Assembly: GCA_023255625.1 (NCBI GenBank) | Contig: JAHFLF010000001.1 | Coordinates: forward strand, 30,255-94,254 | Direction: 5' to 3' | Length of the DNA: 64,000 nucleotides | Origin: Candidatus Harrisonbacteria bacterium | GTDB taxonomy: Bacteria > Patescibacteriota > Minisyncoccia > UBA6257 > 1-14-0-10-44-23 | Part shown: positions 1 through 64,000 of the stretch, piece by piece | Position numbering within the stretch: position 1 is the stretch's first letter | Layout of the letters: every line of letters starts with the position of its first letter | Made by a program: the position numbers and the translations under genes | Notes under the pieces: model-generated | What the model was told of the DNA's origin: nothing | The model's database searches: none | What the model saw: only the letters and a program-made list of their open reading frames with translations

Positions 1-1123
1 CCGTAGAATATTCAGCGTCATTGCAGGTGCGCAGCATTACAGAAAATTTTACATTTTGACTGTGCGATAGACCTGAAACCTCATATGCCATTGATGAACC
101 GGTTGAGCCGAACAAATCCATGATGGTATCAATATGGTCAACATGTTCTACATATTTCAAATTCTCGCCGGTCATAATCTGAAAACAATGCTTTGCATTT
201 TTCGTATGACGAAGCACATTGCCAGACGATGTTTCGGTATGCAGCGCGTCAATCGCTTTCCGAATTGCCTTTCCGCGGAGCTCCTCAAACTGCTGCTGAT
301 ACTGGCGCAAAATTGTATGATCGCCCGTATTAATTTCGGCAAGACGCTTCATATACTCTTCCCGCGTCAGCTGCTCGTTAAACCAACAGTATTTTTTATT
401 ACGCAAATTCGTGCAGCCAAAGCAGTTCGTGCAATTCTTGCAGTCAAATAAAAACCAACTATCAACGCAGTTTTGTGAGTCGGTGCAAAAATTGCAGTTA
501 TACGACTCCTCTACTAAGGTGCACTGGTAACACCGGTCGCTATTTAATAACCAATTTGTGTCTATTGAGTTTTTAGATCTGTCAGGAATGTAACTATACT
601 GAATATCTTCGGATAAAAACGGAATTGAACAATAATAGCAATTTTTTGCCTGCACGCCACTAACTACATACTCACAATTAACACTCTTTGGATCCTTGCC
701 AAGTGCCTGCCGAGGAGCGCGATGCGCAAGGGTATCAAATTGTTCAAAAAATGGTTTTGCGGGCTCATGCTCCTGTGCAAATTGGCCTCCTTCCCATCCG
801 TCACCGTAATAAAATGAATCGTCGTACACAACAAGCGAATTAGAAGGGCTATAAAAACTCAAAATCTGCTCGGAGTGCCCCGGTGCATTGCACTGCCGGC
901 GATAAAAAACGGGCAAAAATGTAGCGCGCCAAGCCATCCGGCGCTGCATCCGGCAGGTCGGGCATAGTGTTGGTGGTGGTACCCGAAACAACTTGTACCA
1001 ATCAATATCGTCCGGCTCAACCGGAAAACTTTTCTGACATTGACGACACACCCGCTCGTGCGGCGTTAACTCGCCAAGAATTTTCTCAATTGCTGCATCA
1101 AATTGTGGTGTTTTTGAGCTCAT
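1..1123 (-). CDS. Cys-rich multi-zinc-ribbon family paralog, 5' part only; the gene runs off the window start. Reads MSSKTPQFDAAIEKILGELTPHERVCRQCQKSFPVEPDDIDWYKLFRVPPPTLCPTCRMQRR...
   Basis: Minus-strand reading frame open from the ATG at ~1121-1123 to position 1. It has the same N-terminal CxxC..(F/W)YKxxxVPPPTxCPxCRxQRR zinc ribbon and the CxxCxxCxGCxNLRNKKYCxxNEQLTxEEY module as the nine full-length paralogs. It is missing from the ORF track because no stop lies inside the window. Confidence 0.7.
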   Translation of the reverse strand, partial: MSSKTPQFDAAIEKILGELTPHERVCRQCQKSFPVEPDDIDWYKLFRVPPPTLCPTCRMQRRMAWRATFLPVFYRRQCNAPGHSEQILSFYSPSNSLVVYDDSFYYGDGWEGGQFAQEHEPAKPFFEQFDTLAHRAPRQALGKDPKSVNCEYVVSGVQAKNCYYCSIPFLSEDIQYSYIPDRSKNSIDTNWLLNSDRCYQCTLVEESYNCNFCTDSQNCVDSWFLFDCKNCTNCFGCTNLRNKKYCWFNEQLTREEYMKRLAEINTGDHTILRQYQQQFEELRGKAIRKAIDALHTETSSGNVLRHTKNAKHCFQIMTGENLKYVEHVDHIDTIMDLFGSTGSSMAYEVSGLSHSQNVKFSVMLRTCNDAEYST

Positions 1124-1126
1124 ACA

Positions 1127-1155
1127 ACTAGTCGCTTATTCGCGCGAATTAGAGA
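1127..1155 (-). promoter_or_regulatory. Operator-like site ACTAGTCGCTTATTCGCGCGAATTAGAGA immediately upstream of the partial paralog start
   Basis: A 26/29 match to the ArsR-promoter palindrome's left arm plus the inner palindrome ATTCGCGCGAAT. It is nearly identical to the 22829..22857 copy. Confidence 0.5.
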
Positions 1156-1162
1156 GTAGTAA

Positions 1163-1230
1163 TTATACGACTTCGGCATTATAGCAAGATTCGCAGTAAA
1201 CCCCGGTACTAGAACCTGCTGGTTCAGTAC
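1163..1230 (-). pseudogene. Remnant 3' end of a family paralog (encodes ...GSSTGVYCESCYNAEVV*). Its codons TGC-TAT-AAT form an extended -10 (TGCTATAAT).
   Basis: The 80-aa ORF at 1163..1405 ends with the family C-terminal signature YCESCYNAEVV but lacks the rest of the protein. It lies between the stop of the 1257..2984 paralog and the operator/start of the partial paralog. Confidence 0.4.
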
Positions 1231-1256
1231 GGGGCAAGTTTTTTCTTAGTTTGTTA

Positions 1257-2984
1257 TTACACAACTTCTGCATTGTAACATTGTTCGCAATATACCATCT
1301 CTCGTCTTCCAGGCGCATAGCTCGTCTCAAACTCGTTTGAGCATCCTGGGCGCATACACTGCCGGTGCCACAACTTCCACGGATTGCGCCACGCCAGACG
1401 AGCATAATGCCGACAGTTCGGACACTGCCGCGGGATAGGCAACTTAGCTCTCTTATAGAATACTAACTCCTGCGGCGTTAAACGAAAAGCTGCGGTGCAC
1501 TGATGCACGCATCCACCTGCCGACGGACCTGCGTGCTCACAGCCGATTGTTTTCTTAAGGATATCGTCGCTAATCAAAGCACTATCATCAGGCAGGTCGG
1601 CTGGCTTTATATCAATATTCGGATGCTTCTCCTCGGGCTCTTGATAGTTATACCCACGCGTAAGTAACTCATCTTTACTGAATGGGTAATACTCCTGTGC
1701 CACGCTACCGTTATACGCAAACGGCGAAAGTTCAATTGGGAAAAATTCACCGTATTTATACACGCGGCCACCCTTTCCTTGATACGGCATCGCGTCCATG
1801 TGTGCAATAATTTTCGGCACCATCTTTTCATACTCCTCCTTCGTATACTGCTTATTCAAAATACAATACTGCTTATTACGAACACCAAAACATCCGAATA
1901 GATTAGAGCTACTCTTGCACCAGCCAGTGTATGTGCAGTCCAAGAGCGCCCCATTAGAGGCAACGGAAAGTTTTAAATTACGATCGGCATCTCCCCCGCT
2001 AATATATTCATAAATAAGTTCTGCGCCGGCAATATTATTTGTGTCCATGCAGTCCTTAAGATTCAGACTGCGTCCCACATAGCGCACATCCTCACTGTCA
2101 AAAACTTCAAAGCAGCTCTTACCATTCTTTATCCCGCTTAGAGCATGACCAGTTGAATTAACTGATTTAATGATATTTGCGTACTTATGCAGTGCGCCCG
2201 TATACAGCTTGATAAAATCTTGCGTAAGCCCCTGGAATGTTTTGTAACTGCCCGTGTTTATTTTGCCCATCTCATCCTGATACTGCTCTTTTGTGAGCTG
2301 CCTACCATAAAAAACGTATTCGCGATTACGCAAGTTCGCCGACATAAAACAGTGCTGGCAGTTTACGCAATCAAAAAGAAATGCTGAATTTAAGGACGAA
2401 CGAACATAGACAGAACAGTAGACATCATAATTGAGTGTTCCAAAGGTGCTCCCATAACATCGTTCGCACTCCATCATATTCAGACAATCAAACACCTGCC
2501 GCGACTTGTCTACATTTTTGCAATAAAATGCCTCCTCGCTTCCGACGATAGAATATGAAAGATAGCAGTCCTTCGCGTCTTTTGTGACATTTGAATACGG
2601 CGAATTAACGGAATTCATGTGCCACAGGTTCGGCTGCGGAACGGCGCGGAGTAGTTCGTCTGCCTGCTCAAAAAATGGCCGGCTAAAATCATAGTCGCGA
2701 CCATAGCTTAGTGCATCCCATGAATCAGAGTAATAACACTCGTGGCAGAACACCGTCAGCTTCCCGTCTCCGGGATATACCGAAAAAATGCTTTTCTTGC
2801 AATTACCGCAAGCCGCCTTATATAGTGTCCGCTCATTTCGCCACGCGTACCGCCGCATGAGCCGACACTCCGGACACCAAGTTGGCGGCGGGACGTCAAT
2901 TTTCTTGTAAAAATCAAAATCCGAAGCGTCTATAATAAAAGATTCCTTGCAGTTCTGGCAGACCTTTGTTTCAGTAGAAGCCAT
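1257..2984 (-). CDS. Cys-rich multi-zinc-ribbon family protein (575 aa)
   Basis: ORF track. N-terminus MASTETKVCQNCKESF..FYKKIDVPPPTWCPECR, C-terminus ...LWHRQCMRPGCSNEFETSYAPGRREMVYCEQCYNAEVV. Internal NLRNREYVF..LTKEQY and CILNKQYTKEEYE repeats. Confidence 0.85.
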   Translation of the reverse strand: MASTETKVCQNCKESFIIDASDFDFYKKIDVPPPTWCPECRLMRRYAWRNERTLYKAACGNCKKSIFSVYPGDGKLTVFCHECYYSDSWDALSYGRDYDFSRPFFEQADELLRAVPQPNLWHMNSVNSPYSNVTKDAKDCYLSYSIVGSEEAFYCKNVDKSRQVFDCLNMMECERCYGSTFGTLNYDVYCSVYVRSSLNSAFLFDCVNCQHCFMSANLRNREYVFYGRQLTKEQYQDEMGKINTGSYKTFQGLTQDFIKLYTGALHKYANIIKSVNSTGHALSGIKNGKSCFEVFDSEDVRYVGRSLNLKDCMDTNNIAGAELIYEYISGGDADRNLKLSVASNGALLDCTYTGWCKSSSNLFGCFGVRNKQYCILNKQYTKEEYEKMVPKIIAHMDAMPYQGKGGRVYKYGEFFPIELSPFAYNGSVAQEYYPFSKDELLTRGYNYQEPEEKHPNIDIKPADLPDDSALISDDILKKTIGCEHAGPSAGGCVHQCTAAFRLTPQELVFYKRAKLPIPRQCPNCRHYARLAWRNPWKLWHRQCMRPGCSNEFETSYAPGRREMVYCEQCYNAEVV

Positions 2985-2989
2985 AGATA

Positions 2990-3095
2990 GTTAGAGTATA
3001 GAGCGGAGCCCCGCACCGTGCCAGCAGGCTCTGGTGCGTGGGAGCCGGTTCAACTCCGACGCCCAGTAGGGGTCGGAGCCCCGACCGGAGCGTCG
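2990..3095 (-). repeat. GC-rich structured 5'-leader element (copy 1) upstream of paralog 1257..2984
   Basis: ~105-nt GC-rich block with three hairpins (for example CCCCGAC-N6-GTCGGGG). Embedded in a ~200-bp block identical to 4797..4996. Confidence 0.6.
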
Positions 3096-3136
3096 GGGTC
3101 GTGAAATTCTGTTTGCAGTTCTGACAATTTTTAGTT
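3093..3136 (-). pseudogene. Remnant paralog N-terminus (MEAETKNCQNCKQNF) upstream of the GC-rich leader element
   Basis: An ATG plus family CQNCKxxF codons directly flank the element. The frame reads through the element to a stop just past the real ATG. The analogous remnant MMRDTRACQNCKQDF lies at ~4996..5034. Confidence 0.35.
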
Positions 3137-3194
3137 TCAGCTTCCATATTTTTTACTACATTATGACATTAGCAATAATGTCATAATGTTGTTA

Positions 3195-4862
3195 CTAAAG
3201 CATCTCCTTTTGATAACACGCTTCGCAATAAATCTTATACTCTTTTTGCTGCTGCGGCGAATACGAAGTCTCAAAATTGGCGGAGCAGTTCGCGCACGCC
3301 CCTGGCCAAAGCTCTCGGCGGTTACGCATATTCATACGACGCTGATGACGACAATTAAAACATTGCTTAGGAAGGGCTACGCCAAGTCGCCTGTACACTG
3401 AAATCTCGTGTGCGATAAATTTATAGTTCCTGCCACACTCTGTACATTTGAGAACATGCTTTAATAATTCATCGGAATACTCTGAGGGAATCTGGGGCAG
3501 ATCCTCGTGGCTGATGGTTTCTTTACCAACAGTACTTGGAATGTCATCCTGCCAACGAAAACCTTGAGCAAGCGCCTCCTCTTTAGTCAGGGGCATATAT
3601 TCGTTGACAATCGCTTCATTATAGGCAAACGGCGAAAGTGAGGCGGGAAAAAATTGCCCCCATTCCCCTGTTTTTCTCATGTGTCCGACAATTTCAGGGA
3701 CCAGTTCTTCGTACTGCTCTTTAGTGTACTGCTTATTTAAAATACAATATTCCGCATTACGCATCCCGGCACACCCGAATAAATTTTTAGAAGCGAAAAT
3801 GAAATCTGAATAGTAAATATCGTGTGAGGCATGACAATAGTGATTGCCGATGATATGACTACTCGCCCCAATCGCCGTCACTATCTCATAGGATTGATCG
3901 GGTTCAAGCGAGAAAGAGGCGTCATATACCTGCACCGCCCGCCGGCCCGTGAATACAAACTTTGAGTCCTCGCCTGCACGCAGATCAAAACAATACTGTA
4001 AATTTTTACCATTATAGATATGATTGCCGGAAACTTCGGTATTGTGACTACCAAAGTAATGATGCTGCGGTAATTCTCTCCGAAGTTTCAACTGCTCGGC
4101 TAAAATCATTTTAATCGTCTCCGGATCATGCAGCGGATGCTCCTTCAGGAACTGCTCGTACTGCTCTTTAGTTACCTGCTGATTGAAAATATGGTAACTC
4201 TTCTGGATAAGACCGACGCATCCAATAGAATTACTCACGCTGCGACAGTCATACAAACCAATACTGTCGTTGCAGTTTTCGCACTCCTCTGAGTACAAAA
4301 TCTGGTAACAATTTACGCAATCAACGCACTCATAGCATGAGTCTGATTTATGAACATAGAGGCCATCAACACAATTTTTTGAGTCCCAGACTATATGGCC
4401 ATATGAGCAGTCTTCGCTTTCAGGACAACCAAAAACTAAGTAACAATTTTTGCTGTTGAGAATAAAATTTGAATACTCGCATCCCTGACAGTTAACAGCA
4501 TTGGTTGCAAAACGCGGCACAACCTTCAGTAGGTCATTGAATTGATCAAAAAATGGGCGGTTAAAATCAAAATCGCGGCCATACGATTTAGAATCCCAGC
4601 CATCACTCCACCATTCGTCGTTCGCATAAATCGCGTAGGGTGATTTTGGATGATACATTGAGACCACCATCTTGCCCGACTTATCCGACGGCCTCTTATA
4701 TAATGTCTTAAAATTCCGGAAAAGCATCCGCCTTTGATTACGACACTGCGGACACCAGGTCGGCGGCGGTACCGCCATTTTTTTGTAGAACTCAAAGTCC
4801 GAAGCGTCTATAACAAAAGATTCCTTGCAGTTCTGGCAGACCTTTGTTTCAGTAGAAGCCAT
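3195..4862 (-). CDS. Cys-rich multi-zinc-ribbon family protein (555 aa)
   Basis: ORF track. The N-terminal 15 aa are identical to the 1257..2984 paralog, and ~200 nt of DNA (5' leader plus start) are identical. Confidence 0.85.
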   Translation of the reverse strand: MASTETKVCQNCKESFVIDASDFEFYKKMAVPPPTWCPQCRNQRRMLFRNFKTLYKRPSDKSGKMVVSMYHPKSPYAIYANDEWWSDGWDSKSYGRDFDFNRPFFDQFNDLLKVVPRFATNAVNCQGCEYSNFILNSKNCYLVFGCPESEDCSYGHIVWDSKNCVDGLYVHKSDSCYECVDCVNCYQILYSEECENCNDSIGLYDCRSVSNSIGCVGLIQKSYHIFNQQVTKEQYEQFLKEHPLHDPETIKMILAEQLKLRRELPQHHYFGSHNTEVSGNHIYNGKNLQYCFDLRAGEDSKFVFTGRRAVQVYDASFSLEPDQSYEIVTAIGASSHIIGNHYCHASHDIYYSDFIFASKNLFGCAGMRNAEYCILNKQYTKEQYEELVPEIVGHMRKTGEWGQFFPASLSPFAYNEAIVNEYMPLTKEEALAQGFRWQDDIPSTVGKETISHEDLPQIPSEYSDELLKHVLKCTECGRNYKFIAHEISVYRRLGVALPKQCFNCRHQRRMNMRNRRELWPGACANCSANFETSYSPQQQKEYKIYCEACYQKEML

Positions 4863-4867
4863 AGATA

Positions 4868-4973
4868 GTTAGAGTATAGAGCGGAGCCCCGCACCGTGCC
4901 AGCAGGCTCTGGTGCGTGGGAGCCGGTTCAACTCCGACGCCCAGTAGGGGTCGGAGCCCCGACCGGAGCGTCG
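4868..4973 (-). repeat. GC-rich structured 5'-leader element (copy 2) upstream of paralog 3195..4862
   Basis: Identical to copy 1. Confidence 0.6.
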
Positions 4974-5078
4974 GGGTCGTGAAATCCTGTTTACAGTTTT
5001 GGCACGCTCGTGTATCGCGCATCATGTATCGTATATCGTAATGCTTCTATCCCCACGTTACAAGTTATACGTTATGCG

Positions 5079-6782
5079 CTACACGACTTCGGCGTTATAG
5101 CAGGCTTCACAATATATTTTTTCTTTGCGCTCTGGCGCATACGGCGTTTCAAATTCGTTTACACAACCCTGCTTCATACACCTCCGGTGCCAGAGTTTAC
5201 GGGGCGGACGCAGGCCAATGCGGCGCAGGTAGCGGCACTCCGGGCAGAGACGCGGGATTGGCAAATTCAGACGACGAAGCAGCTGCAATTCGGGCACAAC
5301 AATATTGTAATTCTTGGCACACTTTGTGCAGGTCAGCGCCTCTTTGGTAATCGTCTCCGGCGCGTCTTTAATATCATCAGGCAATTCAGACATCACGAGC
5401 GTCCCCTTGCCAAAGGTGCCAGGCACGAGCTCTTCCCACTTGAATCCCTTAGTCATCGCCTCCTCTTTGGTCATTGGCATATAAATCTGACCCTGCGTCT
5501 CATTGTAGCCAAATGGCGAAAGCTGCACCGGGAAAAACTCGCCGTATTCACCAGCTGTGCGCATATGGGCGATAATTTTTGCACGCAGTTCTTTATACTC
5601 CTCTGGTGTATATTGTTTATTAAAAATACAGTATTTTTTCTTTCGCATGCCAACGCAACCAAACAAATTTTCACTATTGTGGCAGCTGTCGCAGTACGAA
5701 ATAAAGGCATTGTCGTAACTCAAATGAGTGAAAAAGGTATTGTTATCGCGCACGAGCGCATGGCACTCGTAAATCAATGAACAACTGAATCCAAAGTGAT
5801 ACGAATCCATTGAATCTTTAACATCCGGGCAGACAAGGCAGTAGGTTGAGTCCTCGGTCTTTTCGGCATCAAATACATGGCGACAATTTTTTGAGGACGA
5901 AATTTCGTTGCCCGAGACCTGGACCGAGCGGTCAATAACGGCAAATTTGTGAATCGCCTTCTCGCGCATGATTTCAAGAAACTGATTGTACAACTGTTGT
6001 CGCGCCTCATGCGAACCTAGTTTTCCGCCGGAGGCGGATCCGCCTTGGGCGGAAAATTCAGCAACCCGTTTCTCGTAGGCCTCTTTTGATAATTGCTCGT
6101 TAAGAAATACATACTGCTTGTTGCGCAGATTCACGGAAAGAAAACAATTTGACGCGCCGCGGCAGTCATAACAGTAGCTGCAATTAGTACAATCGCGCAG
6201 CAGAATACTATACTGACAGTTGTAACACTTAGAACAGTTAATACTCTCGTACATCAGATCATTGCCCTGCGAAAGCCAGTAACAATCAGCCGAGTCGCGG
6301 GCTCCATTAAAAGTATTGGTTGAATACAATACATTCTCTGACTCAAATAATCCGAAGCAGAGATAACAATTTTTATTGTCGCTTGAATGATTTGTATACT
6401 CTGAATTAACACTATTTTTTGAAAGGAGCGCGATACGCGGAACCTCTAGCTGCATCTCCTGCCACTGCGGGAAAAATGGTCGCGAAAAATCAAAATCACG
6501 CGCATAACTCGTCGCGTCCCACCCATCACCCCACCAACAGTTTGGACAGTACACCTTAAACGGCTTGTTCGGCGAATAAATCGTGACAATACTCTTTTGA
6601 CACAAATCACAATTACGACGGTAGAGCACTCGCTCATTTCGCCAGGCATAGCGACGACGCTGACGACAATCCGGGCAGTGCGTCGGCGGCGGAACATTAA
6701 TCTTTTTGTAAAAATCAAAGTCTGCCGGTTCAATTTGGAAATTCTGTTTACAATTTTGGCAGACTTTTATTTCTGAATTCAT
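5079..6782 (-). CDS. Cys-rich multi-zinc-ribbon family protein (567 aa, about 36 Cys)
   Basis: ORF track. Family N- and C-terminal motifs (..YCEACYNAEVV). The start lies 5 nt downstream of the murB stop, so co-transcription is likely. Confidence 0.85.
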   Translation of the reverse strand: MNSEIKVCQNCKQNFQIEPADFDFYKKINVPPPTHCPDCRQRRRYAWRNERVLYRRNCDLCQKSIVTIYSPNKPFKVYCPNCWWGDGWDATSYARDFDFSRPFFPQWQEMQLEVPRIALLSKNSVNSEYTNHSSDNKNCYLCFGLFESENVLYSTNTFNGARDSADCYWLSQGNDLMYESINCSKCYNCQYSILLRDCTNCSYCYDCRGASNCFLSVNLRNKQYVFLNEQLSKEAYEKRVAEFSAQGGSASGGKLGSHEARQQLYNQFLEIMREKAIHKFAVIDRSVQVSGNEISSSKNCRHVFDAEKTEDSTYCLVCPDVKDSMDSYHFGFSCSLIYECHALVRDNNTFFTHLSYDNAFISYCDSCHNSENLFGCVGMRKKKYCIFNKQYTPEEYKELRAKIIAHMRTAGEYGEFFPVQLSPFGYNETQGQIYMPMTKEEAMTKGFKWEELVPGTFGKGTLVMSELPDDIKDAPETITKEALTCTKCAKNYNIVVPELQLLRRLNLPIPRLCPECRYLRRIGLRPPRKLWHRRCMKQGCVNEFETPYAPERKEKIYCEACYNAEVV

Positions 6783-6787
6783 ACTCG

Positions 6788-7729
6788 TTATTCAACAAAA
6801 ATAACCTCCTGCTCCAATTCCACTCCAAATTTTTCGCGAAGTGCCTCTTTCACATGCGCCATTACTGCTTTCACATCTACGGCCGTTGCCTGACCCATGT
6901 TCACGATAAAATTCGGATGCTTTGGCGAGACCATAGCATCACCGATCCGAAATCCTTTAAGACCAGCGGCGCTTGAAAGTGCGGCAACCGGCACCACCGG
7001 AAAAGGATCATTTTTTATCATGGCGCGAAACTCATCCAGCGTCTGCTTCGAGACCTTATCAATCCGAATATTTTTGAAAATACTACCAATATTCGGGTAT
7101 TCAAGTGGCTGCCGCGCAATTCGATAATTGACACGATCTGTAATCGTACTCTCTATCTCTGCCCGCAAGCCGGGCCGTAGCTGAAATTTTGCACCAATAA
7201 TAACCTCTTTAACGCCCTGCTGCTCCTGTTCTTTAAAAATACTGGTTCGATAATCGAATTCGCACTTAGCCCGATTTCTGACTTTTGTCTCTAAAGTTTC
7301 TAGTGCTAAACTGGTTACCTCGACAACCGTATCTTTTGTCTCTCCGCCAAATGCTCCGGCATTACCCCAGATAGCTCCGCCAATCGTCCCGGGTAGTCCG
7401 CCCGCCCACTCCCAACCAGAGAGAGATTGCAGTAAAGTAAAGCGCAGCAAATCACTCACGAGTGCCCCGGCACCGATAGTTAAAACATGTTTTTCATCAA
7501 GCCCGCTCCCAGCAATGGAAATTTTAATCACAGCTCCACTAAAGCCCGCATCACTGATCAATAAATTATTGCCGCCGCCCAAAATAAAAATCCGCTCCTG
7601 GAGCTGTTTCGCCCGCGCTAGAGCATCGACTAATTCATCCTTGGTTTTAACCTCAACAAATAGCTTGGCGGGCCCGCCGATTTTATAGTTACTATACTGC
7701 GCCAACGGGATATTTTGTTGAAAAATCAT
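6788..7729 (-). CDS. murB: UDP-N-acetylenolpyruvoylglucosamine reductase
   Basis: 313 aa with FAD-binding motifs ILGGGNNLL and GLPGTIGGAIWGNAGAFG typical of MurB. Confidence 0.8.
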   Translation of the reverse strand: MIFQQNIPLAQYSNYKIGGPAKLFVEVKTKDELVDALARAKQLQERIFILGGGNNLLISDAGFSGAVIKISIAGSGLDEKHVLTIGAGALVSDLLRFTLLQSLSGWEWAGGLPGTIGGAIWGNAGAFGGETKDTVVEVTSLALETLETKVRNRAKCEFDYRTSIFKEQEQQGVKEVIIGAKFQLRPGLRAEIESTITDRVNYRIARQPLEYPNIGSIFKNIRIDKVSKQTLDEFRAMIKNDPFPVVPVAALSSAAGLKGFRIGDAMVSPKHPNFIVNMGQATAVDVKAVMAHVKEALREKFGVELEQEVIFVE

Positions 7730-7879
7730 GTGATGATAATGATAGCGCCAATCATCTAGCCAGACAAATCCGCTATGCTATAATGGCTCGTATAAGTTTG
7801 TTGGGTTTGAGGGGTCATCGTTGACGTATACTCATTCAATACAAGTTGCATTTGAGTCGTATCCGATGGCCCCTCCAAC

Positions 7880-7925
7880 TCCGTAAAAACAAAAAACCCG
7901 ATCCGCCAACTGGCAGATACGGGCC
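7880..7925 (-). terminator. Stem-loop followed by TTTTTTGTTTTT on the minus strand (terminator of a transcript running from the lepA / hairpin-element region)
   Basis: Minus strand cccgtatctgccagttggcggatcgggttttttgttttt. Confidence 0.4.
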
Positions 7926-8049
7926 CTTTGTACAAGTTGCATTTGCGAGCAAGGCCTAGTTTAAAGTAGTCTTGCTCTTCCACTCATTCTGCAGGGAGTA
8001 TAGCAGAGTTGATGCAGTCTGTCAAGCAAATTTGATAGCAAATGTGGTG

Positions 8050-8125
8050 GGGCGCAGGGTTTATGTTTTGCGGCCATCCCGTAGGGTGAGCCCGGCCGCA
8101 AAACATAAACCCTGATCCCGCTTGT
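8050..8125. repeat. Long hairpin element (21-bp perfect stem cagggtttatgttttgcggcc / ggccgcaaaacataaaccctg, loop atcccgtagggtgagccc)
   Basis: Read from the sequence. The loop is shared, inverted and with one mismatch, with the 44797..44860 hairpin. Confidence 0.65.
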
Positions 8126-8129
8126 AAAC

Positions 8130-8260
8130 TTGTAAATAGCCCACACGGTGCTGTGCAGATCGGCACCGGCTATCTGCGCGTGGTCGCGCAGCGCCTGCTC
8201 TCGGCCCCTTTGGGCCTGCGAGAGTGCCGCCTAGCACAGCACCGTGTGGGCTATTTCTTC
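8130..8260. repeat. Nested palindromic element, copy 1 (outer arms aaatagcccacacggtgctgtgc / gcacagcaccgtgtgggctattt; conserved core GGCACCGGCTATCT..GCGCCTGCTCTCGGCC..GGCCTGCGAGAGTGCCGCCTAGC)
   Basis: The core is shared with 50110..50260. It overlaps the 3' end of lepA. Confidence 0.6.
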
Positions 8261-10284
8261 AAAAGTTCCTTAAACACGCTCGCCGGGATGCGCACCGCAC
8301 TTTGCGTCCCGCGCTCCTCAAGTCGTTCCTTGCCGCGCGCCTGCTTTTTCCAGAGCTTCATTTTGCGCGTTCTGTCGCCGCCGTTTTTACCAAAATTACC
8401 CAGCTCTTTTGCTTCAGCCGGAATAGTTTCACGGGCAATCACGCGGCCGCGATGACTCGCCTGAATCGCCTGCTTAAACTGCAGTTTTGGCAGTAAATCC
8501 TTGAGCTTTGCGCAGGTGGCTCGTGCCTCGTGCTCAATTTCTGATTTCGGTAAAATGCGCGTGAGCCCGGGCACCACAGTTTCTGCCACCAAAATCTCCA
8601 TCTTATCAACATCGCCTTTTTCATAGCCCACGACTTCGTAGCTTAACGAACCATACCCCTGCGATACTGATTTTAGCTTGTCATCAAAGTCGGCGATCAA
8701 ATCAGAAAGTGGCAGCGCCGCCTTGATGAGCATCCTGCCGGAGGAGGCGGCACCAATAGTCTCTGTCGTGACGCCGGAAATACGATACAAATCTTTCAGC
8801 TGCAAAATCGGGCCAAGATACTGCATCGGCGTTAGAATTTCAATCCTGGTCATCGGCTCATACACCTGCAGCGGGTCATTTGGAAAATCTTTCGGATTCT
8901 TAATCCAAAACCAGCCATTTTCGCCATCAACCGGATCCAAGTTGTCGGTCTTCTCGTGCGAGCGTCCTTTGTCGCTGAACATTTGCACCTTATATGCCAC
9001 CGACGGAAAAGAACTCACGACCGGCACATCAAATTCTCTGTCCAGTCGCTCGGCCGCAATCTCAAAATGCAGCTTACCTAAAAATCCGCCCTTAAATCCG
9101 CGCCCTAACACTTCACTGGCATCCGGCTCAAAACGAATAGCCGAGTCAGAAAGGCGCAGTTTTGCCAGAGCCTTTTTAAATTCATCATAATCTTCGGGAT
9201 GTTCCGGGTAAAATGAAACAAAGACAACCGGCCGCGGCTCACGATATCCGGGTAGGGCTAATTCCAGTTGATCGGTTGCAGTCACTGCACGAACATCGCT
9301 GATCGTGTCGCCAATCTTCACCTGGCCTGGATCTTTAATACCGGTTGCGATGTAGCCCGTCTCACCATTTTTAATTGACTGCCCCGGAACTAGATTCGGC
9401 TTAAGGTAGCCGATGTCTTTTGTTTTCACCTCTGCACCCGTTGCCACCATGTGATAGGTCGTGTTGAGTTTAAACTCTCCGCTAAACACACGGATGTAGG
9501 CGATCACGCCGCGGTGTTCGTCGTACTGGGAATCAAAGATAAGGGCGCGCGCGGCTTCTCCCTTTCCTAAAGGGAGGGGACCGCTTGCGGTGAGGGATTT
9601 AGATTCAAAATCCCTCCCTCCTGCTGGAGTACTCCCTTTAGGAAAGGGAGAAGGGGGCGGGATGCGCTCAACAACAGCCACAAGAAGTTCGGGCACTCCT
9701 TCGCCGGTCTTGCCGGAAACTTTTAGAATTTCATTGGTTTCAATGCCAAGCAAAATACTGATCTCCTCCATCGCCTGCTCAACCTGTTCCGGGGTCGCCA
9801 CATCAACTTTGTTGACGGCGCCGATGATTGTGAGCCCGGCACGCTTTGCCATCTCATAGTTATACAAAGTCTGCGCCTGCACCCCCTGCGTTGCGTCCAC
9901 CAGCAAAATTGCTCCTTCAACGGCTGCGAGCGCCCGACTGACCTCGTAACCAAAATCGCTGTGACCGGGCGTATCTATCAAATTCAAGACATACTCGTCT
10001 GAATTTGATAACTTAGGACTTAGGACTAAGGACTTAGGACTTTCTGTTCCGTCTCCGTTCTTAGTTCTAAGTTCTAAGTTCTTAGTCGGCAAATGGTACA
10101 CCATCCGCACCGGTGTCATCTTAATCGTAATCCCCCGCTCCCGCTCCAAATCCATTGAATCCAAAAACTGCGCCTGCATGTTGCGCTTCTCAATCGTCTT
10201 AGTGATTTCCAGCATTCTATCGGCCAAGGTTGATTTCCCGTGGTCGATGTGCGCGGTGATGACAAAGTTGCGGATGTTCTGCAT
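8251..10284 (-). CDS. lepA: Elongation factor 4 (LepA), carrying two in-frame palindromic insertions
   Basis: N-terminus NIRNFVITAHIDHGKSTLADRMLE. Motifs DSMDLERERGITIK, LIDTPGH and the LepA C-terminal domain. 677 aa is longer than the typical ~600 aa because of two insertions. Confidence 0.9.
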   Translation of the reverse strand: MQNIRNFVITAHIDHGKSTLADRMLEITKTIEKRNMQAQFLDSMDLERERGITIKMTPVRMVYHLPTKNLELRTKNGDGTESPKSLVLSPKLSNSDEYVLNLIDTPGHSDFGYEVSRALAAVEGAILLVDATQGVQAQTLYNYEMAKRAGLTIIGAVNKVDVATPEQVEQAMEEISILLGIETNEILKVSGKTGEGVPELLVAVVERIPPPSPFPKGSTPAGGRDFESKSLTASGPLPLGKGEAARALIFDSQYDEHRGVIAYIRVFSGEFKLNTTYHMVATGAEVKTKDIGYLKPNLVPGQSIKNGETGYIATGIKDPGQVKIGDTISDVRAVTATDQLELALPGYREPRPVVFVSFYPEHPEDYDEFKKALAKLRLSDSAIRFEPDASEVLGRGFKGGFLGKLHFEIAAERLDREFDVPVVSSFPSVAYKVQMFSDKGRSHEKTDNLDPVDGENGWFWIKNPKDFPNDPLQVYEPMTRIEILTPMQYLGPILQLKDLYRISGVTTETIGAASSGRMLIKAALPLSDLIADFDDKLKSVSQGYGSLSYEVVGYEKGDVDKMEILVAETVVPGLTRILPKSEIEHEARATCAKLKDLLPKLQFKQAIQASHRGRVIARETIPAEAKELGNFGKNGGDRTRKMKLWKKQARGKERLEERGTQSAVRIPASVFKELLKK
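9556..9653. repeat. Nested perfect palindrome inserted in frame within lepA
   Basis: cttctccctttcctaaagggag ... gggatttagattcaaaatccc ... ctccctttaggaaagggagaag. Encodes a PFPKGSTPAGGRDFESKSLTASGPLPLGKGE-type insertion in a conserved LepA loop. Confidence 0.7.
10010..10090. repeat. Inverted arrays of 7-mer tandem repeats ([TTAGGAC]x4 ... [GTTCTAA]x4) inserted in frame within lepA
   Basis: Read from the sequence. Encodes an extra PKSLVLSPKLSNSDEY segment between the G1 and DTPGH motifs. Confidence 0.7.
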
Positions 10285-10317
10285 CTGGATACTCTACCTG
10301 AAAAAGCAGGAAACGAA

Positions 10318-10347
10318 CAGCGCGGCGGCCTTTCGGCCGCCGCGCAT
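10318..10347 (-). terminator. Hairpin CGCGGCGGCC-gaaa-GGCCGCCGCG downstream of hypothetical 10372..11124
   Basis: A 10-bp GC stem followed by a moderately T-rich tract. Confidence 0.4.
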
Positions 10348-10371
10348 CAACCAAAACAAATTTAATCGGCA

Positions 10372-11124
10372 CTATGGGATCGCCTTAATTTCCTCCATCT
10401 TTTTTGTAAATGCGTCTAACTCTTCCTTATCCTTTTCCATTCCATTCGTTGTACCCCAGAAAAAAGCTTCCGTGTCACCTCTCGGTGCAAGCAGAACGCG
10501 AACATCGTAGGGAAGATCCTTGAGAGATTCCGAATAAGCTTTTGCTAGTTCCTTGCCTTTTTCCAAACCCGCAAGCTTTTCCTGCGCTTTTTCTACTTTG
10601 AATTGTAATGCTCTGATTCGCTCTTGAACCATTGCGATTGCCTTCTCCTTTGGAATTTCTTGAAACGACGCCTCTTCAGATCCACTGATCAGTTTGTTGG
10701 TTATACTATTTTCGTGTCCGGGCAAACTACGGAAAGATTTCCCGTGACCTTGATATACAGCTCCGGGTATGCCCACGACCTCCTCTTTCAATACTTTCCC
10801 ATCTTTGTCACGAACGATTCCCTCCGCTATAGTCCCAGCCCTGTCCACCAATACCAAACCAACCCTGCCGTCACTAGTAATTTCTATCATATCCGGACTG
10901 ATACTCTTCATTTGCGCTTCGCGCTCCCTAGACAAATCCTCCATGCCGGGCCCAAAAGCCGGCTCAACGTTGTCCCATATTCGTTGTGCACGTAATGCGT
11001 CTCTTTTAGCGTCCGTCTCGTCAGAAACAGTCTCATACATTTTCGCGTCTTCAGCTTCCATCATCTTCCTTGCGTCATCTTCGGTATTGCCCGTCGGTTT
11101 CATCTTAAATTCCTCTGCACCCAT
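10372..11124 (-). CDS. hypothetical acidic protein (250 aa)
   Basis: Long ORF with coherent low-complexity charged composition, downstream of a strong G-tract promoter. No recognisable domain. Confidence 0.55.
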   Translation of the reverse strand: MGAEEFKMKPTGNTEDDARKMMEAEDAKMYETVSDETDAKRDALRAQRIWDNVEPAFGPGMEDLSREREAQMKSISPDMIEITSDGRVGLVLVDRAGTIAEGIVRDKDGKVLKEEVVGIPGAVYQGHGKSFRSLPGHENSITNKLISGSEEASFQEIPKEKAIAMVQERIRALQFKVEKAQEKLAGLEKGKELAKAYSESLKDLPYDVRVLLAPRGDTEAFFWGTTNGMEKDKEELDAFTKKMEEIKAIP

Positions 11125-11217
11125 AAAATTTATTTAGTTAAATTAATTTTTCTAATCCTTTTAATTCAACCTTTGGAAAGTTTTTAGGAGCTTATCAATC
11201 TCCGTAGACAATACTCC

Positions 11218-11252
11218 AAATAATACCCCCCCCAGCACGGTTTTGGCAAATA
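11218..11252 (-). promoter_or_regulatory. Promoter TTGCCA-N18 (contains G8 tract)-TATTAT upstream of hypothetical 10372..11124
   Basis: Minus-strand tatttgccaaaaccgtgctggggggggtattat. A near-identical copy lies at 61596..61628. Confidence 0.5.
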
Positions 11253-11281
11253 CCGGTTATCCACTTATTCAATTTACCATT

Positions 11282-11305
11282 TAACAATTTCGCGAAATTG
11301 TTAAA
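11282..11305. promoter_or_regulatory. Perfect 24-bp palindrome TTAACAATTTCGCGAAATTGTTAA (TTCGCGAA core as in the ArsR operator)
   Basis: Read from the sequence. Intergenic, ~160 nt upstream of the 10372..11124 start. Confidence 0.45.
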
Positions 11306-11359
11306 TGCCCTTATTCTCTATTTCTGCAGAATATTGGTATAAGCAATTTTGAAAAATTC

Positions 11360-11390
11360 AAACGGGGCGCGAGTACGCGCCCCGAAAAAA
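11360..11390 (-). terminator. Hairpin GGGGCGCG-agta-CGCGCCCC flanked by T/A runs (possible bidirectional intrinsic terminator downstream of the AbiEii gene)
   Basis: Read from the sequence; an 8-bp GC stem followed on the minus strand by a T-rich tract. Confidence 0.45.
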
Positions 11391-11409
11391 CAATTTCCGG
11401 TTTCTCGCA

Positions 11410-12063
11410 CTATCCGGCTATCTCCCCCTTCAATTTCTGCGCCTCCTCGCCAAAAAAATCTTTCCATACTCGTGGCTCAAGCGGAGCAATCAAGCGGGGA
11501 TAATCTTTCGCATCAGCAGCCCGCAAAAACTGACTCGCTAATTGAAGCGGGTCAACATGCCAGTCAAACTTTACCTTTGCCTGCTTAACTAAATCCGCAA
11601 TACTATAGTTTTTCTCCTTGCACAAACAATATAAATCAATATAATCCCGCGCCTTCACGCGCTGATAGATAGTAAATAATTTGTTGACTGCGATATCAAA
11701 CACGCTATCAATACTCACGCCATTTTTCTGCAATCCCTTTTCAATGCGGGCAAATGGGAAGAACGTAAATTCAGTTTTTAAAACCTCGCTGTCGGAAAAT
11801 TTCAGAAAATACAGATTCCGATTAAAGCTCTGCTGACTATCAACACTCGTAAATCCAAGTTTTGGCCGCATCTGCGCCAGCATCGCCTGTACCGCTGATG
11901 GATCAAACTCCTGCTCTGAAAAAAAATCTAAATCCTCGGAATAGCGATAGGGCAGATAAAATCCCGCGAGTGCCGTTCCGCCCGTCAGATAAAACTGCTT
12001 TGATAGGTTACTCGCACCAAAATACTCCAAAAATGCAGTTTGGCGCTTCGTGAGAATTTCCAT
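11410..12063 (-). CDS. AbiEii/AbiGii-family nucleotidyltransferase (type IV toxin-antitoxin toxin-like)
   Basis: 217 aa with FYLTGGTALAGFYLPYRYSEDLDFF, the characteristic GGTAL...RxSEDxDF nucleotidyltransferase signature of AbiEii (DUF1814). Confidence 0.65.
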   Translation of the reverse strand: MEILTKRQTAFLEYFGASNLSKQFYLTGGTALAGFYLPYRYSEDLDFFSEQEFDPSAVQAMLAQMRPKLGFTSVDSQQSFNRNLYFLKFSDSEVLKTEFTFFPFARIEKGLQKNGVSIDSVFDIAVNKLFTIYQRVKARDYIDLYCLCKEKNYSIADLVKQAKVKFDWHVDPLQLASQFLRAADAKDYPRLIAPLEPRVWKDFFGEEAQKLKGEIAG

Positions 12064-12065
12064 TT

Positions 12066-12344
12066 TTAGAGAGTAAACAAAATTTGGAGAGCGCGCCGTT
12101 TTGCCGGATCCAAGACGAGCTTGTCCCAGTATTTTCGCAAATCGGCAATACTCAACCTCTCCCCCTGCAAACCAAAATTAATCAGTTGTTCCAACCGAAA
12201 AATAGCGTATGCACTGGGGTTTTTCTTCAATTCGGTTGTGTCCGTTGACCAATTGTACATGTGTTTATTATACCATATTTTACCGTGATATGGAAGCGGC
12301 GGCGCATAAAGAACATCGAGCAACTTAATAAAACTAAAAAACAC
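12066..12344 (-). CDS. small hypothetical protein immediately upstream of the AbiEii gene (possible cognate antitoxin or partner)
   Basis: 92-aa ORF whose stop lies 2 nt before the AbiEii start. No recognisable wHTH. Assignment is by position only. Confidence 0.3.
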   Translation of the reverse strand: MFFSFIKLLDVLYAPPLPYHGKIWYNKHMYNWSTDTTELKKNPSAYAIFRLEQLINFGLQGERLSIADLRKYWDKLVLDPAKRRALQILFTL

Positions 12345-12642
12345 CGCTTGCGCAGTGCTCTTTAGCGATCCCGTCGGCGGAACTCCTAGTAGTTACTAGG
12401 TGGGTCGGCGCAGTAGTGCGACCAAGGCCGCACACGATTTGCCATCCCTTGAGAAATTTAATAGGAAATCTTAGGACGGGATCACTGTTAGTATACCACA
12501 CTAGCTGCCTACTGGCAGCATACCTGTGGATACTAACAGAATTTCTAATTTTCAATTACTAATTTCTAATGAAGATGGCGGGTCGCCCGATCTTTTCTCC
12601 ATCGGCGCTCAATCGGCGTAGTAATCCGCGCTTAATCTGCGA

Positions 12643-13200
12643 CTATTGCAAGATATGCACATCGTGCACCGTTGGATATGTGTGAAGCTCCGCCTTACTA
12701 AACCAGAGCGGAACCTCGTGCGCGGCATCTTTCGCATCTGAAGAGGCGTGGATCAAATTCTTCACAACAATCTTCATTGCATCAGCGTATGCATAGCTCA
12801 CATGGGCAAAATCCCCGCGAATCGTCCCTGGAGCAGCGGACTTCGGTTCAGTTGATCCAACAATCTTACGAACATTCTCAATCGCATTAACGCCCTCAAC
12901 GCACAAGGCAAGAACTGGACCAACTTGTAAAAAATCAACCAATGCGTTGCGAACATGCTCGCCACGGCGAATTGTAATATCTTCAGTGTAATGCTTACGA
13001 GCAAACTCACGGTCTGCAAAAAACATCTTCATACCGATAATCTTAAATCCGGCATCTTCAAAACGAGTAATAATTTTACCCATGATGCCGCGCTGCACCG
13101 CATCCGGCTTTAAAAGAATCAGCGTCCGCTCAATCGGAGACTTTGAGACCTGCGCCGCTGACTCAATTTTTGCATTAACCTTTTTTGCTGTTTTCGCCAT
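12643..13200 (-). CDS. ndk: nucleoside diphosphate kinase with N-terminal extension
   Basis: IERTLILLKPDAVQRGIMGKIITRFEDAGFKIIGMK matches the NDK core. Confidence 0.85.
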   Translation of the reverse strand: MAKTAKKVNAKIESAAQVSKSPIERTLILLKPDAVQRGIMGKIITRFEDAGFKIIGMKMFFADREFARKHYTEDITIRRGEHVRNALVDFLQVGPVLALCVEGVNAIENVRKIVGSTEPKSAAPGTIRGDFAHVSYAYADAMKIVVKNLIHASSDAKDAAHEVPLWFSKAELHTYPTVHDVHILQ

Positions 13201-13226
13201 AATGTTTAATATATTAAATTGCTATT

Positions 13227-14624
13227 TTACTTCTTAATCTGTTTCTCGTCCAGCTTCAAACCGAATTCACGCAGCCGCTCCGGTGAAATCAGTGTTGGCG
13301 CGTTCATCACTGATGGATGACCTTTGGCCGTCTGCGGGAAGGCCTGCACCTCGCGCAGGTACTGCTCGCCGGTCAGGATCATGATCATGCGCTCCACGCC
13401 TGAGCCAATACCTCCGTGCGGCGGCGCGCCGAAACTAAAGGCTTCGAGCATGTGACCAAACTCTTTTTGAATCTGCTCCTCGCCGTAACCCATCGTTTTG
13501 AAAGTGGCCTTAAGCACGTCCGGACGATGCGCGCGGATACTGCCGCCACCAACCTCAAAACCGTTACAGACTAAATCGTACTGCTGCGTCGTGATCTCTT
13601 CGATATGCTCGCCTTTCAAATGCCACTCTAGGTGTTCCGGTGCGGGCATCGAGAACGGGTTGTGCGTGAAAGTCCAGTTGCCCTCTTTGTCTTTCTCAAA
13701 GAACGGAAAGTCGGTAACCCAGGCAAAGGCCAAAACGCCAGCGGCTTTTTCCGCTTCGCTGCGCATATCAAATTTATCAGCACCATATTTCGCCACCGCC
13801 TCCTTGAAAGTGAAATGTGGAAATGGCTTTTGCTTGATAGTCTTGCCCATCGCTTCGACAACCGTGATCATCAGTCCCTCGACAAGTTGCATCACCTCTT
13901 CACGCGTCACAAAGCTCATCTCGATATCCACCTGCGTATGTTCAAAACCGCGGTCGGCACGCAGATCTTCGTCGCGGAAACAGCGCGCGATCTGAAAATA
14001 CCGCTCAAAACCGGCTACCTGAAGCAGCTGTTTGTACTGCTGCGGACTTTGCGGAAGTGCAAAAAACTGTCCGGGATACATGCGGGACGGCACAACGAAG
14101 TCGCGCGATCCCTCTGGCGTCGTGCTCGTAAGATATGGCGTTTCAATTTCGGTGAACCCCTGCGCAAACAGATACTCACGCACTCGTTGCACATATTCGC
14201 TACGAATCTGAATATTTTTATGCACGCGCGGACGGCGCAGGTCAAGATAACGATATTTCAAACGGTTTTCTTCCCCAATGTCGTGGCCGTCGGTATCAAT
14301 GGGAAACGGCGGAGTCTGCGCCTCGTTTAACACCTCTAACTCTGCAACACCAAGCTCAACAGTGCCGGTCGGAATGTCTTTGTTGATCATTCCCTCTGGC
14401 CGCCCCTTGACCTCGCCCTTCACACGAATGACCCACTCCGGACGCAATTTGCCCGCAGTCTCATACGCGGCACTCTTAGGCGTTACCACCATTTGAATAA
14501 TCCCGCCGCGGTCGCGTAGATCCAAAAAAATCAGCTTACCGTGGTCGCGACGGTTTGCCACCCAGCCGGCTAATTCTACTGTCTCACCAATTTTAGAAAC
14601 TGTTTCAGTTGTAAGAATACGCAT
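13227..14624 (-). CDS. aspS: aspartate--tRNA ligase (short form, class II)
   Basis: Motif 2 FQIARCFRDEDLRADRGFEHTQVDIEMSF and motif 3 GAPPHGGIGSGVERMIMIL. N-terminal OB fold GWVANRRDHGKLIFLDLRDRGGIIQ. Confidence 0.8.
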   Translation of the reverse strand: MRILTTETVSKIGETVELAGWVANRRDHGKLIFLDLRDRGGIIQMVVTPKSAAYETAGKLRPEWVIRVKGEVKGRPEGMINKDIPTGTVELGVAELEVLNEAQTPPFPIDTDGHDIGEENRLKYRYLDLRRPRVHKNIQIRSEYVQRVREYLFAQGFTEIETPYLTSTTPEGSRDFVVPSRMYPGQFFALPQSPQQYKQLLQVAGFERYFQIARCFRDEDLRADRGFEHTQVDIEMSFVTREEVMQLVEGLMITVVEAMGKTIKQKPFPHFTFKEAVAKYGADKFDMRSEAEKAAGVLAFAWVTDFPFFEKDKEGNWTFTHNPFSMPAPEHLEWHLKGEHIEEITTQQYDLVCNGFEVGGGSIRAHRPDVLKATFKTMGYGEEQIQKEFGHMLEAFSFGAPPHGGIGSGVERMIMILTGEQYLREVQAFPQTAKGHPSVMNAPTLISPERLREFGLKLDEKQIKK

Positions 14625-14655
14625 AAATTGAAATAAGAAAGATTAAATAGAGATG

Positions 14656-14928
14656 CTAGGATGCCTGATCATTATTCTCTGGATCATTAACAGAGATGCC
14701 GCGCTGAGCGCGCATGCTATCCAGTATCTCTCTATCTTCAGGCGAAAGATCCGCAACCCGCTTTGGTGTCGCTAACGTTTTTTTAAGGCGACTGGCGACA
14801 TCAAAAACGCTGCCGACTACACCGCCAAGCACTTTCTTGCCGCCTTCAAGGGCCTTGTCAGCCTTTTCTTTCGCAGCATCCTCGTTGAGCGTCAAATCAG
14901 GATGAAAATATTTCTCTAAAAATCCCAT
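14656..14928 (-). CDS. small hypothetical protein (90 aa)
   Basis: ORF track only; no motifs. Confidence 0.35.
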   Translation of the reverse strand: MGFLEKYFHPDLTLNEDAAKEKADKALEGGKKVLGGVVGSVFDVASRLKKTLATPKRVADLSPEDREILDSMRAQRGISVNDPENNDQAS

Positions 14929-14956
14929 GGATTCAACTATATCACGCAGATTACGC

Positions 14957-15856
14957 TTACTGCAAATGAAAAACTTGCAGCGTATTTGCCGTCGGAATTA
15001 CCTCAATAATCCCGTCTTGATCGGCTCGCGTAATTTTTTGCGCAAATTTCCCTAACCGCTGGAGCGCCGACTGCGTCGGATGACCATACGTATTTTTACC
15101 AACCTCAATTGCGGCTAAGGCCGGCGTAACCTCGGCTAAGAAATTCTCGCCCGACGAAAATCGCGAACCGTGATGCCCCACCTTCAGCACATCAACATCA
15201 AGATTATATTTTTTAACAAGCTCCTCCTCCACATTCATGCCGATATCGCCGGTATACAGCGCCTTGATCTGCGGCGAATCCAAGAGCACGACGACGCAGG
15301 TGTCATTGAGCTCGCCACTCACAATATCCTGTTTTGAGGGGCCGATAATTTTTAGCGTCGCGTCCCCAATTTTAATCGCGTCTCCTTCAGTTGCCTGAAT
15401 ATATGGCACTGAATGCTGCTTCAACTGCTTAATAAGCTCTGGATATTCAGCAATTGGAGCTTTCCGCCCATTGCCGATGAACGCGCCAACCTCATATTTC
15501 TTTAAGAGATCAATAAACCCGCCAAAATGATCCAGCTGGGGATGCGTCATAACGAGCAGATCAATATACCGATCTTGCGGCGGTAAAATTTTTTCCAAAT
15601 TTGCCAGCAACTTTTTCCCGTCCGGCCCGCCGTCAATAACAACATGCACTCCGCCTGGAAGTTCAATCAGCGAGCTGTCGCCCTGACCAATATTTAAAAA
15701 ATAAAGTTTTGGAACCGTACTGGCGATAGCTGCGTGACCGGAAAATAACCACAGCCATAATACGGCGTCGGCAATCACCGCGACAACGAGACCGAGCATG
15801 ATAACGCTAGTTTTCTTTTCGTGAAAAATCATAATGCGGCTTTTTTCCTCCTCCAT
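14957..15856 (-). CDS. comEC: ComEC/Rec2 C-terminal metallo-beta-lactamase domain protein
   Basis: LYFLNIGQGDSSLIELPGGVHVVIDGGPDG ... LLVMTHPQLDHFGGF ... VGHHGSRFSS is the MBL fold of ComEC. It overlaps the upstream ComEC membrane ORF by 28 nt in another frame. Confidence 0.75.
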   Translation of the reverse strand: MEEEKSRIMIFHEKKTSVIMLGLVVAVIADAVLWLWLFSGHAAIASTVPKLYFLNIGQGDSSLIELPGGVHVVIDGGPDGKKLLANLEKILPPQDRYIDLLVMTHPQLDHFGGFIDLLKKYEVGAFIGNGRKAPIAEYPELIKQLKQHSVPYIQATEGDAIKIGDATLKIIGPSKQDIVSGELNDTCVVVLLDSPQIKALYTGDIGMNVEEELVKKYNLDVDVLKVGHHGSRFSSGENFLAEVTPALAAIEVGKNTYGHPTQSALQRLGKFAQKITRADQDGIIEVIPTANTLQVFHLQ

Positions 15857-17463
15857 AGTATAAACCCGGTAAGCGCACCGTAGTAGATAAGCGCCAGAAC
15901 AACCGAAAAATTTTCAGTTGTAAAACCAAAATTGATTTTAGAAAAAATGTTGATAACGCCAAGCTCGTAACCCAAAAAAATCCGCGCCGGTAGTGCGGTA
16001 AAAAATGCCACATGTGATCCAAGCAGACTCGCGCCAAGAACAATGACGCCGAGCACCATCGTCGCCGGGATGAAACTAAGCAGTAAAACATTGGTCAGGA
16101 TACTGATTGGGGTGATAAAACCAAAATTCATCATCAGAATCGGCAAAACTGCAATCTGCGCAGAGAAAGTAGTGATTAGATTCTCGCGCCATTTCAGCAC
16201 GCCTGGCTTTTTCTTTAAATCAAGACGCAGGAGCGCAGCCAGCGCCGGTGCGACATAGACAATGCCAATGAGTGCGGCGAAAGAAAGCTGAAAACCAATA
16301 TCAAAGGCGAGCAGACGCGGATTGATAAGAATCATCAGTAGCGCCGTAAACACAATGGCATTACGGGCAACATAGACGCGCTCTGATCGCTCGGCAACAA
16401 CCATAATCGTCGCCATAATCGCGGCGCGCACCACCGAGGCCTCGGCACCGGTCATGAGCACAAATGCGATAACCGCAGCGATTGAAAACCAGAGAGCTCG
16501 CTTGCGGAGCAAAAAGAAGCCGAAAAGCGCCGTAAACCAGTTAAGCACCGTGGAGATGTTGTAGCCCGAAAGCGCAACCAAGTGCGTCGTGCCGGTTATT
16601 TTTAATTTCTCGCTAAACTCTTTTGAAAATCCGCTGCTTTTGCCAATCACGAGTCCGGTCATGAGCGTCGCCTGTTCGCCCGGCAAGATTTGCTCAAAAG
16701 TATGCCGGACATAATCCCGAGCTTTATATAATACTGCAAAAAACCGCGAACCCTGGTCATGCGCGGTTATTTCTAATTTTTTAGGAAACGACATCACCGC
16801 GCCAATGCCTTCTTTGGCGTAATAGCCAGAACTCGGACCCTCAATCGGCTTAAGTACGCCGGAAACCGAAACAACATCGCCATATTTTAATTCCGGAAAC
16901 GGTTTTGCGTACAGCCGAAAAGTACTACTTAACAATTCGTCAGAATTGTTAAGTGAAGAAATCTTGATATCCACCTGTTGCCCGCTATCAATTTGTGAAA
17001 CGCGCTTAACCATTCCCGTCAGCTCAATCTGCTGGCCAATAGGCGCGGTAAACTGCCCGGCAAGGTGCTGGTCGTAAAAAACATAATACGAGCCGCCAAG
17101 TGCCGCGGCGAAGATAAGCAGTGCCGCGGTTTTTTTCAGGTTCGGGCGGCGAGGATTACTTTTGCCACTTTGCCCCGCTTTCTGGGCGGAGTCTTGTCGC
17201 ACAAATTTACTAGACCCTGCGGGTATTACTAAATTTGCTTGACTGCGATCCGCCTCAGAATTCGTGCCAGATTGCCTTAAAGTATCCTCGCCGCCCGAAC
17301 CGAGCAAAAACAAAAAAACCGACCCCAATCCGCAAACTAACCAACTCGCCAACAACCAATTCCCAGTACCGCCCAACGCGCCCGCCTCGGCGGGTAAACT
17401 AGCACACAGCACCCCCACCAGAAACAAGCTCATCGCCCAGAATGCCGCATTGTAAAATTTCAT
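15829..17463 (-). CDS. comEC: ComEC/Rec2 competence membrane channel domain protein (N-terminal and competence domains)
   Basis: 544 aa, multi-TM, with LVALSGYNISTV...RAAIMATIMVVAERSERV competence-domain motifs. Confidence 0.75.
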   Translation of the reverse strand: MKFYNAAFWAMSLFLVGVLCASLPAEAGALGGTGNWLLASWLVCGLGSVFLFLLGSGGEDTLRQSGTNSEADRSQANLVIPAGSSKFVRQDSAQKAGQSGKSNPRRPNLKKTAALLIFAAALGGSYYVFYDQHLAGQFTAPIGQQIELTGMVKRVSQIDSGQQVDIKISSLNNSDELLSSTFRLYAKPFPELKYGDVVSVSGVLKPIEGPSSGYYAKEGIGAVMSFPKKLEITAHDQGSRFFAVLYKARDYVRHTFEQILPGEQATLMTGLVIGKSSGFSKEFSEKLKITGTTHLVALSGYNISTVLNWFTALFGFFLLRKRALWFSIAAVIAFVLMTGAEASVVRAAIMATIMVVAERSERVYVARNAIVFTALLMILINPRLLAFDIGFQLSFAALIGIVYVAPALAALLRLDLKKKPGVLKWRENLITTFSAQIAVLPILMMNFGFITPISILTNVLLLSFIPATMVLGVIVLGASLLGSHVAFFTALPARIFLGYELGVINIFSKINFGFTTENFSVVLALIYYGALTGFILWRRKKAAL

Positions 17464-17567
17464 AGGAATTCCCTAGCGCGTAAATAATCCACGGATACGA
17501 AGTCCGACAACGCTAAGCACTCGCGCAAGCATTAATTTATACAACCGAAATTTGAAGAGTATTCTAC

Positions 17568-19349
17568 TCATGCAATTACTTCTTGGTTATAACATCTCTC
17601 GCAATATAAAAGTTCAGGACGCCCTGGTTCATATGCAGTCTCAAACTCATTCTTACAGTGCACACCACCATGATCGTGCAACCGCGTATTTTTATATGTT
17701 GACTCTGGGGCATGACACATACATCGCCTATGCCATAGCTTATAGGAGGTAAAATATTTTGAATGAACCCTGAAACGACACGCTGGACATGACCGAGGCA
17801 GTGCAATATTGAATTTCTTATAGAACTCAAGCTCTTTTAGAATTATTCTAAATACTCCTGGACACGAGCGTTCGTCCCCGCTCTCTCGAGCACACTCCAA
17901 AATCTCTTCGCATATAGACATCGGTACATCTTTAATATGGTCTGGAACATCGCTAGAAGGAACCGTAACTGCGTGATGACTGACAGGCGCATCGTACCAC
18001 CAATATCCCTTAGCCAACGCAGATTCTTTTGACTCGACAAAGTGCTCCTGCATTGCCCAGGAACTGTTATAAGGAAATAATGAATGACCTCCTGGCGGAA
18101 ACTCACCGTATCTATAGAGCCTTCCTTTGTCGTCCTTATACGGCATCATATTCATCTGCTCAATAATTTTTGCGCGGAGCTTCTCATACTCCACTTTTCC
18201 ATACTGCTTATTGAAAATGCAATATTTTTTACTCCGGAGACCCGCACAGGCAAATAAATATTCACTATCAATACATTCCCGTGCATATCTAATATCGCGT
18301 GAATTACGGATTCTATACGAAAAAGCCACGTCCTGAGAAGCAACTATAGATGCTGCATCGTACAGAAGCTGCGACTTAAGCCCGGCGCCAGCAATATCTT
18401 GAGAATCTTTTGTACCGTAGCCGACCACAAAACTGTAATGGCAATTTTCAATATCATTAAGAGCCTGGAATGTATGTCTGCAATTTTTAGAATTTATAAG
18501 ATTATCACCCGTACAGCTTGGTGCATTCCGAATGACCGCATACTTACGCGGATGCCCAAGAACGATTGAGTCGTAGCGCATCCGTACTGCGTCCCGGACA
18601 GCACGACTACCTAAATCATATTTCGCGCGCTCCTTTTTATACTCTTCTTTTGCATACTCTACATTAAATATGCAATATTTTTTGTTGCGCAAACCCACAC
18701 ATCCGAGACAGTCGGTACAGCCGCGACAATCATACATAAAATCACAATTAACTAGTTCGTCGCTATATGCAGAGCTGGTCACCTGAAACGACTTGTCTAC
18801 GGAAATAACATCATACGCTTGCTGTACAAATGTACTTAGTGTTGCGTCAACAGACTCCTTACTAAACACCGCGGTATGGCCATATATACAATTTTCACTC
18901 CCAAATGTACCGCTACACAAGTAACAATTCTTTGAATCTGTAGCGCCAAGACAGTATTCGCAATCTACGCTATTCACAATTTCCGTACTCCGCACAGGCA
19001 CCGCGCTCAACAGTTCTTTGTACTGCGCAAAAAATGGACGCGAAAAATCATAATCTCTACCATACGACATCCCATCCCAACCATCTGAAACCCAAAATTT
19101 GTAGTCGTACACCGGTGATTGGACGACCTCCGGATAGATTGAGACAATGCGCTCATTGTGCCCAGGCGCCTGACAGACTCTCTGATACAATGTCGTAGAA
19201 TCAGCACACCAACTAAGTCGCCGCTGCATCCGACACTGCACACACCATGTCGGTGGCGGCACCTGCATTTTTTTGTAAAACTCAAAATCTTCCGGCTCAA
19301 TCGTGAACTGATTTTTACACTGCTGACAATTTTTAATCTCTGTCCCCAT
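17568..19349 (-). CDS. Cys-rich multi-zinc-ribbon family protein (593 aa)
   Basis: ORF track. MGTEIKNCQQCKNQFTIEPEDFEFYKKMQVPPPTWCVQCR ... LLYCERCYNQEVIA. Confidence 0.85.
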   Translation of the reverse strand: MGTEIKNCQQCKNQFTIEPEDFEFYKKMQVPPPTWCVQCRMQRRLSWCADSTTLYQRVCQAPGHNERIVSIYPEVVQSPVYDYKFWVSDGWDGMSYGRDYDFSRPFFAQYKELLSAVPVRSTEIVNSVDCEYCLGATDSKNCYLCSGTFGSENCIYGHTAVFSKESVDATLSTFVQQAYDVISVDKSFQVTSSAYSDELVNCDFMYDCRGCTDCLGCVGLRNKKYCIFNVEYAKEEYKKERAKYDLGSRAVRDAVRMRYDSIVLGHPRKYAVIRNAPSCTGDNLINSKNCRHTFQALNDIENCHYSFVVGYGTKDSQDIAGAGLKSQLLYDAASIVASQDVAFSYRIRNSRDIRYARECIDSEYLFACAGLRSKKYCIFNKQYGKVEYEKLRAKIIEQMNMMPYKDDKGRLYRYGEFPPGGHSLFPYNSSWAMQEHFVESKESALAKGYWWYDAPVSHHAVTVPSSDVPDHIKDVPMSICEEILECARESGDERSCPGVFRIILKELEFYKKFNIALPRSCPACRFRVHSKYFTSYKLWHRRCMCHAPESTYKNTRLHDHGGVHCKNEFETAYEPGRPELLYCERCYNQEVIA

Positions 19350-19384
19350 ATTCTCTATTTACCTATTCGTACGAATAAGACAAT
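19350..19384 (-). promoter_or_regulatory. Conserved 35-bp inter-paralog spacer containing the palindrome ATTCGTACGAAT (a variant of the TATTCG..CGAATA operator core)
   Basis: Identical 35-mer attctctatttacctattcgtacgaataagacaat at 19350..19384 and 36811..36845, each directly upstream of a paralog ATG. Confidence 0.5.
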
Positions 19385-19389
19385 AAGCA

Positions 19390-21081
19390 TTACTCAACTT
19401 CTTTTTGATAACAAATATCGCAATAAACAATCTCGGGACGGCCTGGAGCGTATGTTGTGCGAAACGGCACCTTACAGTTGGCGCAGGATCCATCATAAAA
19501 TACCGGCGGTTTAAGTAACGCTGCCCGTCTCGCGCGCCGACACGTCAAGCACTCGCGAGGTAACGGAATACTCTGCTGCCTCAAAAATTGTAGCTCATTA
19601 GGAATAATACGATATGCTTTTTTGCATTGAATACACGCAATAATCTCTTTGAGGATACCATCCTTCGTATCACTAATATCATCTGGCAATGCGTTAGCTG
19701 ACACAGTTGTTGCAAATTCTTTTGCCTCAATCGCCGCCCACGGCAAACCCTTCTCTTTTGCCTGGGCCTCTGTAAGGGGCAAAAGTGACTGCATTTGAGA
19801 CTCATTGTAGCCATATGGACACAGGTCAATCGGAAAAAACTCTCCATAGCCGTAACTGTTACCGCGACTGTCTTTGTATGGCATCTCCACCATCTGCTTT
19901 TTTATCTTTGCCACAAGCGCCTCGTACTCCTCTTTTGAATACTGCTTGTTAAAAATACAATACTGCTTTTTCTTAAGCCCCACACATGCAAAACAATCCG
20001 ACGAGGAGCGGCAGAAGAATGCGTACTCTAAACGCTCGCAGGAGGGCCAGCAGTCAAAACAAAATTTAAGGTTGTCGGCCTCATAGCCGCAGGTTTGGCA
20101 TTCATAAATCCGTGACGCCTTGTCACCCCAGGTACAGTAGTCATAGGAGTCTGTGACGCCGCGGTAGGTCATCTGGCAATATTTACAGTCCTGCATCTCA
20201 TTACCACCCCAACACTCTTTTGCATTTTTTGTATGAACTAAATTATCCCCGGTTGAATTTTGATTGTGCGTGCCGTTCATAAATCGTACCGGCCGCGTCT
20301 TTGCGAGCTCCTGCATCTTCTTCATAATGGCTCGTAGCCCGCTATATGTATTGAGTTTCAATTTTGCAACCTCAACAAAATACTCTTCTTTTGAATATGG
20401 TTGGTTAAAAATATAGTACGACTTTTTACGCAGGCCAACGCACCCTACGCAATCAGAGCAACCGAATAGATCCCTGGAGCACCAAATATTGCGTGACTCA
20501 AAGCAATTGTAGGAGAAAAATAATTTAAAACCCTCTTTGAAAAGAGTGGCATCGTAACACAACTCTCCATTGCCGCCATCAAGACAATCAACCGAATCCT
20601 TGGTATATCCAAGCCGAATACAGTACGAGCAGTTCTCGCACATATCACTATTAAAACAAAGATAACAATTTTTTAAATTACCTGCTTCTGCGCAGTAATC
20701 CGAGTTAACTAAATTCATCACTGACCGCGATGGCCAAGGCACCGAGTATAAGAATTCCTTGAATTGCTCAAAAAATGGCCGCGAAAAATCATAGTCCTGG
20801 CCATACTCCATGGCGTCCCAGGCATCTGATTTCCAATACTCAACATCATAAATCTTCGCTCGCGTCGTCCTCTGAAACTCAGAAAATATTTCCTTACCAG
20901 TGCGCACATCCGGAGCGCGATACAAATTGCTTTCGTTGCGCCATATAAGCCGCCTTATCATTCTGCACTGCGGACAAAAAGTCGGCGGCGGCACCTGCAT
21001 TTTTTCATAAAAACCAAAATCCTCCGAATCAATCGTAAAATCCTGTTTGCAGTTCTGGCAATTTTTTATTTCCGTTCCCAT
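19390..21081 (-). CDS. Cys-rich multi-zinc-ribbon family protein (563 aa)
   Basis: ORF track; family motifs (..IVYCDICYQKEVE). Confidence 0.85.
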   Translation of the reverse strand: MGTEIKNCQNCKQDFTIDSEDFGFYEKMQVPPPTFCPQCRMIRRLIWRNESNLYRAPDVRTGKEIFSEFQRTTRAKIYDVEYWKSDAWDAMEYGQDYDFSRPFFEQFKEFLYSVPWPSRSVMNLVNSDYCAEAGNLKNCYLCFNSDMCENCSYCIRLGYTKDSVDCLDGGNGELCYDATLFKEGFKLFFSYNCFESRNIWCSRDLFGCSDCVGCVGLRKKSYYIFNQPYSKEEYFVEVAKLKLNTYSGLRAIMKKMQELAKTRPVRFMNGTHNQNSTGDNLVHTKNAKECWGGNEMQDCKYCQMTYRGVTDSYDYCTWGDKASRIYECQTCGYEADNLKFCFDCWPSCERLEYAFFCRSSSDCFACVGLKKKQYCIFNKQYSKEEYEALVAKIKKQMVEMPYKDSRGNSYGYGEFFPIDLCPYGYNESQMQSLLPLTEAQAKEKGLPWAAIEAKEFATTVSANALPDDISDTKDGILKEIIACIQCKKAYRIIPNELQFLRQQSIPLPRECLTCRRARRAALLKPPVFYDGSCANCKVPFRTTYAPGRPEIVYCDICYQKEVE

Positions 21082-21123
21082 GTCTTTATACTACAACCTA
21101 CTCACTACAAACTACAACCTATC

Positions 21124-22827
21124 CTACACCACCTCTTTTTGGTAACACGACTCGCAATAAATAATCTCGGGCCGGTCGGGAGCATACGCCGTCTGGAATG
21201 CGGCGTTACATTTTGCACAATTCCTATCCCACAACTTTGGCGGGTTGAGCCGTGACAATCGTTCCATGTGCCGACAGTCTGGGCACAAACGCGGAATCGG
21301 AAACTCAAATCGACGAAGCAGGGCAAGTTCGGCCGGAATCATTTTGAACGGCTTGCTACATTTCGCACAGCCCAAAACTTCTTGCAAAATAGAATCCTGC
21401 AAATCGCGAATGCTGTCCGGTAGTTTTTCAGGTGGAAGAGTTACTTTATGCTGACTCGGGACCGGCTCACGCCACCGCCAACCTTTCTTCAGAATCTCTT
21501 CCTTCGTCAAAGGAAAATATTGCTGGGCCTGCGTCTCGTTATACGCCCACGGACTCAAGTCATACGGTAAAAATTCTCCGTACTTCCACACGCGGCCTGA
21601 CGAATCAACATACGGCCGATCATTCATGCTCTGAATAATTTCCGCGCGCATCTTTTTATACTCCTCCGGCGAATACTGTTTATTCAAAATGCGATACTCT
21701 TTGCCCTTTAGATTGATGCAGCCAAAATTATGCTTACACCGCAAGTTATACATGCAATATTCCATGTCTAATGTATCGCCCTGGCAGGCACAATTGCAGA
21801 ATCTGACCATACTCGTGCCCTCTCCGGCAGAAACACTGTCAACAACAAGCTCAATTCCGTTACCCCACTCCGTGACATCATAAATGTCTTTCGCCGGACC
21901 CATCGTAAGAAACTGACAGTAACGCGCATCCTCAATCCCCTTCGTCTGGTAGCAATTAATCGCATTCTTAGATTGGAATACATAATCTCCTGTCGCGTTC
22001 GCATTCATGAGGGCGTGCATATACTTGCGTGGATATTCGAGCCAAAAAGCACGTGCCTGCTCTCGGGCCCTCATAAGGCCAGAGTAAGTATTAATCTTGA
22101 ATTCCTTCAATTTGGCTACATATTCTTCCTTCGTATACGACTCATTGAAAATATGATACTGCTTGTTGCGCAAATTAACGCAACCATAACAATCACTGCA
22201 ATCCGTGCAAGATTTCAAAAAATATGAATCTCTACAATTACTGCTGTCTTCAGAAAAAAATAATCTAAATGACTTCCCGCTGCAGATATTTTCATAACAA
22301 AGCTCGCTTTCACTAAGCATTAAAGAATCCATGGAATCTTTATTGCGCACCACCACGGTAGAATAATGCACATTCTCATTGAAATCCGCATTAAAAATAA
22401 GGTAGCAATTTTTTAGACTACCTGCGTAATTAACATATTCGCTATTTACTAGGGTTGTATAATCGTGAATCATTGCAGAGTAAGGAGCTTTTTGGTGGAG
22501 CTCCATCATCTGCTCAAAAAAGTTACGTTTGGGGTCATAGTCGAGATAGAACGCCCCATCATCCCATTTATCTGAATACCAGCAATGACTACAGTAAACG
22601 ACCATTTTCGTATCGGGTGCATGAATAGAGACAACCTCTTTCTTGCAAAGATCGCATGATCTTTTATACAAGGTTCGTTCTTGCCGAAACATAATTCGCC
22701 GTTGAAAACGACACTCGGGACAAAATGTCGGCGGCGGCACCTGCATCTTTTCGTAAAATCCAAAATCCTCTGGTTCAACATTGAACTGATTTTTACAATT
22801 TTGACAGTTGCGAGTTTCGACATCCAT
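21124..22827 (-). CDS. Cys-rich multi-zinc-ribbon family protein (567 aa)
   Basis: ORF track. The start is directly preceded by an operator-like half-site and the stop of the ArsR-family gene. Confidence 0.85.
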   Translation of the reverse strand: MDVETRNCQNCKNQFNVEPEDFGFYEKMQVPPPTFCPECRFQRRIMFRQERTLYKRSCDLCKKEVVSIHAPDTKMVVYCSHCWYSDKWDDGAFYLDYDPKRNFFEQMMELHQKAPYSAMIHDYTTLVNSEYVNYAGSLKNCYLIFNADFNENVHYSTVVVRNKDSMDSLMLSESELCYENICSGKSFRLFFSEDSSNCRDSYFLKSCTDCSDCYGCVNLRNKQYHIFNESYTKEEYVAKLKEFKINTYSGLMRAREQARAFWLEYPRKYMHALMNANATGDYVFQSKNAINCYQTKGIEDARYCQFLTMGPAKDIYDVTEWGNGIELVVDSVSAGEGTSMVRFCNCACQGDTLDMEYCMYNLRCKHNFGCINLKGKEYRILNKQYSPEEYKKMRAEIIQSMNDRPYVDSSGRVWKYGEFLPYDLSPWAYNETQAQQYFPLTKEEILKKGWRWREPVPSQHKVTLPPEKLPDSIRDLQDSILQEVLGCAKCSKPFKMIPAELALLRRFEFPIPRLCPDCRHMERLSRLNPPKLWDRNCAKCNAAFQTAYAPDRPEIIYCESCYQKEVV

Positions 22828-22828
22828 A

Positions 22829-22857
22829 CTAGTCGCTTATTCGCGCGAATTAGAGAA
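22829..22857 (-). promoter_or_regulatory. Operator-like site ACTAGTCGCTTATTCGCGCGAATTAGAGA between the ArsR stop and the 21124..22827 paralog start
   Basis: Same motif as 1127..1155, directly abutting the ATG. Confidence 0.5.
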
Positions 22858-23110
22858 TAGAAATAATATGTTTTGCAGTCGCTGGCGGTGCGTCGCTCAA
22901 CCGATAAAACATATTCAAGCTCTGCTGATCCCGATCTAAAATTTCAGCGGCTCGCAAAATACCAAGATGCTTTGAAGTGGCTTTGAGCGAAAGGTTAAGC
23001 TCGTCGGCTATCGCGGAAACAGACGCGCGCCGAACGCGTTTTAAATATTTTAAAATTGCAAGCCGCCTTGCATTTGCTAGCGCTTTGAGAGTTTTCTCAA
23101 GCTGTCGCAT
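22850..23110 (-). CDS. ArsR/SmtB-family HTH transcriptional regulator (86 aa, no Cys, no obvious metal site)
   Basis: LKALANARRLAILKYL...VSAIADELNLSLKATSKHLGILRAAEIL is the ArsR-type wHTH. A perfect 32-bp palindrome lies in its promoter. Confidence 0.75.
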   Translation of the reverse strand: MRQLEKTLKALANARRLAILKYLKRVRRASVSAIADELNLSLKATSKHLGILRAAEILDRDQQSLNMFYRLSDAPPATAKHIISIL

Positions 23111-23145
23111 AGTACATTCACTATATCATACCGCCTCCAACCTGT

Positions 23146-23177
23146 ACTAGTCGCTTATTCGCGCGAATAAGCGACTA
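23146..23177. promoter_or_regulatory. Perfect 32-bp palindrome ACTAGTCGCTTATTCGCGAATAAGCGACTAGT in the promoter of the ArsR-family gene (putative autoregulatory operator)
   Basis: Read directly from the sequence. It is centred ~50 nt upstream of the ArsR ATG. Half-site copies occur directly upstream of two Cys-rich paralog start codons. Confidence 0.6.
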
Positions 23178-23183
23178 GTAGAA

Positions 23184-24326
23184 TTAAAGCGCAGATTTAA
23201 TGACTCCTCCGCCAAGCATCTTGCCAGCTTTGTCATAGAAGACAGCAGACTGGCCGGGGGCGACAAATTTTTGCGGTCGGTTAAAAACAATCTTGCAAGT
23301 TTTATCTGATGATTGATAGAGGGTCGCCGAAAAAAGCGGCTGTCGATACCTAACTCTAGTAAAAACCTTTACGCCACTATTCGCCCATTCGCTCGAATTA
23401 GAGATAAGTGGATTTATAAAATTAACAGTAGAGAGTTGAACCTCGTGCGAATATAATGAATCTTCATTTTCTGCGGCAAGTGTAACTGTATTTTTCTTTA
23501 TATCTTTTGAGGCGACATACAGCGGCACAGGAGAACCACCAACGCCTAGCCCTTTACGCTGGCCAATCGTAAAATGATGTGCGCCAGAGTGCTGGCCGAG
23601 TATCTTCCCGTGCATATCCAGCACCTTGCCCTTCTTTGGCGGCACAAATCTGTCCAAAAATTCCGGTAATTTTATCTGACCTAAAAAGCAGACGCCCTGC
23701 GAATCTTTTTTCTCGGCATTGGGGAGCTTATACTTTTTTGCGAGCCGACGAACATCAGTTTTTTTAATTAAATCTCCAAGCGGGAACAAACAATGCGCCA
23801 GCTGCTTTTGAGTCAGCATCCAGAGGAAGTAGGACTGGTCTTTACTGGAGTCTCGTGCAACATGTAACGTGTAGCGTGTAGCGCCGGAAGATTTATTCAT
23901 TCCCTTCTTTTTATCCAATGTTACATGTTTCGCGTTATACGCTACACGACGACGCACATAATGCCCGGTAGCCACAAAATCCGCGCCCAACTCCATCGCT
24001 CGTTCAAAAAACATCCCGAACTTAATTTCGTGATTGCACATCACATCCGGATTTGGCGTAATGCCCTTGCGGTACCCGTCAACCATATACTGCACCACCT
24101 TCTCGCGATACTCCTTTTCAAAATCAAATACATAAAATGGAATACCGAGCGTCTCCGCCGCCCGCCGGGCATCCTCGGCATCCTGCTCCGCGCATCCATC
24201 AACATTCCAGCAACGCAAATGAACGCCAACGACATTGTATCCTTGGTCTTTTAAAATCCCAGCGGTAACCGAGGAGTCCACGCCACCGCTCATGCCTACG
24301 AAGACTGTTTTATGATTTTTTTGCAT
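23184..24326 (-). CDS. mnmA: tRNA-specific 2-thiouridylase
   Basis: PP-loop VFVGMSGGVDSSV, then KDQSYFL and CFLGQ motifs. Contains a ~20-aa insertion relative to canonical MnmA. Confidence 0.85.
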   Translation of the reverse strand: MQKNHKTVFVGMSGGVDSSVTAGILKDQGYNVVGVHLRCWNVDGCAEQDAEDARRAAETLGIPFYVFDFEKEYREKVVQYMVDGYRKGITPNPDVMCNHEIKFGMFFERAMELGADFVATGHYVRRRVAYNAKHVTLDKKKGMNKSSGATRYTLHVARDSSKDQSYFLWMLTQKQLAHCLFPLGDLIKKTDVRRLAKKYKLPNAEKKDSQGVCFLGQIKLPEFLDRFVPPKKGKVLDMHGKILGQHSGAHHFTIGQRKGLGVGGSPVPLYVASKDIKKNTVTLAAENEDSLYSHEVQLSTVNFINPLISNSSEWANSGVKVFTRVRYRQPLFSATLYQSSDKTCKIVFNRPQKFVAPGQSAVFYDKAGKMLGGGVIKSAL

Positions 24327-24447
24327 ACCACTCTGTCATTCTGATGTACTCGGAAGAATCTCATTTATGAGATCCCTCGGCTTCGTGATGATCGAGAAAG
24401 TTTACGCAAGCTGGATCCTCGGGTCAAGCCCGAGGATGACAGACGAA

Positions 24448-24993
24448 TTAGGACGCGATAGTTTTCTGCAATGTCGCCAAAAGTCTTGCGACATACTCTT
24501 TTGTCTTTTCATCAATAAGATTGCCGTCTTTATCAAATATTCCAGGTGTAAAGCCATTCACATAAAATTCGGGCTGACCCAACACGCGCGCATCAAGATA
24601 AAGCAAAATTTCTTTAAGGTGACTTTGAGCAACTGCTGTCCCCACAGACCCACCTGCACCCATCAGCGCAACCGGTTTACCCGACCAGGCGTTGTCACCG
24701 TACGGCCGACTGGTCCAGTCAAACATATTTTTGAGCACGCCGGGAATGGAACGGTTGTATTCTGGCGTAGCAACGACAATACCGTCAGCTGCACGAATTT
24801 TTTCTTTGAGCGCTGCAACTTCAGTCGGAAACTGCGCCTCCATGTCCTGGTTGTAGAGTGGCAGGTCGCTAAAATCAACTTGAGTTATTGCCATCCCCTC
24901 CGGCGCAAGCGAAACTGCAGCGCGTACCAACCCGCTGTTAATGGATCCTTTCCGAAAACTGCCCGAGAATGCCAAAATATTTAATGGTTTCAT
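24448..24993 (-). CDS. NAD(P)H-dependent FMN reductase family protein
   Basis: ILAFSGSFRKGSINSGL...ATPEYNRSIPGVLKN matches flavodoxin-like FMN reductases (SsuE/ArsH/YieF type). Confidence 0.65.
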   Translation of the reverse strand: MKPLNILAFSGSFRKGSINSGLVRAAVSLAPEGMAITQVDFSDLPLYNQDMEAQFPTEVAALKEKIRAADGIVVATPEYNRSIPGVLKNMFDWTSRPYGDNAWSGKPVALMGAGGSVGTAVAQSHLKEILLYLDARVLGQPEFYVNGFTPGIFDKDGNLIDEKTKEYVARLLATLQKTIAS

Positions 24994-25031
24994 AAATTTT
25001 TACCTTATGTCTACGATAACGGACCGGAGCA

Positions 25032-25577
25032 TCAAATCTTACCTAAGTATTTGGCAGCTTTCAAGATGAGGGCGCAGCTCTGCGCGTTGATGACGCGCCC
25101 GTCCATGACCATGGCAACTGCCTCAGCAACTGGCATTTTCAGCACCTTAATAGTTTCATTTTTGTCTTCTTGTGGCGTTATAAAAGTGAGACCGCGAGCA
25201 ATAAAAAGATTTTCTTCGTGATGCATATACGTCGGTAGCCCCGCTACCATACCTAGAGAAATCCACTCTGTCGCCTGGATGCCAAGCTCCTCCTCAAGTT
25301 CACGCTTCGCCGCAACAGGTGGAGTTTCGTCACCGTCTATAGCACCGGCAATCGCGGCAATCGTCATATCTCCCCATCCATAATGGAACTGCTGCGCAAG
25401 ATATGCGTTGCCATGATCGTCAATCGGTAAAATACGCGAACCGTTTTTAACGGTCACAACTCCATAAATGCCATCCGTGCCATCCGGCTGAATCACCTGA
25501 TCCTCGCGGACAGAAAGCCACGGATTCTCATACTTCACCTCGGACGACTTAATTTTCCACGGCCCGTGATTTTTCAT
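25032..25577 (-). CDS. NUDIX hydrolase
   Basis: Nudix box GDETPPVAAKRELEEELG. Confidence 0.7.
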   Translation of the reverse strand: MKNHGPWKIKSSEVKYENPWLSVREDQVIQPDGTDGIYGVVTVKNGSRILPIDDHGNAYLAQQFHYGWGDMTIAAIAGAIDGDETPPVAAKRELEEELGIQATEWISLGMVAGLPTYMHHEENLFIARGLTFITPQEDKNETIKVLKMPVAEAVAMVMDGRVINAQSCALILKAAKYLGKI

Positions 25578-26959
25578 AGGTATGATTTTGAAAAATACTC
25601 TCGCACGACCTTAAGCTGCTCTGCAGTGTTGGTCGTCAGCCAATAATTGCCGGAGTGGCGACAAAGAAGTAATTTTTGCGAGGCGGCTAATTTTGGAAAG
25701 ATATCGTACTCAATAGAAAACTTCGCCGGCGTGCCATCAAAAACATCCGGCTGCAAATAATAATGACCGATGCTGACAAATCCTGGCTGCGGTTCGGGGC
25801 TCTTCTCCTTAAATTCGCAAATCCGTTTATGTTCGTCGCAGACGATTGTGCCGAATGTCCTCGCGTCGGTAATCTCTGCACCCGCAATAATATTGTGTGT
25901 ATCGCCCAAACTGTGGCGGATCAAAAGACGATAATTAATATCAGCCAGATCATCAACATTGAGTGCGATAAATGGAACCTTGATATCGCGCGCTGCTAAT
26001 TTAATAGCGCCACCAGTGCCAAGCGGTTCTTTTTCAATTGAATATTTTATGTCTGTATTGCCGGTTTGCCGGAGCCAGTCAACAACCATTTCAGCTTTAT
26101 ACCCAAGCGCCAACCGAATATCGTGTAATCCCTGCGCGCGGAGGTGCTCTAGCTGCCATAATAAAATCGGCTTACCTGCAACCTCAACAAGGCATTTTGG
26201 CTTGATTTGCTCTTCGGGTGGAAGCCGCGTCCCCTTACCGCCGGCCACAATCACAACCGGTGTAGCTAGCTTACCGTGCTTTGCGCCGAGCCGCTGCTCC
26301 GCAAGCGACAAATCTTCGGGCGTGCCGATTGGATGCCAAAAATCCGATGACTCGGCTATAAAATCATGTTCGCGCATCATCTTACGAATCTGATCAGTTG
26401 ACCAATATTCACCGCTTCGGCTGACCGCTTGCGGATATGAAAAAATCTTATCGTCTAATACAAATACGGCAAGAGAGACGAGGTTTGACTTTGGTTTCTC
26501 CGGCGTCTCTTCAAAACCAATCACTTTATTGCTCGCATCAACCTCAATGACACCGAACCGCTGCGGATTATTATGCTGGTGCACCAAGACACCATGCTTA
26601 TGTTTGATTAATTTTGCGAGCGCCTTTGGGCTATGCAAATCATCGCCGGCCATAAACAAAAACCGCTCGCCGGGCTTAATAAATTCGCGGCACAACATCA
26701 GCGCGTGCCCGGTGCCAAGCGGCTTGTCCTGCTGCACATATTCAATTTTTCTTCCCTGAAACTGCGTACCGAAATATTTCTTGATTTGCTCACCTTTATA
26801 CCCAATCACAATAATCAGCTCAGTAATTTCCGGCGGTAATGAGTCCATCAGATGATGCAAAATCGGCCGGCCTAAAACCTCCAGCATCGGCTTGGGCTGG
26901 ACAAGCGTCAGCGGCCGCATGCGCTTACCTTCACCGGCAGCAAGAATAATGGCTTTCAT
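25574..26959 (-). CDS. sugar-phosphate nucleotidyltransferase with two tandem NTP-transferase domains
   Basis: Two copies of the G-x-G-x-R nucleotidyltransferase signature: MKAIILAAGEGKRMRPLT..PKPML and VIVAGGKGTRLPPEEQIKPKCLV. Confidence 0.6.
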   Translation of the reverse strand: MKAIILAAGEGKRMRPLTLVQPKPMLEVLGRPILHHLMDSLPPEITELIIVIGYKGEQIKKYFGTQFQGRKIEYVQQDKPLGTGHALMLCREFIKPGERFLFMAGDDLHSPKALAKLIKHKHGVLVHQHNNPQRFGVIEVDASNKVIGFEETPEKPKSNLVSLAVFVLDDKIFSYPQAVSRSGEYWSTDQIRKMMREHDFIAESSDFWHPIGTPEDLSLAEQRLGAKHGKLATPVVIVAGGKGTRLPPEEQIKPKCLVEVAGKPILLWQLEHLRAQGLHDIRLALGYKAEMVVDWLRQTGNTDIKYSIEKEPLGTGGAIKLAARDIKVPFIALNVDDLADINYRLLIRHSLGDTHNIIAGAEITDARTFGTIVCDEHKRICEFKEKSPEPQPGFVSIGHYYLQPDVFDGTPAKFSIEYDIFPKLAASQKLLLCRHSGNYWLTTNTAEQLKVVREYFSKSYL

Positions 26960-27102
26960 GGGCAGTTTATAGGTTATAGTTTATAGGTTATAGTCTGGAA
27001 AAACAAGATGAAAAAGTTGACCAAAATCCCGAAATCTCTTACAATTCTCCCATGTTTATTTTTACACTATCCACTATAACCTATCAACTATAAACTTCTC
27101 CC

Positions 27103-27684
27103 ATGCTTGCATACAACGAACTCAACGAAGGTGTCATGTTTGTCTATGAAGGCGCTCCGTACCAGGTTATTTCGTTTGCCTTTTTGCGCATGCAGCAGCG
27201 TAAACCGGTGGCGCAGACCGACATTAAAAATTTGATCACGGGTAAATTACTCCAACGCAACTTTCATTCAAACGAGGTATTTGAGGAGGTTGAGATTGAT
27301 AAAGAAGAGTGTAAATATTTGTATAACACAAAAGGCCAGTATTGGTTTTCTTCAAAAAATGACCCGAGTAAGCGATTTTTCCTGACCGAAGAAGCCGCTG
27401 GCACACCGGCAAAATTTACCAAACCAAACACGATTGTGACGGCACTGCGCTGGAAGGGCGACATAATCAATGTTGTATGGCCAATCAAGGCAGATTTGAA
27501 AGTTACCGAAACTCCGCCTGGCGAAAAGGGTAACTCGGCCAGCAACACAACTAAAACCGCCAAACTTGAAACCGGTGCCGAGATTCAGGTACCCATGTTT
27601 GTAAATAACGGCGACATCGTCCGCATCAACACAGCAAACGGACAGTATACCGAGCGGATGGAAAAATCAGCCGTAGGACTGTAA
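27103..27684 (+). CDS. efp: elongation factor P
   Basis: 193 aa with EF-P domain architecture. KPVAQTDIKNLITGK and the C-terminal ETGAEIQVPMFVNNGDIVRINTANGQY match EF-P. Confidence 0.75.
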   Translation: MLAYNELNEGVMFVYEGAPYQVISFAFLRMQQRKPVAQTDIKNLITGKLLQRNFHSNEVFEEVEIDKEECKYLYNTKGQYWFSSKNDPSKRFFLTEEAAGTPAKFTKPNTIVTALRWKGDIINVVWPIKADLKVTETPPGEKGNSASNTTKTAKLETGAEIQVPMFVNNGDIVRINTANGQYTERMEKSAVGL

Positions 27685-27777
27685 CGGACTAGACTGGGTT
27701 GCAAAAAATATACCAAAAGGCGGCCGTAAAGAAGTCCTGGCCGGTCTTTGGTATATTTTTTGCAACCCACCAAAATT

Positions 27778-29622
27778 TTATCTCTGCGGAGACCGTTGCG
27801 GCGGTTGTCTCTGGCCTCCCCCGCCACCCGAAGGCCGATAGCCACCATCCGGCCTTCGCTGCCCGCCGCCCTGCCGCCCTGATTGCGGAAACGGAGGTCT
27901 TTGCTGTTGCGCTTGAGGCCGAGGCGGCTGGTTGTTTTGCTGCGCCGGGCGCGGTGTTTCTTGGCTACGAACTGGTGCTGGAGGGCGCGAGGGGCGGGGC
28001 GGTTCTTTTGTCTCTTCAAATTCAATACCCATTCCAGCCAGAACATCCTGCGCGCGGGCCTGCACTTCGGCTTTTGGCTGTTTAATAATTTTCGGCGCTT
28101 TAATATCGCCCTTCTTAACTTTTTCCAGACAATCCGAGCAATACACTGGACGATTTGGATTCGGCTTAAACGGCGTTTTGGCACTTTTACCGCAGACAGA
28201 ACAGACCGACATAAAGAGCTCATCCCCCTGCTTATTAATACCAACCATATCCGGACTCTGCTGCGAGGCCTCCTCTGGTGTCTCCGCCAGTGAACTGCTC
28301 CAGCGGGTGATCTCTTGCTCAACTTTCTCCCGAGATTGCGTATACATTCGACGCGAGTGCTCAACTATTACCTCCTCGCCCGGCGCATCCACATTTGATT
28401 TGAACGGCATCAAAGTATTCGCCGAAAACGGACGAGAGTTTGTGCCCGAGACCATCAGCCGAACATAAAAATTATAGTTTGGTAGATTAACAATGTCTGG
28501 AATCATAAATTCCGGCTCTAGTTCCGGCTCGAGAAATTCAGCGTCAGAGGCACCGACGCGGAAAATAATCATTGTGCCGCAGTTACCAAAAACAGCATCG
28601 CGAACTTTGGTCGACATATCACCGGAGACCAACTGGCCGATATATTGATGAGCAATCGTCAAATTTAAACGATATTTACGCGCTTCAGAGAGCACGCCGG
28701 CAAAAGAGTCGGTCGCAAAATTTTGAAACTCGTCGACATAAAGAAAAAAATCCTTGCGCTCATGTTCCGGAATACGCACCCGTTCCATGGCGGCCAGCTG
28801 AATCTTCGTGATGAGCATTGCGCCGAGCAGCGCAGAATTATCCTCACCGATGCGCCCCTTCGAAACATTGACCAGGAAAATCTTCCGCTCATTCATCATT
28901 TTGAAAATATCAATCGTGCTGCGCGTCTGGCCAACGGTATTACGGACTAGACCGGTTGATAAAAACTGACCAACTTTGTTTTGAATTGGCGCGATGGCCT
29001 CGCTGCGGAACTTATCCTGCCACTCCTCATATTCACTGATCCAAAAAGCCCGCACGACCGGATCTTTGACATTCGCAATAATCTTTTGGCGATAATCTTT
29101 GTCAACTAATAGGCGCGGAATACCCAGCAAGGTCGTCCCCGGCGTCTCCAGGAGCGCCAAGACGGCATTATTCATAATATATTCCATTCTGGCCGACCAG
29201 ACATTGCTCCAAATTTTGGTAAAAATACCCATTAGACCGGAGGCCACCAGGTGCTTATATTTCGGATCTGGCAATTCGAGCACATTAAAACCCATCGGAA
29301 AATCAACATCGGCCGGGTTAAAATACACGACATCGTTCAGCCGCTCCTTGGGAATCATTTTTAAAATTCCCTCGACTAACTCTCCATGCGGGTCAACTAC
29401 ACAAAGACCGTCCCCGTTCATAACATCCTGCGAAATTATATTGTGCAGCATTGAAGACTTGCCTGTGCCGGTTTTACCAATCACATACATATGCTGCCGC
29501 CGGTCTTTGCGGGCAATGCCAAAAAGCCGATCTTCACCGCGAAAGTTCGTTTTACCAAAATAAACAACATCGCTCCCGGCGGCGTGGCCCTCTGCTCCGC
29601 CTCTTTGAATTGTTTCTGCCAT
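27778..29622 (-). CDS. FtsK/HerA/T4SS-coupling-protein (TraD/VirD4)-like P-loop ATPase with C-terminal CxxC-x17-CxxC zinc ribbon and RGG/Q-rich tail
   Basis: Walker A RRQHMYVIGKTGTGKSSML, then VVDPHGE, Walker B FFLYVDEFQNF, and LTIAHQYIGQL. No N-terminal TM helices. The C-terminus CSVCGK..RPVYCSDCLEKV is followed by QQRPPFPQSGRQGGGQRRPDGGYRPSGGGGG. Confidence 0.65.
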   Translation of the reverse strand: MAETIQRGGAEGHAAGSDVVYFGKTNFRGEDRLFGIARKDRRQHMYVIGKTGTGKSSMLHNIISQDVMNGDGLCVVDPHGELVEGILKMIPKERLNDVVYFNPADVDFPMGFNVLELPDPKYKHLVASGLMGIFTKIWSNVWSARMEYIMNNAVLALLETPGTTLLGIPRLLVDKDYRQKIIANVKDPVVRAFWISEYEEWQDKFRSEAIAPIQNKVGQFLSTGLVRNTVGQTRSTIDIFKMMNERKIFLVNVSKGRIGEDNSALLGAMLITKIQLAAMERVRIPEHERKDFFLYVDEFQNFATDSFAGVLSEARKYRLNLTIAHQYIGQLVSGDMSTKVRDAVFGNCGTMIIFRVGASDAEFLEPELEPEFMIPDIVNLPNYNFYVRLMVSGTNSRPFSANTLMPFKSNVDAPGEEVIVEHSRRMYTQSREKVEQEITRWSSSLAETPEEASQQSPDMVGINKQGDELFMSVCSVCGKSAKTPFKPNPNRPVYCSDCLEKVKKGDIKAPKIIKQPKAEVQARAQDVLAGMGIEFEETKEPPRPSRPPAPVRSQETPRPAQQNNQPPRPQAQQQRPPFPQSGRQGGGQRRPDGGYRPSGGGGGQRQPPQRSPQR

Positions 29623-29633
29623 GCACCAGTTGG

Positions 29634-29680
29634 TTAGTTGGTTAGCTAGTTAGTTGGTTGTTGGTTAGCCGACAGTTGGT
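29634..29680 (-). repeat. 5'-UTR repeat CTAACCAAC..CCAACTAACTAGCTAACCAAC directly upstream of the ATPase 27778..29622 start
   Basis: The same 21-mer core occurs in sense orientation directly upstream of recR (60428..60470) and at 46750..46790. Confidence 0.5.
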
Positions 29681-29738
29681 CAGTAGAGATGCTTGCTTAT
29701 TTTACCGCCTAACCGGTTAACTGTCTAACTTGCCATAA

Positions 29739-31403
29739 TCAACTTATATTCTGTTGATAACAAGGAGTGCAAGAGATCTTCTTGAAGCCAAGTTCCGGGT
29801 CATAATAATGCTCAATTTCTTTTTTGCAATAATAACAGATACCGTGCTGTGGCATGAACATCAGGCACATAGGGCGGAAGCGTTCGAATGTGCGTTGGTC
29901 AAAATGCTTCTGGGGAAGCGGAATGCCGTGCTGGCGGTAGAATGCGAGTTCATGTGGAGCGATATTGTAACTCAATTTACTTTCAACACAGATGAGCCGT
30001 TGTTTAGTAATTTCATCTTTAACATCGTCAATCAAATCCGGCAACTTATCGCTCGCAATCGCATTTTCATAGCTCGGAATAGGAGTCTCTTCCCAGCGCG
30101 CCCCCATCGCCTCTGCCTCCTTCTTGCCCATATGCGGGAAGCTCCAGCGGGCTAAAGACATGTTAAACGGGCCATATGCCATCTCAAACGGAAAAAACTT
30201 CCCCCACTCTCCCCGTTTCACCATATCCTGCTTGATCCGCTCTCTAAGTTTTTCATACTCCTCCTTCGTGTACTGTTTATTTAAAATGCAGTGTTTCTTT
30301 TTCCGTAGGCCGACACTACCAAAACAATCTTGGCACTCTTCGCAGGAATCCAGATACATGCTGTACCGGCAATTGGTCACATACATCACGCACGAATTCC
30401 CATAACTCCACTGATCGAGCAACGTCCTCGTTGATCTTTCAGTGAGCCCGCAGGAAACGACTTCGATAGAATCTTTTGCCTCGTATCCCCTGATGAGTTG
30501 ACGGCAATTTTCAGATTTTTCTACGAAACTGCAATTAGTGCAATTCTTATTTTCGGTCATAAAATTACCCCGACACGCGGTAACCTGCGTGTTAAGATTC
30601 TCCCGATGCACCGCTTCGTCCCGCAAATGTCCCCAAAACTCTTCCTTAAGTTTCTGTACTGCTGAAAATGACCGTAGATTATATTGCTTCAGTTTTTCAA
30701 AGTATTCTTCTTTGGTGTATTGCTGATTTAAAATACAATAGCGTTTATTGCGGAGATTCCAACTCATGAAGCAGTTATTGCAATTCCTGCAATCGTACAA
30801 AAACGCGCTTTCAACAGAATCGTGGGTATTAAAACAATATTTCAAGCGCCATCCTTTATAGCAATATAAACAGTCGTACGACTGCTCAATATCAAAACAG
30901 TAGGCGCAATCAATACATTCTTTCGCGGTGCTGATCCGATATCCGTAACTGACGGTTTCGTTACGGTAACCAGATCGGCACAGGTACGAATCCTTGGACT
31001 CCCACCAATCATCGGTCCATTCGCAGGCAGTATTCAGGCGGCCAAGTTGGTGCGGATGAGGCACTTTATGCTGAAGCTCGGTAAGTTGCTCTAAAAATGG
31101 CCGGTTTGGATCGTAATCCTGTCCGTACGAAAGTGGATCCCACGCGTCTGAAAGGAATTCTTCATGTTCATAGATCGGAAATTTGACGCTTTCCGGCAGC
31201 ATCGTAATTATCTGCTTTCCGCTGAGCGCTGATTTGGTTACGCGAAACCTCCCTAATATCCAAAATCCCAAGAGGCGCTTCCAGGTGCAGCCCATGCAGT
31301 CCGCGGTCGGCGGAATCCCCGCCTGCTCATACATTACCAAATCTTCCGTAGTCAACGTGAATAGTTGCGTACAATTGGCACAGAATTTATTTTGACTACT
31401 CAT
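29739..31403 (-). CDS. Cys-rich multi-zinc-ribbon family protein (554 aa, divergent member)
   Basis: ORF track. NKRYCILNQQYTKEEYFEKL and KKKHCILNKQYTKEEYEKL modules. The start overlaps the pepA stop by 8 nt. Confidence 0.8.
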   Translation of the reverse strand: MSSQNKFCANCTQLFTLTTEDLVMYEQAGIPPTADCMGCTWKRLLGFWILGRFRVTKSALSGKQIITMLPESVKFPIYEHEEFLSDAWDPLSYGQDYDPNRPFLEQLTELQHKVPHPHQLGRLNTACEWTDDWWESKDSYLCRSGYRNETVSYGYRISTAKECIDCAYCFDIEQSYDCLYCYKGWRLKYCFNTHDSVESAFLYDCRNCNNCFMSWNLRNKRYCILNQQYTKEEYFEKLKQYNLRSFSAVQKLKEEFWGHLRDEAVHRENLNTQVTACRGNFMTENKNCTNCSFVEKSENCRQLIRGYEAKDSIEVVSCGLTERSTRTLLDQWSYGNSCVMYVTNCRYSMYLDSCEECQDCFGSVGLRKKKHCILNKQYTKEEYEKLRERIKQDMVKRGEWGKFFPFEMAYGPFNMSLARWSFPHMGKKEAEAMGARWEETPIPSYENAIASDKLPDLIDDVKDEITKQRLICVESKLSYNIAPHELAFYRQHGIPLPQKHFDQRTFERFRPMCLMFMPQHGICYYCKKEIEHYYDPELGFKKISCTPCYQQNIS

Positions 31404-33018
31404 TTTTTAGAGTCTTTTTGACTTCGCTCCACTGCATGGCCAGCTCAACAAACAATCGTACGCCGTACCCGGCGGCGCCTTTTGCCAACTGCTCCTCTTC
31501 GGGGTTGGTTGTCATGCGCGGTGCCATATCGATGTGGGCAAAATTTGCGCCTTTGGCGAAGTGAGACAAAAATGCAGCAGCCGACGATGCACCGCCATAT
31601 CGCGAATTGTTTTTGTGAGTATTGGTTACATCCGCCAGATTACCCTCAACATCTTTTTCAAAATCTTCATTGAGCGGTAAGGGCCAGAGCAGATCGCCGG
31701 AATTATTGCCAATCTCTTCAAGCGCATCTTGCAATTTTTTATTTCCTTTGACGAAGAGGCCGGAAAAACGAGTACCGAGCGCAACCACGGCCGCACCGGT
31801 TAAAGTAGCAATTGTTACGATCAATTCCGGCTTCTTTGTTTTTGCATACTCAATCGCATCAGCTAAAATCACGCGCCCCTCGGCATCAGTATTGCCAATC
31901 TCAATCGTCTTGCCACCATACGCCTTGATAATGTCTCCTTGCCGATAACTCAAACCGCTGGGCATATTTTCCACCGCCGGAATCAGCCCAAGAACATTCA
32001 CTGGCAATTTTAGTTTTGCGATTGCACTAATTGCATAAATAACGGCCGCGCCACCACTCATGTCCATATGCATATCCGCCATATGATCGCCCGGCTTTAA
32101 GTTAAGACCGCCGGAATCAAAAGTTACACCCTTTCCTACTAGTGCGATCGGATGCTCACCCTTTTTGCCCCCACTGTACTCCATGATGACCAGACGCGGC
32201 GGACTGACCGATCCGGCACCAACTGCCAAAATAGCATTCATCCCTTCCTGTTTGAGCCGCTTCTCGTCAAATATAGTGACCTTGATGCTCTTATTTTCAT
32301 TCGCGACAGTCCGCGCCGCCTCGGCCATACCCTCGGGCTTTAAATCACTCGGCGGATAATTTGCAAGCGTGCGGCACTCATTTATACTTGCGGCCATAAT
32401 CTCGCCCACCTTAACCATATCGGCGCACTTCTTTGCATCGTGATATGTAGCCAAAATAACAGTTTCAACTCTTTTCCAACCCTCCGGCGGAACCTGCTTA
32501 AACTGCTCACTAAAATCGTAATGAGCAAAAAGAGAATTACCAGAAATCAGCGCGCACATTCGTTCGGCGGAAATCTGCTGACTCTCGAAATCATCAGCAT
32601 AAATTGCTACTACCTTGAAACCCTCCTGCTTGGCAGTTCGTATAAAACGCCGCACGAGTAGCGCTAACTTCTTCTCATCAAAATCCGTTTCTAAAGCTAT
32701 AAAAACAAAAGCTGGCGCATCATTTAAGCGCAACAGCTTGCTTTCACCCGGTTTACGAGTCCGCGACGCGAGATAATTTTTAATCAATCGTTTATCGGCA
32801 ACGCTGAAATTCGCAAACATCTCACCAAGCATTGCTGGTTTACCCGCCTTTCCGATGGCGGGCTTTTCTTTTACATCCAACCAAACCGGCAAAAATAATA
32901 AATCAACCCTCTTTAATGACTGCTTCGTCGGCTTAGTGTCAATGTGGAATTTCATAGAGAGTAATCGCGAACAACGCGAATATAGGTAATAATGCAAATG
33001 ATACAAAGGAAAAGACAA
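31396..33018 (-). CDS. pepA: leucyl aminopeptidase (M17)
   Basis: NTDAEGRVILADAIEYA and the M17 catalytic region. Confidence 0.8.
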   Translation of the reverse strand: MSFPLYHLHYYLYSRCSRLLSMKFHIDTKPTKQSLKRVDLLFLPVWLDVKEKPAIGKAGKPAMLGEMFANFSVADKRLIKNYLASRTRKPGESKLLRLNDAPAFVFIALETDFDEKKLALLVRRFIRTAKQEGFKVVAIYADDFESQQISAERMCALISGNSLFAHYDFSEQFKQVPPEGWKRVETVILATYHDAKKCADMVKVGEIMAASINECRTLANYPPSDLKPEGMAEAARTVANENKSIKVTIFDEKRLKQEGMNAILAVGAGSVSPPRLVIMEYSGGKKGEHPIALVGKGVTFDSGGLNLKPGDHMADMHMDMSGGAAVIYAISAIAKLKLPVNVLGLIPAVENMPSGLSYRQGDIIKAYGGKTIEIGNTDAEGRVILADAIEYAKTKKPELIVTIATLTGAAVVALGTRFSGLFVKGNKKLQDALEEIGNNSGDLLWPLPLNEDFEKDVEGNLADVTNTHKNNSRYGGASSAAAFLSHFAKGANFAHIDMAPRMTTNPEEEQLAKGAAGYGVRLFVELAMQWSEVKKTLKNE

Positions 33019-33056
33019 AGAGTCCAGCCGTCGGCGCGATGGTGTATAATATCTAG

Positions 33057-33950
33057 ATGAAAACTACGGTTACTATCATCGGCGCCGGCAAAATTGGCCA
33101 GGCAATCGCCGCTATCTTAAAGAAAAAGCCAGATGTAGAAATAGCGCTCTGGGATACTGATCTGACGAAAGTCCAGAATCAGCAGCCACTTGAAAAAATC
33201 ATTCCTACCGCCGATATTATTTTTACCTGTACCCCGTTGGCGGCAACGCGGGCCGTACTCGTTGCGATCAAAAATTATCTTCCAAAAAAAGCCATCATTG
33301 TCTCGCCCTGCAAAGGAGTCGAGCAGGAAACTGGTCTCCGGATAGATGAAGTTATCGTTGATGTAGTCCCGGGCCAATGCTACGCTCTTCTGCTCGGCTC
33401 GATGCTGGCCGACGAGATGATGAGTGGTCAACCAGGAGTCGCGGCTCTCGCATGTTCAGATGAAACAGCAACTCGTTTGATCAAAGAACTTTTCAGCGGC
33501 ACGCTTTTATATCTAAAACCAACGGCTGACATCGTTGGCGCAGCTTACGCCGGCATACTCAAAAACATCTACGCAATTCTCTTTGGAGTTATCCACGGGC
33601 TGAATTATGGCGACAACGCAAAAGGATTTATCGCGGCAAAAATTATTAGCGAAATGCAGATGCTGATTTGCCTGCTCGGCGGACACGAGGACACCTGTCT
33701 TTCAGCGCCAGGCGCCGGAGACTTTTTAACTACCGGCTACAGCCCGCTCTCCCGCAACCGCCAAGTTGGAGAGGCCATCATTACCGGAAAACCATATCCG
33801 CAAACCTCTGAAGGACTGCTAGCCCTGCCAATGATTGTCAAAAAAATGGGAGCAAAAATGTCTAAATATCCCATCTTGACCGCTACTAACGCCATCGTAC
33901 TAGAACACGCAGACCCGCGCACTATCATCGAAAACCTGCTTGATCTATGA
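33057..33950 (+). CDS. gpsA: NAD(P)H-dependent glycerol-3-phosphate dehydrogenase (short)
   Basis: N-terminal Rossmann IIGAGKIGQAIAA and C-terminal GAAYAGILKNIYAILFGVIHGL resembling the GpsA GGAVKNVIAIGAG region. Confidence 0.55.
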   Translation: MKTTVTIIGAGKIGQAIAAILKKKPDVEIALWDTDLTKVQNQQPLEKIIPTADIIFTCTPLAATRAVLVAIKNYLPKKAIIVSPCKGVEQETGLRIDEVIVDVVPGQCYALLLGSMLADEMMSGQPGVAALACSDETATRLIKELFSGTLLYLKPTADIVGAAYAGILKNIYAILFGVIHGLNYGDNAKGFIAAKIISEMQMLICLLGGHEDTCLSAPGAGDFLTTGYSPLSRNRQVGEAIITGKPYPQTSEGLLALPMIVKKMGAKMSKYPILTATNAIVLEHADPRTIIENLLDL

Positions 33951-35110
33951 ATCAAAAACCGGCTGTTTTAATTCTTGATGTAGGCACAACAACAATTAAA
34001 GCATTTGTGTTTGATCAGGAACTCCATGTCCTTGGCCAAGCAAAACTAGAGCCAAAAAAAACTCGCCCGCAATCTGGCTTCGTTGAACAAGATCCGCTGG
34101 AGTTGCTCGCGCTAGCAAAGCAGGTGCTCGTACAAGCGGTGGCTATAGCAAAAATTGCGCCCGCCGAAATTTTATCTTTCGGAATCACAAATCAGAGGGA
34201 AACTGTTATCGCTTGGGATAGAGCCACCGGCGAGCCACTTTACCCGGCAATAGTCTGGGAAGATACGCGCACAGCAAAAACATGCGCTGCGTTAGAGCGC
34301 TTTACCGGCTTCGTCCGCGAAAAAACCGGCCTGCCAATTGATCCATATTTTTCTGCTACTAAAGTCAGCTGGTTATTACAACAACCGCCAGTTATCCATG
34401 CGCTGCGGGAGAAAACTCTTTGCGTCGGGACAGTTGACAGTTGGATTCTTTGGAACCTTTCAGCCGAGCATCTCCATGCCACTGATTACACCAACGCGAG
34501 CCGGACGCTTCTTTTCAATATAAAAACATTAAGCTGGGACAGCGAATTATTAAAACTCTTTGCTGTCCCGGCCGAAATTCTGCCGAAAGCGCAGCCGTCC
34601 GCCGCGAACTTCGGTTCGCTGAATACTGATATTGTCGGTGCACTAATTCCGATTCGTGCGCTTTGCGGAGATCAGCAGGCCAGCCAGTACGCCGCTGGCG
34701 TAAATGTCGGTGCAACAAAAGTAACACTAGGTACGGGAATTTTTATTTCTCAAATTATCGGAAGTAATTTCCAAATTCGACCTCCTTTTTTTACGACACT
34801 TGTGCCAAATGAAAAACAGCCCTGGTACGCGCTTGAGCAGAAAATAAATGAGTCTGGCTCGAGAATTCAGGAACTACTTGATAAAAAAATGGATCTGGCT
34901 CCGCTGCTCAAAGAGTTTTCAGAGGATGTAAATATATATTTGAAAAAACTACCGCGCCAACCGGCCGAACTTGTAATTGACGGCGGTATAACTCAAGCGC
35001 CGGCGCTCGCGGATATTCTCGCGGAGACAACTGGCTTGCCGGTGCGCCGCCAAATAATTCCAGATGGCACACCGCTTGGTATGGCAAAATTATTGTTTAG
35101 CCGCGATTAA
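33947..35110 (+). CDS. glpK: glycerol kinase-like FGGY carbohydrate kinase (truncated C-terminal domain)
   Basis: LILDVGTTTIKAFVFD...ITNQRETVIAWDRATGEPLYPAIVWEDTRT...DPYFSATKVSWLL are GlpK motifs. 387 aa against the typical ~500 aa. Confidence 0.65.
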   Translation: MNQKPAVLILDVGTTTIKAFVFDQELHVLGQAKLEPKKTRPQSGFVEQDPLELLALAKQVLVQAVAIAKIAPAEILSFGITNQRETVIAWDRATGEPLYPAIVWEDTRTAKTCAALERFTGFVREKTGLPIDPYFSATKVSWLLQQPPVIHALREKTLCVGTVDSWILWNLSAEHLHATDYTNASRTLLFNIKTLSWDSELLKLFAVPAEILPKAQPSAANFGSLNTDIVGALIPIRALCGDQQASQYAAGVNVGATKVTLGTGIFISQIIGSNFQIRPPFFTTLVPNEKQPWYALEQKINESGSRIQELLDKKMDLAPLLKEFSEDVNIYLKKLPRQPAELVIDGGITQAPALADILAETTGLPVRRQIIPDGTPLGMAKLLFSRD

Positions 35111-36810
35111 ACAACCTCGGCGTTGTAGCAAGTTTCGCAATAGACTATGTCGGGCCGGTCGGGCGCAAAACTAGTAATAAACTTATTGGCGCAGCCCGGC
35201 TTCATGCACTGGCGATCATAAAATATGGCTTTGTTGCGTTGAATAATTCGGGCGGAGTGGCGGCAATCTATGCATGTCCGTGGAAGAGGAATTTCGAACT
35301 GGCGCAAGAATTGTAACTCCGGACCAATAATGCGATACGCTTTTTTACACTCTGCACACTGAATGATCTGCTTCACGATATCATCCTGCGCATTACCAAT
35401 AGAATCCGGAAGCTGCGCAGCAGTCATCGTCGTTTGATACTCTGTTGGATTTGGTTCTTGCCACCGCGCACCAAATGCGAGCGCCTCCTCTTTAGAAAGC
35501 TTAAAATGCTCGGGGCTGATACTTTGATCGTACGCAAATGGAGAAAATTCCGGCGGAAAAAATTCACCGTATGCGTATGTCCTACCCTGTTTATCTACAT
35601 GCGGCATCGTATTCATCTGCTCAATAATTTTTTTGCGCAACGCAAAATAATCTTCTTTAGAGTATTGCTTATTCAAAATACAGTACTGCTTGTTTCTGAC
35701 TGACACGCAGCCAAATAAATTCATGGCAGTCCCGCCGCAGTGCATGCAATATTCAAAGTCTGAACCTCCGTCCCAACACTCCCAGCAGAACTTGAGGCGG
35801 GTTGCTCCCCATCCAGAGGTTGCAGATTCATAGACAAGCTCCGTGGCGCCAGTAACCGTAACATCCATAGAATCAGTAGTCGGCAGTGCCTGCGAATACT
35901 GGATATAGCGCAGATCCTGGCCCTCGGCAATCACATACCCATGGTGTACATTTTTTGAGAAGCTCACAAAATCGCCGCTGACATTTGCGTTCAACATTCC
36001 TTGCAAATTCTTGATAGGAAATGTAAGCCAAAATTCTTTTGCTTTTTGCCACGCTACTGTAAGCCCGCTCCAGGTATCAAGTTTGAGCGCTTCAAGCCGT
36101 TTAAAGTACTCCTCCTTAGTAAGCTGCTCATTATTAAAGCAATAACTCTTATTGCGCAAATTCACGCAGCCGAAACAGTCGGTGCAACCGCGACACTCCC
36201 GAGAAAACCAAATTGAAGCTGACTCGGCACAGAGCGAAGAGAAAAATGCCTTATTGCAAGAAAGCACCCAGAAACAGCCATAACAACTTTCTGACTTTTT
36301 CAGATTAGAATTATCATACGAATTTTTGCATTCATCAATCCCGTTGCCGTATCCGCAGTCTTCGTCATGATTTGCGTTGAAGACTAAATAACAATTTTTA
36401 AGCCCGTCGGCGTTACCAGAGTAATCGCTGTTAACCATATTGATAGCGGCCGAGCGATAACGCGGCACCTTTTGATTGAGCTCCTGCAGTTGCGCCAAAA
36501 ACGGCCGACTTGGATCAAAATCCTGGCCATAACTCATCGGGTCCCATCCTGTCTGCCCAAACCACTCCTTATCATCATAAATAGGAAACCCGCAATCAGC
36601 TGGATAGATACCAACCGTGTCTCTGCCGGTAGTCGCCTCCTTAATCCTAAACAACTTTCGCTCATTGCGAAACAACATTCGCCTGCGCATCCGGCACTGC
36701 GCACACCATGTAGGCGGCGGCACATCAATCTTTTTGTAAAAATCAAAATCCGCCTCTTCGATCACAAAATCTTTTTTACAGTTTTGGCAGTATCTAGTTT
36801 CCGGTCTCAT
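35107..36810 (-). CDS. Cys-rich multi-zinc-ribbon family protein (567 aa)
   Basis: ORF track; family motifs (..IVYCETCYNAEVV). Confidence 0.85.
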   Translation of the reverse strand: MRPETRYCQNCKKDFVIEEADFDFYKKIDVPPPTWCAQCRMRRRMLFRNERKLFRIKEATTGRDTVGIYPADCGFPIYDDKEWFGQTGWDPMSYGQDFDPSRPFLAQLQELNQKVPRYRSAAINMVNSDYSGNADGLKNCYLVFNANHDEDCGYGNGIDECKNSYDNSNLKKSESCYGCFWVLSCNKAFFSSLCAESASIWFSRECRGCTDCFGCVNLRNKSYCFNNEQLTKEEYFKRLEALKLDTWSGLTVAWQKAKEFWLTFPIKNLQGMLNANVSGDFVSFSKNVHHGYVIAEGQDLRYIQYSQALPTTDSMDVTVTGATELVYESATSGWGATRLKFCWECWDGGSDFEYCMHCGGTAMNLFGCVSVRNKQYCILNKQYSKEDYFALRKKIIEQMNTMPHVDKQGRTYAYGEFFPPEFSPFAYDQSISPEHFKLSKEEALAFGARWQEPNPTEYQTTMTAAQLPDSIGNAQDDIVKQIIQCAECKKAYRIIGPELQFLRQFEIPLPRTCIDCRHSARIIQRNKAIFYDRQCMKPGCANKFITSFAPDRPDIVYCETCYNAEVV

Positions 36811-36845
36811 ATTCTCTATTTACCTATTCGTACGAATAAGACAAT
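36811..36845 (-). promoter_or_regulatory. Second copy of the 35-bp spacer with the ATTCGTACGAAT palindrome
   Basis: Identical to 19350..19384. Confidence 0.5.
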
Positions 36846-36847
36846 GG

Positions 36848-38608
36848 CTATGAAACTTCTTGCTGATAACACTGCTCGCAATACACAATTTCGGGCCGGT
36901 CAGGGGCAAAAGGAGTCTCAAATACTGAAGGACAGGGCTTCTCGCCATGAAAATGCATTACGGCGTTTTGATACCCTACCTTCTGAGACTGCCGATTGCA
37001 ATCGCACACACAAGACCAGAGCTGGTGAGGATTCTTCGTAGCAATTCGTGCCTTATGGCGACAATAAAAACATTGTCGAGGAAGCGGAATTTTTAAGCGA
37101 CGATAGAATTTTAGCTCCGCCGGGACAACACGATAGTTTCTTTTACAATCAATGCAGGCAAAAATTTCCTTTGTGATTTCATCTTGTACATCCGCGATAC
37201 CGTCGGGAATCTCCTCGAGTGGCATCGTCTCTTTACCAACCGTCATCTGCAGCTGATCCTGCCACCGCAAACCCTTTGCATCAACCTCATTTCCTGAAAG
37301 TGGAAAATAATCCTGAGCAACACTTTCATTATACGCAAAATACGAAAGTTCTGATGGCAGAAATTCGCCGAAAGCATACGCGATCCCATTTTTATCCAGA
37401 TATGGATTCGCCTGCATATCTTCCTTTATTTTTGTAACTAACGATTCGTATTCCTCTTTAGAATACTGCTTATTCAAAATACAATACTGGGCCTTTTTGA
37501 GCCCAACGCAGCCAAATAAGTCTTTCGAGGAATGACATGCGTCCACGTAAGCAACATTTTCATTGCGCCACGAAAAAATCGCGAACATACTGCGATAGGA
37601 AAGGTCGGGCGTTACGCCTTCGTAGCACTGGTCAAGTTTTCCTCCAACGCTTAGATCATAGGAACCCCGGGGCGTATCTGCATTTTCTACCCATTTGCAA
37701 TCCTCTCCGCGTTGAACGTTAAAACACTGCTTTGAATTTTTACAATTCATTAAGCTATCGCCGGTACAATTCACGCAGTTTCTCTGCGTAGCAAATCTTC
37801 GAGGCGTGCTCAAAAAAATATCTTTAAATTCCTTTTTTGCTTTTTCTACACCGGTGTAGGTATCAAGTCGATAGTCTCGAAGGATCTTTTCGTACTCTTC
37901 TTTTGTATATTGTTTATTTTTAAAGCAATACCGTTTGTGACGTAGACCAACAGACATAAAACAATCAGCGCAGTCTCGACAGTCATAGCAAAAAGAACAA
38001 TCCGATAAGGAAACAGAATAATACACGTACCGACACTGAAAGCACTTTTCGGTGGCAACTGTTTCATATGTAAACTGACAATCCCCCATGCTATTTACTG
38101 CATCAACAATATCTTTGCCATTGATAAGATACGAGCTATAGAGGCACTCTTCGAGTTCCCAGGCGATAAAAACCATATAGCAGTTTTTACTGGAGGCAAA
38201 ATCCTGAGTATATTCACAGTTTACGCTTGTGATGCCGTCATCGTTGGCGGTAGTCCACATCGGCACGCGACGCTGGAGTTCCGCAAACTGCTCTAAGAAT
38301 GTTCGAGTAGGATCATACGTCTGCTCGTAGCTTTTTGGATCCCACTTGTCACTCCACCAACATTTAGGACAATACACAGTATTGATAGGTCCGTTTGGCG
38401 CGTACAGCGAAATAACCGACTTGTGGCACAGAGCACATGTTCGAGAATATAACATCGTATCGTTGCGCCACGAAAGACGGCGCTGCTTGCGACACTCCGG
38501 GCAAAACGTCGGCGGAGGTACCTCTAACTTTTTGTAGAATGCCAAATCTTCGTCTTCGACAATAAACTCTTTTTTGCAATTCTGACATGCGCGGATTTCC
38601 GAATTCAT
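36848..38608 (-). CDS. Cys-rich multi-zinc-ribbon family protein (586 aa)
   Basis: ORF track. The start abuts the stop of the RhuM-Fic/Doc gene. Confidence 0.85.
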   Translation of the reverse strand: MNSEIRACQNCKKEFIVEDEDLAFYKKLEVPPPTFCPECRKQRRLSWRNDTMLYSRTCALCHKSVISLYAPNGPINTVYCPKCWWSDKWDPKSYEQTYDPTRTFLEQFAELQRRVPMWTTANDDGITSVNCEYTQDFASSKNCYMVFIAWELEECLYSSYLINGKDIVDAVNSMGDCQFTYETVATEKCFQCRYVYYSVSLSDCSFCYDCRDCADCFMSVGLRHKRYCFKNKQYTKEEYEKILRDYRLDTYTGVEKAKKEFKDIFLSTPRRFATQRNCVNCTGDSLMNCKNSKQCFNVQRGEDCKWVENADTPRGSYDLSVGGKLDQCYEGVTPDLSYRSMFAIFSWRNENVAYVDACHSSKDLFGCVGLKKAQYCILNKQYSKEEYESLVTKIKEDMQANPYLDKNGIAYAFGEFLPSELSYFAYNESVAQDYFPLSGNEVDAKGLRWQDQLQMTVGKETMPLEEIPDGIADVQDEITKEIFACIDCKRNYRVVPAELKFYRRLKIPLPRQCFYCRHKARIATKNPHQLWSCVCDCNRQSQKVGYQNAVMHFHGEKPCPSVFETPFAPDRPEIVYCEQCYQQEVS

Positions 38609-38609
38609 G

Positions 38610-39611
38610 CTAGTTGGCGAGCAGATTAAGAATGAGTCTAATCATCACCTCTTTTTCTTTCGGATTACTCTCGGCGATAAGTAAAGCAAGCGCGACGAGC
38701 GCGTTGTCATTGATTTTCTTTTCGCCGCTCTTTTTAAGCAATTTATTATTGCGGCTCAAAAACAAGATAAACAAAAATGAGCCGATGCGTTTATTGCCAT
38801 CAGAGAAGGAATGATCTTTGATCACAAAGTAGAGTAAATGCGCAGCTTTTTCTTCAATACTTGGATACAGATGAATACCGCCGAAAGACTGGTAAAGTCC
38901 GGCGATAATACCCTGAAATGATTTATCGCGCTCACTGCCAAACAGGTCGCTCGCCTCGCCTTTGTTCATCAGAGCAATTTTTAGCTCGTCAATCGCACTA
39001 CGGGCATCTTCATAAAGTAGTAAACGACCGCCAGCTTTCTTAAGTATCGGGGTTTCAAGTCGCTGCTCATCGTATTTCTGCAACAACAACCATGCGTTAG
39101 CGTAACCGCTAATCACTTCAAGCAAACCGCTTGTCTCATCACTTGAAAGCATTTTCTGTTTTGCCCGTTCCAGCAAATCCAGCGTCTTTCTAAATTCAAT
39201 AAGCTGTTTGCCTTGCAGCTGTTTGAGACGTTGCTCATTTACCGTCACACCTTTCAAGATATGATCCTTGAGAACATTCGTTGCCCATCGACGAAACTCA
39301 ATGCCGCGTCGGGTATTTGTTCGGTAACCAACTGCGAGGATGATATCAAGATTATAAAAACTGACTGGTTTATCAGAATTTGGAATGTGCATTTTTTGCA
39401 CATTGCTTTTTGTATCAACCTCACCATCCTTGAGAATGTTGCGAATATGTTTGGTTACCACTGTCCGGTCAATACCGAATAAATCAGTAATTTGACCCTG
39501 GGTCAGCCACACCGTCTCGCCACTAAAACGCACTTCAACCGAAGCGTTACGCTTTTTATCTTGATAGATAATTATCTCACCTCTATCCTGCTGCTTTTTC
39601 GTCTTTGCCAT
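38610..39611 (-). CDS. RhuM-family virulence protein with C-terminal Fic/Doc domain
   Basis: N-terminal EIIIYQDKKRNASVEVRFSGETVWLTQGQITDLFG is RhuM-like. The C-terminal HSFSDGNKRIGSF is the Doc/Fic HxFx(D/E)GNKR motif. Confidence 0.7.
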   Translation of the reverse strand: MAKTKKQQDRGEIIIYQDKKRNASVEVRFSGETVWLTQGQITDLFGIDRTVVTKHIRNILKDGEVDTKSNVQKMHIPNSDKPVSFYNLDIILAVGYRTNTRRGIEFRRWATNVLKDHILKGVTVNEQRLKQLQGKQLIEFRKTLDLLERAKQKMLSSDETSGLLEVISGYANAWLLLQKYDEQRLETPILKKAGGRLLLYEDARSAIDELKIALMNKGEASDLFGSERDKSFQGIIAGLYQSFGGIHLYPSIEEKAAHLLYFVIKDHSFSDGNKRIGSFLFILFLSRNNKLLKKSGEKKINDNALVALALLIAESNPKEKEVMIRLILNLLAN

Positions 39612-39650
39612 GTATCTATACTACAACCTACCACCTACTCCCTACAACCT

Positions 39651-41177
39651 CTATATAAGCGGCTCCGGATTATCTATCGCGGGCTGGACGAGCTTGCTGC
39701 CGTCCGGATTTTTACCGCCGGTGATGATGGCCTTTTCTTGTGCAGAACGAATAATTGTTGACTCCTCTTCCTGAATCAATTTTTTAGCATCGCCGACGGG
39801 GATGGTGTACTTGCGGCGGCTCGCCTCAATAATCCGGTCTTTGTAACTCGGATGATTAGGCGGCATTATTTTGAGCGTGGCCGCTGAAAATGCATCGTAG
39901 GTCTCCCCGTCAATCGTCATCTTAATGTAAAATTCTCGCTTACCAAGGTTAATCATGTCTTTAACCTTAAACATCGGAGCAAACTCATCCTCCAAAATAA
40001 CGGCGTCGGCACCACCCACGCGGAAACTGACAATCGTACCGGTGTTACCAAGCACGGCAGCAAGAATCTTAGGCAGCAGCTGGCCCATGTACTGGTGCGC
40101 GATAATCAGGTTGATGCCGTATTTACGCGCCTCGGATAAAATGTTTTCAAAGGTCTCGGTAACAATGTTTTGAAACTCGTCAATGTAGAGATAAAAATCA
40201 AGGCGGTCTTTTTCGGGCATACGCGCGCGGGCCATACCCGCCTGCTTAATCTTGGTGAGAAACATTGCGCCAAAGAATGAAGAATTTTCTTCGCCCAGCC
40301 GACCCTTAGATAAATTGATGAGCACAATCTTCTGCTCGTTCATTAACTTTTCCAAATCAATCTTGTTGGTCTTCTGGCCAAAAATGTTGCGTAGGAGCGG
40401 GTCAGACAAAAACTGGCCGAGCTTATTAACCAGCGGGATAATCGCGTCGGTATCAAACTTTTCGCTCCAATCCGCAAATTCAATAGCCCAGAAGCGTTTG
40501 ACCATGTCGTCCTCAATGTACTCAATCACTTTTTGGCGGTAGTTACGGTCGGTCAGCATTGAGATCATACCGCGCATGGTGGCGTGCGGATAATCTAAAA
40601 GTGCCAGCGTGGTAAATCGGAATACGTGCTCAAGTCGCGGCGTCCAGTTTGCGCCAAACTGCTTTTCTAAGACCTCAATAAGTCCTTGGGTCAGCTGGTG
40701 CTTAAAGTCCATGTCAATGTTGGCGAGCGGGTTAAACGACGACGGGAATTGTGCGTCGCCCGGGTCAATAAGACACACATCCTCAATACGCCGTTCAGGA
40801 ATGGCATGCAAAATTTCTTCAACCACATCGCCGTGCGGATCCATCAGACAAAATCCCTTATTAAATTCAATATCCTGCCGGATGAGCAGCTCCAATAATT
40901 TTGTTTTACCGACGCCGCTTTTACCAATGACATACATGTGCCGCTGGCGGTCGGCGCGCTTAATACCAAACACAAATTTTTTCTCTTCAAGCGCGGCAAC
41001 ATAGTTGGTGCGGCCAAAAAAATTAATATCTTTGGGGTCAACTTTGCCGAGCATCGGTAGGTCTGGCGGAGGCGGCGCGTACTTAACAATCTGCACACGC
41101 GAAGAAACCGGCGGAAGAGGTTGCGCCGGAGCAGCAGATTGAGTTGGTTGTGGTTTTATGTTGTCAGCCATAAACAA
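39651..41177 (-). CDS. FtsK/HerA/TraD-VirD4-like P-loop ATPase, paralog of the 27778..29622 gene (508 aa)
   Basis: RQRHMYVIGKSGVGKTKLL, MDPHGD, FYLYIDEFQNI, LIIAHQYMGQL. The motif order and spacing match the other ATPase. Confidence 0.65.
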   Translation of the reverse strand: MFMADNIKPQPTQSAAPAQPLPPVSSRVQIVKYAPPPPDLPMLGKVDPKDINFFGRTNYVAALEEKKFVFGIKRADRQRHMYVIGKSGVGKTKLLELLIRQDIEFNKGFCLMDPHGDVVEEILHAIPERRIEDVCLIDPGDAQFPSSFNPLANIDMDFKHQLTQGLIEVLEKQFGANWTPRLEHVFRFTTLALLDYPHATMRGMISMLTDRNYRQKVIEYIEDDMVKRFWAIEFADWSEKFDTDAIIPLVNKLGQFLSDPLLRNIFGQKTNKIDLEKLMNEQKIVLINLSKGRLGEENSSFFGAMFLTKIKQAGMARARMPEKDRLDFYLYIDEFQNIVTETFENILSEARKYGINLIIAHQYMGQLLPKILAAVLGNTGTIVSFRVGGADAVILEDEFAPMFKVKDMINLGKREFYIKMTIDGETYDAFSAATLKIMPPNHPSYKDRIIEASRRKYTIPVGDAKKLIQEEESTIIRSAQEKAIITGGKNPDGSKLVQPAIDNPEPLI

Positions 41178-41280
41178 TAATCACTAACATGCTAATACGG
41201 ACAAATATGCGAATAGGAACTGCTTGTTTTCATTAGTATATTAGTATTGATTCGCGTGTTCGTGAATACTGCTAGAATTC
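41178..41280 (-). promoter_or_regulatory. Conserved ~100-nt leader/promoter region upstream of ATPase 39651..41177
   Basis: Homologous to 42061..42132 (shared tagcagtattcacgaacaYgcgaat ... catatttgt ... gttagYgattaYtgt before the ATG). Confidence 0.45.
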
Positions 41281-42060
41281 TTTGAGCTCCTTTAGAAAAT
41301 CTCGAAAGGCAAACAAGGCGCGTTCGGCCTGGTGCGTGGTGAGCGCGAACCCGGGCGTGTGCGCCAACTCGTTACGCAGCCGGTGCGCATCAAAAACTTT
41401 GTCGATCAATTTGCTGCCAGCCCAGCGCGCATTTTGCAGCCGCTCGGCCATACCCTCGCCGGCCACACCGCGCTGTTTAAGCACCATATCTACCAGCGCG
41501 TCGGCCTCCATCACCGCCCAGCGCAGATTTTCAACCGTGCCTGTGTTCGCCCGATGCACAATATTGGCCCAGTGCTTGAGAGTCGCTGGATTTCCCTGTG
41601 GTTGCGGCGTGTGCACAGTTGGAGCGGCGTGTGCGTGCGCCGGAGACGCCCCGTGGACAGCGCCATGATCAGCATGCGAATGTGGTTTAAGTCGAAAAAG
41701 TTTCATGTTTTGCTTATAGGGCTGCACCTTGATTGCCGCAAACACAAACATAAAAACCAAAAATATATCCAAGATGACAAAAATCGGCGTGATGTTATTA
41801 GTCCAAATTGTTACAAAAACAGACCATCCCTGGCTAAAAAACACAGTACCACCGAAGGTATCGAAAAGATGCTGCCGACTACCCTCGATGAAGAAAGAAA
41901 GCAAAAGATAAGCGAAGAATAAAATCCCGACTCCGGTTAAAACCCACTGCTCCTGCTGCAGCAGTCCTTCATGAAAGTGATGTCCTTTGTGTACTCCCAT
42001 AACAGTAATCGCTAATATTTTAATTTGAGCTAATCTACGAAGTACAGTAATCGCTAACAC
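41272..42060 (-). CDS. hypothetical membrane protein with His-rich linker and C-terminal helical domain
   Basis: ORF track with 2-3 predicted TM segments. Its upstream leader is homologous to the leader of ATPase 39651..41177. Confidence 0.5.
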   Translation of the reverse strand: MLAITVLRRLAQIKILAITVMGVHKGHHFHEGLLQQEQWVLTGVGILFFAYLLLSFFIEGSRQHLFDTFGGTVFFSQGWSVFVTIWTNNITPIFVILDIFLVFMFVFAAIKVQPYKQNMKLFRLKPHSHADHGAVHGASPAHAHAAPTVHTPQPQGNPATLKHWANIVHRANTGTVENLRWAVMEADALVDMVLKQRGVAGEGMAERLQNARWAGSKLIDKVFDAHRLRNELAHTPGFALTTHQAERALFAFRDFLKELKEF

Positions 42061-42132
42061 TCGAATGCAAACAAATATGCCAATGAATGTCTATTCGAAT
42101 ATTAGTCTTTATTCGCATGTTCGTGAATACTG
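42061..42132 (-). promoter_or_regulatory. Second copy of the conserved leader, upstream of membrane protein 41272..42060
   Basis: See 41178..41280. Confidence 0.45.
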
Positions 42133-43578
42133 CTACTTAAACTTATCCAGCACAGACTCATCGGCATAAATCGGCAGACCGGCCGGAGCACCCATCTTGC
42201 GGGATTCAACCCGTTGCGTGAGCGGCCCGGTAACAACGAGCGTGGTCGGTGGATGAAAAAGTGTCGCCAAAATTTCACTGGTCAAAATCGTGTTGGCCGA
42301 ATTCCACCAGTTAAATGTGTGCGAGGCGATAAATTGACCGGAAAATTCATGAATGCCCGGTTCACGCTCGCGCCACAAGTGTAGCATTCGATTCTTGCGA
42401 GCACGACGGCGAGTTCGCTTAAACACATAAGGCGGATCAAACCAGCCGGGCTTGGTGTTCATGCCGTCGTTAAAGACCATCGCATTTAAGTCGGCTGCAT
42501 TGTATTGGTTAAATGCACCCTTGATAGCCCGGCGAGGCACGCGGTCCGAGAAAAGATTTTTGGGTGAGATATAGAGCAGCTTAATGTTAGTGTCAAAAGC
42601 CGGTTTACTCAAATTCCGCTCAACCGCTTTCAATATATCTGTCTGTCCGGGTGATTTTTGCAGAAGCGATGTCTTTAAGGCCAGCGCTAGATCATCGCCG
42701 CTCGCGCCGTGCGCCGCCGAGCCCTTGGCAATTTTTGGCGTGCGCAGGTCATCAACAATATGCTGATACTGCTCGCCCCAACTTAAAAAAAGCGGAGAGA
42801 TAACATACTGCACGCCGATAAATTCCTCCGGTCGGATACTGGCCATTGCCTCCATAAATGCAGCCATCGGATCAACCTGATACTCCTCGGTGCTGCTCTC
42901 AAACTGCATATAAGTTTTAATCGGGAAGGCCGGATCTTTACTCAAGACAAAACCATTGGCATACAAATCCTTGCCCTGCAATTCCAGATCGAGGATGCTG
43001 TGTGGAACCCACTTTTCGGTATAATCCTCAACCACCGGCACGATCTCAACCTCCGGATAAGCGGCAAAAAGAGCCGCCTTGACAATCGGCACATACGGTT
43101 CATAAATTTGGGCGTAAAAATGAATCTCGCCGCCCAAACTAACAATCTCAAATGTAAACCAAATCGTCATTTCTCCGAGCAGATATTTTTCACCGAGATG
43201 CCCACGCCAGTTACCCATGCCGGCAATCGCATGAAAAAATTGATCCATACTGCGCGGGCTTCTGGTAATTTCCCGCGGCATCTTCAGTTCAAGCAGCTTA
43301 TATTTTAGCGAAGTCTCGAATGTCCGGTTCCGCCAATATATCCAAAGCGACCGCGTAATCGGCCAAGCAATCGCAAAAAAAATTATCGGCCAGTTTATCT
43401 TAAAAAATGGCGTGATCGCCGCGAAAACAGTTTGGACACCTTGAGCGATGGACATGGGGGAATTAGAAGGATTAGAAGTACTAGGGCAACTAGAAAGATT
43501 AGCGGGGCTAGTTAGTATTATACAACAATATTGGAGACAAAAAAATCTCCCCCTAACACATCTAGCATCCTCTAGCAT
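42133..43578 (-). CDS. hypothetical protein, N-terminally membrane-anchored. The true start is probably the Met at ~43455.
   Basis: The ORF-track start lies inside a 10-bp tandem repeat array. A TATAAT box and a hairpin lie just upstream of the internal Met (MSIAQGV...). Confidence 0.5.
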   Translation of the reverse strand: MLEDARCVRGRFFCLQYCCIILTSPANLSSCPSTSNPSNSPMSIAQGVQTVFAAITPFFKINWPIIFFAIAWPITRSLWIYWRNRTFETSLKYKLLELKMPREITRSPRSMDQFFHAIAGMGNWRGHLGEKYLLGEMTIWFTFEIVSLGGEIHFYAQIYEPYVPIVKAALFAAYPEVEIVPVVEDYTEKWVPHSILDLELQGKDLYANGFVLSKDPAFPIKTYMQFESSTEEYQVDPMAAFMEAMASIRPEEFIGVQYVISPLFLSWGEQYQHIVDDLRTPKIAKGSAAHGASGDDLALALKTSLLQKSPGQTDILKAVERNLSKPAFDTNIKLLYISPKNLFSDRVPRRAIKGAFNQYNAADLNAMVFNDGMNTKPGWFDPPYVFKRTRRRARKNRMLHLWREREPGIHEFSGQFIASHTFNWWNSANTILTSEILATLFHPPTTLVVTGPLTQRVESRKMGAPAGLPIYADESVLDKFK

Positions 43579-43645
43579 CCTCTAGTTGCCTCTAGCATCC
43601 TCTAGTTGCCTCTAGTTGCCTCTAGTTGCCTCTACTCCCGGCCTC
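43561..43645. repeat. Tandem array of 10-bp units (TCTAGCATCC / TCTAGTTGCC, about 8 units)
   Basis: Read from the sequence. It lies upstream of the probable true start and TATAAT box of gene 42133..43578. Confidence 0.7.
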
Positions 43646-43655
43646 TATCTCCCGG

Positions 43656-44708
43656 CTAAACCGCTGCGTATTCCCCGCTTGGCATCCGCTTAAAGTACTT
43701 CTTGTTCTGCAAATTAAAGAGAATCGTCGTCTCTTTAAATATCCGGTGTTTGAGAACTTTGGCAATCAAATCCTTTGGCTTGAGCGGGCCATCTTGTTTG
43801 AGAATGTGCAAAAGTATATCGCGAATCGTACCGGCTGGAAGTGCGTCGTGATCACGCAACGAGTAAATACCGCGGCCCACAAGCAGAAAGCGCTTGTCTT
43901 TAATGAGCTCGTTGTGAATCGTCTGCGTGTTGGTCTTTTTCTTCGGGCGCAGCGTGCGAATCTCGCCGGCAATATCGTCAAAGTGCAGCGGCTTAGTCGC
44001 CTTCTTTAAAATCAAATAAATCCAGTCACGGCTAACCTTTGGGCTGACCTCCGGCCACTCCGTCAAACCAAAATCACCGTACAGGTTGCTGCCGAACTTC
44101 TTGCTGATATTCAAATAGTGCCGGGCCACCTCGGTCTCCAGCTTGTGGAGCTGGCGCACCTCGTGGAAAAACTGCTCAAACTTTTTCTCGTTCAGAGTCT
44201 CATGTTTACGCGCGCGCAGATGCGCAACCAGCTCCTCCAAAAATTCAACGGCTTTTTGCTGATGGCTCTCGGAAAGATGCCAGTGGCTAGAAAGCTCCTC
44301 GTCATCTCGGTGATAAAGCACCTCACCGGAAATCTCTAAAAGAAAACGAACCTGATTGGCAAAATTAACCGGCAGATCCTTGCCGCCATCAGCAAACTGT
44401 TTAATATCAGAAAGCAGATGATCCTCGCGGCGCACGCCACCTGTTTTTGAAAGTTCGGCTTTTGCAGCAGCAACCAGGGCGGCCAAATCACTCTTACTGG
44501 CACGCTTACGAACTTCGGTAATCGCCGAGGCCTCAATCTGGCGAATGCGCTCGCGGGTAACATTAAAAGACTTGCCGAGTTCAGCAAGTGTCTGCTCCTC
44601 GCCGGTGTCCAGTCCATAGCGCTTGGTCAAAACCTTGCGCTGGCGCGCGTCCAGTCCGGAAAAAATTTGCTCAATAATTTGTGCGGTTGTTGGAGTTATC
44701 TGCGGCAT
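43656..44708 (-). CDS. sigma-70 region-4 HTH protein fused to a C-terminal HARE-HTH-like domain
   Basis: LDARQRKVLTKRYGLDTGEEQTLAELGKSFNVTRERIRQIEASAI is sigma70_r4. The C-terminal LHFDDIAGEI...GRGIYSL resembles the HARE-HTH of the RNAP delta subunit. Confidence 0.6.
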   Translation of the reverse strand: MPQITPTTAQIIEQIFSGLDARQRKVLTKRYGLDTGEEQTLAELGKSFNVTRERIRQIEASAITEVRKRASKSDLAALVAAAKAELSKTGGVRREDHLLSDIKQFADGGKDLPVNFANQVRFLLEISGEVLYHRDDEELSSHWHLSESHQQKAVEFLEELVAHLRARKHETLNEKKFEQFFHEVRQLHKLETEVARHYLNISKKFGSNLYGDFGLTEWPEVSPKVSRDWIYLILKKATKPLHFDDIAGEIRTLRPKKKTNTQTIHNELIKDKRFLLVGRGIYSLRDHDALPAGTIRDILLHILKQDGPLKPKDLIAKVLKHRIFKETTILFNLQNKKYFKRMPSGEYAAV

Positions 44709-44796
44709 GAGAAATTAAAATTTGATATTGTGTTATTGCTACTAAGTTATCATGATTATTGAATTCGGTCAACCGGGCAGTAGAAATGTGAATTTT

Positions 44797-44860
44797 ACCT
44801 TTCCGCGCGTTTCAGGTTTTCGGGCCGGGCTCACCCTTCGGGATGGCCCGAAAACCTGAA
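44797..44860. repeat. Long hairpin element (22-bp perfect stem gcgcgtttcaggttttcgggcc / ggcccgaaaacctgaaacgcgc) at the edge of high-GC island 1
   Basis: The loop gggctcacccttcgggat is the reverse complement of the 8050..8125 loop, with one mismatch. Confidence 0.65.
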
Positions 44861-45001
44861 ACGCGCGCAACCTTCTTCATGACTTACTATATAAAATATC
44901 AACCCCCGCGCTCGAGTGCGTCGATACGCGGGGGGACCGCGATTGTGTGTCTGTGGGTTGAGGTCCCGCACGAGGACACCTCCTTCCGCCGGGTTGACCG
45001 G

Positions 45002-45697
45002 CTACTTGGGCTGCTCGTCATCGGTCGCCGGGACAGACACTGCCAGCGTGCCGAGCTCGATGTGGTTGTGGACCTTGAGGAGTTCTTCGAATGTCATCTC
45101 CTCTTCGGGCCCGCCTTCTTCAGGTGTCATTCCGAAGATGATGGTCCACGGCCGCATGATCGGCAGGTGCCGGAGAATCGTCCGACATCCGTGGCAAGGC
45201 GGGAGCGTCTTCGACTCCACCTGGCTCACATCATCGATTTGCGGTTCTGCCGCAATGCCGAGAGCGACCGCGAGGTCGTACCTGGCACGGATAGCACTGC
45301 CGACTGCCATCGGCTCACCGCAAGCCTTCGGGGCGGTGGGTCCGGGCAACGGCTTGACGTTGAACCCGGTCCAGTACTTGTACGCCTTCTCCTTCTCGGG
45401 GTGGCCCTCTGGAAGGCTCCATCTCCAGCCGCTGAAGGCGTACACGACAATCCCGACTTGGTACTTCCGATGCGAGATGCCGTCCTCTCTCGCCTCACGT
45501 CCTCGCCGCTTGAATTCGGACTTGACCGCGCGCCAACGCGCGATGTGTTCTTCCCTTCTCGGAAAGACAAGGCCCGAACCGGCGTCAGCAACTGCAGCTT
45601 CGCTCATCTCGTCCTCCCCTAAGTCCTTGCCGCCAAAGTCTGGCACGCGAACACCGCGCACCGCCCGAAGTGTACAAAATCGCACTTCTTGGGTCAA
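45002..45697 (-). CDS. hypothetical protein in a high-GC island (possible zinc-dependent deaminase-like HxE...PCxxC)
   Basis: GC3-rich codons in this frame only. Contains EGHPEKE ... PPCHGCRTIL. Driven by a perfect TTGACA-N18-TATAAT promoter. Confidence 0.45.
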   Translation of the reverse strand: MTQEVRFCTLRAVRGVRVPDFGGKDLGEDEMSEAAVADAGSGLVFPRREEHIARWRAVKSEFKRRGREAREDGISHRKYQVGIVVYAFSGWRWSLPEGHPEKEKAYKYWTGFNVKPLPGPTAPKACGEPMAVGSAIRARYDLAVALGIAAEPQIDDVSQVESKTLPPCHGCRTILRHLPIMRPWTIIFGMTPEEGGPEEEMTFEELLKVHNHIELGTLAVSVPATDDEQPK

Positions 45698-45702
45698 TGT
45701 AT

Positions 45703-45732
45703 ATTATAGCACACTTTATGCTATTTTGTCAA
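45703..45732 (-). promoter_or_regulatory. Consensus sigma70-type promoter TTGACA-N18-TATAAT driving the high-GC ORF 45002..45697 (leaderless or very short leader)
   Basis: On the minus strand, ttgacaaaatagcataaagtgtgctataat ends ~6 nt before the ATG. Confidence 0.55.
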
Positions 45733-45806
45733 ATGACTGCAAAAAGCCGCGCGCATATTGCAAAAAATCGACAGAAATGTAGACTTTACTATGGAACAAT
45801 AATCTC

Positions 45807-46682
45807 ATGCTCACGCCGCAAAAACGCTGGCCAACCTTTGCCGGATTTTTAATCCGGACTATGCATTTTGTTTTAACGATCTGGCGAAAGTGGCGTATTC
45901 TAACTCGTCCCAATTCCCAAACTAGATACCGCGATATCGTCGGCGAGGCAGGAGGAGAAAATTCAATTTTCCACGACGAGCTTCTTCTGGAAGCATTAAC
46001 TCGCGCCGCTTCGTCTCCGGATACGATCCATATAATTAATAAAATACGCGAAATTCTGACAAATACGACAAACCAACTAGCCCGCACAAATTTACCGCTG
46101 ACCATGCTAGTCATTGGTATCGGCTCCGGTAATATGATTCGGATGTTAGCTCGGGAATTCCCGGGCATTTTTATTACCGCCACTGATATCGCCCCTGAAC
46201 CAACGCAAAAATTAAAACATAATCCGGGCGGGTTGAATGTTCTTGTGAATCCGGAAACCACAACTCAAAAATTACAAGCAAAATCATTTTCCATGATCGT
46301 GCTGCCAGCCGGCATTGCCCGCTATCTGAATGATGCCGAGCGATCCGATCTAGTAACCGAGATTCAACGCTTACTGCGACCGGATGGAATTTTTCTTCTA
46401 TCAGAGTTTGCCCATGTGTCGGAATTTTCTAATATGGTTCAAGTTCTTGAAAAAAATAACTTCATCTGCAAAATCTCCAAAAAACATATTCATGGCGTCT
46501 TTCGAAATTCGCTCTATTACCTAACCTGGCATCTTTACTCTCGCTTTTCACTCTGGCGTTTGACAACATGCTGGCTGGCCAAAAAAGAAAAGGTTGATTC
46601 GTTAGATATTTTGATTCGTACTGCCGGTTACCGTTCGGGTAACTTTTACAGTGTAGCAGCGACATATCCGGCTAAGGCCTGA
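45807..46682 (+). CDS. class I SAM-dependent methyltransferase
   Basis: Motif I VIGIGSGNM and post-I LRPDGIFLLSEF. Confidence 0.6.
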   Translation: MLTPQKRWPTFAGFLIRTMHFVLTIWRKWRILTRPNSQTRYRDIVGEAGGENSIFHDELLLEALTRAASSPDTIHIINKIREILTNTTNQLARTNLPLTMLVIGIGSGNMIRMLAREFPGIFITATDIAPEPTQKLKHNPGGLNVLVNPETTTQKLQAKSFSMIVLPAGIARYLNDAERSDLVTEIQRLLRPDGIFLLSEFAHVSEFSNMVQVLEKNNFICKISKKHIHGVFRNSLYYLTWHLYSRFSLWRLTTCWLAKKEKVDSLDILIRTAGYRSGNFYSVAATYPAKA

Positions 46683-46749
46683 AAATATTCCGGGCGGCCT
46701 ACTGGCCGCCCGGAAATTGATCTTCTCTCTTACTATCTATTTTCTTTTT

Positions 46750-46790
46750 CTTACCAACTAACCAACAACTAGCTAACCACCTAACTCTTC
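46750..46790 (+). repeat. CCAACTAACCAACAACTAGCTAACCACCTAAC copy overlapping the 3' end of secF
   Basis: Read from the sequence. Confidence 0.4.
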
Positions 46791-47701
46791 CTCTTGCCCG
46801 CCTGCCACACCACCAAGAGCGGCGATGCCACAAAAATTGACGAATATGTGCCGGCCATAACACCAACTAAAATTGTCAAAATAAACCACTGCAATGTTAG
46901 CGCACCAAGCAAATACATCGTTACCAGTACAATGATTAAAGTCAGCGAGGTGTTCACGGAACGAGCAAAAGTTTCGTTGATTGAACGGTTGACCAGTGCG
47001 CCGAATTCCTCCTTACCATTACTAATCCGAAGATTTTCGCGGATGCGATCGAAGACGACAATCGTATCGTGCACAGAAAATCCAACCACAACTAGAATAG
47101 CAACAATAAAATTTATATCTATCTCCACGCCCCTGAAATATCCTAAAAATGAAAATAGGCCAACCGGAATAATCGCATCGTGAAACAGGGTGATGAGTGT
47201 TATGAGCGCGTACTTCCAGGAGGAAACCGGCTGGCTAACCTTTCGGAAAGCATAGGCAACATACAGCGCTATTGCCAGCAAAGTGATAGCGAAAGCCCAG
47301 AGACCCTTCCTGGTGAGCTCAGCACCAATTGTCGCGCCAATCGACTCAAAGGAAAGATCCGAAAAAGCACCAAACTTTGCAGATAACTGCTTAGTAAACT
47401 CCTGATGCTGAACTTCAGTTAGCTCCTTCATCTTAATGATGTACGAGCCAGTTCCCTCCTGTTCAGTTACTGCCGCATCAGTAACGCCCTTATCTTTCAA
47501 AAAATCAAGGATGCCGGAACGAGTTGGAGCGACAAAGGCGGCGGTACTGGTTGCCACTGGAGAAAATTGAATCTGCCAAAGCGTCCCACCGGTATAATCA
47601 ACGCCACGCTGTAAACCAAAAACGAATAAACCATAAATACTCGCGATAACCAGAAGCGATGAGAAACCTAGAAAAATCCATTTATTTTTGATGATATTCA
47701 T
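46781..47701 (-). CDS. secF: protein translocase subunit SecF
   Basis: 306 aa with 6 TM and a SecF-like periplasmic loop, adjacent to secD. Confidence 0.8.
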   Translation of the reverse strand: MNIIKNKWIFLGFSSLLVIASIYGLFVFGLQRGVDYTGGTLWQIQFSPVATSTAAFVAPTRSGILDFLKDKGVTDAAVTEQEGTGSYIIKMKELTEVQHQEFTKQLSAKFGAFSDLSFESIGATIGAELTRKGLWAFAITLLAIALYVAYAFRKVSQPVSSWKYALITLITLFHDAIIPVGLFSFLGYFRGVEIDINFIVAILVVVGFSVHDTIVVFDRIRENLRISNGKEEFGALVNRSINETFARSVNTSLTLIIVLVTMYLLGALTLQWFILTILVGVMAGTYSSIFVASPLLVVWQAGKRKS

Positions 47702-47805
47702 AAAGAGTAATTTTTAATTTCTAATTTTCAATTTTCAAACAATGATTTAATTTCGAAATTTCTAAATTGAAAATTGTTTAGAAATTAGAAATTGAGAATT
47801 AGAAA
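47702..47805. repeat. AT-rich palindromic intergenic repeat (secD-secF spacer)
   Basis: aatttctaattttcaattttcaaacaat ... attgtttagaaattagaaattgagaattagaaatt; homologous to 54545..54642. Confidence 0.65.
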
Positions 47806-49092
47806 TTATTTTGCAACTTTTTTCTCGTGCACAAAAATCTCCAGCAATGTGCGCGTAACGGTAATCGCTGTAAACATTGAAACGATGACTCCGAGAAGCA
47901 GCGAAAGTGCGAAGCCACGAATAAAACTCGAAGTGAAGCTGTACAGCACAAGCGAGGTAATCATCGTGGTTATGTTGCTGTCGCGGATGCTTGGCCAGGC
48001 GCGGCGGAATCCTTCGATAATCGCCGTGGTCTTGTTAACCCCCTTCTTCATCTCTTCACGGCTGCGTTCAAAAATTAGAATGTTCGCGTCAACCGCCATG
48101 CCGATAGACAAAATAATTCCGGCGATACCGGCCAAGGTCATCGTGATGCCAAACAATTTAAAGATGCCGAGTAGAAGCAGTGTGTAGATGACTAGCGCGA
48201 TCGCAGCAAAGAAACCCAGCCAATGGTAATAGATGATCATGAAAAGAATCACAATCAAGGCGCCAATCAGACCGGCAAAAAGCGTGCGCTGCAAACTGTC
48301 TGCGCCGAGCGTTGCGCCAATCGTCTGTTGGCTTAGGAGCTTGAGCGGAGCGGCTAGGGCGCCATCCTTAAAACGATTGACTAAAGTGCGCGCCTCCTCC
48401 AATGTGAACTGCCCCGTAATCTGTGCGCGGCCGCCGCTGATGCGCTCGTTCACTGTCGGCGCGGTTAAAAGTTCATTGTCCACAAAAACACCCAGCCGTT
48501 TACCGACATTGGCTGCGGTTAAATCCTCAAAAAGTTTCGCGCCCTCGCTGTCAAACTCTAGAAAAATTTCCGGACGATTTGAAACACTGTTAAAATTTAA
48601 CGAGGCGCTCTTCACATAACGGCCGGTCAAGCTGGTCGGCACGAAAGCCGGCTGATCAGATTGTAATTCAATCTCCTTGCCATCTGCGGTAGTTGCTTTA
48701 ACCGGCTGCTTGGTCGTCCCCTCCTGTGAAAAAACTAAAAACGGCGTCTGGCCAATTTGCGCGATGGCCTCGCTGGTATCTTTAATACCGGCGATATCCA
48801 CAATCAAACGATATGAATCCCCCTGCTTGGCGGTCAATACCTGCGGCTCGCGTACGCCGCTAGAATTCACGCGCGCTTCAATGCGTCCGCGGATTCCGTC
48901 TAAAACCGACGCCCGATCTGAATCAACCACATTGCTCATGTCAATTTCATAGACCAGGTGGCTGCCACCGACTAAATCCAGGCCAAGCCGCCATGGCCGG
49001 GTACTACCCCAAAAATCAGGGTGAATAAAAAAAGCCGAAAGCACGGAGCCGACTACCACGAGACCGATTAGTAAGAGAGATCCTTTGCGCAT
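47806..49092 (-). CDS. secD: protein translocase subunit SecD
   Basis: 428 aa with SecD TM core LGATLGADSLQ...GIAGIILSIGMAVDANILIFERSREE. Confidence 0.8.
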   Translation of the reverse strand: MRKGSLLLIGLVVVGSVLSAFFIHPDFWGSTRPWRLGLDLVGGSHLVYEIDMSNVVDSDRASVLDGIRGRIEARVNSSGVREPQVLTAKQGDSYRLIVDIAGIKDTSEAIAQIGQTPFLVFSQEGTTKQPVKATTADGKEIELQSDQPAFVPTSLTGRYVKSASLNFNSVSNRPEIFLEFDSEGAKLFEDLTAANVGKRLGVFVDNELLTAPTVNERISGGRAQITGQFTLEEARTLVNRFKDGALAAPLKLLSQQTIGATLGADSLQRTLFAGLIGALIVILFMIIYYHWLGFFAAIALVIYTLLLLGIFKLFGITMTLAGIAGIILSIGMAVDANILIFERSREEMKKGVNKTTAIIEGFRRAWPSIRDSNITTMITSLVLYSFTSSFIRGFALSLLLGVIVSMFTAITVTRTLLEIFVHEKKVAK

Positions 49093-49191
49093 AGAGCTAC
49101 GAATTACGAATTTATTACGAAAGTACGAATGAAATACAATAGAAAGGAGTGTAATGGAAAAAAAACTTTAAGGCAAGTTCTTGTGTGCTTT

Positions 49192-49265
49192 TGGTGCCCC
49201 CAGATGGAATCGAACCATCATCAGCGGATTAAAAGTCCGTTGCTCTACCACTGAGCTATAGGGGC
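49192..49265 (-). tRNA. tRNA-Lys (anticodon UUU)
   Basis: Minus-strand sequence GCCCCTATAGCTCAGTGGTAGAGCAACGGACTTTTAATCCGCTGATGATGGTTCGATTCCATCTGGGGGCACCA. 7-bp acceptor stem, D-loop AGCTCAGTGGTAGAGC, anticodon loop CTTTTAA, T-loop GGTTCGATTCC, encoded CCA. Confidence 0.85.
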
Positions 49266-49344
49266 ATCAAAAGCACGCAATTATTTGCACCCGCTATAAC
49301 AATGCATAGGATTGTACACAAAAAAGCGTAATGCGTAAAGTTCG

Positions 49345-49372
49345 TTTGACTTTTTAAACAAAAATGCTATCT
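49345..49372 (+). promoter_or_regulatory. Promoter-like TTGACT-N16-TATCTT upstream of the high-GC ORF 49392..50045
   Basis: Read from the sequence; AT-rich host-like context. Confidence 0.4.
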
Positions 49373-49391
49373 TCTAACTCGCGGTGAGCTG

Positions 49392-50045
49392 ATGACTTTC
49401 GGCACAACGCCGGAGGATCAGCTTACCCGAGACAGAGGAGATTGCGAGATGAGAATTCTTCGACAGTTCCCGCCGTTCCTGGAGCCCGGCTCACACGGAG
49501 CGGCTGTGCGCGACATGCAGATCGCGCTCAAGGCCTTCGTGGCTTCGTGGGCGACCGGAGAAGAAGTGGCGGCTCCGGTCATCCCCGACGGCGACTTCAC
49601 GATCGACGGCAAGACCGTGCGTCTGGTCGCCTGGGTCCAGACCATGAAGCTGGAGGTCGAGGGTGACGCAAAGCTCGGGCAGAATTCCCGAGCAAGCTGG
49701 CGAACGAAGTTCCGCGCCACCGTGGACTTCGACACCCTCCCCTACACGGGCCCCACGACCTGGGTGCACGACGGGGTCACGCGGGAGTGGACGGGATGGG
49801 ACGCGGACGATCCGCGCCATCTCTGCAGTTCGTGCAGCGGACGCCGCGACGAACACGACGCTGGGCGGGGCTGCGCCTCGTTCGTGGACAGCGAGGGCGA
49901 GGGCAAACCTGCTCCGGAGGTGCCCGAGCGTGTCTCGCATGCCGCGCCGCCGCTCTCCGGGCCGGACATCCCGGCCTCCGCGGTGTCTGTGGGCGGCTTC
50001 TCCGAGGCGGCCGTGCACGAGATGGGTGACACTCGCCGGATGTGA
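49392..50045 (+). CDS. hypothetical protein in a high-GC (>65%) island
   Basis: Strong GC3 bias in this frame. An AT-rich host-like promoter (TTGACT-N16-TATCTT) lies immediately upstream. Confidence 0.45.
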   Translation: MTFGTTPEDQLTRDRGDCEMRILRQFPPFLEPGSHGAAVRDMQIALKAFVASWATGEEVAAPVIPDGDFTIDGKTVRLVAWVQTMKLEVEGDAKLGQNSRASWRTKFRATVDFDTLPYTGPTTWVHDGVTREWTGWDADDPRHLCSSCSGRRDEHDAGRGCASFVDSEGEGKPAPEVPERVSHAAPPLSGPDIPASAVSVGGFSEAAVHEMGDTRRM

Positions 50046-50109
50046 CGGCGGCTGACCGGGCAGTTCCCGGACGACTGCGCCGCGCGACCTCCGGGTCGCG
50101 CGGCGCTCA

Positions 50110-50260
50110 ACATTTTCTATAAAAATGTAACCTGTAAATTTCTCCGCAGAGCGGCACCGGCTATCTCTTTCTGCTGAAAAAGCGCCTGCTCTCGGCCTCT
50201 TCGGCCTGCGAGAGTGCCGCCTAGCGGAGAAATTTACAGGTTACATTTTTATATTACCCT
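50110..50260. repeat. Nested palindromic element, copy 2 (30-bp perfect outer arms tataaaaatgtaacctgtaaatttctccgc / gcggagaaatttacaggttacatttttata; same conserved core as copy 1) bounding high-GC island 2
   Basis: Read from the sequence. The inner stem shows a compensatory change (GCCC..GGGC in copy 1 against GGCC..GGCC here). Confidence 0.6.
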
Positions 50261-50426
50261 ACACCCACACAGAATTTTTATTTGAAATGGCGGGTTCGCA
50301 GCAGGATGTGCTGCTAGCGGCGGCTCTCGGACGGCGACGGCCGGAGAGCGCAGGGCAATTTTTTAGCAAAAAAATATGCCCGACGCCGTCTGCAGCACAT
50401 CCTGCTGCAAACAGCGGAAAATACAA

Positions 50427-51539
50427 CTAACTTACCTCACCGCCAAACTCTTCAAGAACTTTTTTCAACTTCCCGCTTACCTTCTTCGGCGCCCTTACCT
50501 CAAATTCAATAAACAAATCGCCGCGTCCATGTCCGCCAAACTTTGGCATGCCTTTGCCACTCACCCGTAGCCGCTCATTAAAACTAAAGCCGCCAGGAAT
50601 CTCAACCTCGGTTGCGCCGCCGGAAATAACCGGAATGCTAATTTTTTTGCCGACCAAAATATCAATCACGCCAATTTCTTTTTTGACCAGTAAATCGCTT
50701 TCAACTCGTTCAAAAACTTTATGCGGCAAAACTCGCACTTGCACATATAAATCCCCGCTCTTTGCGCCACTCTCGCCCGCCTCGCCGCCGCCGGCAACCT
50801 TAATTAATTGCCCGTCAGAGACGCCAGGGAAAATTTCAATCGTAAGCGTGCGGGTCGCTCCTACGCGCCCGACACCCTTACACTGTGCACAAATTATGTT
50901 CGGAATTTCACCGCGCCCGGCACACTTGGTACATTGCTTGGACTGGGCAAAGGTACCAAAGACCGTCCGCCGTGATTCGCGCACCTCGCCGGCACCTTTA
51001 CAGACATCGCACTGCTTAACTCCGGCCTGCTTATCATAACCAAGACCGGTACAGCTCTCACAAACATTAAAAGTTTTAAACTTTAATTCTTTAGCAGCGC
51101 CGGCATACGCCTCCTCTAAAGTAATCTCCTGGTTAATCTGCAAGTCACTGCCAGAACGGTCGCGGCCCCGTTGCCGCCCGGCAGAACCCCGACGGCCGCC
51201 CCCGAAGAAAGTTTCGAAAATATCCCCCATGTCGCCAAGGTCTTCAAAATTAATCCCGCCGGCATCAAACCCAAATCCGCCGAAAGGATTGCCGCCGGAA
51301 AAACCGGACTGCCCGCCACCACCCGGCCCGGCTCCGGAGAAATTTTTGCCAAAGCGATCGTACTGCGCGCGCTTTTCCGCATTGCCGAGCACCTGATAGG
51401 CCTCGTTGATTTCTTTAAATTTTTTCTCATCGCCGCCACCCTTATCCGGATGGTGCTGATGCGCCAGTTTGCGATAGGCCTTTTTTATCTCCTCCTCACT
51501 GGAATTTTTGTTAACGCCAAGTAGTTCGTAGTAATCCAT
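50427..51539 (-). CDS. dnaJ: chaperone DnaJ
   Basis: J domain DYYELLGV...HPDK, a G/F region, and four CxxCxGxG repeats. Confidence 0.9.
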   Translation of the reverse strand: MDYYELLGVNKNSSEEEIKKAYRKLAHQHHPDKGGGDEKKFKEINEAYQVLGNAEKRAQYDRFGKNFSGAGPGGGGQSGFSGGNPFGGFGFDAGGINFEDLGDMGDIFETFFGGGRRGSAGRQRGRDRSGSDLQINQEITLEEAYAGAAKELKFKTFNVCESCTGLGYDKQAGVKQCDVCKGAGEVRESRRTVFGTFAQSKQCTKCAGRGEIPNIICAQCKGVGRVGATRTLTIEIFPGVSDGQLIKVAGGGEAGESGAKSGDLYVQVRVLPHKVFERVESDLLVKKEIGVIDILVGKKISIPVISGGATEVEIPGGFSFNERLRVSGKGMPKFGGHGRGDLFIEFEVRAPKKVSGKLKKVLEEFGGEVS

Positions 51540-51599
51540 AGGAGTCTGATATTAGTATAACAATCACGCTAAAGCAACTAAAAAAAGCCGCTGGCTAAT

Positions 51600-52619
51600 T
51601 TACCGAGCGGCAATAACCTCTCTCTGACATGGTTCAGAGTCAATACGAATTATACCGATCGCTTTTAACAGCAAATATATTATCTGTGCAATTAAAAGCA
51701 CTGGAATTTTAACAAAAATTAGAAAGCTGCGCACAAAAAGTACGCCGAGCAGTAGGATACCAAAACCAATCAGCGGGCCCAGGTGCAATGCCTGAATGTG
51801 GGCAATCCCCTTTAGCAGCAAACGATAGCAATAGCCGCCGATGGTCTCCTTTGGCAAAAATGGCGTGCTCAATTGATCGCCGGCCTGCACGAGCGCTGCC
51901 TGCGCCATCTGTTTAATCGCCTCATGCCGTTGCGATTCAGATAGTTGCATAATTTCTCCGCTACTAAAATGTTTCTGGACATATTTTTCGAAAATCTCCT
52001 CGGCTGGCATCGATCCGCTTACAGTTACCCCGAGTGAATATGAAAGCGGAGTTTCCAAACCGCGGAAAAGCACCATAAAACCGTTTTCCGTAATACCGCC
52101 CGCGTGTTGATATAAGCCGACGATCATGACGGCGCAAAAAAGCGTCAGAGCAGTAAAAAATGCAGAATCAAATTTACTGGCATAACCGTGAAACCGAATC
52201 TTAATTGCCTCCTTGAGCGCGGTGTGCGTATGGAGCGATGCACGAATTACTAAAACACAAAAGATAAGAGCGGCGGCGACAAGCCAGGCAGAGATAATAT
52301 TGTAAAAAGAACCGAGTAGCGCTACCGATTCAAGCAAAATCAGTAAGCAGTTCCAGGGGCGGCTAGCGACCAAGACTGCTTGAAAAAGTAGAACAATCGC
52401 CAGAACCACAGCGCTCCCACCAAGCCAAATAGCAGACGCGCCAGCGAATGTTACTGAAAAAAGTTTCGCATTGTAACTAAGCCAAAGAGCCGTGCCGATA
52501 CCTAAAATGCCAAATGCGAAAAGATAGAAATAAATATGGTCAATTCCAGAATGACTATGATCAACTGAAGATTGAACTATTTGACGCTCTTTACGCAGGT
52601 TCAGAAGAGGATTTTCCAT
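51600..52619 (-). CDS. hypothetical membrane protein between dnaK and dnaJ
   Basis: 339 aa, multi-TM; no motif recognised. Confidence 0.5.
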   Translation of the reverse strand: MENPLLNLRKERQIVQSSVDHSHSGIDHIYFYLFAFGILGIGTALWLSYNAKLFSVTFAGASAIWLGGSAVVLAIVLLFQAVLVASRPWNCLLILLESVALLGSFYNIISAWLVAAALIFCVLVIRASLHTHTALKEAIKIRFHGYASKFDSAFFTALTLFCAVMIVGLYQHAGGITENGFMVLFRGLETPLSYSLGVTVSGSMPAEEIFEKYVQKHFSSGEIMQLSESQRHEAIKQMAQAALVQAGDQLSTPFLPKETIGGYCYRLLLKGIAHIQALHLGPLIGFGILLLGVLFVRSFLIFVKIPVLLIAQIIYLLLKAIGIIRIDSEPCQREVIAAR

Positions 52620-52672
52620 GGGCTATGCTTTGTCCAGTAAGTATAACCCATAAATGAATTCCTGACTGCCAG

Positions 52673-54544
52673 CTATTTCTTTTCCTCGGCGGCTGGCCCG
52701 GGCTGTGGCTCACCCGCAGGCGGCTCCTGTCCACCTTTGCCATACATCGCCTGGCCGATTTTTTGCATCTCGGCGGAGAGCTGCTCAACCTCTTTCTTGA
52801 TTCCCTCCGCAGTACCGGTTTCTTTCGCGGTTTTCAAATCAGCAATTCTTTTTGTTACGGCATCCTTAATATCTGCCGGCACTTTATCACCGCCATCTTT
52901 GAGCGCCTTCTCGGCTGTATAAATGAGCTGTTCAGCCATATTCCGACTCTCGACTAATTCTTTTTTCTTCAAATCTTCGGTGCGATTCGCCTCGGCGTCG
53001 CGTTTTAATTTCTCAATTTCTTCTTTTGATAAAGCCGTCGAGGCCTCTATGCGCACCGACTGGCTCTTGCCGCTGGCTTTGTCCTTCGCGCTGACGCTGA
53101 CAATGCCGTTAGCATCAATGTCAAAAGTAACCTCAACCTGCGGCATGCCGCGCGGCGAGGGCGGAATCCCGTCCAAAATAAAACGCGCCAGCGTCTTGTT
53201 GTCGGCCGCCATCTCCCGCTCGCCCTGAAGCACATGAATCTCCACCGAAGTCTGATTGTCAGCCGCGGTTGAAAATACCTGGCTTTTGGTTGTAGGCACG
53301 GTCGTATTCTTTTCAATCAGCTTAGTGGAAACACCGCCAAGAGTCTCAATGCCAAGTGAGAGCGGCGTAACATCGAGCAGCAAAACATCCTTGACATCGC
53401 CCTGCAAAATTCCGGCCTGAACTGCAGCGCCGGCGGCCACTACCTCGTCCGGGTTAATACCCAGATGCGGCTCCTTTCCAAAAAACTTCTTGACCGCTTC
53501 TTGCATCGCTGGCATGCGAGTCTGACCACCAACCAAAATAACTTCATTAATATCGGCTACTGAAAATCCGGAATCCTTCAAAACCTTCTCAACGATTGTA
53601 ATCGAACGCCGAATCTCCTCGCCAACCAGCTCCTCGAGCTTGGCCCGGGTCATCTTCATCAGCAGATGTTTCGGCCCGGAGACGTCCGAAGTAATGTACG
53701 GAATATTAATCTCTGCCTCAATCGAGGTCGATAGTTCGTGCTTCGCCCGCTCGGCGGCCTCCTTCAGCCGCTGCACTGCGAGTGGATCTTTGCTAACATC
53801 AATTCCGTCCTGCTTCTTATATTCAGCTGCAATATATTCCTGAATCTTCTTGTCAAAATCATCGCCGCCCAGGTGCGTGTCTCCGCCCGTGGATTTAACC
53901 TCAACAACATCATCACCAACTTCTAGAACCGAGACATCAAAAGTGCCACCGCCAAAATCATAAACAACTATTTTCTCATTTTTCTTTTTATTAAAGCCGT
54001 AGGCCAGCGCAGCGGCCGTCGGCTCGTTAATGATGCGCTTGACGGTCAGCCCGGCAATCTCTCCGGCATTTTTAGTTGCCTGGCGCTGGCTGTCGTCAAA
54101 GTAGGCCGGCACGGTGATAACCGCTTCAGTAACCGGCTCGCCCAGACGCGCCTCTGCATCTTGTTTGAGTTTGCCGAGCACCATGGCGGAGATCTCCTCC
54201 GGCTTTTTCCAATCCGCGCCAATTTTTACCTCTACTCCGCCGGTTGCCGAACCGCGAATCTCATATGGCAGCCACTTCGCATCTCGAGCCACCTCCGGAT
54301 CGCTAAACTTGCGACCGATCAGGCGCTTCACCGAAAAAATCGTGTTCTTTGGATTTGTCACCGATTGCCGCTTAGCCAAAAGACCGACAACGCGCTCATT
54401 ATTTTTACTCATCGCCACAATTGATGGCGTCGTCCGATTACCTTCAGCATTTTCCAAAATTTTTGGCGCACCGCCCTCCATGACCGCCACCGCCGAGTTA
54501 GTAGTGCCCAAATCTATACCGATTATTTTTGACATAATTTTCAA
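52673..54544 (-). CDS. dnaK: chaperone DnaK (Hsp70)
   Basis: [26 protein letters not shown], and the full Hsp70 architecture. Confidence 0.95.
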
Positions 54545-54642
54545 TTTTTAATTTCTAATTTTTAAACAATAATTTAATTTCTTAATTTCAAAATTCTAAA
54601 ATTGAAAATTGTTTAGAAATTGAAAATTTGAAATTAGAAATT
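54545..54642. repeat. AT-rich palindromic intergenic repeat (dnaK-grpE spacer), homolog of 47702..47805
   Basis: Shares ttgaaaattgtttagaaatt and the overall hairpin architecture. A half-copy lies at ~12540..12572. Confidence 0.65.
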
Positions 54643-55221
54643 TCATCTCGCCAGCTTCACCTTAGCCGCTCGAATAACTCTTCCATTACTACTATAACCG
54701 GGGACTAACTCTTCTAAAATCTTGCCGGAGAGTTTCTCGCGTTCCGGATCATCCGGAGGAAGCTCCACCTCCAGCATTGCCTCATGAAATTCCGGATTAA
54801 ACCGGTCGCCACGAGCTACTACAATCCGCTCGATGCCTTTCTTGCGTAAGACCTCCTGCAGCTGCCCACTGATCATGAGCATTCCTTTATATTCTTGACT
54901 CTCTTTATCAACCGCATTCATGCCCAGATTAAAACTGTCTAGAACCGGTAAAAGGTCTTTTGCGAAATCAATAGCCGCGTAGCCGGCAAATTGCTCAAGT
55001 CGCTTACTCTCTTCTTTTTTGTAATTAATAAAATCAGCTGCAGCCCGTTTCCAGGAATTTAAATACTCATCGCGCTGCTTCTCGCACTCGGCGAGTTTGC
55101 CCGCCCCTGAATTGGCGGGCAAGTCCGCCGACCCGGCGTCAGGTTTGTTTTTTCCGGTTTCGGCCGGGCCGGCCGAAACCGGCTGATTGTCATTTTGCTT
55201 CGCTTCGTCGCTCATACTCAT
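54643..55221 (-). CDS. grpE: nucleotide exchange factor GrpE
   Basis: 192 aa with DFINYKKE and LLPVLDSF GrpE motifs, upstream of dnaK in the same orientation. Confidence 0.8.
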   Translation of the reverse strand: MSMSDEAKQNDNQPVSAGPAETGKNKPDAGSADLPANSGAGKLAECEKQRDEYLNSWKRAAADFINYKKEESKRLEQFAGYAAIDFAKDLLPVLDSFNLGMNAVDKESQEYKGMLMISGQLQEVLRKKGIERIVVARGDRFNPEFHEAMLEVELPPDDPEREKLSGKILEELVPGYSSNGRVIRAAKVKLAR

Positions 55222-55291
55222 AGTAGTGTAGCTATTTTAATGCATTTTCAGTAGGTGTCAACAATCAATTTATTTGTAGTATACTTATATC

Positions 55292-56203
55292 ATGCGCTCC
55301 ATCAAAGGCAAAAAGGTAACTTGGATCGATCTCTTCAAGCCAACCATCGAAGATCTTGACGCGATCAAAAAAATCCACAAATTTCACCCGATTATATTAG
55401 ACGAACTGCTGCACTCTTCCGTACGCACGCGTAGCGAACGCTACGGTGAATATCTTTTTTTGGTTTACCACTTTGCAGAGTACGATCAAGTTAGCAAAAC
55501 CAGCCGCAGGACGGAGATAGATTTTTTAATCACAAAGAACACGATTATTACAGCGCACTACGAAAACCTGGAGCAGCTTAACCAGCTTTTTGACTTGTTT
55601 TCAAAAAATCAAAAAGAAAGGGACCGTGTTTTAAATGGCGACACGCTTCTCGCAACCTACGCGGCCTTCGAAAAAGCCATTTCCTTTTCACTGCGACAGC
55701 TGCATCATATTGAAGAACAAGTTACTAGAATTGCCGAAGATATCTTTGCCGACAAAGAAGAGGAGCTTCTGCGAACTATTTCAGAGGTGAAGCGCAATAT
55801 TCTTGATTATCGTCTGATTACCAGGCATCAGGAAAAATTTTTCCAAAATATTCACGATCTCGGCCTGTCTTTCTGGGGCGAAAAAAGCCGTGTCTATCTG
55901 ACCGACCTGATGAACGATAACATTCCGGTTCAGCGCAATCTGGAAAGTTACTTTGAAACTATTGAGTCGCTGGAAAATACCAATGCCCAGCTGCTCGAAG
56001 CGCGCACCAACCGCGTCATCAAGCGCTTTACCGTCGGCGCATTTTTATCCTCAATTCCGCTTTACTTTGTCTTCTTTTCAGAATTTACTTATATTCACGA
56101 AATCTTCGCCGCAAGCCCAACTCGTTTTTGGATCTCCTTTTTTGTCATCCACGGCACAGTCATCGGACTTTGGCTGATTTTCAAGCATAAAAAGATTGTG
56201 TAA
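55292..56203 (+). CDS. CorA-like divalent cation transporter family protein (divergent, no canonical GMN motif)
   Basis: The N-terminus VTWIDLFKPTIEDLDAIKKIHKFHPIILDELL resembles CorA. There are two C-terminal TM helices, but YGMN is replaced by FSEFTYIHE. Confidence 0.5.
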   Translation: MRSIKGKKVTWIDLFKPTIEDLDAIKKIHKFHPIILDELLHSSVRTRSERYGEYLFLVYHFAEYDQVSKTSRRTEIDFLITKNTIITAHYENLEQLNQLFDLFSKNQKERDRVLNGDTLLATYAAFEKAISFSLRQLHHIEEQVTRIAEDIFADKEEELLRTISEVKRNILDYRLITRHQEKFFQNIHDLGLSFWGEKSRVYLTDLMNDNIPVQRNLESYFETIESLENTNAQLLEARTNRVIKRFTVGAFLSSIPLYFVFFSEFTYIHEIFAASPTRFWISFFVIHGTVIGLWLIFKHKKIV

Positions 56204-56242
56204 TTGCCCAAATATATAAATTCCTAGTAGAATGAAAGGATT

Positions 56243-57697
56243 ATGCGTATTTTTGATACCCTGTCGGGCGAGAAAAAGGAACTGAAGCAACCAATCGGCG
56301 AGGACGGCAAACCGCGGCCGATAAAAATGTTTGTCTGCGGCCCGACCGTCTACGACTACCCGCACATTGGTAATGCGCGGACATTTGTCTTCTTTGACAT
56401 GTTCGTGCGGTATCTACGAAGCCAAGGCATGCAGGTCAAGTATCTCCAGAACATCACTGACATTGACGACAAAATAATTCAGAGGGCAAAAGAAACAGGA
56501 ACAACCTGGCAAGAGGTCAGTAAGACATACGAAGAGATTTATTTTGAAAATCTAAAGGCGCTCGGCGTAGACACCGCGGGCATGCAGTTTGCACGAGCGA
56601 CAGAACATATTCCGGAAATCATTGCACAGGTACAGCGTCTGCAAGAAACAGGCCATGTCTATAAGATAGAGGGCGACCCCGACGCTACGGCCGGGGCAGG
56701 TGGTTGGTATTTTGACATCACAAAATATGCTGGATATGGCGAACTTGCTCGCCGCACAGTGCAACAGGCCGAGGACGGTGTTACTCGCTTAGACAACAGC
56801 GAAAAAAAACGAAATGCCGGTGATTTTTGCTTGTGGAAGTTAAAATCAGTCGCGAGTAGCGAGTCGCGAGTAGCGAGTGAGCCGAGCTGGGAGTCAGAAC
56901 TGGGAACGGGCAGGCCGGGTTGGCATATTGAAGACACGGCGATTACCGAGCACTTCTTCGGCCCGCAGTACGACATCCATGGCGGGGCACTGGATTTAAA
57001 GTTCCCACATCACGAGGCCGAACGAGCCCTGCAGGAAAGTGCTTCTGGCAAAACACCCTTTGTAAACTTCTGGATGCACACCGGTTTCTTAACCGTGAAT
57101 GGCACGAAGATGAGCAAGTCGCTCGGGAATTTCATGACGGTTGATGATGTTCTGAAAAAAATGACTGCGGATGAGTTTCGGATGATGCTGCTCATTCATC
57201 ACTACCGCCAGCCGCTGGATTACATTCCGGATTACATAGATGTAGTTAAAAAACATCTTATTGAAATGCGCGCCGTTCTTTCAAAAATTGATTTGCAGAT
57301 AGCGAGCAATAATACTGCAAAATTGAGCGACTTTAATCTGGCTGCATTCGAGGAAAAATTTCACGATGCGATAGCGGATGACTTCAATACTCCCCTCGCC
57401 CTTGGCATCATATTCCAGATAATCAATCAGCTAAATAAAGAAATATGGAGCTTGAATTCAGAGTTCATCAAAAAATTCAAAGTATTCTTTGTGAACGCTT
57501 TTGCAAGTTTCGGAATCACGCTGGACGCCCCGAAAATTCCCGCCGAAATCCAAAAACTCGCACAAGAACGCGAGTTATCCAGAGCTTCTAAACAGTTTGC
57601 TAAATCCGACGGCTTGCGCGTGCAGATAGAACAGTTAGGATATGTGGTAGAAGATACACCGGCTGGTCCGCTCGTTTTGCCAAAAACGAGCGAGTAG
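56243..57697 (+). CDS. cysS: cysteine--tRNA ligase
   Basis: FVCGPTVYDYPHIGNART (HIGH), KMSKSLGN, and GRPGWHIEDTAI. Confidence 0.9.
   Translation: MRIFDTLSGEKKELKQPIGEDGKPRPIKMFVCGPTVYDYPHIGNARTFVFFDMFVRYLRSQGMQVKYLQNITDIDDKIIQRAKETGTTWQEVSKTYEEIYFENLKALGVDTAGMQFARATEHIPEIIAQVQRLQETGHVYKIEGDPDATAGAGGWYFDITKYAGYGELARRTVQQAEDGVTRLDNSEKKRNAGDFCLWKLKSVASSESRVASEPSWESELGTGRPGWHIEDTAITEHFFGPQYDIHGGALDLKFPHHEAERALQESASGKTPFVNFWMHTGFLTVNGTKMSKSLGNFMTVDDVLKKMTADEFRMMLLIHHYRQPLDYIPDYIDVVKKHLIEMRAVLSKIDLQIASNNTAKLSDFNLAAFEEKFHDAIADDFNTPLALGIIFQIINQLNKEIWSLNSEFIKKFKVFFVNAFASFGITLDAPKIPAEIQKLAQERELSRASKQFAKSDGLRVQIEQLGYVVEDTPAGPLVLPKTSE
56843..56872 (+). repeat. 14-bp direct duplication (gtcgcgagtagcga x2) creating an in-frame insertion in cysS
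   Basis: Encodes the extra SVASSESRVAS before the conserved EPSW..GRPGWHIE segment. Confidence 0.55.
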
Positions 57698-57702
57698 AAA
57701 GT

Positions 57703-60417
57703 TTGTCAAGTTGCAAGTTTATCAAGATAAAACGGGATTTGAAATCCCACTTGATGAACTTGATGAACTTGATGAACTTGATGAACTTTCCTATGCCCAA
57801 ACTCCCTCCTCAAAATATAGACGCCGAAGAATCAGTCCTCGGCGGACTGATGATCGACAAAAATGCAATCATCCGCGTTGCCGATGTTTTGCGTCCGGGT
57901 GATTTTTACAAACCGATTCATAATATTATTTATGGTGCGATTTTAAAGTTGTTTGAAAAAAGTCAGCCAATCGATATCTTAACGATTACGGGCGTACTCA
58001 AAGATGCCGGCGAACTGGAAACTATCGGCGGCGCGACTTATATCACCTCGCTGACCGACAAAGTGCCGACTGCCAGCCATATCGAGCACTATGCCAAGCT
58101 CGTTAAAGAAAAGAAGGTTCTGCGCGACCTGATCAACACCTCGGCGGAAATCAGCGAAAGCGTTTTTGCCTCGCCGGAAGACATCGAGCAACTACTTGAC
58201 CAGATCGAAAGTAAAATTTTTGCAATTTCGCAGGGCTCGATTAACCAAAAGTTTATTCCGGTGCGCGACGAGCTCAAGGCGGCGTTTGAACGCATGGAAA
58301 AACTGCACAACGGCGAGGGTGGGTTACGCGGAATACCGACCGGCTTTAATCAACTCGACAATTTGCTTTCCGGATTTCAAAAATCAGATTTGGTCGTGAT
58401 CGGCGCTCGCCCATCAGTTGGTAAAACCTCGCTGGTTTTAGGCATGATGGCCCATGCCGCGATCAAACACAATGTTCCAGTCGGTATTTTCAGTATCGAA
58501 ATGAGCCGCGAACAAGTCATCGACAGAATCATTGCCGCCGAAGCCGGCGTTGCCCTTTGGAAACTGCGGACTGGTAAACTGCGCGATGAACATGATTTTG
58601 AACTTATTCAGCACTCCTTGGATACACTTTCGCGCGCACCGATTTATGTTGACGACACGCCCAGCCCGACTATTCTCCAGATGCGTGCCATGGCTCGGCG
58701 GCTTCAAGCAGAACATGGTCTGGCGATGATCGTGGTTGACTACCTGCAACTGATTCAGCCGCGCACAAACAGCGACAACATCGTCAGCCAAATTACGGAG
58801 ATTAGCCGCGGGCTCAAGGCCCTGGCCCGTGAACTAAATGTGCCGGTCATTGCCCTCTCGCAGCTTTCGCGCGCTACAGAACAGCGCGACTCCGGCATCC
58901 CACGGCTCTCTGACCTGCGCGACTCCGGTTGCTTAACGGGAGACACAAGAATTGTGCGGGCAGACACCGGCGAATTAGTTACTATGCAATCGCTTGCCGA
59001 GCGTAAAAAACAACTACCAATTCCCGTTTTTTCACTCGATGAAAATTGGAATATTGTTATCCGTCCGATGACGAAAGTATTCCGCAGCGGCATCAAGGAA
59101 ACTTTTGAACTCAGACTACGCTCGGGCCGCACAATAAAAGCCTCTGCAAATCATCCCTTCCGGACACCAACCGGCTGGAGCCGACTTGATGCGCTGAAAA
59201 CTGGCGATCGTCTCGCGATACCGCAATCAATGGCCACCACACCGACACAAGAGCCACTCACCGCAGACGAACTACTACTGCATGCACATCTACTCGGCGA
59301 TGGCTGCGTCTTGCCAAAACAGCCCTATCATTACACTTCAGCTGATCCGGTTAATCTTAATATCGTGGAAAACGCTGCAAAAAATCTCTTCGGTGTCACT
59401 GCCCGGCGCGTACAACAAAAAAATTGGTGGCACAGTTATTTGCCATCTCCCTACCGACTGACTCATGGACGCACTCACCCGATTACTCAGTGGTACCAAA
59501 AACTAAACATCGAGCGTGTTCGCGCGCCGCAAAAGCAAATCTCACCGCTCGTGTTCCAATGCTCTCCGGATGCGATTGCACTTTTCCTGCGCCACCTCTG
59601 GGCAACCGACGGCAACATTTCATGGAAAAAATTAGCCGGCAGAAAACCAGCGGCGGCTATCTATTACGCATCAACAAGTGCGGTGCTCGCCGGACAAGTG
59701 CAGCATCTTCTCACGCGCCTTGGTATCCAGAGCGTCATTAAAACCGTTCCGCAGGGCACACACCGACCCTGCTACAACGTTACCATCAATGGCAAAGATC
59801 AACAGATGAGTTTTCTCGAAATTGTCGGCTGCGTTGGCGAGCGCGCGGCAATCATCCGACAATTAAGTGCAGCTCTTGAGCAGATTACAGCGAATCCAAA
59901 TACCGGAACACTACCGGCTTCACTTTGGCAATCAATGATTAACACAGAAAGAGTGAAGCAAAATATGAGCTGGCGTGATGTTGCCGGCGCACTCGGCACA
60001 GCATATAACGGGAGCGCGCTCTTCAAAGCAAGTATTAGTCCGGCACGACTTGACCGCGTTGCAACTGCGCTTGCTTCACCAGTACTCCGGCAACTTGCAC
60101 AGGCAAAGGTAGTTTGGGATGAAATTGCCGCAATCACCCCTCTCGGCCGGGCAGAAACCTTTGACGCAACTGTGCCCGGAACGCACAATTTTGTTGCCAA
60201 CGATATCATCGTCCACAACTCGATTGAGCAGGACGCAGATGTGGTTATATTTATTTACCGCAAAGACCGAAATAAAGTTGGCCTGGATCCCCTTGATGAA
60301 AATATGGCCGAGCTAATTATCGCCAAACATCGCAACGGCCCGCTCGGCACAGTACAAGTTAAGTTTGATCCGGATACGGTTACATTTCGGAATCTCGACA
60401 CTCGTCATCAGAGTTAG
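57703..60417 (+). CDS. dnaB: replicative DNA helicase DnaB interrupted by a 430-aa intein. The true start is probably the internal Met MPKLPPQNIDAEESVLG.
   Basis: DnaB N-domain and Walker A GARPSVGKTS. The helicase motif ...LSDLRDSG|C...HN|SIEQDADVV is split by an intein with a Cys start and a His-Asn end. Confidence 0.9.
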   Translation: MSSCKFIKIKRDLKSHLMNLMNLMNLMNFPMPKLPPQNIDAEESVLGGLMIDKNAIIRVADVLRPGDFYKPIHNIIYGAILKLFEKSQPIDILTITGVLKDAGELETIGGATYITSLTDKVPTASHIEHYAKLVKEKKVLRDLINTSAEISESVFASPEDIEQLLDQIESKIFAISQGSINQKFIPVRDELKAAFERMEKLHNGEGGLRGIPTGFNQLDNLLSGFQKSDLVVIGARPSVGKTSLVLGMMAHAAIKHNVPVGIFSIEMSREQVIDRIIAAEAGVALWKLRTGKLRDEHDFELIQHSLDTLSRAPIYVDDTPSPTILQMRAMARRLQAEHGLAMIVVDYLQLIQPRTNSDNIVSQITEISRGLKALARELNVPVIALSQLSRATEQRDSGIPRLSDLRDSGCLTGDTRIVRADTGELVTMQSLAERKKQLPIPVFSLDENWNIVIRPMTKVFRSGIKETFELRLRSGRTIKASANHPFRTPTGWSRLDALKTGDRLAIPQSMATTPTQEPLTADELLLHAHLLGDGCVLPKQPYHYTSADPVNLNIVENAAKNLFGVTARRVQQKNWWHSYLPSPYRLTHGRTHPITQWYQKLNIERVRAPQKQISPLVFQCSPDAIALFLRHLWATDGNISWKKLAGRKPAAAIYYASTSAVLAGQVQHLLTRLGIQSVIKTVPQGTHRPCYNVTINGKDQQMSFLEIVGCVGERAAIIRQLSAALEQITANPNTGTLPASLWQSMINTERVKQNMSWRDVAGALGTAYNGSALFKASISPARLDRVATALASPVLRQLAQAKVVWDEIAAITPLGRAETFDATVPGTHNFVANDIIVHNSIEQDADVVIFIYRKDRNKVGLDPLDENMAELIIAKHRNGPLGTVQVKFDPDTVTFRNLDTRHQS
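57749..57786 (+). repeat. Tandem 9-mer CTTGATGAA x4 just upstream of the probable dnaB start
   Basis: Read from the sequence. The related motif cacttgatgaactt lies upstream of rplU at ~62085..62125. Confidence 0.6.
58930..60219 (+). mobile_element. DnaB intein with LAGLIDADG homing endonuclease domain
   Basis: Block A CLTGDTRIV, two LAGLIDADG-like motifs (LLGDGCV, LWATDGNI), and a terminal block G ...IVHN followed by extein Ser. Confidence 0.8.
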
Positions 60418-60427
60418 TTAATTTAAA

Positions 60428-60470
60428 TCCCCGCCAACTAACTAGCTAACCAACGACTAACTAACCTGCC
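60428..60470 (+). repeat. CCAACTAACTAGCTAACCAAC motif in the recR 5' region
   Basis: Read from the sequence. Confidence 0.5.
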
Positions 60471-60472
60471 CA

Positions 60473-61072
60473 ATGACTCCAGACTCTATCAAAAAACTGG
60501 TTGCACTTCTTTCGCAACTTCCATCACTTGGCCCGCGCCAGGCAACTCGCGTTGCTTTTCATATCGCCGGCATGCCAACAAGTGAGGTTACCGAACTTGC
60601 GCGAGTGATTAACGAAACCGCTCGGCTCAAACGCTGCACGCAGTGTTTTCGGATTGACGAGCTAACGACTGGTCGATGCACTATCTGCGCAAATCCGCGT
60701 CGCGATCAAGCCAGCATCATCATTGTTGAAAAAGAAACCGATGTGCTGACATTGGAAAAAACAAAAGCCATCAAGGGCCGTTACCTTGTGCTTGGCGATC
60801 TGCCCAAAGATGGTGTCTTAACTACGCAACAGCGGACACGACTTGCAGCGCTCAAAAAATCTATTGCCGATCTACCGGGCGGCATCGCCAGTGAAATTAT
60901 CATTGGCTTCTCCCCCACAACCTACGGAGACCTGAATGCCGAAATCGTTGCGGGCCAGATCAAAGGAATAACGCAAAAAATATCCCGGCTCGGGCGAGGC
61001 ATCCCAACCGGCGGCGAGATTGAGTTTGCGGATGAGCAAACGCTGGACGCCGCGATTAAAAACAGAAATTAA
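60473..61072 (+). CDS. recR: recombination protein RecR
   Basis: HhH LPSLGPRQATRVAFHI, a C4 zinc finger CTQCFRID...CTICAN, and a Toprim domain. Confidence 0.85.
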   Translation: MTPDSIKKLVALLSQLPSLGPRQATRVAFHIAGMPTSEVTELARVINETARLKRCTQCFRIDELTTGRCTICANPRRDQASIIIVEKETDVLTLEKTKAIKGRYLVLGDLPKDGVLTTQQRTRLAALKKSIADLPGGIASEIIIGFSPTTYGDLNAEIVAGQIKGITQKISRLGRGIPTGGEIEFADEQTLDAAIKNRN

Positions 61073-61566
61073 AGCTGCTTAGCAACCACATCTTCTCTTA
61101 ATTTACTTAATCTCTCCTTCGCTGTCTTCGCTAAATTAAAAACCCGCCCATATGCGTCCCACAATGGTTCCGTCCAACCCCTCTTCTCTGCATCAACTCT
61201 TGATTCATGATAAGCCAGACGGCGACTATCGCTAGAATCAGTTACCGACGAAAGAGCTCCTCCAAATTGCAAAAAAACGCTTGCAGCCAAAACTGGTATA
61301 GCGCCAATGCAAGCTGCGATCTTTGCCGCGACTTTAGCGGCTTGATCTTGAGATGTAACACTCTCCGCTTGCGCGAGAAGATCGTCCAGCTTGCTACTGA
61401 TCGCATCGTACTCACTCTCCGGTATATCTCGCCACTGCTGCTTCTCCATCTCCTCTTTTAACGCCACGAAAAGGGCGGCCTCTGTTTCAGCTGCTTCCGG
61501 TGAAAGTAACTTTTCGTCATTTTTCAGTCCCGCCTCCTGCATAAATTCAGCTTTTTCCATTCCCAT
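61069..61566 (-). CDS. hypothetical acidic protein (165 aa)
   Basis: ORF track. Its N-terminus MGMEKAEFMQEAG resembles MGAEEFKMKPTG of 10372..11124, and it sits behind the same G8-tract promoter type. Confidence 0.5.
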   Translation of the reverse strand: MGMEKAEFMQEAGLKNDEKLLSPEAAETEAALFVALKEEMEKQQWRDIPESEYDAISSKLDDLLAQAESVTSQDQAAKVAAKIAACIGAIPVLAASVFLQFGGALSSVTDSSDSRRLAYHESRVDAEKRGWTEPLWDAYGRVFNLAKTAKERLSKLREDVVAKQL

Positions 61567-61595
61567 AAAAATTTGATTTAGTGATTAATAATTTC

Positions 61596-61628
61596 TACTG
61601 CTATAATACCCCCCCCAGCGGGCTTTTA
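61596..61628 (-). promoter_or_regulatory. Promoter TTGCTA-N18 (G8 tract)-TATTAT upstream of hypothetical 61069..61566
   Basis: Minus-strand tatttgctaaaagcccgctggggggggtattat. Confidence 0.5.
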
Positions 61629-61710
61629 GCAAATATGAAAAGGTGGATGAAAACATTCCGGGCGCCGAGTCTAACTCGGCGCCCGGAACTTGTTACTTGT
61701 TTACTCGTAT

Positions 61711-62019
61711 CTACTTTATCCCCGTTACTTCAATCTCCGTAAACGGCTGGCGGTGCGTGTTCTTGGTACGGCGGCGAGTCTTGCTCTTAAACTTAAAGAC
61801 AATCACTTTGTCGTGGCGGCCCTGCTGCACTACCTTTGCTGTTACGGCTGAACCGGCAACGAGCGGGGTGCCCAGTCTCATCGTCTCACCGTCAACCACC
61901 AAAAGAACCTGGTCAAAGGTAATCTCGTCCCCCTCTTTAACCTCCAATTTTTCAATTTTCAGCTTATCGCCTGCGTTCACGCGATACTGCTTGCCACCGG
62001 TTTTGATTACTGCGAACAT
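61711..62019 (-). CDS. rplU: 50S ribosomal protein L21
   Basis: MFAVIKTGGKQYRVNAGDKLKIEKL. Confidence 0.9.
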   Translation of the reverse strand: MFAVIKTGGKQYRVNAGDKLKIEKLEVKEGDEITFDQVLLVVDGETMRLGTPLVAGSAVTAKVVQQGRHDKVIVFKFKSKTRRRTKNTHRQPFTEIEVTGIK

Positions 62020-62133
62020 AAATCTAAGTTTATCAAGTTTTAAAGTTTAAAGTTATCAAGCAAAAATTCGTAAAATTCAATCGGTGGCTCCCCACTTGAT
62101 GAACTTTACGAACTTGATAACCTGATAACTCAC

Positions 62134-62481
62134 CTATTGGTTGTTTATGACAATAACAAATACCGCTGCGAAAAGCAAGAGGGAAACCAAAAGTCCGGTT
62201 ATGCTTAGCGCAATGCTGAAAAACTCCTCCCGAATCCGTAGCGCTCTGGACAAAACATAATTCAGTAAGACAACAACCCCGCCGGTAACAAGTGCGCCAA
62301 AGACATCAACTAGAGAACCCGTATAATCCGGTTGTCCGCCGGGGGTGAAATGCAAAATCAGTTCATTCGTCGGCGAGAGCTTGGTGTACAGAAGCCCCGT
62401 AGCTGCAAGAAGCAGCACGACTGATACCAAAAAAAGAATATTAACTAATTTCATAGAACTCATAGAACTAAGAATGATCAA
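62134..62481 (-). CDS. small hypothetical membrane protein
   Basis: 115 aa with 3 hydrophobic segments. Confidence 0.4.
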   Translation of the reverse strand: MIILSSMSSMKLVNILFLVSVVLLLAATGLLYTKLSPTNELILHFTPGGQPDYTGSLVDVFGALVTGGVVVLLNYVLSRALRIREEFFSIALSITGLLVSLLLFAAVFVIVINNQ

Positions 62482-62893
62482 TAAAATTTTGTTGTGCTAA
62501 GAAGGCGTCTATCTGTGGAAGATGCACCCAGAGTATCTCGTTTCGCGGCATGCTCGTCAAATCAAACCACCGCCACTCCTCGCATTTATCCGGCTCGCAG
62601 ACGCGCGGCTCGCCCTCTGGATCAAGTGCGAGCATACCAACATGAATGTAATGCTCCTCCCGACTGTTGTTATTATACAAAACGATGAATTGAAAATCTC
62701 GAGCACTCATCCCCGTCTCTTCCTGCAACTCACGCGCAGCCCCCTGCGCAAATGTCTCCTTGAACTCCAAATGTCCGCCGGGTAATCCCCAAAAACCTTC
62801 GCCAAAGGTATTTTTGCGTTTGCCGAGCAATAATTTTCCGTTTCGTATAACAAATACATCAGCCGTTACACAAAATTTTGCGTGTTCAGTCAT
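62468..62893 (-). CDS. NUDIX hydrolase (MutT-like)
   Basis: GLPGGHLEFKETFAQGAARELQEETG. Confidence 0.7.
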   Translation of the reverse strand: MTEHAKFCVTADVFVIRNGKLLLGKRKNTFGEGFWGLPGGHLEFKETFAQGAARELQEETGMSARDFQFIVLYNNNSREEHYIHVGMLALDPEGEPRVCEPDKCEEWRWFDLTSMPRNEILWVHLPQIDAFLAQQNFIDHS

Positions 62894-62942
62894 AATTGAC
62901 TTGTTTCCAACTTGTTACTTGTCTACTTGTGCCTACTCGTGC

Positions 62943-63539
62943 CTACTTGATCCCCTCCACCCACCTCATAAATTCATCAAAGGAAGTATAGTGGTTTGCC
63001 TGCATTCCGTGAAGACGGGCCGCAGCCACATTTTCCGGATCATCATCCCAGAATGCAATCTCGCTCGGCTTAAGTTGGAGTGCCTCGGAAACATGCGCAA
63101 AAAATCCTTGATCCGGCTTTTTCTTGCCCACATAGCCGGAAGAAAATACATGATGTTTTTTAAACCATTTAGCTAATCCCTTGTTATGCAACAAATCATC
63201 AGTCCGATATTTTTCATTATTCGTTCCAAGCGCACAGATAATCCCCCGACTTTTTAAATCAGCAATGACCGACCCAAACCGAGCATCAATCCGATTCGCA
63301 TCCTCTGCAAACCAAAGTGCCAGCAGTGAATCTACATCGCCGTCCCATTTCCATATCGGCCAAGCCCTAGTGATCTCCTCTCTTAAATCTGCCTTACCGA
63401 TGAGGCAGTTCTGAAACGGCCCCGCAAAAAACTTATCAAAATGCTCCTTCTGCGCACCTCGATCTTTGATAAGCCGTGTACTCAAAAATTCACTCTTCAC
63501 AAGTACCCCGTCCGCGTCAAAAATAATGGCTTTGATCAT
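62943..63539 (-). CDS. HAD-family hydrolase
   Basis: Motif I MIKAIIFDADGVLV. Confidence 0.65.
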   Translation of the reverse strand: MIKAIIFDADGVLVKSEFLSTRLIKDRGAQKEHFDKFFAGPFQNCLIGKADLREEITRAWPIWKWDGDVDSLLALWFAEDANRIDARFGSVIADLKSRGIICALGTNNEKYRTDDLLHNKGLAKWFKKHHVFSSGYVGKKKPDQGFFAHVSEALQLKPSEIAFWDDDPENVAAARLHGMQANHYTSFDEFMRWVEGIK

Positions 63540-64000
63540 ACCTTCAAAATTGTCAGCTCCTCCTGAGGCTCAGGCACCTCTAAATTTGAAACAATTTTTT
63601 CTGCAACTCTCGCCGCAGGCATAAACCTGTCATAATCTTTCGGAACCTGACCCTGATGAAAGTTCGTTTTGAGTCCGCCCGGGAAAATACTTATTACTTT
63701 AATTCCGGCATCTCTCGCTTCATTTCTTAAAAATTTAGTAAATCCGATCGCAGCCATTTTACTGGCGCCGTACGCTGATGCAGTCGGCTTTCCTTCGGAC
63801 GCAGAAGTTGAAAGTATATTCACTATAGTTCCCGCTTTTTGCTTTCTCATCTGCTTGAGTGCCTCACGACTCCCGTAGAAAGTCCCGAACAAATTTATCT
63901 CAACCATTTCATGAAACTTTTTGATATCTACCTCCTCAATCGGCGTTCTCTTGATTCTGACTCCAGCATTGTTTATCCAAATGTCTATTTTCCCAAATTT
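63536..64000 (-). CDS. short-chain dehydrogenase/reductase (partial; continues past the window end)
   Basis: YGASKMAAIGFTKFL (YxxxK). The reading frame stays open upstream of the annotated Met to position 64000 (..DIWINNAGV..). Confidence 0.65.
   Translation of the reverse strand, partial: KFGKIDIWINNAGVRIKRTPIEEVDIKKFHEMVEINLFGTFYGSREALKQMRKQKAGTIVNILSTSASEGKPTASAYGASKMAAIGFTKFLRNEARDAGIKVISIFPGGLKTNFHQGQVPKDYDRFMPAARVAEKIVSNLEVPEPQEELTILKV

Follow-up and report, generated by a model that had tools for sequence, protein, structure and literature searches.

Two VirD4/TrwB-like ATPases, their membrane partner mem481 and a genomically coupled family of Cys-rich proteins in Patescibacteria

A stretch of 64,000 nucleotides from a Candidatus Harrisonbacteria bacterium (hereafter the window) encodes two P-loop ATPases, ATP1 and ATP2, in the company of a family of Cys-rich proteins (Table 1). 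This raises the question of whether the two kinds of protein work together, and in what sort of machine. Together with a membrane protein, mem481, they point away from a conjugation machine and towards a membrane-motor system that has not been described before.

Table 1. Positions of the features discussed, counted from the first nucleotide of the window
Feature	Positions	Strand	Size and remarks	Basis
Three tandem Cys-rich paralogs, distant from the ATPases	1257..6782 (1257-2984, 3195-4862, 5079-6782)	-		
Three tandem Cys-rich paralogs	17568..22827 (17568-19349, 19390-21081, 21124-22827)	-		
ATP1, soluble VirD4/TrwB-type P-loop ATPase	27778..29622	-	614 aa; ancestral, finger-bearing form	
Basic P/Q/R/G-rich low-complexity, disordered tail of ATP1	27781..28107	-	aa 506-614	
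CxxC-x17-CxxC zinc finger of ATP1	28117..28221	-	aa 468-502	PF23477, TIGR04272
Cys-rich paralog adjoining ATP1	29739..31403	-	554 aa	Family HMM, alignment
Cys-rich paralog	35107..36810	-	567 aa; modelled member	
Cys-rich paralog	36848..38608	-	586 aa, 39 Cys	Family HMM, alignment
RhuM + Fic/DOC protein, between ATP2 and Cys-rich genes	38610..39611	-		Pfam
ATP2, finger-less ATP1 paralog	39651..41177	-	508 aa; derived duplicate, Paceibacteria-type lineages	
tm262, small membrane protein between mem481 and ATP2	41272..42060	-	Optional module member	
mem481, membrane-anchored ATPase partner	42133..43455	-	440 aa from Met42; ORF to 43578	
sig350, sigma-70 region 4 + HARE-HTH protein	43656..44708	-	First gene of the module	
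secF (46781-47701) and secD (47806-49092)	46781..49092	-		Pfam SecD_SecF_C, SecDF_P1_head

A reading made earlier from the sequence alone had described two paralogous, soluble P-loop ATPases of TraD/VirD4/HerA type, and open reading frames, motifs and hydropathy all agree with this description. ATP1 and ATP2 are 43% identical over 446 residues (BLASTP, E 4e-135). Their translations contain, for ATP1 and ATP2 respectively, the Walker A motifs GKTGTGKS and GKSGVGKT, the sequences DPHGE and DPHGD, the Walker B motifs FFLYVDEFQN and FYLYIDEFQN, and the sequences IAHQYIGQL and IAHQYMGQL. No transmembrane helix was found in either protein, the highest 19-residue Kyte-Doolittle mean being 1.21 in ATP1 and 1.42 in ATP2 (threshold 1.6). 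ATP1 scored above the Pfam cut-offs with TrwB_AAD_bind (45.4 bits), T4SS-DNA_transf, DUF87 and TraG-D_C; ATP2 matched the same families, and TrwB_AAD_bind, T4SS-DNA_transf and TraG-D_C exceeded the cut-off in both proteins. The top NCBIfam models were VirD4-like and TraD, the VirB4 models giving the ATPase half 16-20 bits only, and TrwB was the top PDB match of ATP1 in a profile search (E 1.8e-6). Within the FtsK-HerA superfamily, these matches place both ATPases on the TraD/VirD4/TrwB branch, as the first reading had roughly proposed, with type IV coupling proteins (TrwB/VirD4/TraD) as their closest known relatives. With these proteins (TrwB of R388, VirD4, TraD and DotL) they have in common the layout of Walker A, Walker B and sensor besides the Pfam and PDB matches. 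They differ from them in the absence of an N-terminal transmembrane domain and of nearby relaxase or T4SS genes, in scores of 44-54 bits that lie far under the NCBIfam cut-offs of 250-650, in the C-terminal zinc finger and basic tail of ATP1, and in a far better conservation (63-89% across candidate phyla).

The finger of ATP1 (ELFMSVCSVCGKSAKTPFKPNPNRPVYCSDCLEKV) scored 46.3 bits against PF23477 zf_Tbcl_2 (cut-off 27) and 49.2 bits against TIGR04272 CxxC-x17-CxxC (cut-off 36). The sequence-only reading had given a C-terminal zinc ribbon to both ATPases; it is present on ATP1 only, because no zinc finger was found in ATP2. The long low-complexity tail that had been noticed behind the ribbon comprises 109 residues (21 Pro, 18 Gln, 14 Arg and 13 Gly; pI 11.5) and opens with the motif LAxLGIEF, which is kept in orthologs. 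The resemblance claimed between this ribbon and the C-terminal ribbon of the Cys-rich family was recovered by profile comparison: the ATPase-finger profile aligned to the C-terminus of the family with an hhalign probability of 92.6% (E 4.5e-7) and to its residues 52-90 with 90.5%, as against just 3-4% for the two other ribbons. PF23477 was moreover the best or only Pfam match of the C-terminus in eight of the nine paralogs, in all cases below the cut-off (E 1.5e-5 to 0.027). An HMM built from the ATPase finger and run against every ORF of 160 loci matched ATP1-type proteins (88) and Cys-rich proteins (45) only, and a third finger-bearing family was not found there. By these comparisons the finger is specifically common to the two families. 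A domain of the PF23477/TIGR04272 type was shown to bind zinc in small proteins of Methanosarcina mazei (PMC12704099). ATP1 resembles those proteins in clearing both curated cut-offs, and the Cys-rich family in having the same spacing and a VPF-P-x3-RP-x-YC-x2-C signature, with sub-threshold scores; unlike in the small proteins, the finger is here the terminal module of large ones.

Where two Cys-rich clusters had been recognized at first, the window in fact holds nine paralogs in four clusters (5.4-6.9% Cys). The family, of about 560 residues, has a zinc ribbon and then a finger at each end, with two beta-solenoid blocks between. In the AF2 model of the 567-residue paralog (pLDDT 89.2, pTM 0.88) the predicted order is zinc ribbon, finger-like segment, two beta-solenoid blocks, zinc ribbon and finger, and no PDB or BFVD match was obtained with this model at E<1e-3. 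The weak top structural matches of the solenoid core were left-handed beta-helix proteins (LpxD, GlmU and gamma-carbonic anhydrase), from which it differs by its Cys-rich core, by E values of at least 0.012 and TM-scores of at most 0.12, and by having no Hexapep Pfam match; the likeness of the model to hexapeptide-repeat proteins is one of general shape only. Homologs of this protein number >6,894, all unnamed and without Pfam domains. In the 586-residue paralog a C-terminal PF23477 finger (E 8.2e-4) is accompanied by an N-terminal CxxC-x18-CxxC at residue 58, and the paralog at 21124-22827 gave two matches with the ATPase-finger HMM (aa 56-86 and 537-567). The copy adjoining ATP1 is the most divergent, and the Cys ligands of its penultimate ribbon are lost. 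Neither a signal peptide nor a transmembrane helix was found in the Cys-rich proteins, whose overall charge is near-neutral; the ribbons are basic (pI 8.8-9.5), the proteins as wholes are not. They look like neither classical exported proteins nor general nucleic-acid binders.

Each ATPase had been reported to lie within about 1.2 kb of Cys-rich paralogs on the same strand, and this is so: the neighbouring Cys-rich gene ends 116 bp upstream of ATP1, and 1,043 bp, occupied by the Fic/DOC gene, separate ATP2 from the 586-residue paralog. As there are nine paralogs in four clusters, these two adjacencies are only weakly surprising (estimate ~0.04), and six of the nine are not adjacent to any ATPase. 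The real support for the linkage comes from other genomes, not from the window. An ATPase gene was present in 21 of 80 loci anchored on a Cys-rich paralog that in this window is distant from the ATPases, whereas 2-4 were expected by chance (Poisson P<1e-8, a value that ignores the phylogenetic relatedness of the loci). It was absent from the other 59, many of which are short. ATPases were the commonest neighbour of Cys-rich genes, every other family occurring in at most 8 of these 80 loci. Among 80 loci anchored on the ATPase, 14 contained Cys-rich genes (11 of the 18 with ATP2 versus 3 of the 62 without it).

Conservation of the neighbourhood in relatives, on which the sequence-only reading had made its proposal depend, was observed in 35 loci of other genomes. 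In these the Cys-rich genes shared the strand of the nearest ATPase by 120 to 6, and a Cys-rich ORF lay within 300 bp of 35 of the 53 ATPase genes. Arrays of the family flank the two motor genes and occupy the space between them, on the same strand and often only tens of bases away. The ATP1 sequences of the paired loci fall into 10 clusters at 80% identity; the adjacency is kept although the gene order takes at least six forms, and from genome to genome it is another paralog lineage that stands next to the ATPase. Of the paralogs that in the window stand apart from the ATPases, the three at 17568-22827 lie downstream of mnmA, a conserved neighbour of ATP1, in a layout also seen in two other loci, and the nearest relatives of the three at 1257-6782 adjoin ATP1 or ATP2 in four. 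The genomic coupling of the ATPase with the Cys-rich family is real. Because ATPases are the commonest neighbours of Cys-rich genes, nearly always on the same strand, and because the finger is confined to the two families, a functional link is likely, to judge from gene order and one shared domain of 35 residues.

Upstream of ATP2 lie three genes that had been overlooked in the first reading, tm262, mem481 and sig350, and one of them, mem481, encodes the primary partner of the motor. In 58 of 80 loci it is the gene immediately upstream of the ATPase. Its product is predicted to begin with a long helix, behind which lie alpha/beta domains whose fold is like that of the VirB4 N-terminal domain. 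The 13 best Foldseek PDB matches of the AF2 model (pLDDT 83.8) were all TrwK/VirB4 (E 1.3e-4 to 1.6e-3), a likeness confined to the fold, since TM-scores were low (0.25-0.34) and the PDB gave no match at the sequence level; homologs bear the precomputed domain PF26449. In some Patescibacteria paralogs the counterparts of mem481 and the ATPase are fused (L040:120-2717; hhalign 98.6%, E 7.6e-16), as are the two halves in gp156 of Bacillus phage G (94%, E 1.4e-7), and phrog_5156, which includes the 'VirD4 component-like protein' of SPO1-like phages, spans both. These phage proteins of 825-906 residues differ from the present pair in their identity of 24-28%, in having no zinc finger and in lacking an accompanying Cys-rich family. 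The motor is a two-part one, in which the soluble ATPase has no anchor of its own and a separate protein, mem481, provides it. VirB4/TrwK has the same succession of a membrane-associated N-terminal domain and an FtsK-HerA ATPase; here, unlike there, the ATPase half is nearer to VirD4, the likeness of mem481 comes from a predicted fold, and the genes lie outside a virB4 cluster. The T4SSs of Gram-positive bacteria, too, include a free-standing protein, TrsD, that is like the N-terminal domain of VirB4, and TrsD is abundant in Patescibacteria (PMC12102498).

The finger-bearing ATPase is near-universal in Patescibacteria, where it stands in an array of secDF, the sigma4-HARE-HTH protein, the partner and the ATPase. 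The sigma4-HARE-HTH protein of the window is sig350 (Sigma70_r4, E 5.5e-15; HARE-HTH, E 2.9e-5), whose gene precedes mem481 in 47 of 80 loci, and secD and secF each occur upstream of the module in 35 of 80; dnaK/dnaJ, pgk, mnmA and efp are further conserved neighbours. Positions 27778-44708 are one expanded copy of this conserved module. ATP1 orthologs that carry the same finger show 63-89% identity between Parcubacteria lineages. In about 60 of 80 Patescibacteria loci the ATPase is single-copy and bears the finger, which is an ancestral trait of it. Most of these loci have no Cys-rich gene nearby, and the ATPase is therefore not dependent on the Cys-rich family. ATP2-type genes, found in 18 of 80 ATPase loci and in no case with a finger, represent a later finger-less duplicate that arose in Paceibacteria-type lineages. 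The earlier statement that the context is not that of a canonical T4SS or of conjugation stood: relaxase, VirB4, VirB6 and pilin gave no Pfam match among the scanned ORFs of 150 aa or longer in the window (nearly all credible ones; the scan left out lepA, 8251-10284, named from its translation only), and T4SS genes were seen neither in the window nor among the conserved neighbours.

We propose that a duplicated two-part motor, ATP1/ATP2 with mem481, operates at the membrane and has the Cys-rich proteins as its clients, an explanation that we regard as about evenly poised between right and wrong. Assembled as a hexamer, the motor would operate on mem481 at the membrane and would translocate or remodel a macromolecule, either protein or nucleic acid. 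The Cys-rich proteins may serve it as adaptors or as cargo, engaging the motor, or its ligand, via the shared finger; most plausibly, the finger-less ATP2 would accept a finger supplied in trans by them. Several observations run counter to this proposal. The loci are related, and one ancient array flanked by duplicated ATPases and reshuffled internally would give a large part of the same signal. Most Patescibacteria possess the finger-bearing ATPase with no Cys-rich gene close by. The six paralogs of the window that do not adjoin an ATPase, the 59 Cys-rich loci in which no ATPase was seen, the likeness of the Cys-rich proteins to neither exported proteins nor general nucleic-acid binders, and the fold-level nature of the match between mem481 and VirB4 also weigh against it.

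The linkage might be historical only, the founding array of an unrelated, ancient Cys-rich family having stood beside a housekeeping motor when the ATPase was duplicated, and the finger, as a common small module, being used independently by the two. The adjacency would then follow from preserved synteny together with rearrangement within the array. We consider this doubtful, though a serious contender. The whole region from secDF to dnaK/J is strongly syntenic across Patescibacteria, so that neighbourhood alone is weak evidence; the paralogs are ancient, with 45-64% identity across genomes versus 34-43% within the window; their arrays also adjoin aaRS, lepA, aspS and murB genes; and most lineages have the ATPase without the family. 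It accords poorly with ATPases being 2.5-fold more frequent beside Cys-rich genes than any other family, with an adjacency that outlives rearrangement while the abutting lineage changes, with the restriction of the finger to two families, and with the co-occurrence of ATP2 and Cys-rich genes. Recognition of effectors by a coupling protein is known from Xanthomonas, whose VirD4 recognizes the XVIPCD domain. By analogy, ATP1 and ATP2 could be the missing coupling proteins (T4CPs) of the Patescibacteria T4SS, which is encoded elsewhere, near dnaA, with the Cys-rich proteins as secreted effectors recognized through their conserved C-terminal finger. This is unlikely: the multicopy family with its conserved C-terminal module beside T4CP-like genes would suit it, but T4SS genes are missing from the surroundings, conservation of the paralogs runs from end to end of the alignment and leaves no variable effector domains, and T4CPs that handle effectors are usually much less conserved than this ATPase. 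Tightly zinc-folded proteins are, besides, poor secretion substrates. In its favour, Patescibacteria T4SS clusters have no recognizable coupling protein, and most of the 5,713 VirD4-like genes counted in 2,918 genomes are not located near virB4 (PMC12102498; PMC10633639). A t4cp homologue was reported to be non-essential in S. epibionticum (PMC12102498), which counts against our own proposal, and its dispensability where the T4SS is essential counts against the T4CP alternative as well.

Still less probable, in our view, is that mem481 and the ATPase pump or remodel DNA or RNA in uptake, segregation or export, guided by sig350, the finger and the RG-rich tail, and that the Cys-rich proteins are zinc-ribbon escorts of the same nucleic acid or acidic solenoid DNA mimics. 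The closest families are indeed DNA translocases, among them CedD as a weak match (E 4e-5), the tail and the ribbons are basic, and sig350 has two DNA-binding domains; against this, the conserved neighbours include no nuclease, relaxase or recombinase, comEC was seen close to the ATPase in just 5 of 80 loci, the Cys-rich proteins are not basic overall, and protein-export and chaperone genes are the conserved neighbours. An anti-phage system formed by the ATPases, the Fic/DOC gene, the HEPN-like tm262 and the Cys-rich proteins is very improbable. A PADLOC match to mad8 (E 1e-14), weak HerA matches, the phage homologs and the nearby Fic/DOC and Rx4H motif would speak for it, but a near-universal, single-copy, well-conserved ATPase in housekeeping synteny is the opposite of a defence-island pattern, the Cys-rich proteins had no PADLOC match, and both the Fic gene and tm262 occur only sporadically among the loci. 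The Fic/DOC gene, which lies 40 bp and 2 bp from the genes on either side and has the same place in one other locus, is probably a passenger. The tm262 protein has 2-3 hydrophobic segments, a C-terminal Rx4H (HEPN-like) motif and a weak HEPN_Swt1 match (E 0.055), and its gene occupies the same position in five loci.

The sequence-only reading had described ATP1, the finger-bearing ATPase, and ATP2, its finger-less counterpart, as paralogous P-loop ATPases. They share 43% identity over 446 residues (E 4e-135), and the Walker A, DPHG, Walker B and IAHQY motifs quoted for them are all common to both. Neither contains a transmembrane (TM) helix, as had been noted (best hydrophobic window 1.21 or 1.42, below 1.6). 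TrwB_AAD_bind, T4SS-DNA_transf, DUF87 and TraG-D_C matched both proteins above the Pfam cut-offs, with 45.4 and 29.4 bits for PF10412 (cut-off 20.5), 27.6 and 32.8 bits for PF02534 (cut-off 20.1) and 28.6 and 31 bits for PF01935 (DUF87; cut-off 23.2), and the alignment was unbroken over aa 39-357. For ATP1 the DUF87 score was below those of the T4CP models, and most of the aligned part is the Walker A region. The best PDB sequence match was TrwB (1e9r, E 1.8e-6). The top NCBIfam models were VirD4-like (CD1115) and TraD, with much lower scores for VirB4, TrbE and CedD; the scores are nevertheless five- to ten-fold under the curated equivalog or subfamily cut-offs (47.6 and 53.8 bits against 250 for NF045973, 44.5 and 46 bits against 366 for TIGR03743). 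The VirB4-type TIGR00929 matched ATP2 at E 0.0023 (16.2 bits, cut-off 643) and did not match ATP1. CagE_TrbE_VirB gave no Pfam match in either protein, nor did FtsK_SpoIIIE in Pfam or NCBIfam at E<=0.01. Of the HerA traits, no NurA was found among the neighbours and no HAS-barrel among the Pfam matches of the ATPases. The Pfam, NCBIfam and PDB matches together answer the question of clade that had been raised, and place the ATPases within the FtsK-HerA superfamily, on its coupling-protein branch.

ATP1 and ATP2 differ from type IV coupling proteins in that they lack a TM domain, the membrane segment being located on a separate protein, mem481, and in that their genes are not accompanied by those of a relaxase or a T4SS. 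The earlier remark that this is not a canonical T4SS or conjugation context was borne out, as no relaxase or VirB genes were present in the window or in the gene families conserved next to the ATPases across 80 loci. In the phage profile phrog_5156 (824 positions), ATP1 aligns to positions 402-817 (E 2.7e-60) and mem481 to 79-209. In gp156 of Bacillus phage G (825 aa), residues 30-169 match the mem481 profile (hhalign 94%, E 1.4e-7) and the C-terminal half matches ATP1. Likewise, an 866-aa protein of Patescibacteria (L040:120-2717) matches mem481 over 341 columns (hhalign 98.6%, E 7.6e-16) and carries TrwB_AAD_bind at 443-795. To judge from these homologs, mem481 and the ATPase are the two halves of a single machine. 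As modelled by AlphaFold (pLDDT 83.8), mem481 (440 aa) has an N-terminal helix of 47 residues and then alpha/beta domains, and its 13 best Foldseek matches in the PDB were all TrwK/VirB4 of plasmid R388 (E 1.3e-4 to 1.6e-3, probability 0.98-1.0), with TM-scores of only 0.25-0.34; the mem481 profile did not match any PDB sequence. The fusion homologs and the TrwK/VirB4 fold matches suggest that the pair has the layout of VirB4, an N-terminal membrane-associated domain plus an ATPase, but with a VirD4-like motor. A free-standing VirB4 N-domain-like protein, TrsD, is known from Gram-positive T4SSs, and such proteins are abundant in Patescibacteria (PMC12102498). PF26449.1 is present in the precomputed annotation of a 100%-identical protein (P0241) and of most mem481 homologs; a literature search for DUF8128/PF26449 found no paper.

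In addition to the split module, some Patescibacteria have a second ATPase gene of 834-866 aa (L040:120-2717 and L067:11191-13692). The former fuses a mem481-like domain to a T4CP-like ATPase, and the latter, of the same length, has the same ATPase matches. In phage G (88999-96105) the fused homolog gp156 is preceded by a second ATPase, gp155, which matches P-loop_TraG / AAA_10 in Pfam and is annotated as VirB-like in its record. This indicates that phage G has a pair of T4SS-type ATPases.

A C-terminal zinc ribbon had been claimed for both ATPases. It was found in ATP1, where residues 468-502 score above the curated thresholds of PF23477 (zf_Tbcl_2; 46.3 bits, cut-off 27) and TIGR04272 (CxxC-x17-CxxC; 49.2 bits, cut-off 36), and not in ATP2, which has no finger. 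The CxxC-x17-CxxC domain of archaeal small proteins binds zinc (PMC12704099). The finger of ATP1 is followed by a conserved LAxLGIEF motif and then by the low-complexity tail that had been described, which is P/Q/R/G-rich with a pI of 11.5. Orthologs with the same finger fusion share 63-89% identity across lineages named as different candidate phyla, a conservation that is unusual for coupling proteins; the close homologs were all in Parcubacteria/Paceibacteria-type MAGs.

The surroundings of the ATPases were compared in 80 genome loci around ATPase homologs, whose reading frames were scanned with the proteins of the window. A mem481 homolog directly preceded the ATPase in 58 of the 80, and a homolog of sig350, a sigma-70 region 4 and HARE-HTH protein, preceded mem481 in 47. 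Upstream of this module secD and secF were each found in 35/80 and secA in 12 loci; dnaK and dnaJ were frequent near the ATPase, which was followed by pgk and a DHH protein, mnmA or efp. A finger was present on the single ATPase that follows mem481 in about 60 of these loci, which implies that ATP1 is the ancestral form. Genes of the ATP2 type, finger-less and scoring better against ATP2, occurred in 18 loci. In two loci (L001 and L004) the order is secD-secF-sig350-mem481-tm262-ATP2-ATP1-efp, and the adjacency of ATP2 and ATP1, with no gene between them, looks like a plain tandem duplication. Ancestral to Patescibacteria is therefore a split, membrane-anchored, VirD4-like motor with a zinc finger and a basic tail, and this motor was duplicated in one class of the group. 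In one clade (L009, L011, L013-L016, L018, L019) the ATPase pair, with or without Cys-rich genes, is inserted between dnaK and dnaJ in the order dnaK-ATP1-(CYS)-ATP2-dnaJ.

Features of the window around the two ATPase genes, listed from high to low coordinates
Feature	Coordinates or position	Strand	Remark
grpE	54643-55221	-	
dnaK	52673-54544	-	
unnamed 339-aa gene	between dnaK and dnaJ	-	
dnaJ	50427-51539	-	
tRNA-Lys	between dnaJ and secD	-	
secD	47806-49092	-	
secF	46781-47701	-	
methyltransferase	45807-46682	+	Pfam
sig350	43656-44708	-	
mem481	42133-43455	-	
tm262	41272-42060	-	
ATP2	39651-41177	-	
RhuM-Fic/DOC gene	38610-39611	-	
two Cys-rich genes	36848-38608, 35107-36810	-	
glpK, gpsA	between Cys-rich pair and leucyl aminopeptidase	+	
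leucyl aminopeptidase	31396-33018	-	
Cys-rich gene	29739-31403	-	
ATP1	27778-29622	-	
efp	beyond ATP1 (lower coordinates)	+	
sugar-nucleotidyltransferase, Nudix, flavodoxin-like genes	between efp and mnmA	-	
mnmA	between flavodoxin-like gene and the next Cys-rich genes	-	
three Cys-rich genes	17568-22827	-	
split comEC	14957-17463	-	
aspS, ndk, lepA, murB	between comEC and last Cys cluster	-	lepA: translation only, no family scan
three more Cys-rich genes	1257-6782	-	

The nine Cys-rich paralogs of the window are 554-593 aa long with 30-39 cysteines each. A homolog search retrieved >6,894 proteins, none with a Pfam domain and almost always called 'hypothetical protein' where a name was given; an exhaustive profile search yielded 2,245 clusters at 50% identity (E<=1e-30) of a uniform 550-600 aa. 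Full-length proteins gave no match in scans of Pfam (Hexapep included), NCBIfam, PHROG and PADLOC, the family profile matched no PDB sequence, and no paper turned up in a literature search for a family of cysteine-rich paralogs in Parcubacteria. No TM helix was found and no signal-peptide-like N-terminus was seen in the translations. The pI values are 5.9-7.9, the ribbons being basic and the solenoids acidic. The AlphaFold model of paralog 35107-36810 (pLDDT 89.2, pTM 0.88) begins with a CxxC-x24-CxxC ribbon and a finger-like segment, of which an intact CxxC-x17/18-CxxC is present in four of the nine paralogs. Two beta-solenoid blocks follow, each closing with a repeated LRNKxYCIxNxQYSKEEY and a helix, and then a helical linker, a second CxxC-x24-CxxC ribbon and a C-terminal finger. 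Seven conserved cysteines of the first block, including a CxxCxxCxxC run, fall where the model is least confident. Foldseek found no match with E<1e-3 in the PDB or in BFVD (viral structures); the weak best matches were left-handed beta-helix acyltransferases, none of them significant (E>=0.012, TM<=0.12). Window paralogs are 45-64% identical to a protein of another genome as against 34-43% to their best partner within the window, and on these identities they are ancient. Recent tandem duplication at a hot spot was ruled out, as the paralogs are older than the species splits. The copy directly upstream of ATP1 is the most divergent (30-34% identity). Its penultimate ribbon no longer has the Cys ligands, it gives no PF23477 match, and in a public gene call it is 487 aa rather than 554 aa.

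The resemblance that had been seen between the C-termini of this family and the ribbon of ATP1 was recovered by profile methods. PF23477 was the best or only Pfam match of the isolated C-termini in eight of the nine paralogs, at 14.6-25 bits and so under the cut-off of 27. A profile built from 112 ATPase fingers matched the C-terminus of the family with an hhalign probability of 92.6% (E 4.5e-7) and its residues 52-90 with 90.5%, as against only 3-4% for the two other ribbons; several paralogs have precisely the x17 spacing. When every reading frame of 160 loci was scanned with the ATPase-finger HMM, 88 ATP1-type and 45 Cys-rich proteins were found and no third finger-bearing family.

Both ATPases adjoin Cys-rich paralogs in the window, as had been observed. 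With four Cys-rich clusters in a stretch of 64 kb, finding two such adjacencies in it is only a mild surprise, and the test was moved to other genomes. Cys-rich genes were present in 14 ATPase-anchored loci, 11 of them among the 18 with an ATP2-type gene. For the reverse test a metagenome scan was anchored on 5079-6782, the window paralog farthest from the ATPases. ATP1 or ATP2 was found in 21 of the 80 Cys-anchored loci, where 2-4 loci are expected by chance for genomes of 0.5-1 Mb (Poisson P<1e-8, a value that ignores the kinship of the genomes), and in 17/45 of the loci of at least 10 kb; every other gene family occurred in at most 8 of the 80. The neighbourhood check that had been proposed thus found the pairing kept, mostly on the same strand (120 Cys-rich genes with the orientation of the nearest ATPase, 6 opposite). 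In the 35 loci with both families, whose ATP1 sequences form 10 clusters at 80% identity, a Cys-rich reading frame lies within 300 bp of 35 of the 53 ATPase genes. Adjacency is kept in several gene orders (ATP2-CYSn-ATP1, dnaK-ATP1-CYSn-ATP2-dnaJ, mem481-ATP1-CYSn-ATP2-CYSn, mem481-CYS-ATP1-CYSn, mem481-ATP1-ATP2-CYS4 and ATP1-efp-mnmA-CYS2), and the paralog lineage that abuts the ATPase varies between genomes. The 'distant' paralog 5079-6782, for example, has its nearest relatives no more than 55 bp from ATP2 (L082 and L083). Same-strand linkage of both ATPase copies to a family with two copies of the same finger is therefore conserved.

Whether this linkage reflects function is evenly balanced in our judgement. 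If it does, the Cys-rich proteins would be clients of the motor, either adaptors or cargo; their finger may reach the same site or ligand as the finger of ATP1, and for ATP2, which has none of its own, a finger may be supplied in trans. A purely historical linkage is somewhat unlikely, and has in its favour that all the genomes are related and that one ancient array, flanked by duplicated ATPases and internally shuffled, would give much of the signal. We consider it unlikely that mem481 and the ATPase form a Patescibacteria-wide and hitherto unrecognised membrane translocation motor, with the Paceibacteria Cys-rich family as its cargo or adaptors. Such a motor would combine a VirB4-like N-terminal domain with a VirD4-like ATPase and be encoded beside SecDF and DnaK/DnaJ instead of a T4SS, and the family, of about 560 aa with zinc fingers and a beta-solenoid, would be a dedicated cargo or adaptor set of ten or so ancient paralogs per genome. 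If so, a new macromolecule-transfer pathway would lie behind the host-dependent lifestyle of these bacteria.

As to the substrate of the motor, the Sec and DnaK neighbourhood favours protein, and the relatives of the ATPase family, the RG-rich tail and the HTH protein favour nucleic acid. A nucleic-acid motor with Cys-rich escorts seems to us very unlikely. A classical coupling-protein and effector relation, with the T4SS encoded elsewhere, is improbable; in Patescibacteria only 148/5,713 T4CP homologues are near virB4 (PMC12102498), and the T4SS cluster of S. epibionticum is without a recognisable coupling protein (PMC10633639). Matches to mad8/HerA, Fic and HEPN-like proteins might suggest a defence island, but the ATPase is universal, syntenic and conserved, which rules out defence as the main reading and leaves it barely credible. 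A competence locus, comEC being 10 kb from ATP1, was ruled out, since comEC was near the ATPase in only 5/80 loci.

Patescibacteria account for a sizeable part of bacterial diversity; their genomes are tiny, and most of them live on other cells. Orphan VirD4-like genes number thousands in Patescibacteria and may have been 'exapted for other functions' (PMC12102498). Such a gene now gains an anatomy: the motor is split and has a membrane partner resembling the VirB4 N-domain, it bears a conserved zinc finger with a basic tail, and its place beside Sec and chaperone genes is fixed. In one major class the duplicated motor flanks arrays of a large, uniform, unannotated family that shares its finger. 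Should the link be functional, the machine and its candidate clients are both named and the role of the ATPase becomes directly testable. In the literature, as far as our incomplete coverage reached, no description was found of the split architecture with its VirB4-N-domain-like partner, of the conserved finger or duplication of the ATPase, of its synteny with secDF and the sigma4-HARE-HTH gene, or of its link to the Cys-rich family.

Scans of 27-45.5 kb marked no clear operon boundary, with 28 terminators against a shuffled expectation of 24.4 and a modest excess of promoter-like sites (35 against 23.9 ± 5.9). The 116-bp leader of ATP1 is filled by a C/A-rich (CTAACCAAC)n repeat (29625-29665) and has no obvious Shine-Dalgarno sequence. 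With up to 1 mismatch, AACCAACTAAC occurs in 7 copies in the window against 0.95 expected, two of them just upstream of secF (second listed site 46752-46785). The small membrane protein tm262, whose gene separates mem481 from ATP2, combines 2-3 TM segments with a His-rich linker; its C-terminal AHRLRNELAH motif (Rx4H) may be HEPN-like on a weak HEPN_Swt1 match (E 0.055). Only a few other loci have tm262 at this place (L001, L002, L004, L024, L121). The toxin-like RhuM and Fic/DOC gene is wedged between ATP2 and the Cys-rich genes with gaps of 2-40 bp, and the same insertion is present in a metagenome locus (L140:4473-5459). Long overlapping reading frames on both strands fill the G+C-rich (0.53) stretch 44843-46682, in which the plus-strand methyltransferase has a Pfam match and the minus-strand ORFs 45002-45697 and 45716-46261 have none. 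In the split comEC, the Competence domain (15829-17463) and the metallo-beta-lactamase (14957-15856) are encoded by separate genes, both on the minus strand with a 28-nt overlap. An AbiEii-type nucleotidyltransferase toxin gene (11410-12063, minus strand) lies among housekeeping genes, and the replicative helicase gene dnaB (57703-60417, plus strand) is interrupted by an intein that includes a homing endonuclease of the LAGLIDADG type (Pfam DnaB_C, Intein_splicing, LAGLIDADG_3).

Follow-up and report, generated by a model that had tools for sequence, protein, structure and literature searches.

A conserved gene module with a candidate split VirB4-like motor in the core chromosome of a Parcubacteria-type CPR bacterium

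Results

The window analysed here (the whole 64-kb stretch of DNA) belongs to the core chromosome of a CPR bacterium of Parcubacteria type, and the gene cluster under study is flanked in it by SecDF, DnaK/DnaJ/GrpE and tRNA synthetase genes. Gene calls and domain searches place seven genes on the minus strand, in the order given in a preliminary description of this DNA: a sigma70 region 4/HARE-HTH protein, hereafter SigHARE (43656..44708, 350 aa); a DUF8128 protein (42133..43455, 440 aa), assigned to PF26449 in precomputed annotation; a small membrane protein (41272..42000, 242 aa); a VirD4/TrwB-type P-loop ATPase of the FtsK-HerA superfamily (39651..41171, 506 aa); a RhuM-Fic/Doc protein (38610..39611, 333 aa); and two Cys-rich paralogs (36848..38608 and 35107..36810, 586 and 567 aa). 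The first four are the core genes. The string thus holds, except that three start codons have to be moved: the start of the 481-aa ORF falls inside a tandem array, the called and conserved start being ATG 43455 (440 aa); the true start of the 262-aa ORF is ATG 42000 (242 aa); and the ATPase starts at ATG 41171, the 506-aa protein being the sole version on record. Elsewhere in the window lie an AbiEii gene and a foreign-looking cassette.

SigHARE matches Pfam Sigma70_r4 at E=5.5e-15 and HARE-HTH at E=2.9e-5, the latter with 24.8 bits and thus below the cutoff of 25.9. Its N-terminal sigma-70 region 4.2 HTH is followed by the HARE-HTH and a C-terminal winged-helix-like segment. A profile of 31 orthologs matches RpoD region 4 structures (E=3e-18), and the T-R-E-R-x-R-Q-I-E of sigma region 4.2, residues that touch the -35 hexamer in established sigma4/-35 complex structures, is invariant among the orthologs. 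Domain analysis of the protein found no sigma region 2, and we therefore rejected SigHARE as a sigma factor.

The DUF8128 protein has an N-terminal hydrophobic helix (under the standard hydropathy threshold of the TM scan in the window protein), a cytoplasmic domain resembling the VirB4 N-terminal domain, and a disordered tail conserved as ESRKxGPPAGLPIY. Its sequence profile found no matches in the PDB. When its AF2 model (pLDDT 78, pTM 0.76) was compared with the PDB by Foldseek, the top 14 matches were all TrwK/VirB4 of the R388 type IV secretion system (best E=3e-5, probability 1.0); TrwK/VirB4 was the only match at E<=1e-3 (13 chains), the 14th chain stood at E=3.3e-3, and the probability was 0.96-1.0 over all 14.

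The ATPase, identified by Pfam, NCBIfam and PDB profile searches, scores above the Pfam gathering cutoffs for T4SS-DNA_transf, TrwB_AAD_bind, TraG-D_C and DUF87, matches the NCBIfam family VirD4-like CD1115, has TrwB as its best PDB profile match (E=3e-5), and belongs to a family of >8000 homologs. Walker A (GKSGVGKT) and Walker B (YLYIDEFQ) are both intact, and the protein is predicted to be soluble, with no TM segment in the TM scan. A second ATPase paralog (27778..29622, minus strand), 43% identical to the first, is located beyond the Cys-rich genes; its C-terminus carries a zinc finger of the treble-clef type and a tail rich in Gly and Arg.

The small membrane protein, defined by TM scan and alignment, has 1-3 TM helices and a clade-specific His-rich linker, and is longer here (242 aa) than in relatives (median 176 aa). 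Its cytoplasmic C-terminal domain may be HEPN-like, as suggested by a near-invariant R-N-x-L-x-H in a 46-sequence alignment and by several weak, sub-threshold HMM matches to HEPN families (HEPN_Swt1 in 17 of 46 members, best E=5e-4).

Comparison of about 80 species genomes revealed a conserved co-directional module in the order SecD-SecF-SigHARE-DUF8128-small membrane protein-ATPase. The gene immediately upstream of DUF8128 is SigHARE in 67/74 loci, the ATPase adjoins DUF8128 in 64/67, SecF does so in 51/61, and the small membrane protein adjoins it in 70 of the 75 Parcubacteria loci. Median identity across relatives is 39% for both SigHARE and DUF8128 and 74% for the ATPase (over 70 loci), against 53% for SecD and 50% for SecF in the same comparison. 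'Saccharibacteria' appears in many of the relatives' record titles, which makes their taxon labels unreliable. SigHARE, DUF8128 and the ATPase remain together even at 24-30% identity. At two distant loci (L085 and L087), where DUF8128 is 26-30% identical, SigHARE is still directly upstream; at a third (L086), gaps of just 3-10 nt separate SigHARE, DUF8128 and the ATPase, and the ATPase directly after DUF8128 is of the second-paralog type.

The association extends to lineages in which DUF8128 and the ATPase are fused. In the 895-aa protein P0265, residues 19-345 match DUF8128 (E=2e-13) and residues 329-755 match the ATPase (43% identity, E=3e-135); both halves occur in one stretch in 61 of the best 150 cluster representatives, and as one ORF in 63 of 80 metagenome loci. 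Among the fused proteins, 30/46 have a TM helix at the start and basic residues after it. SigHARE is upstream in 7/8 split and 18/47 fused metagenome loci and missing there in the other 29 of the 47, and the small membrane protein is absent from the fused lineages and from the other split lineages examined.

These observations bear on the possibility that unrelated core genes are adjacent merely through the stable gene order of small CPR genomes. The plainly housekeeping flanks would fit such a reading, as would the spacers of 100-200 nt that part the module genes here and contain possible promoter and terminator signals. However, DUF8128 and the ATPase are fused in many lineages, the gaps at L086 are minimal, and the SigHARE-DUF8128 adjacency outlasts changes of all other neighbours (FtsH/MurJ, holB/YceG, PGK). 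For DUF8128 and the ATPase the reading is already largely refuted, and for the core as a whole we consider it very improbable.

The leaders of the ATPase and small membrane protein genes are homologous, as previously proposed: the stretch at 41172-41271 shares about 75-80% identity with that at about 42030-42132, the homology of both begins exactly at the preceding stop codon, and the 22-mer CAGTATTCACGAACAYGCGAAT was found twice (expected 0). Alignment, 22-mer search and folding identify them as copies of a palindromic ~100-nt intergenic element on the minus strand. Copy 1 (41172..41271) runs from stop codon to start codon, with terminal inverted repeats CAGTATTCACGAAC ... GTTAGTGATTATTG, and folds as an end-to-end hairpin (-19.8 kcal/mol, z=-1.9); copy 2 (42001..42132) includes an extra 3'-arm repeat (TTAGCGATTACTGTT) that directly precedes the ATG of the small membrane protein. 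Since the leaders are copies of a repeat element, they argue only weakly for the shared regulation proposed earlier. Of two close relatives, L002 carries the element upstream of the ATPase only, and it is absent from L003.

Other spacers contain repeats as well. The sequence TATACTACAACCTAC, reported at the junction of the ATPase and RhuM-Fic/Doc genes and upstream of a Cys-rich paralog, does occur as two exact copies (39617-39631 and 21087-21101; expected 0.05), both belonging to heptamer (CTACAAC)n arrays. The GTTGTAG-heptamer spacer at the junction (39612..39650, minus strand) contains TATACTACAACCTAC on the plus strand, shares 79% identity with the homologous spacer that precedes Cys paralog 19390-21081, and gave no RNA structure on folding; other spacers also have duplicates elsewhere in the window. 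The 10-bp tandem array placed before the module by the preliminary description exists as a 10/20-bp array (CTAGAGGCAA/CTAGAGGATG on the coding strand, TRF scores 69-111), although at 43561..43656 it sits between SigHARE and DUF8128; it is followed by a small hairpin (43533-43550) that carries a T-run, and by a TATAAT box. This array is not conserved, because L002 and L003 carry a GC-rich hairpin at its site. Throughout this genome, tandem arrays are a feature of intergenic DNA in general: of the 40 short-period arrays in the window, 25 lie within intergenic sequence, itself 12.4% of the DNA.

The RhuM-Fic/Doc gene is a singleton insertion, separate from the conserved module. Its product matches Pfam RhuM (1.4e-18) and Fic (6.6e-10) and has the Doc-type motif HSFSDGNKR; homologs are found on phage and satellite records, and 0/80 related loci have the gene. 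It is an accessory gene unrelated to the core, placed exactly between the upstream spacer and the first Cys-rich start codon. The gene had been counted as a module member, and together with the ATPase and membrane proteins had suggested a defence or conflict island, that is, a single anti-phage or toxin system. PADLOC does assign it, alone and over its full length, to the single-gene candidate PDC-S23 (E=3e-125), and further points in favour of such an island are weak mad8 and HerA matches of the ATPase, a partial MzaA match of SigHARE, the HEPN-like motif of the small membrane protein, and the AbiEii gene and foreign-looking cassette. The PADLOC matches of the core, however, cover only single generic domains (the sigma4 part of SigHARE for MzaA), and partner proteins typical of MADS, Mza or HerA-type systems were not found. 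Moreover, the core is near-universal, syntenic, housekeeping-flanked and, in its ATPase, far better conserved than SecD. The separate assignment of the Fic gene is an outcome that the preliminary description had itself named as speaking against that part of its reading, and the combined system is refuted. A defence system is therefore highly improbable, and of the earlier interpretation it is the module that survives, without the Fic gene and without a defence role.

The Cys-rich paralogs, characterised by alignment and AF2 modelling, belong to a family with nine full copies and one partial copy in the window; the two at the end of the string are 42% identical to each other. Each of the two has Zn ribbons at both ends and two Cys-ladder solenoid-like repeats, and all paralogs share the C-terminal motif F-x-P-x-R-P-x-(I/V)-Y-C-E-x-C-Y, listed for both module-end copies in an I-V-Y form, F-x-P-x-R-P-x-I-V-Y-C-E-x-C-Y. 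The AF2 model (pLDDT 76, pTM 0.81) has no fold match in the PDB, and Pfam, NCBIfam and PADLOC searches gave no matches. The paralogs are loosely associated with the module: in 33/55 loci the ATPase is followed by a Cys-rich gene that starts <=1.5 kb away, with runs of up to five.

This neighbourhood could instead indicate a protein cargo, with a split VirB4-like ATPase powering secretion or surface delivery of the Cys-rich proteins, perhaps like a coupling protein or EssC-type ATPase reading a C-terminal signal. Consistent with this are Cys-family genes flanking some fused loci (L114, L135, L136, L138, L141), SecDF as the usual upstream neighbour, and the common C-terminal motif, which resembles the C-terminal zinc finger of the second ATPase paralog. 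However, the TM scan showed neither a signal peptide nor a TM segment in the Cys-rich proteins, and their zinc-ribbon build fits a cytoplasmic location; the paralogs are old (32-46% identical) rather than a fast-diversifying effector set; no channel component is encoded nearby; and no Cys gene follows the ATPase in 22/55 loci, the distant loci L085-L087 having none at all. We consider protein export unlikely, if quite conceivable.

Discussion

The core is best explained as a vertically inherited, lineage-wide housekeeping-type module in which SigHARE accompanies a split, membrane-anchored VirB4-like motor that probably moves nucleic acid, a reading to which we give about an even chance of being correct. 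That DUF8128 and the ATPase form such a motor follows from the fold match of DUF8128 to VirB4/TrwK and from its fusion with the ATPase. DUF8128 would supply the N-terminal membrane helix and a VirB4-N-terminal-domain-like scaffold, and the downstream gene a hexameric-type P-loop motor nearest by sequence to VirD4/TrwB coupling proteins; in this clade, the putative HEPN-like membrane protein would be encoded between the motor halves, with SigHARE as the apparent constant upstream partner. We propose that the motor, acting as a physical complex at the cytoplasmic membrane, may use ATP to translocate nucleic acid or to process it, DNA being the likeliest substrate, and that SigHARE may be a DNA-binding adaptor and/or a regulator of the operon. 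The invariant motif of SigHARE, the RNxLxH of the membrane protein, and the zinc finger and Gly/Arg tail of the second ATPase point to nucleic acid as the substrate; the direction of transport could be either.

A survey of CPR genomes reported 5,713 VirD4-type homologs in 2,918 of 3,035 genomes, about two in most of them, with only 148 near virB4, and left their role open (bioRxiv 10.1101/2025.01.22.634366); our ATPase was presumably counted among its 'T4CP homologs'. In the same study, epibiotic growth of the saccharibacterium Southlakia did not require its T4CP homolog, which fits a housekeeping role badly if that homolog is orthologous. The ATPase and DUF8128 might also serve a CPR type IV secretion system as a detached coupling protein, its virB4/virB6/virB8 locus lying elsewhere in the genome. 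The VirD4/TraG/TraD family membership of the ATPase agrees with this, coupling-protein genes are often far from virB4, and such systems are widespread in CPR genomes. On the other hand, no T4SS gene was found within the 64 kb, canonical coupling proteins have no VirB4-NTD-like domain as partner or fusion, the constant partner here is a predicted DNA-binding protein rather than a T4SS component, and the presence of about two such homologs in most genomes also argues against it. We regard this as improbable.

The proposed split motor and the inserted gene were compared with known systems. The PDC-S23 likeness concerns only the inserted gene at 38610-39611, not the module; it is predicted from sequence, and PDC systems are themselves predictions. 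Archaeal Ced/Ted systems, which are used for DNA import and not conjugation, likewise pair minimal ATPases of T4SS origin with small membrane proteins and dispense with a relaxase; in contrast, no CedA-like protein was identified here, and the CedD match (E=1e-5) lies far below threshold, at 24.5 bits where the cutoff is 600. FtsK/SpoIIIE shares the ATPase superfamily, the membrane-anchored motor and the housekeeping context, and its DNA-reading winged-helix domain, gamma in FtsK, may have a counterpart in the separate SigHARE. However, the window proteins have no FtsK_SpoIIIE family match, and separate genes encode the anchor, the motor and the putative reader. With VirD4/TrwB/TraD, the ATPase shares its Pfam families and its best PDB sequence match. 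It differs from them in lacking an N-terminal transmembrane domain itself, in having no relaxase or T4SS nearby, and in its obligatory pairing or fusion with a VirB4-NTD-like domain. VirB4 is the signature ATPase of type IV secretion systems. The module differs from it in matching VirB4 families at sequence level no better than E=0.002, in a motor half that scores VirD4/TrwB-like, in the lack of VirB3, VirB6 or VirB8 genes near the module, and in being chromosomal, syntenic, lineage-wide and split, with another gene between the halves. Nevertheless, the fused relatives have the architecture of TrwK of R388, a ~400-residue N-terminal domain followed by an FtsK-HerA P-loop motor; the N-terminal half, DUF8128, matches the TrwK fold; and tethering via its N-terminal helix would be analogous to VirB3 or VirB3-VirB4 fusions.

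Conservation of the gene neighborhood

The first finding of this analysis is that four genes on the minus strand—those for SigHARE (43656-44708), which combines sigma-70 region 4 with a HARE-HTH domain, a DUF8128 protein (42133-43455), a small membrane protein (41272-42000), and a VirD4/TrwB-type ATPase (39651-41171)—form a core whose order is widely conserved. All seven ORFs that the preliminary description arranged in a single-strand string exist, on the minus strand and with the domain content given there, but three of the starts were wrong. The 5′ end of the 481-aa ORF falls within a tandem array, and its conserved, gene-called start is ATG 43455 (440 aa); the 262-aa ORF starts at ATG 42000 (242 aa); and the ATPase starts at ATG 41171, a version matched in an exact-sequence look-up in which the TTG-start version found no match. 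An alignment of 23 DUF8128 proteins retrieved 80 loci, on contigs representing one genome per species, onto which the window proteins were mapped, neighbors being counted only at loci with enough flank. SigHARE lies directly upstream of DUF8128 in 67/74 loci and SecF is found upstream in 51/61, while the small membrane protein is downstream in 70/75 and the ATPase is on the same strand within 4.5 kb of DUF8128 in 64/67. The proposed check on gene order thus showed that the core order is kept (64-70 of 67-75 loci). Measured against the window proteins, relatives have a median identity of 74% for the ATPase—which matches more than 8000 database proteins, typically at 75-80% identity—53% for SecD, 50% for SecF, 39% for both DUF8128 and SigHARE, and 32% for the membrane protein. 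At the level of sequence, this conservation profile is that of a putative core cellular machine and not of a defense island.

The window, which matches a 62-kb ENA metagenome contig (ERZ27297344 k141_13615914), is rich in housekeeping genes. The upstream flank of the module holds SecD/SecF, tRNA-Lys, and a GrpE-DnaK-DnaJ operon, with CysRS, an intein-bearing DnaB, and RecR farther away; LepA, AsnRS, NDK, MurB, MnmA, EF-P, and a split ComEC are found elsewhere. The names of the best relatives (Liptonbacteria, Jorgensenbacteria, Harrisonbacteria, Kaiserbacteria, Paceibacterota, and Minisyncoccia) place the organism in the Candidate Phyla Radiation (CPR), among bacteria of the Parcubacteria type; many TPA records are titled "Saccharibacteria," a labeling that we treated as unreliable. 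The DnaB helicase gene (57703-60417) contains an intein that bears a LAGLIDADG homing-endonuclease domain. ComEC (14957-17463) consists of two overlapping ORFs, a Competence/DUF4131 part (15829-17463) and a metallo-β-lactamase part (14957-15856), and sits directly downstream of three Cys-rich genes. Between SecF and SigHARE, there is a foreign-looking insert (44709-46682) missing from the other loci. It contains a perfect TTGACA-18-TATAAT promoter with a TG (45732-45703, minus strand), a strong Shine-Dalgarno sequence (AGGGGAGGA) in contrast to neighboring genes, a GC-rich ORF of ~200 aa (45002-45606) without family match, a long hairpin (44801-44869), and, on the opposite strand, a SAM methyltransferase (45807-46682) with a weak PADLOC match to mad2.

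Exclusion of the RhuM-Fic/Doc gene

The RhuM-Fic/Doc gene (38610-39611), which had been counted as a member of the module and had suggested a defense or conflict island, is present in none of the 80 related loci and is excluded from the module. Its product matches PADLOC PDC-S23 (PDLC04965) over its full length (E=3e-125, residues 10-332) and carries the active-site motif HSFSDGNKR, which fits the Doc-type consensus HxFx(D/N)(A/G)NKR; homologs occur on phage and phage-satellite records. The spacer upstream of the gene is 79% identical to the one directly preceding the Cys-rich paralog 19390-21081, and the RhuM-Fic/Doc stop codon lies 1 nt away from where the first Cys-rich gene (36848-38608) begins. 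Because of this spacer match and junction, RhuM-Fic/Doc looks inserted precisely between the spacer and the ATG of the Cys-rich gene. In L002, the closest of the relatives whose junction was inspected, a GTAG-rich spacer and then a Cys-rich gene come straight after the ATPase. The motif TATACTACAACCTAC, reported at the ATPase-RhuM-Fic/Doc junction and before that same paralog, indeed occurs exactly twice, against 0.05 expected. Run on the four core genes, PADLOC did not match any described system in full, with all its components over their whole length, and gave only partial or generic matches (MzaA over residues 601-677 only, mad8, and HerA). Of the defense reading, therefore, only the inserted RhuM-Fic/Doc survives. 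This removes a false lead, since the locus is not to be counted as a defense island. Elsewhere in the window, an AbiEii-type nucleotidyltransferase toxin gene is found at 11410-12063 (Pfam 1.3e-18; PADLOC AbiEii 1.5e-15), for which no partner antitoxin was identified.

A probable split VirB4-like motor

The second important finding concerns the relationship between the ATPase and the DUF8128 protein. The ATPase is above Pfam cutoffs for PF02534 (32.8 bits, cutoff 20.1), PF10412 (29.4, cutoff 20.5), and PF12696 (26.2, cutoff 22), also passes the cutoff for DUF87 (HerA), and has intact Walker A (GKSGVGKT) and Walker B (YLYIDEFQ) motifs. In NCBIfam, its best match, a VirD4-like conjugal protein, falls far short of the cutoff, and its best PDB match by both sequence and profile searches is TrwB, restricted to the P-loop region. 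It is thus a VirD4-like motor with intact catalytic motifs. No hydrophobic or transmembrane (TM) segment was found in the window ATPase or in 63/67 of its orthologs. A second VirD4-like paralog (27778-29622), 43% identical to the first, ends in a treble-clef zinc finger (PF23477) and a long Pro/Gln/Gly/Arg-rich tail; at one related locus (L086), an ATPase of this second type directly follows DUF8128.

The DUF8128 assignment of the window protein is a precomputed annotation, and our local Pfam copy did not report this domain even at E≤10. Sequence searches gave no informative matches, sequence and profile searches of the PDB were empty, and no paper mentioning DUF8128 was found in the literature library searched. 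The AlphaFold model (pLDDT 78, pTM 0.76) predicts a long N-terminal helix followed by an α/β domain. When this model was compared with the PDB using Foldseek, the top 14 matches were all TrwK/VirB4 of R388 (E=3e-5 to 3e-3, probability 0.96-1.0), the only ones to reach E≤0.01, and the next matches were unrelated oxidases (E>0.03). The predicted structure of the DUF8128 protein is therefore that of a VirB4-type N-terminal domain.

Gene fusions link the two proteins. A profile search identified P0265, an 895-aa protein annotated with DUF8128, TrwB_AAD_bind, and DUF87, whose residues 19-345 align with DUF8128 and residues 329-755 with the window ATPase (43% identity), and whose gene is flanked by FtsH and MurJ on three independent contigs. 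In a search of 1.84 billion cluster representatives, 61 of the best 150 match P0265 across both halves in one stretch (lengths 700-2000 aa). Among 80 metagenome loci retrieved with an alignment of fused proteins, 63 have a single ORF that encodes the two halves. At the N terminus of 30/46 fused proteins there is a TM helix with basic residues after it; the order in these proteins is a membrane anchor, a ~350-residue domain similar to the VirB4 N-terminal domain, and a P-loop motor. As this is the VirB4 layout, we infer that the window holds a split version of it. The disordered tail of DUF8128 (ESRKxGPPAGLPIY) and the N terminus of the ATPase (PPPPDLP), both conserved, align with one and the same stretch, the linker of the fused protein. 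The conserved core order and the occurrence of fused forms in many lineages are thus shown, and an N-terminal membrane anchor is a family trait. Some metagenome contigs (L116, L118, L119, L121, L122, and L149) carry two tandem copies of the fused gene, which parallel the two ATPase paralogs in the window.

SigHARE and the small membrane protein

The motor has a partner of DNA-binding type. SigHARE comprises a standalone sigma-70 region 4.2, a HARE-HTH domain, and a further C-terminal segment, and its profile matches RpoD region 4 structures (E=3e-18). The T-R-E-R-x-R-Q-I-E residues, which contact the −35 hexamer in sigma-70, are invariant across 31 orthologs. Region 4 alone is present (residues 17-68), NCBIfam sigma matches all being limited to the C-terminal ~70 positions of the models; because region 2 is missing, SigHARE is not a sigma factor. 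In distant lineages, SigHARE remains directly upstream of DUF8128 although all other neighbors differ, as in the order holB-SigHARE-DUF8128-YceG (L085 and L087) or SigHARE-DUF8128-ATPase with gaps of 3-10 nt (L086). In the metagenome loci, it is upstream of 18/47 fused and 7/8 split versions. A literature search on a link between HARE-HTH and sigma returned nothing relevant.

The usual layout of the small membrane protein is a single TM helix, then basic residues, and a C-terminal domain of ~100 residues. In an alignment of 46 sequences, R-N-x-L-x-H (R77, N78, and H82) is conserved in at least 90%, the HEPN Rx4-6H motif is present, and there are weak, sub-threshold matches to HEPN_Swt1 (17/46, best E=5e-4) as well as to DUF4145, HepT-like_2, and Cthe2314. 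We thus consider, with moderate confidence, that the C-terminal domain is probably HEPN-like. The protein is restricted to the Parcubacteria clade of the first set of loci, other split or fused loci being devoid of it, and its His-rich linker is specific to near relatives of the window.

Leaders, spacers, and tandem arrays

The ATPase and small membrane protein genes were described as having homologous leaders, and these stretches (41172-41271 and one ending at 42132) are 75-80% identical from the preceding stop codon on, with a shared 22-mer found exactly twice versus zero expected. They are two copies of an imperfect palindrome of ~100 nt, bounded by inverted repeats (CAGTATTCACGAAC ... GTTAGTGATTAYTG); both run from stop codon to start codon and fold end to end, with modest z values (−1.5 to −1.9). 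Among relatives, one copy is present in L002, upstream of the ATPase only, and none in L003. We rejected a conserved regulatory RNA, in view of fold z values of only −1.5 to −2.3 and the missing element in L003, as well as the idea that the L002 leader is an inverted copy, since the element is palindromic and both orientations align. At gathering thresholds, Rfam detected only tRNA-Lys, and at an E-value threshold it gave chance-level matches on hairpin 44801-44869 and none on leaders or arrays. A scan for the sigma-70 consensus within the module was uninformative (25 sites vs 19.7 expected).

The 10-bp array said to precede the module is a strong 10/20-bp array (43561-43656), but it lies between the first and second genes. 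It is one of many: 25/40 short-period tandem arrays are in intergenic DNA, which makes up 12.4% of the window. Their period is 7, 8, or 10, and many carry TAG/TAA, so that every reading frame of one strand, or of both, meets a stop; other examples are at 10011-10086, 21090-21128, 26964-27096, 29628-29668, 39621-39650, 46753-46785, 47708-47808, 54535-54644, and 60436-60465. Homologous ~100-nt AT-rich palindromic spacers lie upstream of SecF (47702-47805) and of DnaK (54545-54642). With spacer duplications and arrays elsewhere in the window, the supposed module-specific regulatory signals are general properties of the spacers in this genome; they may influence expression, yet they do not define the module. 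The intergenic arrays may represent a genome-wide spacer design or a mutational signature.

The Cys-rich family and the probable substrate of the motor

Nine full copies and one partial copy of a Cys-rich family (~570 aa) take up about a quarter of the window (80-1069, 1257-6782, 17568-22827, 29739-31403, and 35107-38608), with 32-46% pairwise identity. Within a reduced genome, these paralogs form a family that is both large and old. A structural model (pLDDT 76, pTM 0.81) predicts zinc ribbons at either end and two solenoid-like segments of Cys-ladder type. There was no PDB match by sequence, profile, or Foldseek, none in Pfam, NCBIfam, or PADLOC, and nothing relevant in a literature search. 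The C-terminal motif resembles the treble-clef zinc finger ending the second ATPase paralog. A ~35-nt spacer, ATTGTCTTATTCGTACGAATAGGTAAATAGAGAAT, containing a perfect palindrome, ATTCGTACGAAT, precedes two Cys-rich genes on the minus strand, at 19350-19389 and at 36811-36847. The two copies share 90% identity, against only 39% for the proteins encoded after them, and the spacer is thus far better conserved than the adjoining genes; it is a candidate operator or regulatory site. The Cys-rich genes 1257-2984 and 3195-4862 carry at their 5′ ends one and the same GC-rich element of ~110 nt (minus strand, at about 2985-3125 and 4863-5000), without an Rfam match, which is predicted to form two hairpins (−62 kcal/mol, z=−4.5; 0/200 shuffles were equally stable). 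It is preceded by a remnant Cys-family start (MEAETKNCQNCKQ) and followed by ~25 identical first codons, whereas the two genes are just 37% identical overall. In sequence, it looks like a mobile or gene-converting insertion.

The main rival to a nucleic-acid motor is one that exports protein, namely these Cys-rich neighbors. A family member begins within 1.5 kb past the ATPase in 33/55 loci, in runs of up to five, a link to the module that is statistical only. We favor a nucleic-acid substrate because characterized superfamily members of this ATPase type are DNA pumps, because the constant partner SigHARE is a DNA-binding protein, because the ATPase paralog bears a zinc finger and a Gly/Arg-rich tail, and because the clade-specific small membrane protein is HEPN-like.

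Discussion

Our working model is that the core proteins would assemble at the membrane into a hexameric motor for moving or processing nucleic acid, in which SigHARE acts as a DNA adaptor and/or regulator. A more far-reaching version, to which we give only a small chance, is that the orphan CPR coupling-protein homologs, present in nearly all of these bacteria, are halves or fused forms of an unrecognized membrane machine. In it, a VirB4-like motor would be joined by a dedicated sigma4/HARE-HTH protein that reads DNA and, in Parcubacteria, by a HEPN nuclease tethered to the membrane, and the whole would import or segregate nucleic acid independently of any type IV secretion system (T4SS). CPR/Patescibacteria account for much of bacterial diversity, with hardly any of them in culture. 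If true, this machine could be the motor, so far missing, by which organisms unable to make nucleotides acquire nucleotides or DNA. What is gained is a context for orphan VirD4-type ATPases, consisting of an obligatory VirB4-N-terminal-like partner, DUF8128, fused or just upstream, and a conserved DNA-binding partner, with conservation above that of SecD. An annotation oddity thereby becomes a testable hypothesis on a core membrane machine of CPR.

A survey of T4SS in CPR found VirD4-type ATPase homologs in about 96% of genomes, with 148/5,713 of them near virB4, and explicitly left their exaptation as an option (bioRxiv 10.1101/2025.01.22.634366). Our literature search found no paper describing the SigHARE/DUF8128/ATPase trio. 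It is possible that the ATPase is a detached coupling protein for a T4SS, and it does resemble the VirD4/TrwB/TraD coupling proteins in its P-loop NTPase domain, family models, and Walker motifs. However, there are no relaxase or T4SS (virB4/virB6/virB8) domains among the scanned genes of the 64-kb window, and canonical T4SS coupling proteins (T4CPs) have their own N-terminal TM domain and a T4SS/relaxase context, both of which the window ATPase lacks. Canonical VirB4, on the other hand, matches the VirB4 sequence family and has VirB3/6/8 partners, unlike the module; among VirB4/CagE/TrbE models, only TIGR00929 gave a match (E=0.0023, 16 bits vs a cutoff of 643), with none to the CagE_TrbE_VirB Pfam model. 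Moreover, canonical VirB4 is a single polypeptide, whereas the window has separate genes for the N-terminal domain and the ATPase. The module probably works like a VirB4/VirD4-family motor, yet stands outside both the canonical T4CPs and canonical VirB4.

What the first reader, a model, noticed from the sequence alone, without database searches (positions are those of the whole stretch)
44797..45732. High-GC island 1: consensus-promoter-driven GC3-rich ORF bounded by a long hairpin element
Positions ~44870-45700 are above 60% GC against ~45% background. One frame (45002..45697, minus) has strong GC3 bias typical of high-GC donors.

A textbook TTGACA-N18-TATAAT promoter lies in AT-rich sequence directly at its ATG. 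A 22-bp perfect hairpin (44797-44860) lies at its 3' side.

The protein has an HxE ... PCHGC arrangement weakly reminiscent of zinc deaminase folds. That resemblance is low confidence.

The same module layout recurs at island 2.
Basis: seen in the sequence. Interest (0 to 1): 0.65.

Follow-up and report, generated by a model that had tools for sequence, protein, structure and literature searches.

The report
GC-rich divergent cytidine deaminase gene
The GC-rich "island" is a real, strongly promoted gene for a divergent zinc cytidine-deaminase-type enzyme that sits at the same chromosomal spot in related small-genome bacteria; it is not foreign DNA or an assembly error, and why it stays GC-rich is unexplained.

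Summary
Positions ~44,900-45,700 are 58-69% GC against 47% for the window. They carry the only perfect TTGACA-N18-TGnTATAAT promoter in 64 kb, and a 26-bp-arm hairpin lies 3' of the gene.

The ORF (best start ATG 45607, 201 aa) is protein-coding. It belongs to a family of about 220 clusters of 150-200 aa proteins that are remote homologues of homotetrameric cytidine deaminases (hhalign 99.5%; AlphaFold pLDDT 91; best PDB match 2d30). The zinc and catalytic residues are C96-G97-E98 and P137-C138-H-G-C141.

It is not a recent foreign island. Orthologues at 33-59% identity lie between secF and the same sigma70_r4/HARE-HTH gene in three other lineages. Each has a consensus-grade promoter and GC3 of 0.74-0.81. 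Four-fold sites are saturated between lineages, and the neighbouring gene's GC4 ranges from 0.32 to 0.62. The GC-richness is therefore maintained; the cause is unknown.

The hairpin is separate from the gene. It is one copy of a dispersed palindromic element with a conserved 18-nt loop and variable stems, found at 28 metagenomic loci and absent from the orthologous loci.

Island 2 is an orphan ORF, so the claimed "same module" is only loosely supported.

The parts
45703..45732 (-). Promoter of the deaminase gene: TTGACA-N18-(TG)cTATAAT, 12/12 consensus with an extended -10
   Evidence: the only perfect match in 64 kb, with 0.03 expected. The -10 block TGnTATAATATA is invariant in the four orthologous loci. 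L001 and L008 also carry a perfect TTGACA-N18-TATAAT. By my reading of the sequence, L003 has TTGCAT-N17-TATAAT.
45608..45695 (-). Inferred GC-rich 5' leader of about 88 nt. The transcription start is inferred from the -10 box and was not measured.
   Evidence: Read from the sequence. The leader start TGACCCAA is partly conserved with L003. Rfam gives no match.
45002..45607 (-). CDS of 201 aa (stop included): a divergent cytidine-deaminase-fold zinc enzyme. Zn/catalytic residues are C96, E98, C138 and C141. The listed TTG (45697) and GTG (45661) starts are probably upstream of the true start.
   Evidence: Differences against the L001 orthologue by codon position are 62/45/100, with 49 synonymous codon changes. 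The HMM search defines a family of 221 clusters. 57 of 61 members hit PF00383. The family profile hits PDB cytidine deaminases at E=1e-17. AlphaFold pLDDT is 91.2. Foldseek gives 2d30, TM 0.83. hhalign against canonical CDA gives 99.5%.
44891..44936 (-). Terminator-like GC-rich hairpin (44903-44936) followed by a U-rich tract (44891-44902). This is the inferred 3' end of the GC-rich transcription unit.
   Evidence: Fold of 44780-45010(-). GC drops from 0.68 to about 0.5 here. Function is inferred.
44801..44870 (-). Type A palindromic element: 26-nt arms around the conserved loop AUCCCGAAGGGUGAGCCC. It lies between the deaminase terminator and the next gene's promoter.
   Evidence: The family was found at 28 metagenome loci and at window 8050-8119. 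Covariation: 96.6% paired, and 24 of 26 pairs show changes on both sides. The covariance model scores this copy at 77 bits. It is absent from orthologous loci L001, L003 and L008.
44744..44772 (-). Promoter-like TTGACC-N17-TAACTT of the downstream sigma70_r4/HARE-HTH gene
   Evidence: Read from the sequence. The same TTGAC(C/A)-N17-TAACTT stands before the orthologous gene in L003 and L008.
43656..44708 (-). Context: sigma70 region 4 / HARE-HTH protein (350 aa), the conserved downstream neighbour
   Evidence: Pfam. It is 86% identical to the L003 orthologue, while the deaminase is only 49% identical.
45807..46682 (+). Context: SAM-methyltransferase gene with host-like GC (0.44). It lies between secF and the deaminase only in this lineage.
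   Evidence: Pfam; GC. In L001, L003 and L008 the deaminase directly follows secF.
46688..46715 (.). Bidirectional terminator hairpin after secF, conserved in relatives
   Evidence: Equivalent GC-rich hairpins follow secF in L001 (same core CCGGGCGGCCTACTGGCCGCCCGG), L003 and L008.
49449..50045 (+). Island 2 ORF (198 aa from ATG 49449, with a GAGGAG ribosome-binding site): GC 0.67-0.74, GC3 0.80, no homologue found
   Evidence: Only a self hit among 5.8 billion proteins. No match in Pfam, NCBIfam, PADLOC, PHROGs or PDB.
50077..50106 (+). Island 2 terminator-like hairpin (13-bp GC stem, 4-nt loop)
50118..50253 (+). Type B Y-shaped palindromic/structured element (40-nt outer arms)
50294..50412 (-). 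Type B element, diverged copy in the opposite orientation
8050..8119 (+). Second type A element in the window. The loop differs at one base; the stem sequence is different but fully compensated.

Best explanation
Island 1 is a single-gene chromosomal transcription unit of about 0.8 kb in a small-genome bacterium. The host is probably Patescibacteria/CPR; this is an inference from gene content and from one relative annotated as Wildermuthbacteria.

The unit starts at a perfect extended-10 sigma-70 promoter (45732-45703). It runs through a leader of about 88 nt and a 201-aa CDS (45607-45002) to a terminator-like hairpin (44936-44891).

The protein is a divergent member of the homotetrameric cytidine-deaminase (CDA) superfamily. 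It keeps the three Cys zinc ligands and the catalytic Glu. It most likely deaminates a cytosine-containing nucleoside or a close analogue. The default reading is pyrimidine salvage.

The gene is long-resident and syntenic, and it evolves fast. It is not a recent import. Some force that I could not identify, either selection or a biased process, holds its GC content high across lineages.

The long hairpin is an unrelated dispersed palindromic element. It landed between this gene's terminator and the next gene's promoter.

Shown: coding status, family and fold, conserved catalytic residues, synteny, conserved promoter, maintained GC, independence of the hairpin.
Inferred: transcription start, start codon, terminator function, substrate, host lineage.
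For: Coding:
- Substitutions against the L001 orthologue concentrate at third codon positions (62/45/100).
- There are 49 synonymous codon changes.

Family and fold:
- The HMM search found 221 clusters at E<=1e-3.
- C96, E98, C138 and C141 are invariant or nearly so across 61 members.
- 57 of 61 members hit PF00383, and 57 of 61 hit an NCBIfam cytidine-deaminase model.
- The family profile matches PDB cytidine deaminases: 2d30 at 1.3e-17 and human CDA at 1.3e-15.
- The AlphaFold model has pLDDT 91.2.
- Its top 27 Foldseek hits are all tetrameric cytidine deaminases; the best has TM 0.83.
- hhalign against canonical CDAs gives 99.5% probability, E=4e-22.

Synteny:
- Orthologues in L001 (59%), L003-L007 (47-49%) and L008 (33-34%) lie directly after secF.
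- Where the contig reaches that far (L003-L008, not the 1.2-kb L001), the same sigma70_r4/HARE-HTH gene follows.

Promoter:
- It is unique in the window.
- The -10 block is invariant in four lineages.

Maintained GC:
- Four-fold sites differ at 55-73% between orthologues, which is saturation. Deaminase GC4 is still 0.71-0.79 in all four lineages.
- The adjacent sigma-like gene has GC4 of 0.32-0.62.
- 8 of 9 family loci examined are more GC-rich than their neighbours.

Not an artefact:
- L002, an independent ENA assembly, is 99.994% identical to the window over 15.7 kb spanning both junctions.
- The gene and its neighbours also appear in a Logan contig and in a 601,890-bp NCBI contig.

Salvage hint:
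- The family member in L010 lies near nucleoside deoxyribosyltransferase-like, NUDIX and amino-acid-kinase-fold genes; the last may be a UMP kinase.
Against: - The window protein alone matches no Pfam or NCBIfam model above threshold (PF00383 E=0.26) and no PDB sequence. The assignment rests on the family profile.
- The family replaces the ribose-contacting Glu of canonical CDAs (N-V-E-N) with Lys (N-x-K-P). It also lacks the C-terminal LLPxaF aromatic and carries two inserts near the active site. The substrate may therefore not be free cytidine or deoxycytidine.
- The gene evolves much faster than most neighbours: 49% identity against 86-91% for the sigma-like and TrwB-like proteins. That is unusual for a housekeeping salvage enzyme.
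- The GC excess is not explained. Ribosomal-protein genes next to a family member do not share it. DnaK in the window has GC3 of only 0.57. There is no dinucleotide footprint of cytosine deamination.
- No transcription or enzymatic data exist.
Confidence: 0.72

Rival explanations
1. Recently acquired foreign island. The gene and its flanks were transferred from a high-GC donor, for example an actinobacterial host, and have not yet drifted to the recipient's composition.
For: - GC, GC3 and tetranucleotide signature are strong outliers.
- Island 2 lies next to tRNA-Lys, a classic integration site.
- In L010 the family member sits in a 3-gene GC-rich block.
Against: - The gene occupies the same slot, with a conserved promoter, in four lineages whose four-fold sites are saturated. 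GC4 nevertheless stays at 0.71-0.79 while the neighbour's GC4 ranges 0.32-0.62.
- No homologue closer than 35% identity exists outside the clade, and the family contexts examined are small-genome, moderate-GC contigs.
- Island 1 has no integrase, direct repeats or tRNA at its edges.
Confidence: 0.06
2. The enzyme is not a salvage cytidine deaminase. Instead it detoxifies cytosine-nucleoside antibiotics, as blasticidin-S deaminase does, or it acts on nucleotides or nucleic acids as an editing, mutator or effector enzyme. Fast evolution and maximal expression would then reflect a conflict with hosts, competitors or phages.
For: - Blasticidin-S deaminases are also significant structural and sequence matches.
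- The ribose-binding Glu is replaced by Lys, the C-terminal lid differs, and there are two inserts.
- The protein is 49% identical between lineages whose neighbours are 86-91% identical.
- The promoter is perfect and conserved.
- The gene lies upstream of a cluster with TrwB/VirD4-like ATPases and a Fic/RhuM protein.
Against: - The best matches by both sequence and structure are nucleoside cytidine deaminases, not blasticidin-S deaminase or nucleic-acid deaminases.
- The orthologous loci show no adjacent immunity-like gene, and I see no secretion or toxin-delivery domain on reading the N-terminus.
- No PADLOC defence model matches.
- There is no cytosine-deamination dinucleotide footprint in the gene.
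Confidence: 0.2
3. Assembly or amplification artefact: a chimeric junction between a high-GC organism's read set and the host contig.
For: Abrupt GC transitions at both ends.
Against: - An independent ENA assembly contig is 99.994% identical across 15.7 kb, including both junctions. A Logan contig from another run has the same gene order.
- Three other lineages show the same layout.
- The GC transitions coincide with a promoter and a terminator.
Confidence: 0.01
4. The GC-rich segment is primarily a structured non-coding RNA, and the ORF is incidental. Open frames are common in GC-rich DNA.
For: - Several overlapping ORFs are open on both strands.
- The transcript folds better than shuffles, z=-2.5, and z=-4.9 for island 2, though on only 20 shuffles each.
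Against: - For island 1 the codon-position substitution pattern, the conserved catalytic residues, the confident fold and the 221-cluster protein family show that it codes for protein.
- Rfam gives no match.
- For island 2 this rival cannot be excluded, because no homologue is available.
Confidence: 0.02

Closest known systems
Homotetrameric (small) cytidine deaminases: Cdd of Bacillus subtilis / B. anthracis (PDB 1jtk, 2d30), human CDA (1mq0); Pfam PF00383, NCBIfam TIGR01354
   Same: - Same fold (Foldseek TM 0.83, rmsd 2.8 A).
- Same all-Cys zinc site with CxE and PCxxC motifs, and the same spacing.
- Same aromatic-x-VG strand and G-x-N motif.
- Similar size of the catalytic core.
   Different: - N-V-E-N becomes N-x-K-P, so the ribose-contacting Glu is a Lys.
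- CAER becomes CGEP in this clade (CAE[Q/P] in the family).
- The C-terminal LLPxaF is replaced by LLxxH.
- There is an N-terminal helical extension of about 25 aa and two inserts: residues ~59-75, and PQxDxxSGxxxxTLH before the PCxxC motif.
- The window protein alone falls below all curated thresholds.
Blasticidin-S deaminase (PDB 1wn5, 2z3g)
   Same: CDA fold with a Cys3 zinc site. Significant profile matches (E about 2e-5) and structural matches.
   Different: The matches are weaker than to nucleoside cytidine deaminases (TM 0.63-0.71, rmsd about 6 A). No evidence bears on antibiotic substrates.
Compositionally atypical genomic islands acquired by horizontal transfer
   Same: Sharp GC, GC3 and tetranucleotide anomaly, about 0.8 kb long, carrying its own promoter.
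   Different: The gene is present at the same locus in four diverged lineages with saturated synonymous sites. The anomaly is maintained, not decaying. There are no mobility genes or repeats at the borders.
Dispersed palindromic intergenic elements (REP/BIME, ERIC, Correia/NEMIS, Rickettsia palindromic elements) and intrinsic terminators. This comparison concerns the hairpin only.
   Same: Multi-copy and intergenic, and hairpin-forming. Often placed right after a stop codon, with an A-rich 5' foot and a T-rich 3' foot in many copies, and just upstream of a promoter. A different 99-nt palindrome lies in-frame inside lepA, as Rickettsia palindromic elements do.
   Different: Conservation is the reverse of that in the classical families. 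The 18-nt apical loop is nearly invariant, while the 24-44-bp stems differ between loci and are almost perfectly compensated, with very few G-U pairs. The element is not in Rfam.

Membership tests
Cytidine deaminase-like (CDA) superfamily, tetrameric cytidine deaminase type | CDA alpha/beta/alpha fold | tested here: met
   The AlphaFold model has pLDDT 91.2. The top 27 Foldseek PDB hits are tetrameric cytidine deaminases, probability 1.00, TM up to 0.83.
Cytidine deaminase-like (CDA) superfamily, tetrameric cytidine deaminase type | [C/H]-x-E motif (zinc ligand plus catalytic Glu) and P-C-x-x-C motif (two zinc ligands) at canonical spacing | tested here: met
   C96-G97-E98 and P137-C138-H-G-C141. 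C138 and C141 are invariant; C96 and E98 are conserved in at least 90% of 61 family members. They align to CAE and PCGxC of canonical CDAs.
Cytidine deaminase-like (CDA) superfamily, tetrameric cytidine deaminase type | Significant sequence similarity to curated family models (PF00383 / TIGR01354) | tested here: inconclusive
   The window protein alone reaches PF00383 E=0.26 (11.6 bits against a 25-bit cut-off) and hits no NCBIfam cytidine-deaminase model. Its family does match: 57 of 61 members hit PF00383, 55 of 61 hit TIGR01354, and profile-profile comparison gives 99.5%.
Cytidine deaminase-like (CDA) superfamily, tetrameric cytidine deaminase type | Nucleoside-binding N-x-E (Glu contacting the ribose) and C-terminal aromatic lid (LLPxaF). 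The roles of these residues are recalled from the B. subtilis and human CDA structures. | tested here: not met
   N83-V-K85-P in place of N-V-E-N, and LLKVH in place of LLPxaF. Orthology with cdd and a cytidine substrate are therefore not established.
Cytidine deaminase-like (CDA) superfamily, tetrameric cytidine deaminase type | Zinc binding, tetramer formation and deaminase activity | not testable with these tools
   Needs biochemistry.
Horizontally acquired genomic island | Atypical composition relative to the host | tested here: met
Horizontally acquired genomic island | Patchy presence: absent from the same site in relatives, or a close homologue in a plausible donor | tested here: not met
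   The gene is present after secF in L001, L003-L007 and L008. The nearest proteins outside the clade are at most 35% identical.
Horizontally acquired genomic island | Mobility signatures at the borders (integrase, tRNA, direct repeats) | tested here: not met
   Island 1 has none. Island 2 does abut tRNA-Lys at 49192-49265, but no integrase or flanking direct repeat was found.
Polymorphic-toxin / secreted deaminase module | N-terminal delivery domain and an adjacent immunity gene | tested here: not met
   The protein is a stand-alone 201 aa. In the orthologous loci the immediate neighbours are secF and the sigma-like gene. PADLOC gives no match.
Canonical intrinsic terminator (for hairpin 44801-44870) | GC-rich stem with a short loop, followed directly by a U-tract | tested here: not met
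   In this copy the stem is followed by GGAAAGG on the minus strand and CAACCTTC on the plus strand, and the loop is 18 nt. Many metagenomic copies do have A-rich and T-rich feet, so the family as a whole may act as terminators.
Dispersed palindromic repeat family (for hairpin 44801-44870) | Multiple copies at unrelated intergenic sites sharing a conserved core | tested here: met
   Two copies in the window and 28 metagenome loci share the exact 22-nt core. The flanking genes are diverse; I identified them (NusA, ClpB, PolX, SecE and others) by reading the translated ORFs, not with a tool. The covariance model finds four further copies.
Any Rfam family (hairpin, leader, island 2) | Score at or above the gathering threshold | tested here: not met
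   Only tRNA-Lys passes. The hairpin gives sub-threshold miRNA-like hits that merely reflect a long stem.

The most novel reading that the evidence does not exclude
The GC excess is limited to the transcription unit. It has been held at GC4 of about 0.7-0.8 through complete synonymous turnover in four lineages, and it is seen in 8 of 9 loci examined for this deaminase family. It is not matched by ribosomal-protein or chaperone genes.

On this reading the excess reflects a locus-specific process tied to the gene itself. Examples are selection on the nucleic acid (extreme mRNA stability, or protection of the deaminase's own template or transcript) or a cis-acting mutational bias. The enzyme would then be a fast-evolving conflict or effector deaminase with a non-cytidine substrate rather than a salvage enzyme.

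Separately, the loop-conserved, stem-variable type A hairpin could be an undescribed class of protein-recognised terminator or insulator element in these bacteria.
Probability: 0.15. Interest if true: 0.7.

Novelty: new variant of a known kind. Interest (0 to 1): 0.45.

Why it matters
First, a compositional 'island' need not be foreign DNA. Here a resident gene keeps a GC content 13-17 points above its genome through saturating divergence. That is a useful caution for island-finding methods. It is also a small open puzzle about what can hold local base composition away from the genomic equilibrium.

Second, the work defines a sizeable and barely annotated branch of the cytidine-deaminase superfamily in small-genome, probably symbiotic bacteria. 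The ribose-binding position is altered, so the substrate may differ from cytidine. Such organisms depend on nucleoside scavenging. Compact deaminases are also of practical interest for base editing.

Third, the hairpin turned out to be one copy of a widespread element with a conserved loop and variable stems. The element sits between genes, often just upstream of strong promoters, and is absent from Rfam.

Tried and rejected
- The ORF searched alone gave nothing usable: Pfam, NCBIfam, PADLOC, PHROGs and PDB.
- AlphaFold with a 2-sequence alignment failed, pLDDT 34.
- Degenerate-pattern scans of genome contigs (twice) and of metagenome contigs (once) for relatives of the protein found none.
- The afdb50 fold library was unavailable.
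- Scans of viral contigs for both hairpin cores found nothing.
- Literature searches for CPR, Saccharibacteria or Patescibacteria cytidine deaminases and for palindromic hairpins returned nothing relevant.
- The cluster look-up gave no organism names, so the host lineage remains an inference.

Hypotheses rejected:
- Expression-linked codon bias as the cause of the high GC3. Ribosomal-protein genes beside a family member have GC3 of 0.49, and DnaK has 0.57.
- Self-inflicted C-to-U mutation. T is low at four-fold sites and no C-containing dinucleotide is depleted.
- A conserved antisense gene. Four-fold sites are saturated.
- The hairpin as an integron attC-like cassette boundary. In attC sites the ends are conserved and the centre varies, which is the opposite pattern.
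- The H69-P70-E71 triplet as the catalytic HxE. It lies in a clade-specific insert.
Full report
**1. The observation**

The composition anomaly is real. In 100-nt windows GC runs at 0.58-0.69 from about 44,900 to 45,700. It falls to 0.34 on both sides, and the whole window is 0.473. By tetranucleotide distance, island 2 (z=6.8) and island 1 (z=4.9) are the two strongest outliers in the 64 kb.

The minus-strand frame 45002..45697 has GC1/2/3 = 0.65/0.47/0.72. Forty-six other ORFs in the window have GC3 of 0.41-0.59.

A perfect TTGACA-N18-TATAAT with a TG extension lies at 45732..45703 on the minus strand. It is the only such site in the window, with 0.03 expected by chance.

The hairpin has 26-nt arms at 44801-44826 and 44845-44870, with a perfect 23-bp core and an 18-nt loop.

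Two details need correcting:
- The TTG that opens the 231-aa ORF lies at or before the predicted transcription start. The plausible start is ATG 45607, preceded by GGGGAGGA. This gives 201 aa and a leader of about 88 nt. It also agrees with the N-termini of the orthologues.
- The catalytic motif is not the H-P-E at residues 69-71 (see section 2).

**2. What the ORF is**

Alone, the protein hits nothing significant: PF00383 at E=0.26, and nothing in NCBIfam, PADLOC or PDB. A word-indexed search of 5.8 billion proteins found only the protein itself and one 60%-identical protein.

Against that relative, the gene shows the pattern of a coding sequence under purifying selection. Differences by codon position are 62/45/100, and there are 49 synonymous codon changes.

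An exhaustive HMM search with the two-sequence profile found 221 clusters at E<=1e-3, all proteins of about 150-200 aa. The evidence on this family is as follows:
- The consensus over 61 members is SYRxFxVG...GxNxKP...CAE...(about 40 aa)...TLHPCxxCR. C138 and C141 are invariant, and C96 and E98 are conserved in at least 90% of members.
- 57 of 61 members hit Pfam dCMP_cyt_deam_1, and 57 of 61 hit an NCBIfam cytidine-deaminase model.
- The family profile hits solved tetrameric cytidine deaminases: 2d30 at E=1.3e-17 and human CDA at 1.3e-15. It hits blasticidin-S deaminase more weakly.
- With the family alignment, AlphaFold gives pLDDT 91.2. The 2-sequence attempt had failed.
- The top 27 Foldseek matches in the PDB are all tetrameric cytidine deaminases, with TM up to 0.83.
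- Profile-profile comparison with canonical CDAs gives 99.5% probability, E=4e-22.

The family is nevertheless a distinct branch:
- Canonical N-V-E-N is N-x-K-P here. As I recall from the B. subtilis and human structures, that Glu contacts the ribose.
- CAER is CGEP in this clade.
- The C-terminal LLPxaF is LLxxH.
- There is an N-terminal helical extension and two inserts.

**3. It is not a recent import or a chimera**

Independent assemblies carry the same junctions. An ENA contig (L002) is 99.994% identical to the window over 15.7 kb. A Logan contig from another run shows the same gene order.

More telling, three further lineages carry the gene in the same place:
- Orthologues are at 59% identity (L001), 47-49% (L003-L007) and 33-34% (L008).
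- All lie directly after secF.
- Where the contig extends far enough (L003-L008), the same sigma70_r4/HARE-HTH gene, a DUF8128 protein and a TrwB-like ATPase follow.
- In the window's lineage a methyltransferase gene of host-like GC has been added between secF and the deaminase.

Every orthologue is GC-rich: GC 0.61-0.625 and GC3 0.74-0.81, against 0.44-0.52 and 0.40-0.60 for its neighbours.

Every orthologue also has a consensus-grade promoter. L001 and L008 have the same perfect TTGACA-N18-TATAAT, and L003 has TTGCAT-N17-TATAAT. The block TGnTATAATATA is invariant.

Four-fold degenerate sites differ at 55-73% between lineages, which is saturation. This holds both in the deaminase and in the adjacent sigma-like gene. 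Deaminase GC4 nevertheless stays at 0.71-0.79, while the neighbour's GC4 ranges from 0.32 to 0.62, as if tracking each lineage's own composition. A leftover donor signature would have decayed, so the GC-richness is being maintained.

The tendency extends through the family. L010, L013, L014 and L046 are 6-12 GC points above their neighbours. Only the most distant member examined, L045, is not.

Three explanations for the GC excess were tested and did not hold:
- Expression-linked codon bias. Ribosomal-protein genes next to the L010 member have GC3 of 0.49 against 0.70 for the deaminase, and DnaK in the window has 0.57.
- Self-inflicted cytosine deamination. T is low at four-fold sites, and TC is enriched rather than depleted.
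- Constraint from an antisense gene. Synonymous sites are saturated.

The GC excess also covers the leader and the 3' untranslated part. It begins right after the promoter and ends at the terminator-like hairpin. I cannot say what maintains it.

**4. Rate of evolution and function**

Between the window and L003, the sigma-like and TrwB-like proteins are 86% and 91% identical. Two proteins of unknown function are 70% and 55% identical. The deaminase is 49% identical. It is thus among the fastest-evolving genes of the neighbourhood, although its catalytic residues are fixed.

The default functional reading is a cytidine/deoxycytidine-type deaminase used in pyrimidine salvage. Three things fit this:
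- The best structural and sequence matches are nucleoside cytidine deaminases.
- The hosts appear to have small genomes. The source contig is 601,890 bp. The window holds housekeeping genes such as DnaK, DnaJ, LepA, aminoacyl-tRNA synthetases, SecDF and DnaB.
- One family member lies beside nucleoside deoxyribosyltransferase-like, NUDIX and amino-acid-kinase-fold genes.

The Glu-to-Lys change at the ribose position, the inserts, the fast evolution and the maximal promoter keep an alternative open. The substrate could be a cytosine nucleoside antibiotic, a nucleotide or a nucleic acid, and the role could be detoxification or conflict. There is no toxin-immunity architecture and no defence-system match.

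**5. The hairpin**

The loop of the 44801-44870 hairpin, read on the minus strand, is AUCCCGAAGGGUGAGCCC. A second hairpin at 8050-8119 has the same geometry and the same loop apart from one base. Its stem sequence is different but fully compensated.

The exact 22-nt core CCATCCCGNAGGGTGAGCCCGG occurs in 30 JGI metagenome contigs. In 28 of them it caps a nearly perfect stem of 24-44 bp whose sequence differs from locus to locus.

On 26 distinct copies:
- 96.6% of cells are paired.
- 24 of 26 pairs show changes on both sides.
- The covariation score is 0.98, against 0.26 in shuffles and about 0.2 with slid partners.
- G-U pairs are rare, which suggests the constraint may act on the DNA palindrome as much as on an RNA.

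The copies lie between unrelated housekeeping genes. I identified these by reading the translated flanking ORFs: YraN-like/NusA, HtrA/ClpB, a membrane protein/PolX, GyrB/NusG, and upstream of SecE. The hairpin often starts within about 30 nt of a stop codon. It often has an A-rich 5' foot and a T-rich 3' foot, and a -35-like TTGAC or a perfect promoter often follows directly.

A covariance model finds further copies in those contigs. It finds none in the orthologous deaminase loci L001, L003 and L008. Those loci carry unrelated, smaller hairpins at this position.

The hairpin is therefore a dispersed, terminator-like palindromic element that happens to sit here, between the deaminase's own terminator and the sigma-like gene's conserved promoter (TTGACC-N17-TAACTT, 44772-44744). 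It is not a boundary of a mobile module. It is not in Rfam.

**6. Island 2**

The ORF (best start ATG 49449, 198 aa, GC3 0.80) has a GAGGAG ribosome-binding site and a weak promoter-like site. A 13-bp terminator hairpin follows it, and it abuts tRNA-Lys.

It has no homologue in any search. Its coding status and origin therefore remain open. For this island, recent transfer or a non-coding role cannot be excluded.

It is followed by two copies of a different, Y-shaped element, type B. A third copy lies at 8134-8256, next to the second type A hairpin. The 'same module layout' is thus a loose resemblance: a GC-rich single-gene unit followed by palindromic elements. It is not evidence of a shared mobile architecture.

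**7. Verdict**

Island 1 is a resident, strongly promoted, fast-evolving gene for a divergent CDA-fold zinc deaminase. It is a new variant within a known superfamily and belongs to a largely unannotated family.

The unexpected result is that its GC-richness is conserved across lineages rather than decaying. This refutes the foreign-island reading and remains unexplained.

I score interest as moderate. The gene identity is fairly ordinary. The maintained compositional anomaly and the loop-conserved hairpin family are the parts a specialist might want to follow up.

Noticed in passing
window 8134-8256 (+), 50118-50253 (+), 50294-50412 (-): Type B element. Three copies of a Y-shaped structure of about 120-135 nt. 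A long outer stem (29-40 bp) differs between copies but is compensated. Two inner hairpins surround a conserved core (CGGCACCGGCTATCT...GCGCCTGCTCTCGGCC...GGCCTGCGAGAGTGCCGCCTAGC). 22 of 48 predicted pairs show changes on both sides. It is not in Rfam, not in viral contigs, and not in the other loci fetched.
   Followed up: partly
window 8050-8119, and loci L015-L044: The type A hairpin family (loop AUCCCGNAGGGUGAGCCC, variable perfect stems) is widespread in metagenome contigs. At one orthologous intergenic site (L015 versus L022) its loop is in opposite orientations relative to the same gene pair. This suggests the loop can flip by recombination between the arms.
   Followed up: partly
window 9555-9653, inside lepA (8251-10284, minus strand): A 99-nt palindrome (22-nt perfect arms, 55 nt between) lies in frame within LepA. 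It encodes 33 residues (SPFPKGSTPAGGRDFESKSLTASGPLPLGKGEA) between RIPPP and ARALIFDS, a stretch that I recall as contiguous in E. coli LepA. It resembles the in-frame palindromic insertions known from Rickettsia.
   Followed up: partly
window 57703-60417 (+): The DnaB helicase gene carries an intein with a LAGLIDADG homing-endonuclease domain (Pfam Intein_splicing and LAGLIDADG_3).
   Followed up: no
window 27695-27769; 17129-17311; 26964-27096: Further long intergenic inverted repeats, with 31-nt arms/13-nt loop, 56-nt arms at 71% complementarity, and 24-nt arms. They have different sequences and may be other palindromic element types.
   Followed up: no
window 35107-44708 (minus strand), and 27778-29622: Downstream of the deaminase lies a co-oriented cluster: a sigma70_r4/HARE-HTH protein, a DUF8128 protein, an unknown protein, a TrwB/VirD4-like ATPase, a RhuM/Fic protein and two large unknown proteins. 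A second TrwB-like ATPase with a zinc finger lies at 27778-29622. The first part of the cluster is syntenic in L003 and L008.
   Followed up: partly
window 7760-8050: A non-coding stretch of about 300 nt upstream of the type A and type B pair. It contains a TATAAT box and a direct repeat (GTACAAGTTGCATTTG, twice). It may be a small RNA gene that the two hairpins terminate.
   Followed up: no
L010 3825-5580: In a more distant genome the deaminase family member is the first of three adjacent GC-rich genes: the deaminase, an unknown 181-aa protein and a PCC-domain protein. Their GC3 is 0.64-0.70, in a contig where other genes have GC3 of 0.34-0.50.
   Followed up: no
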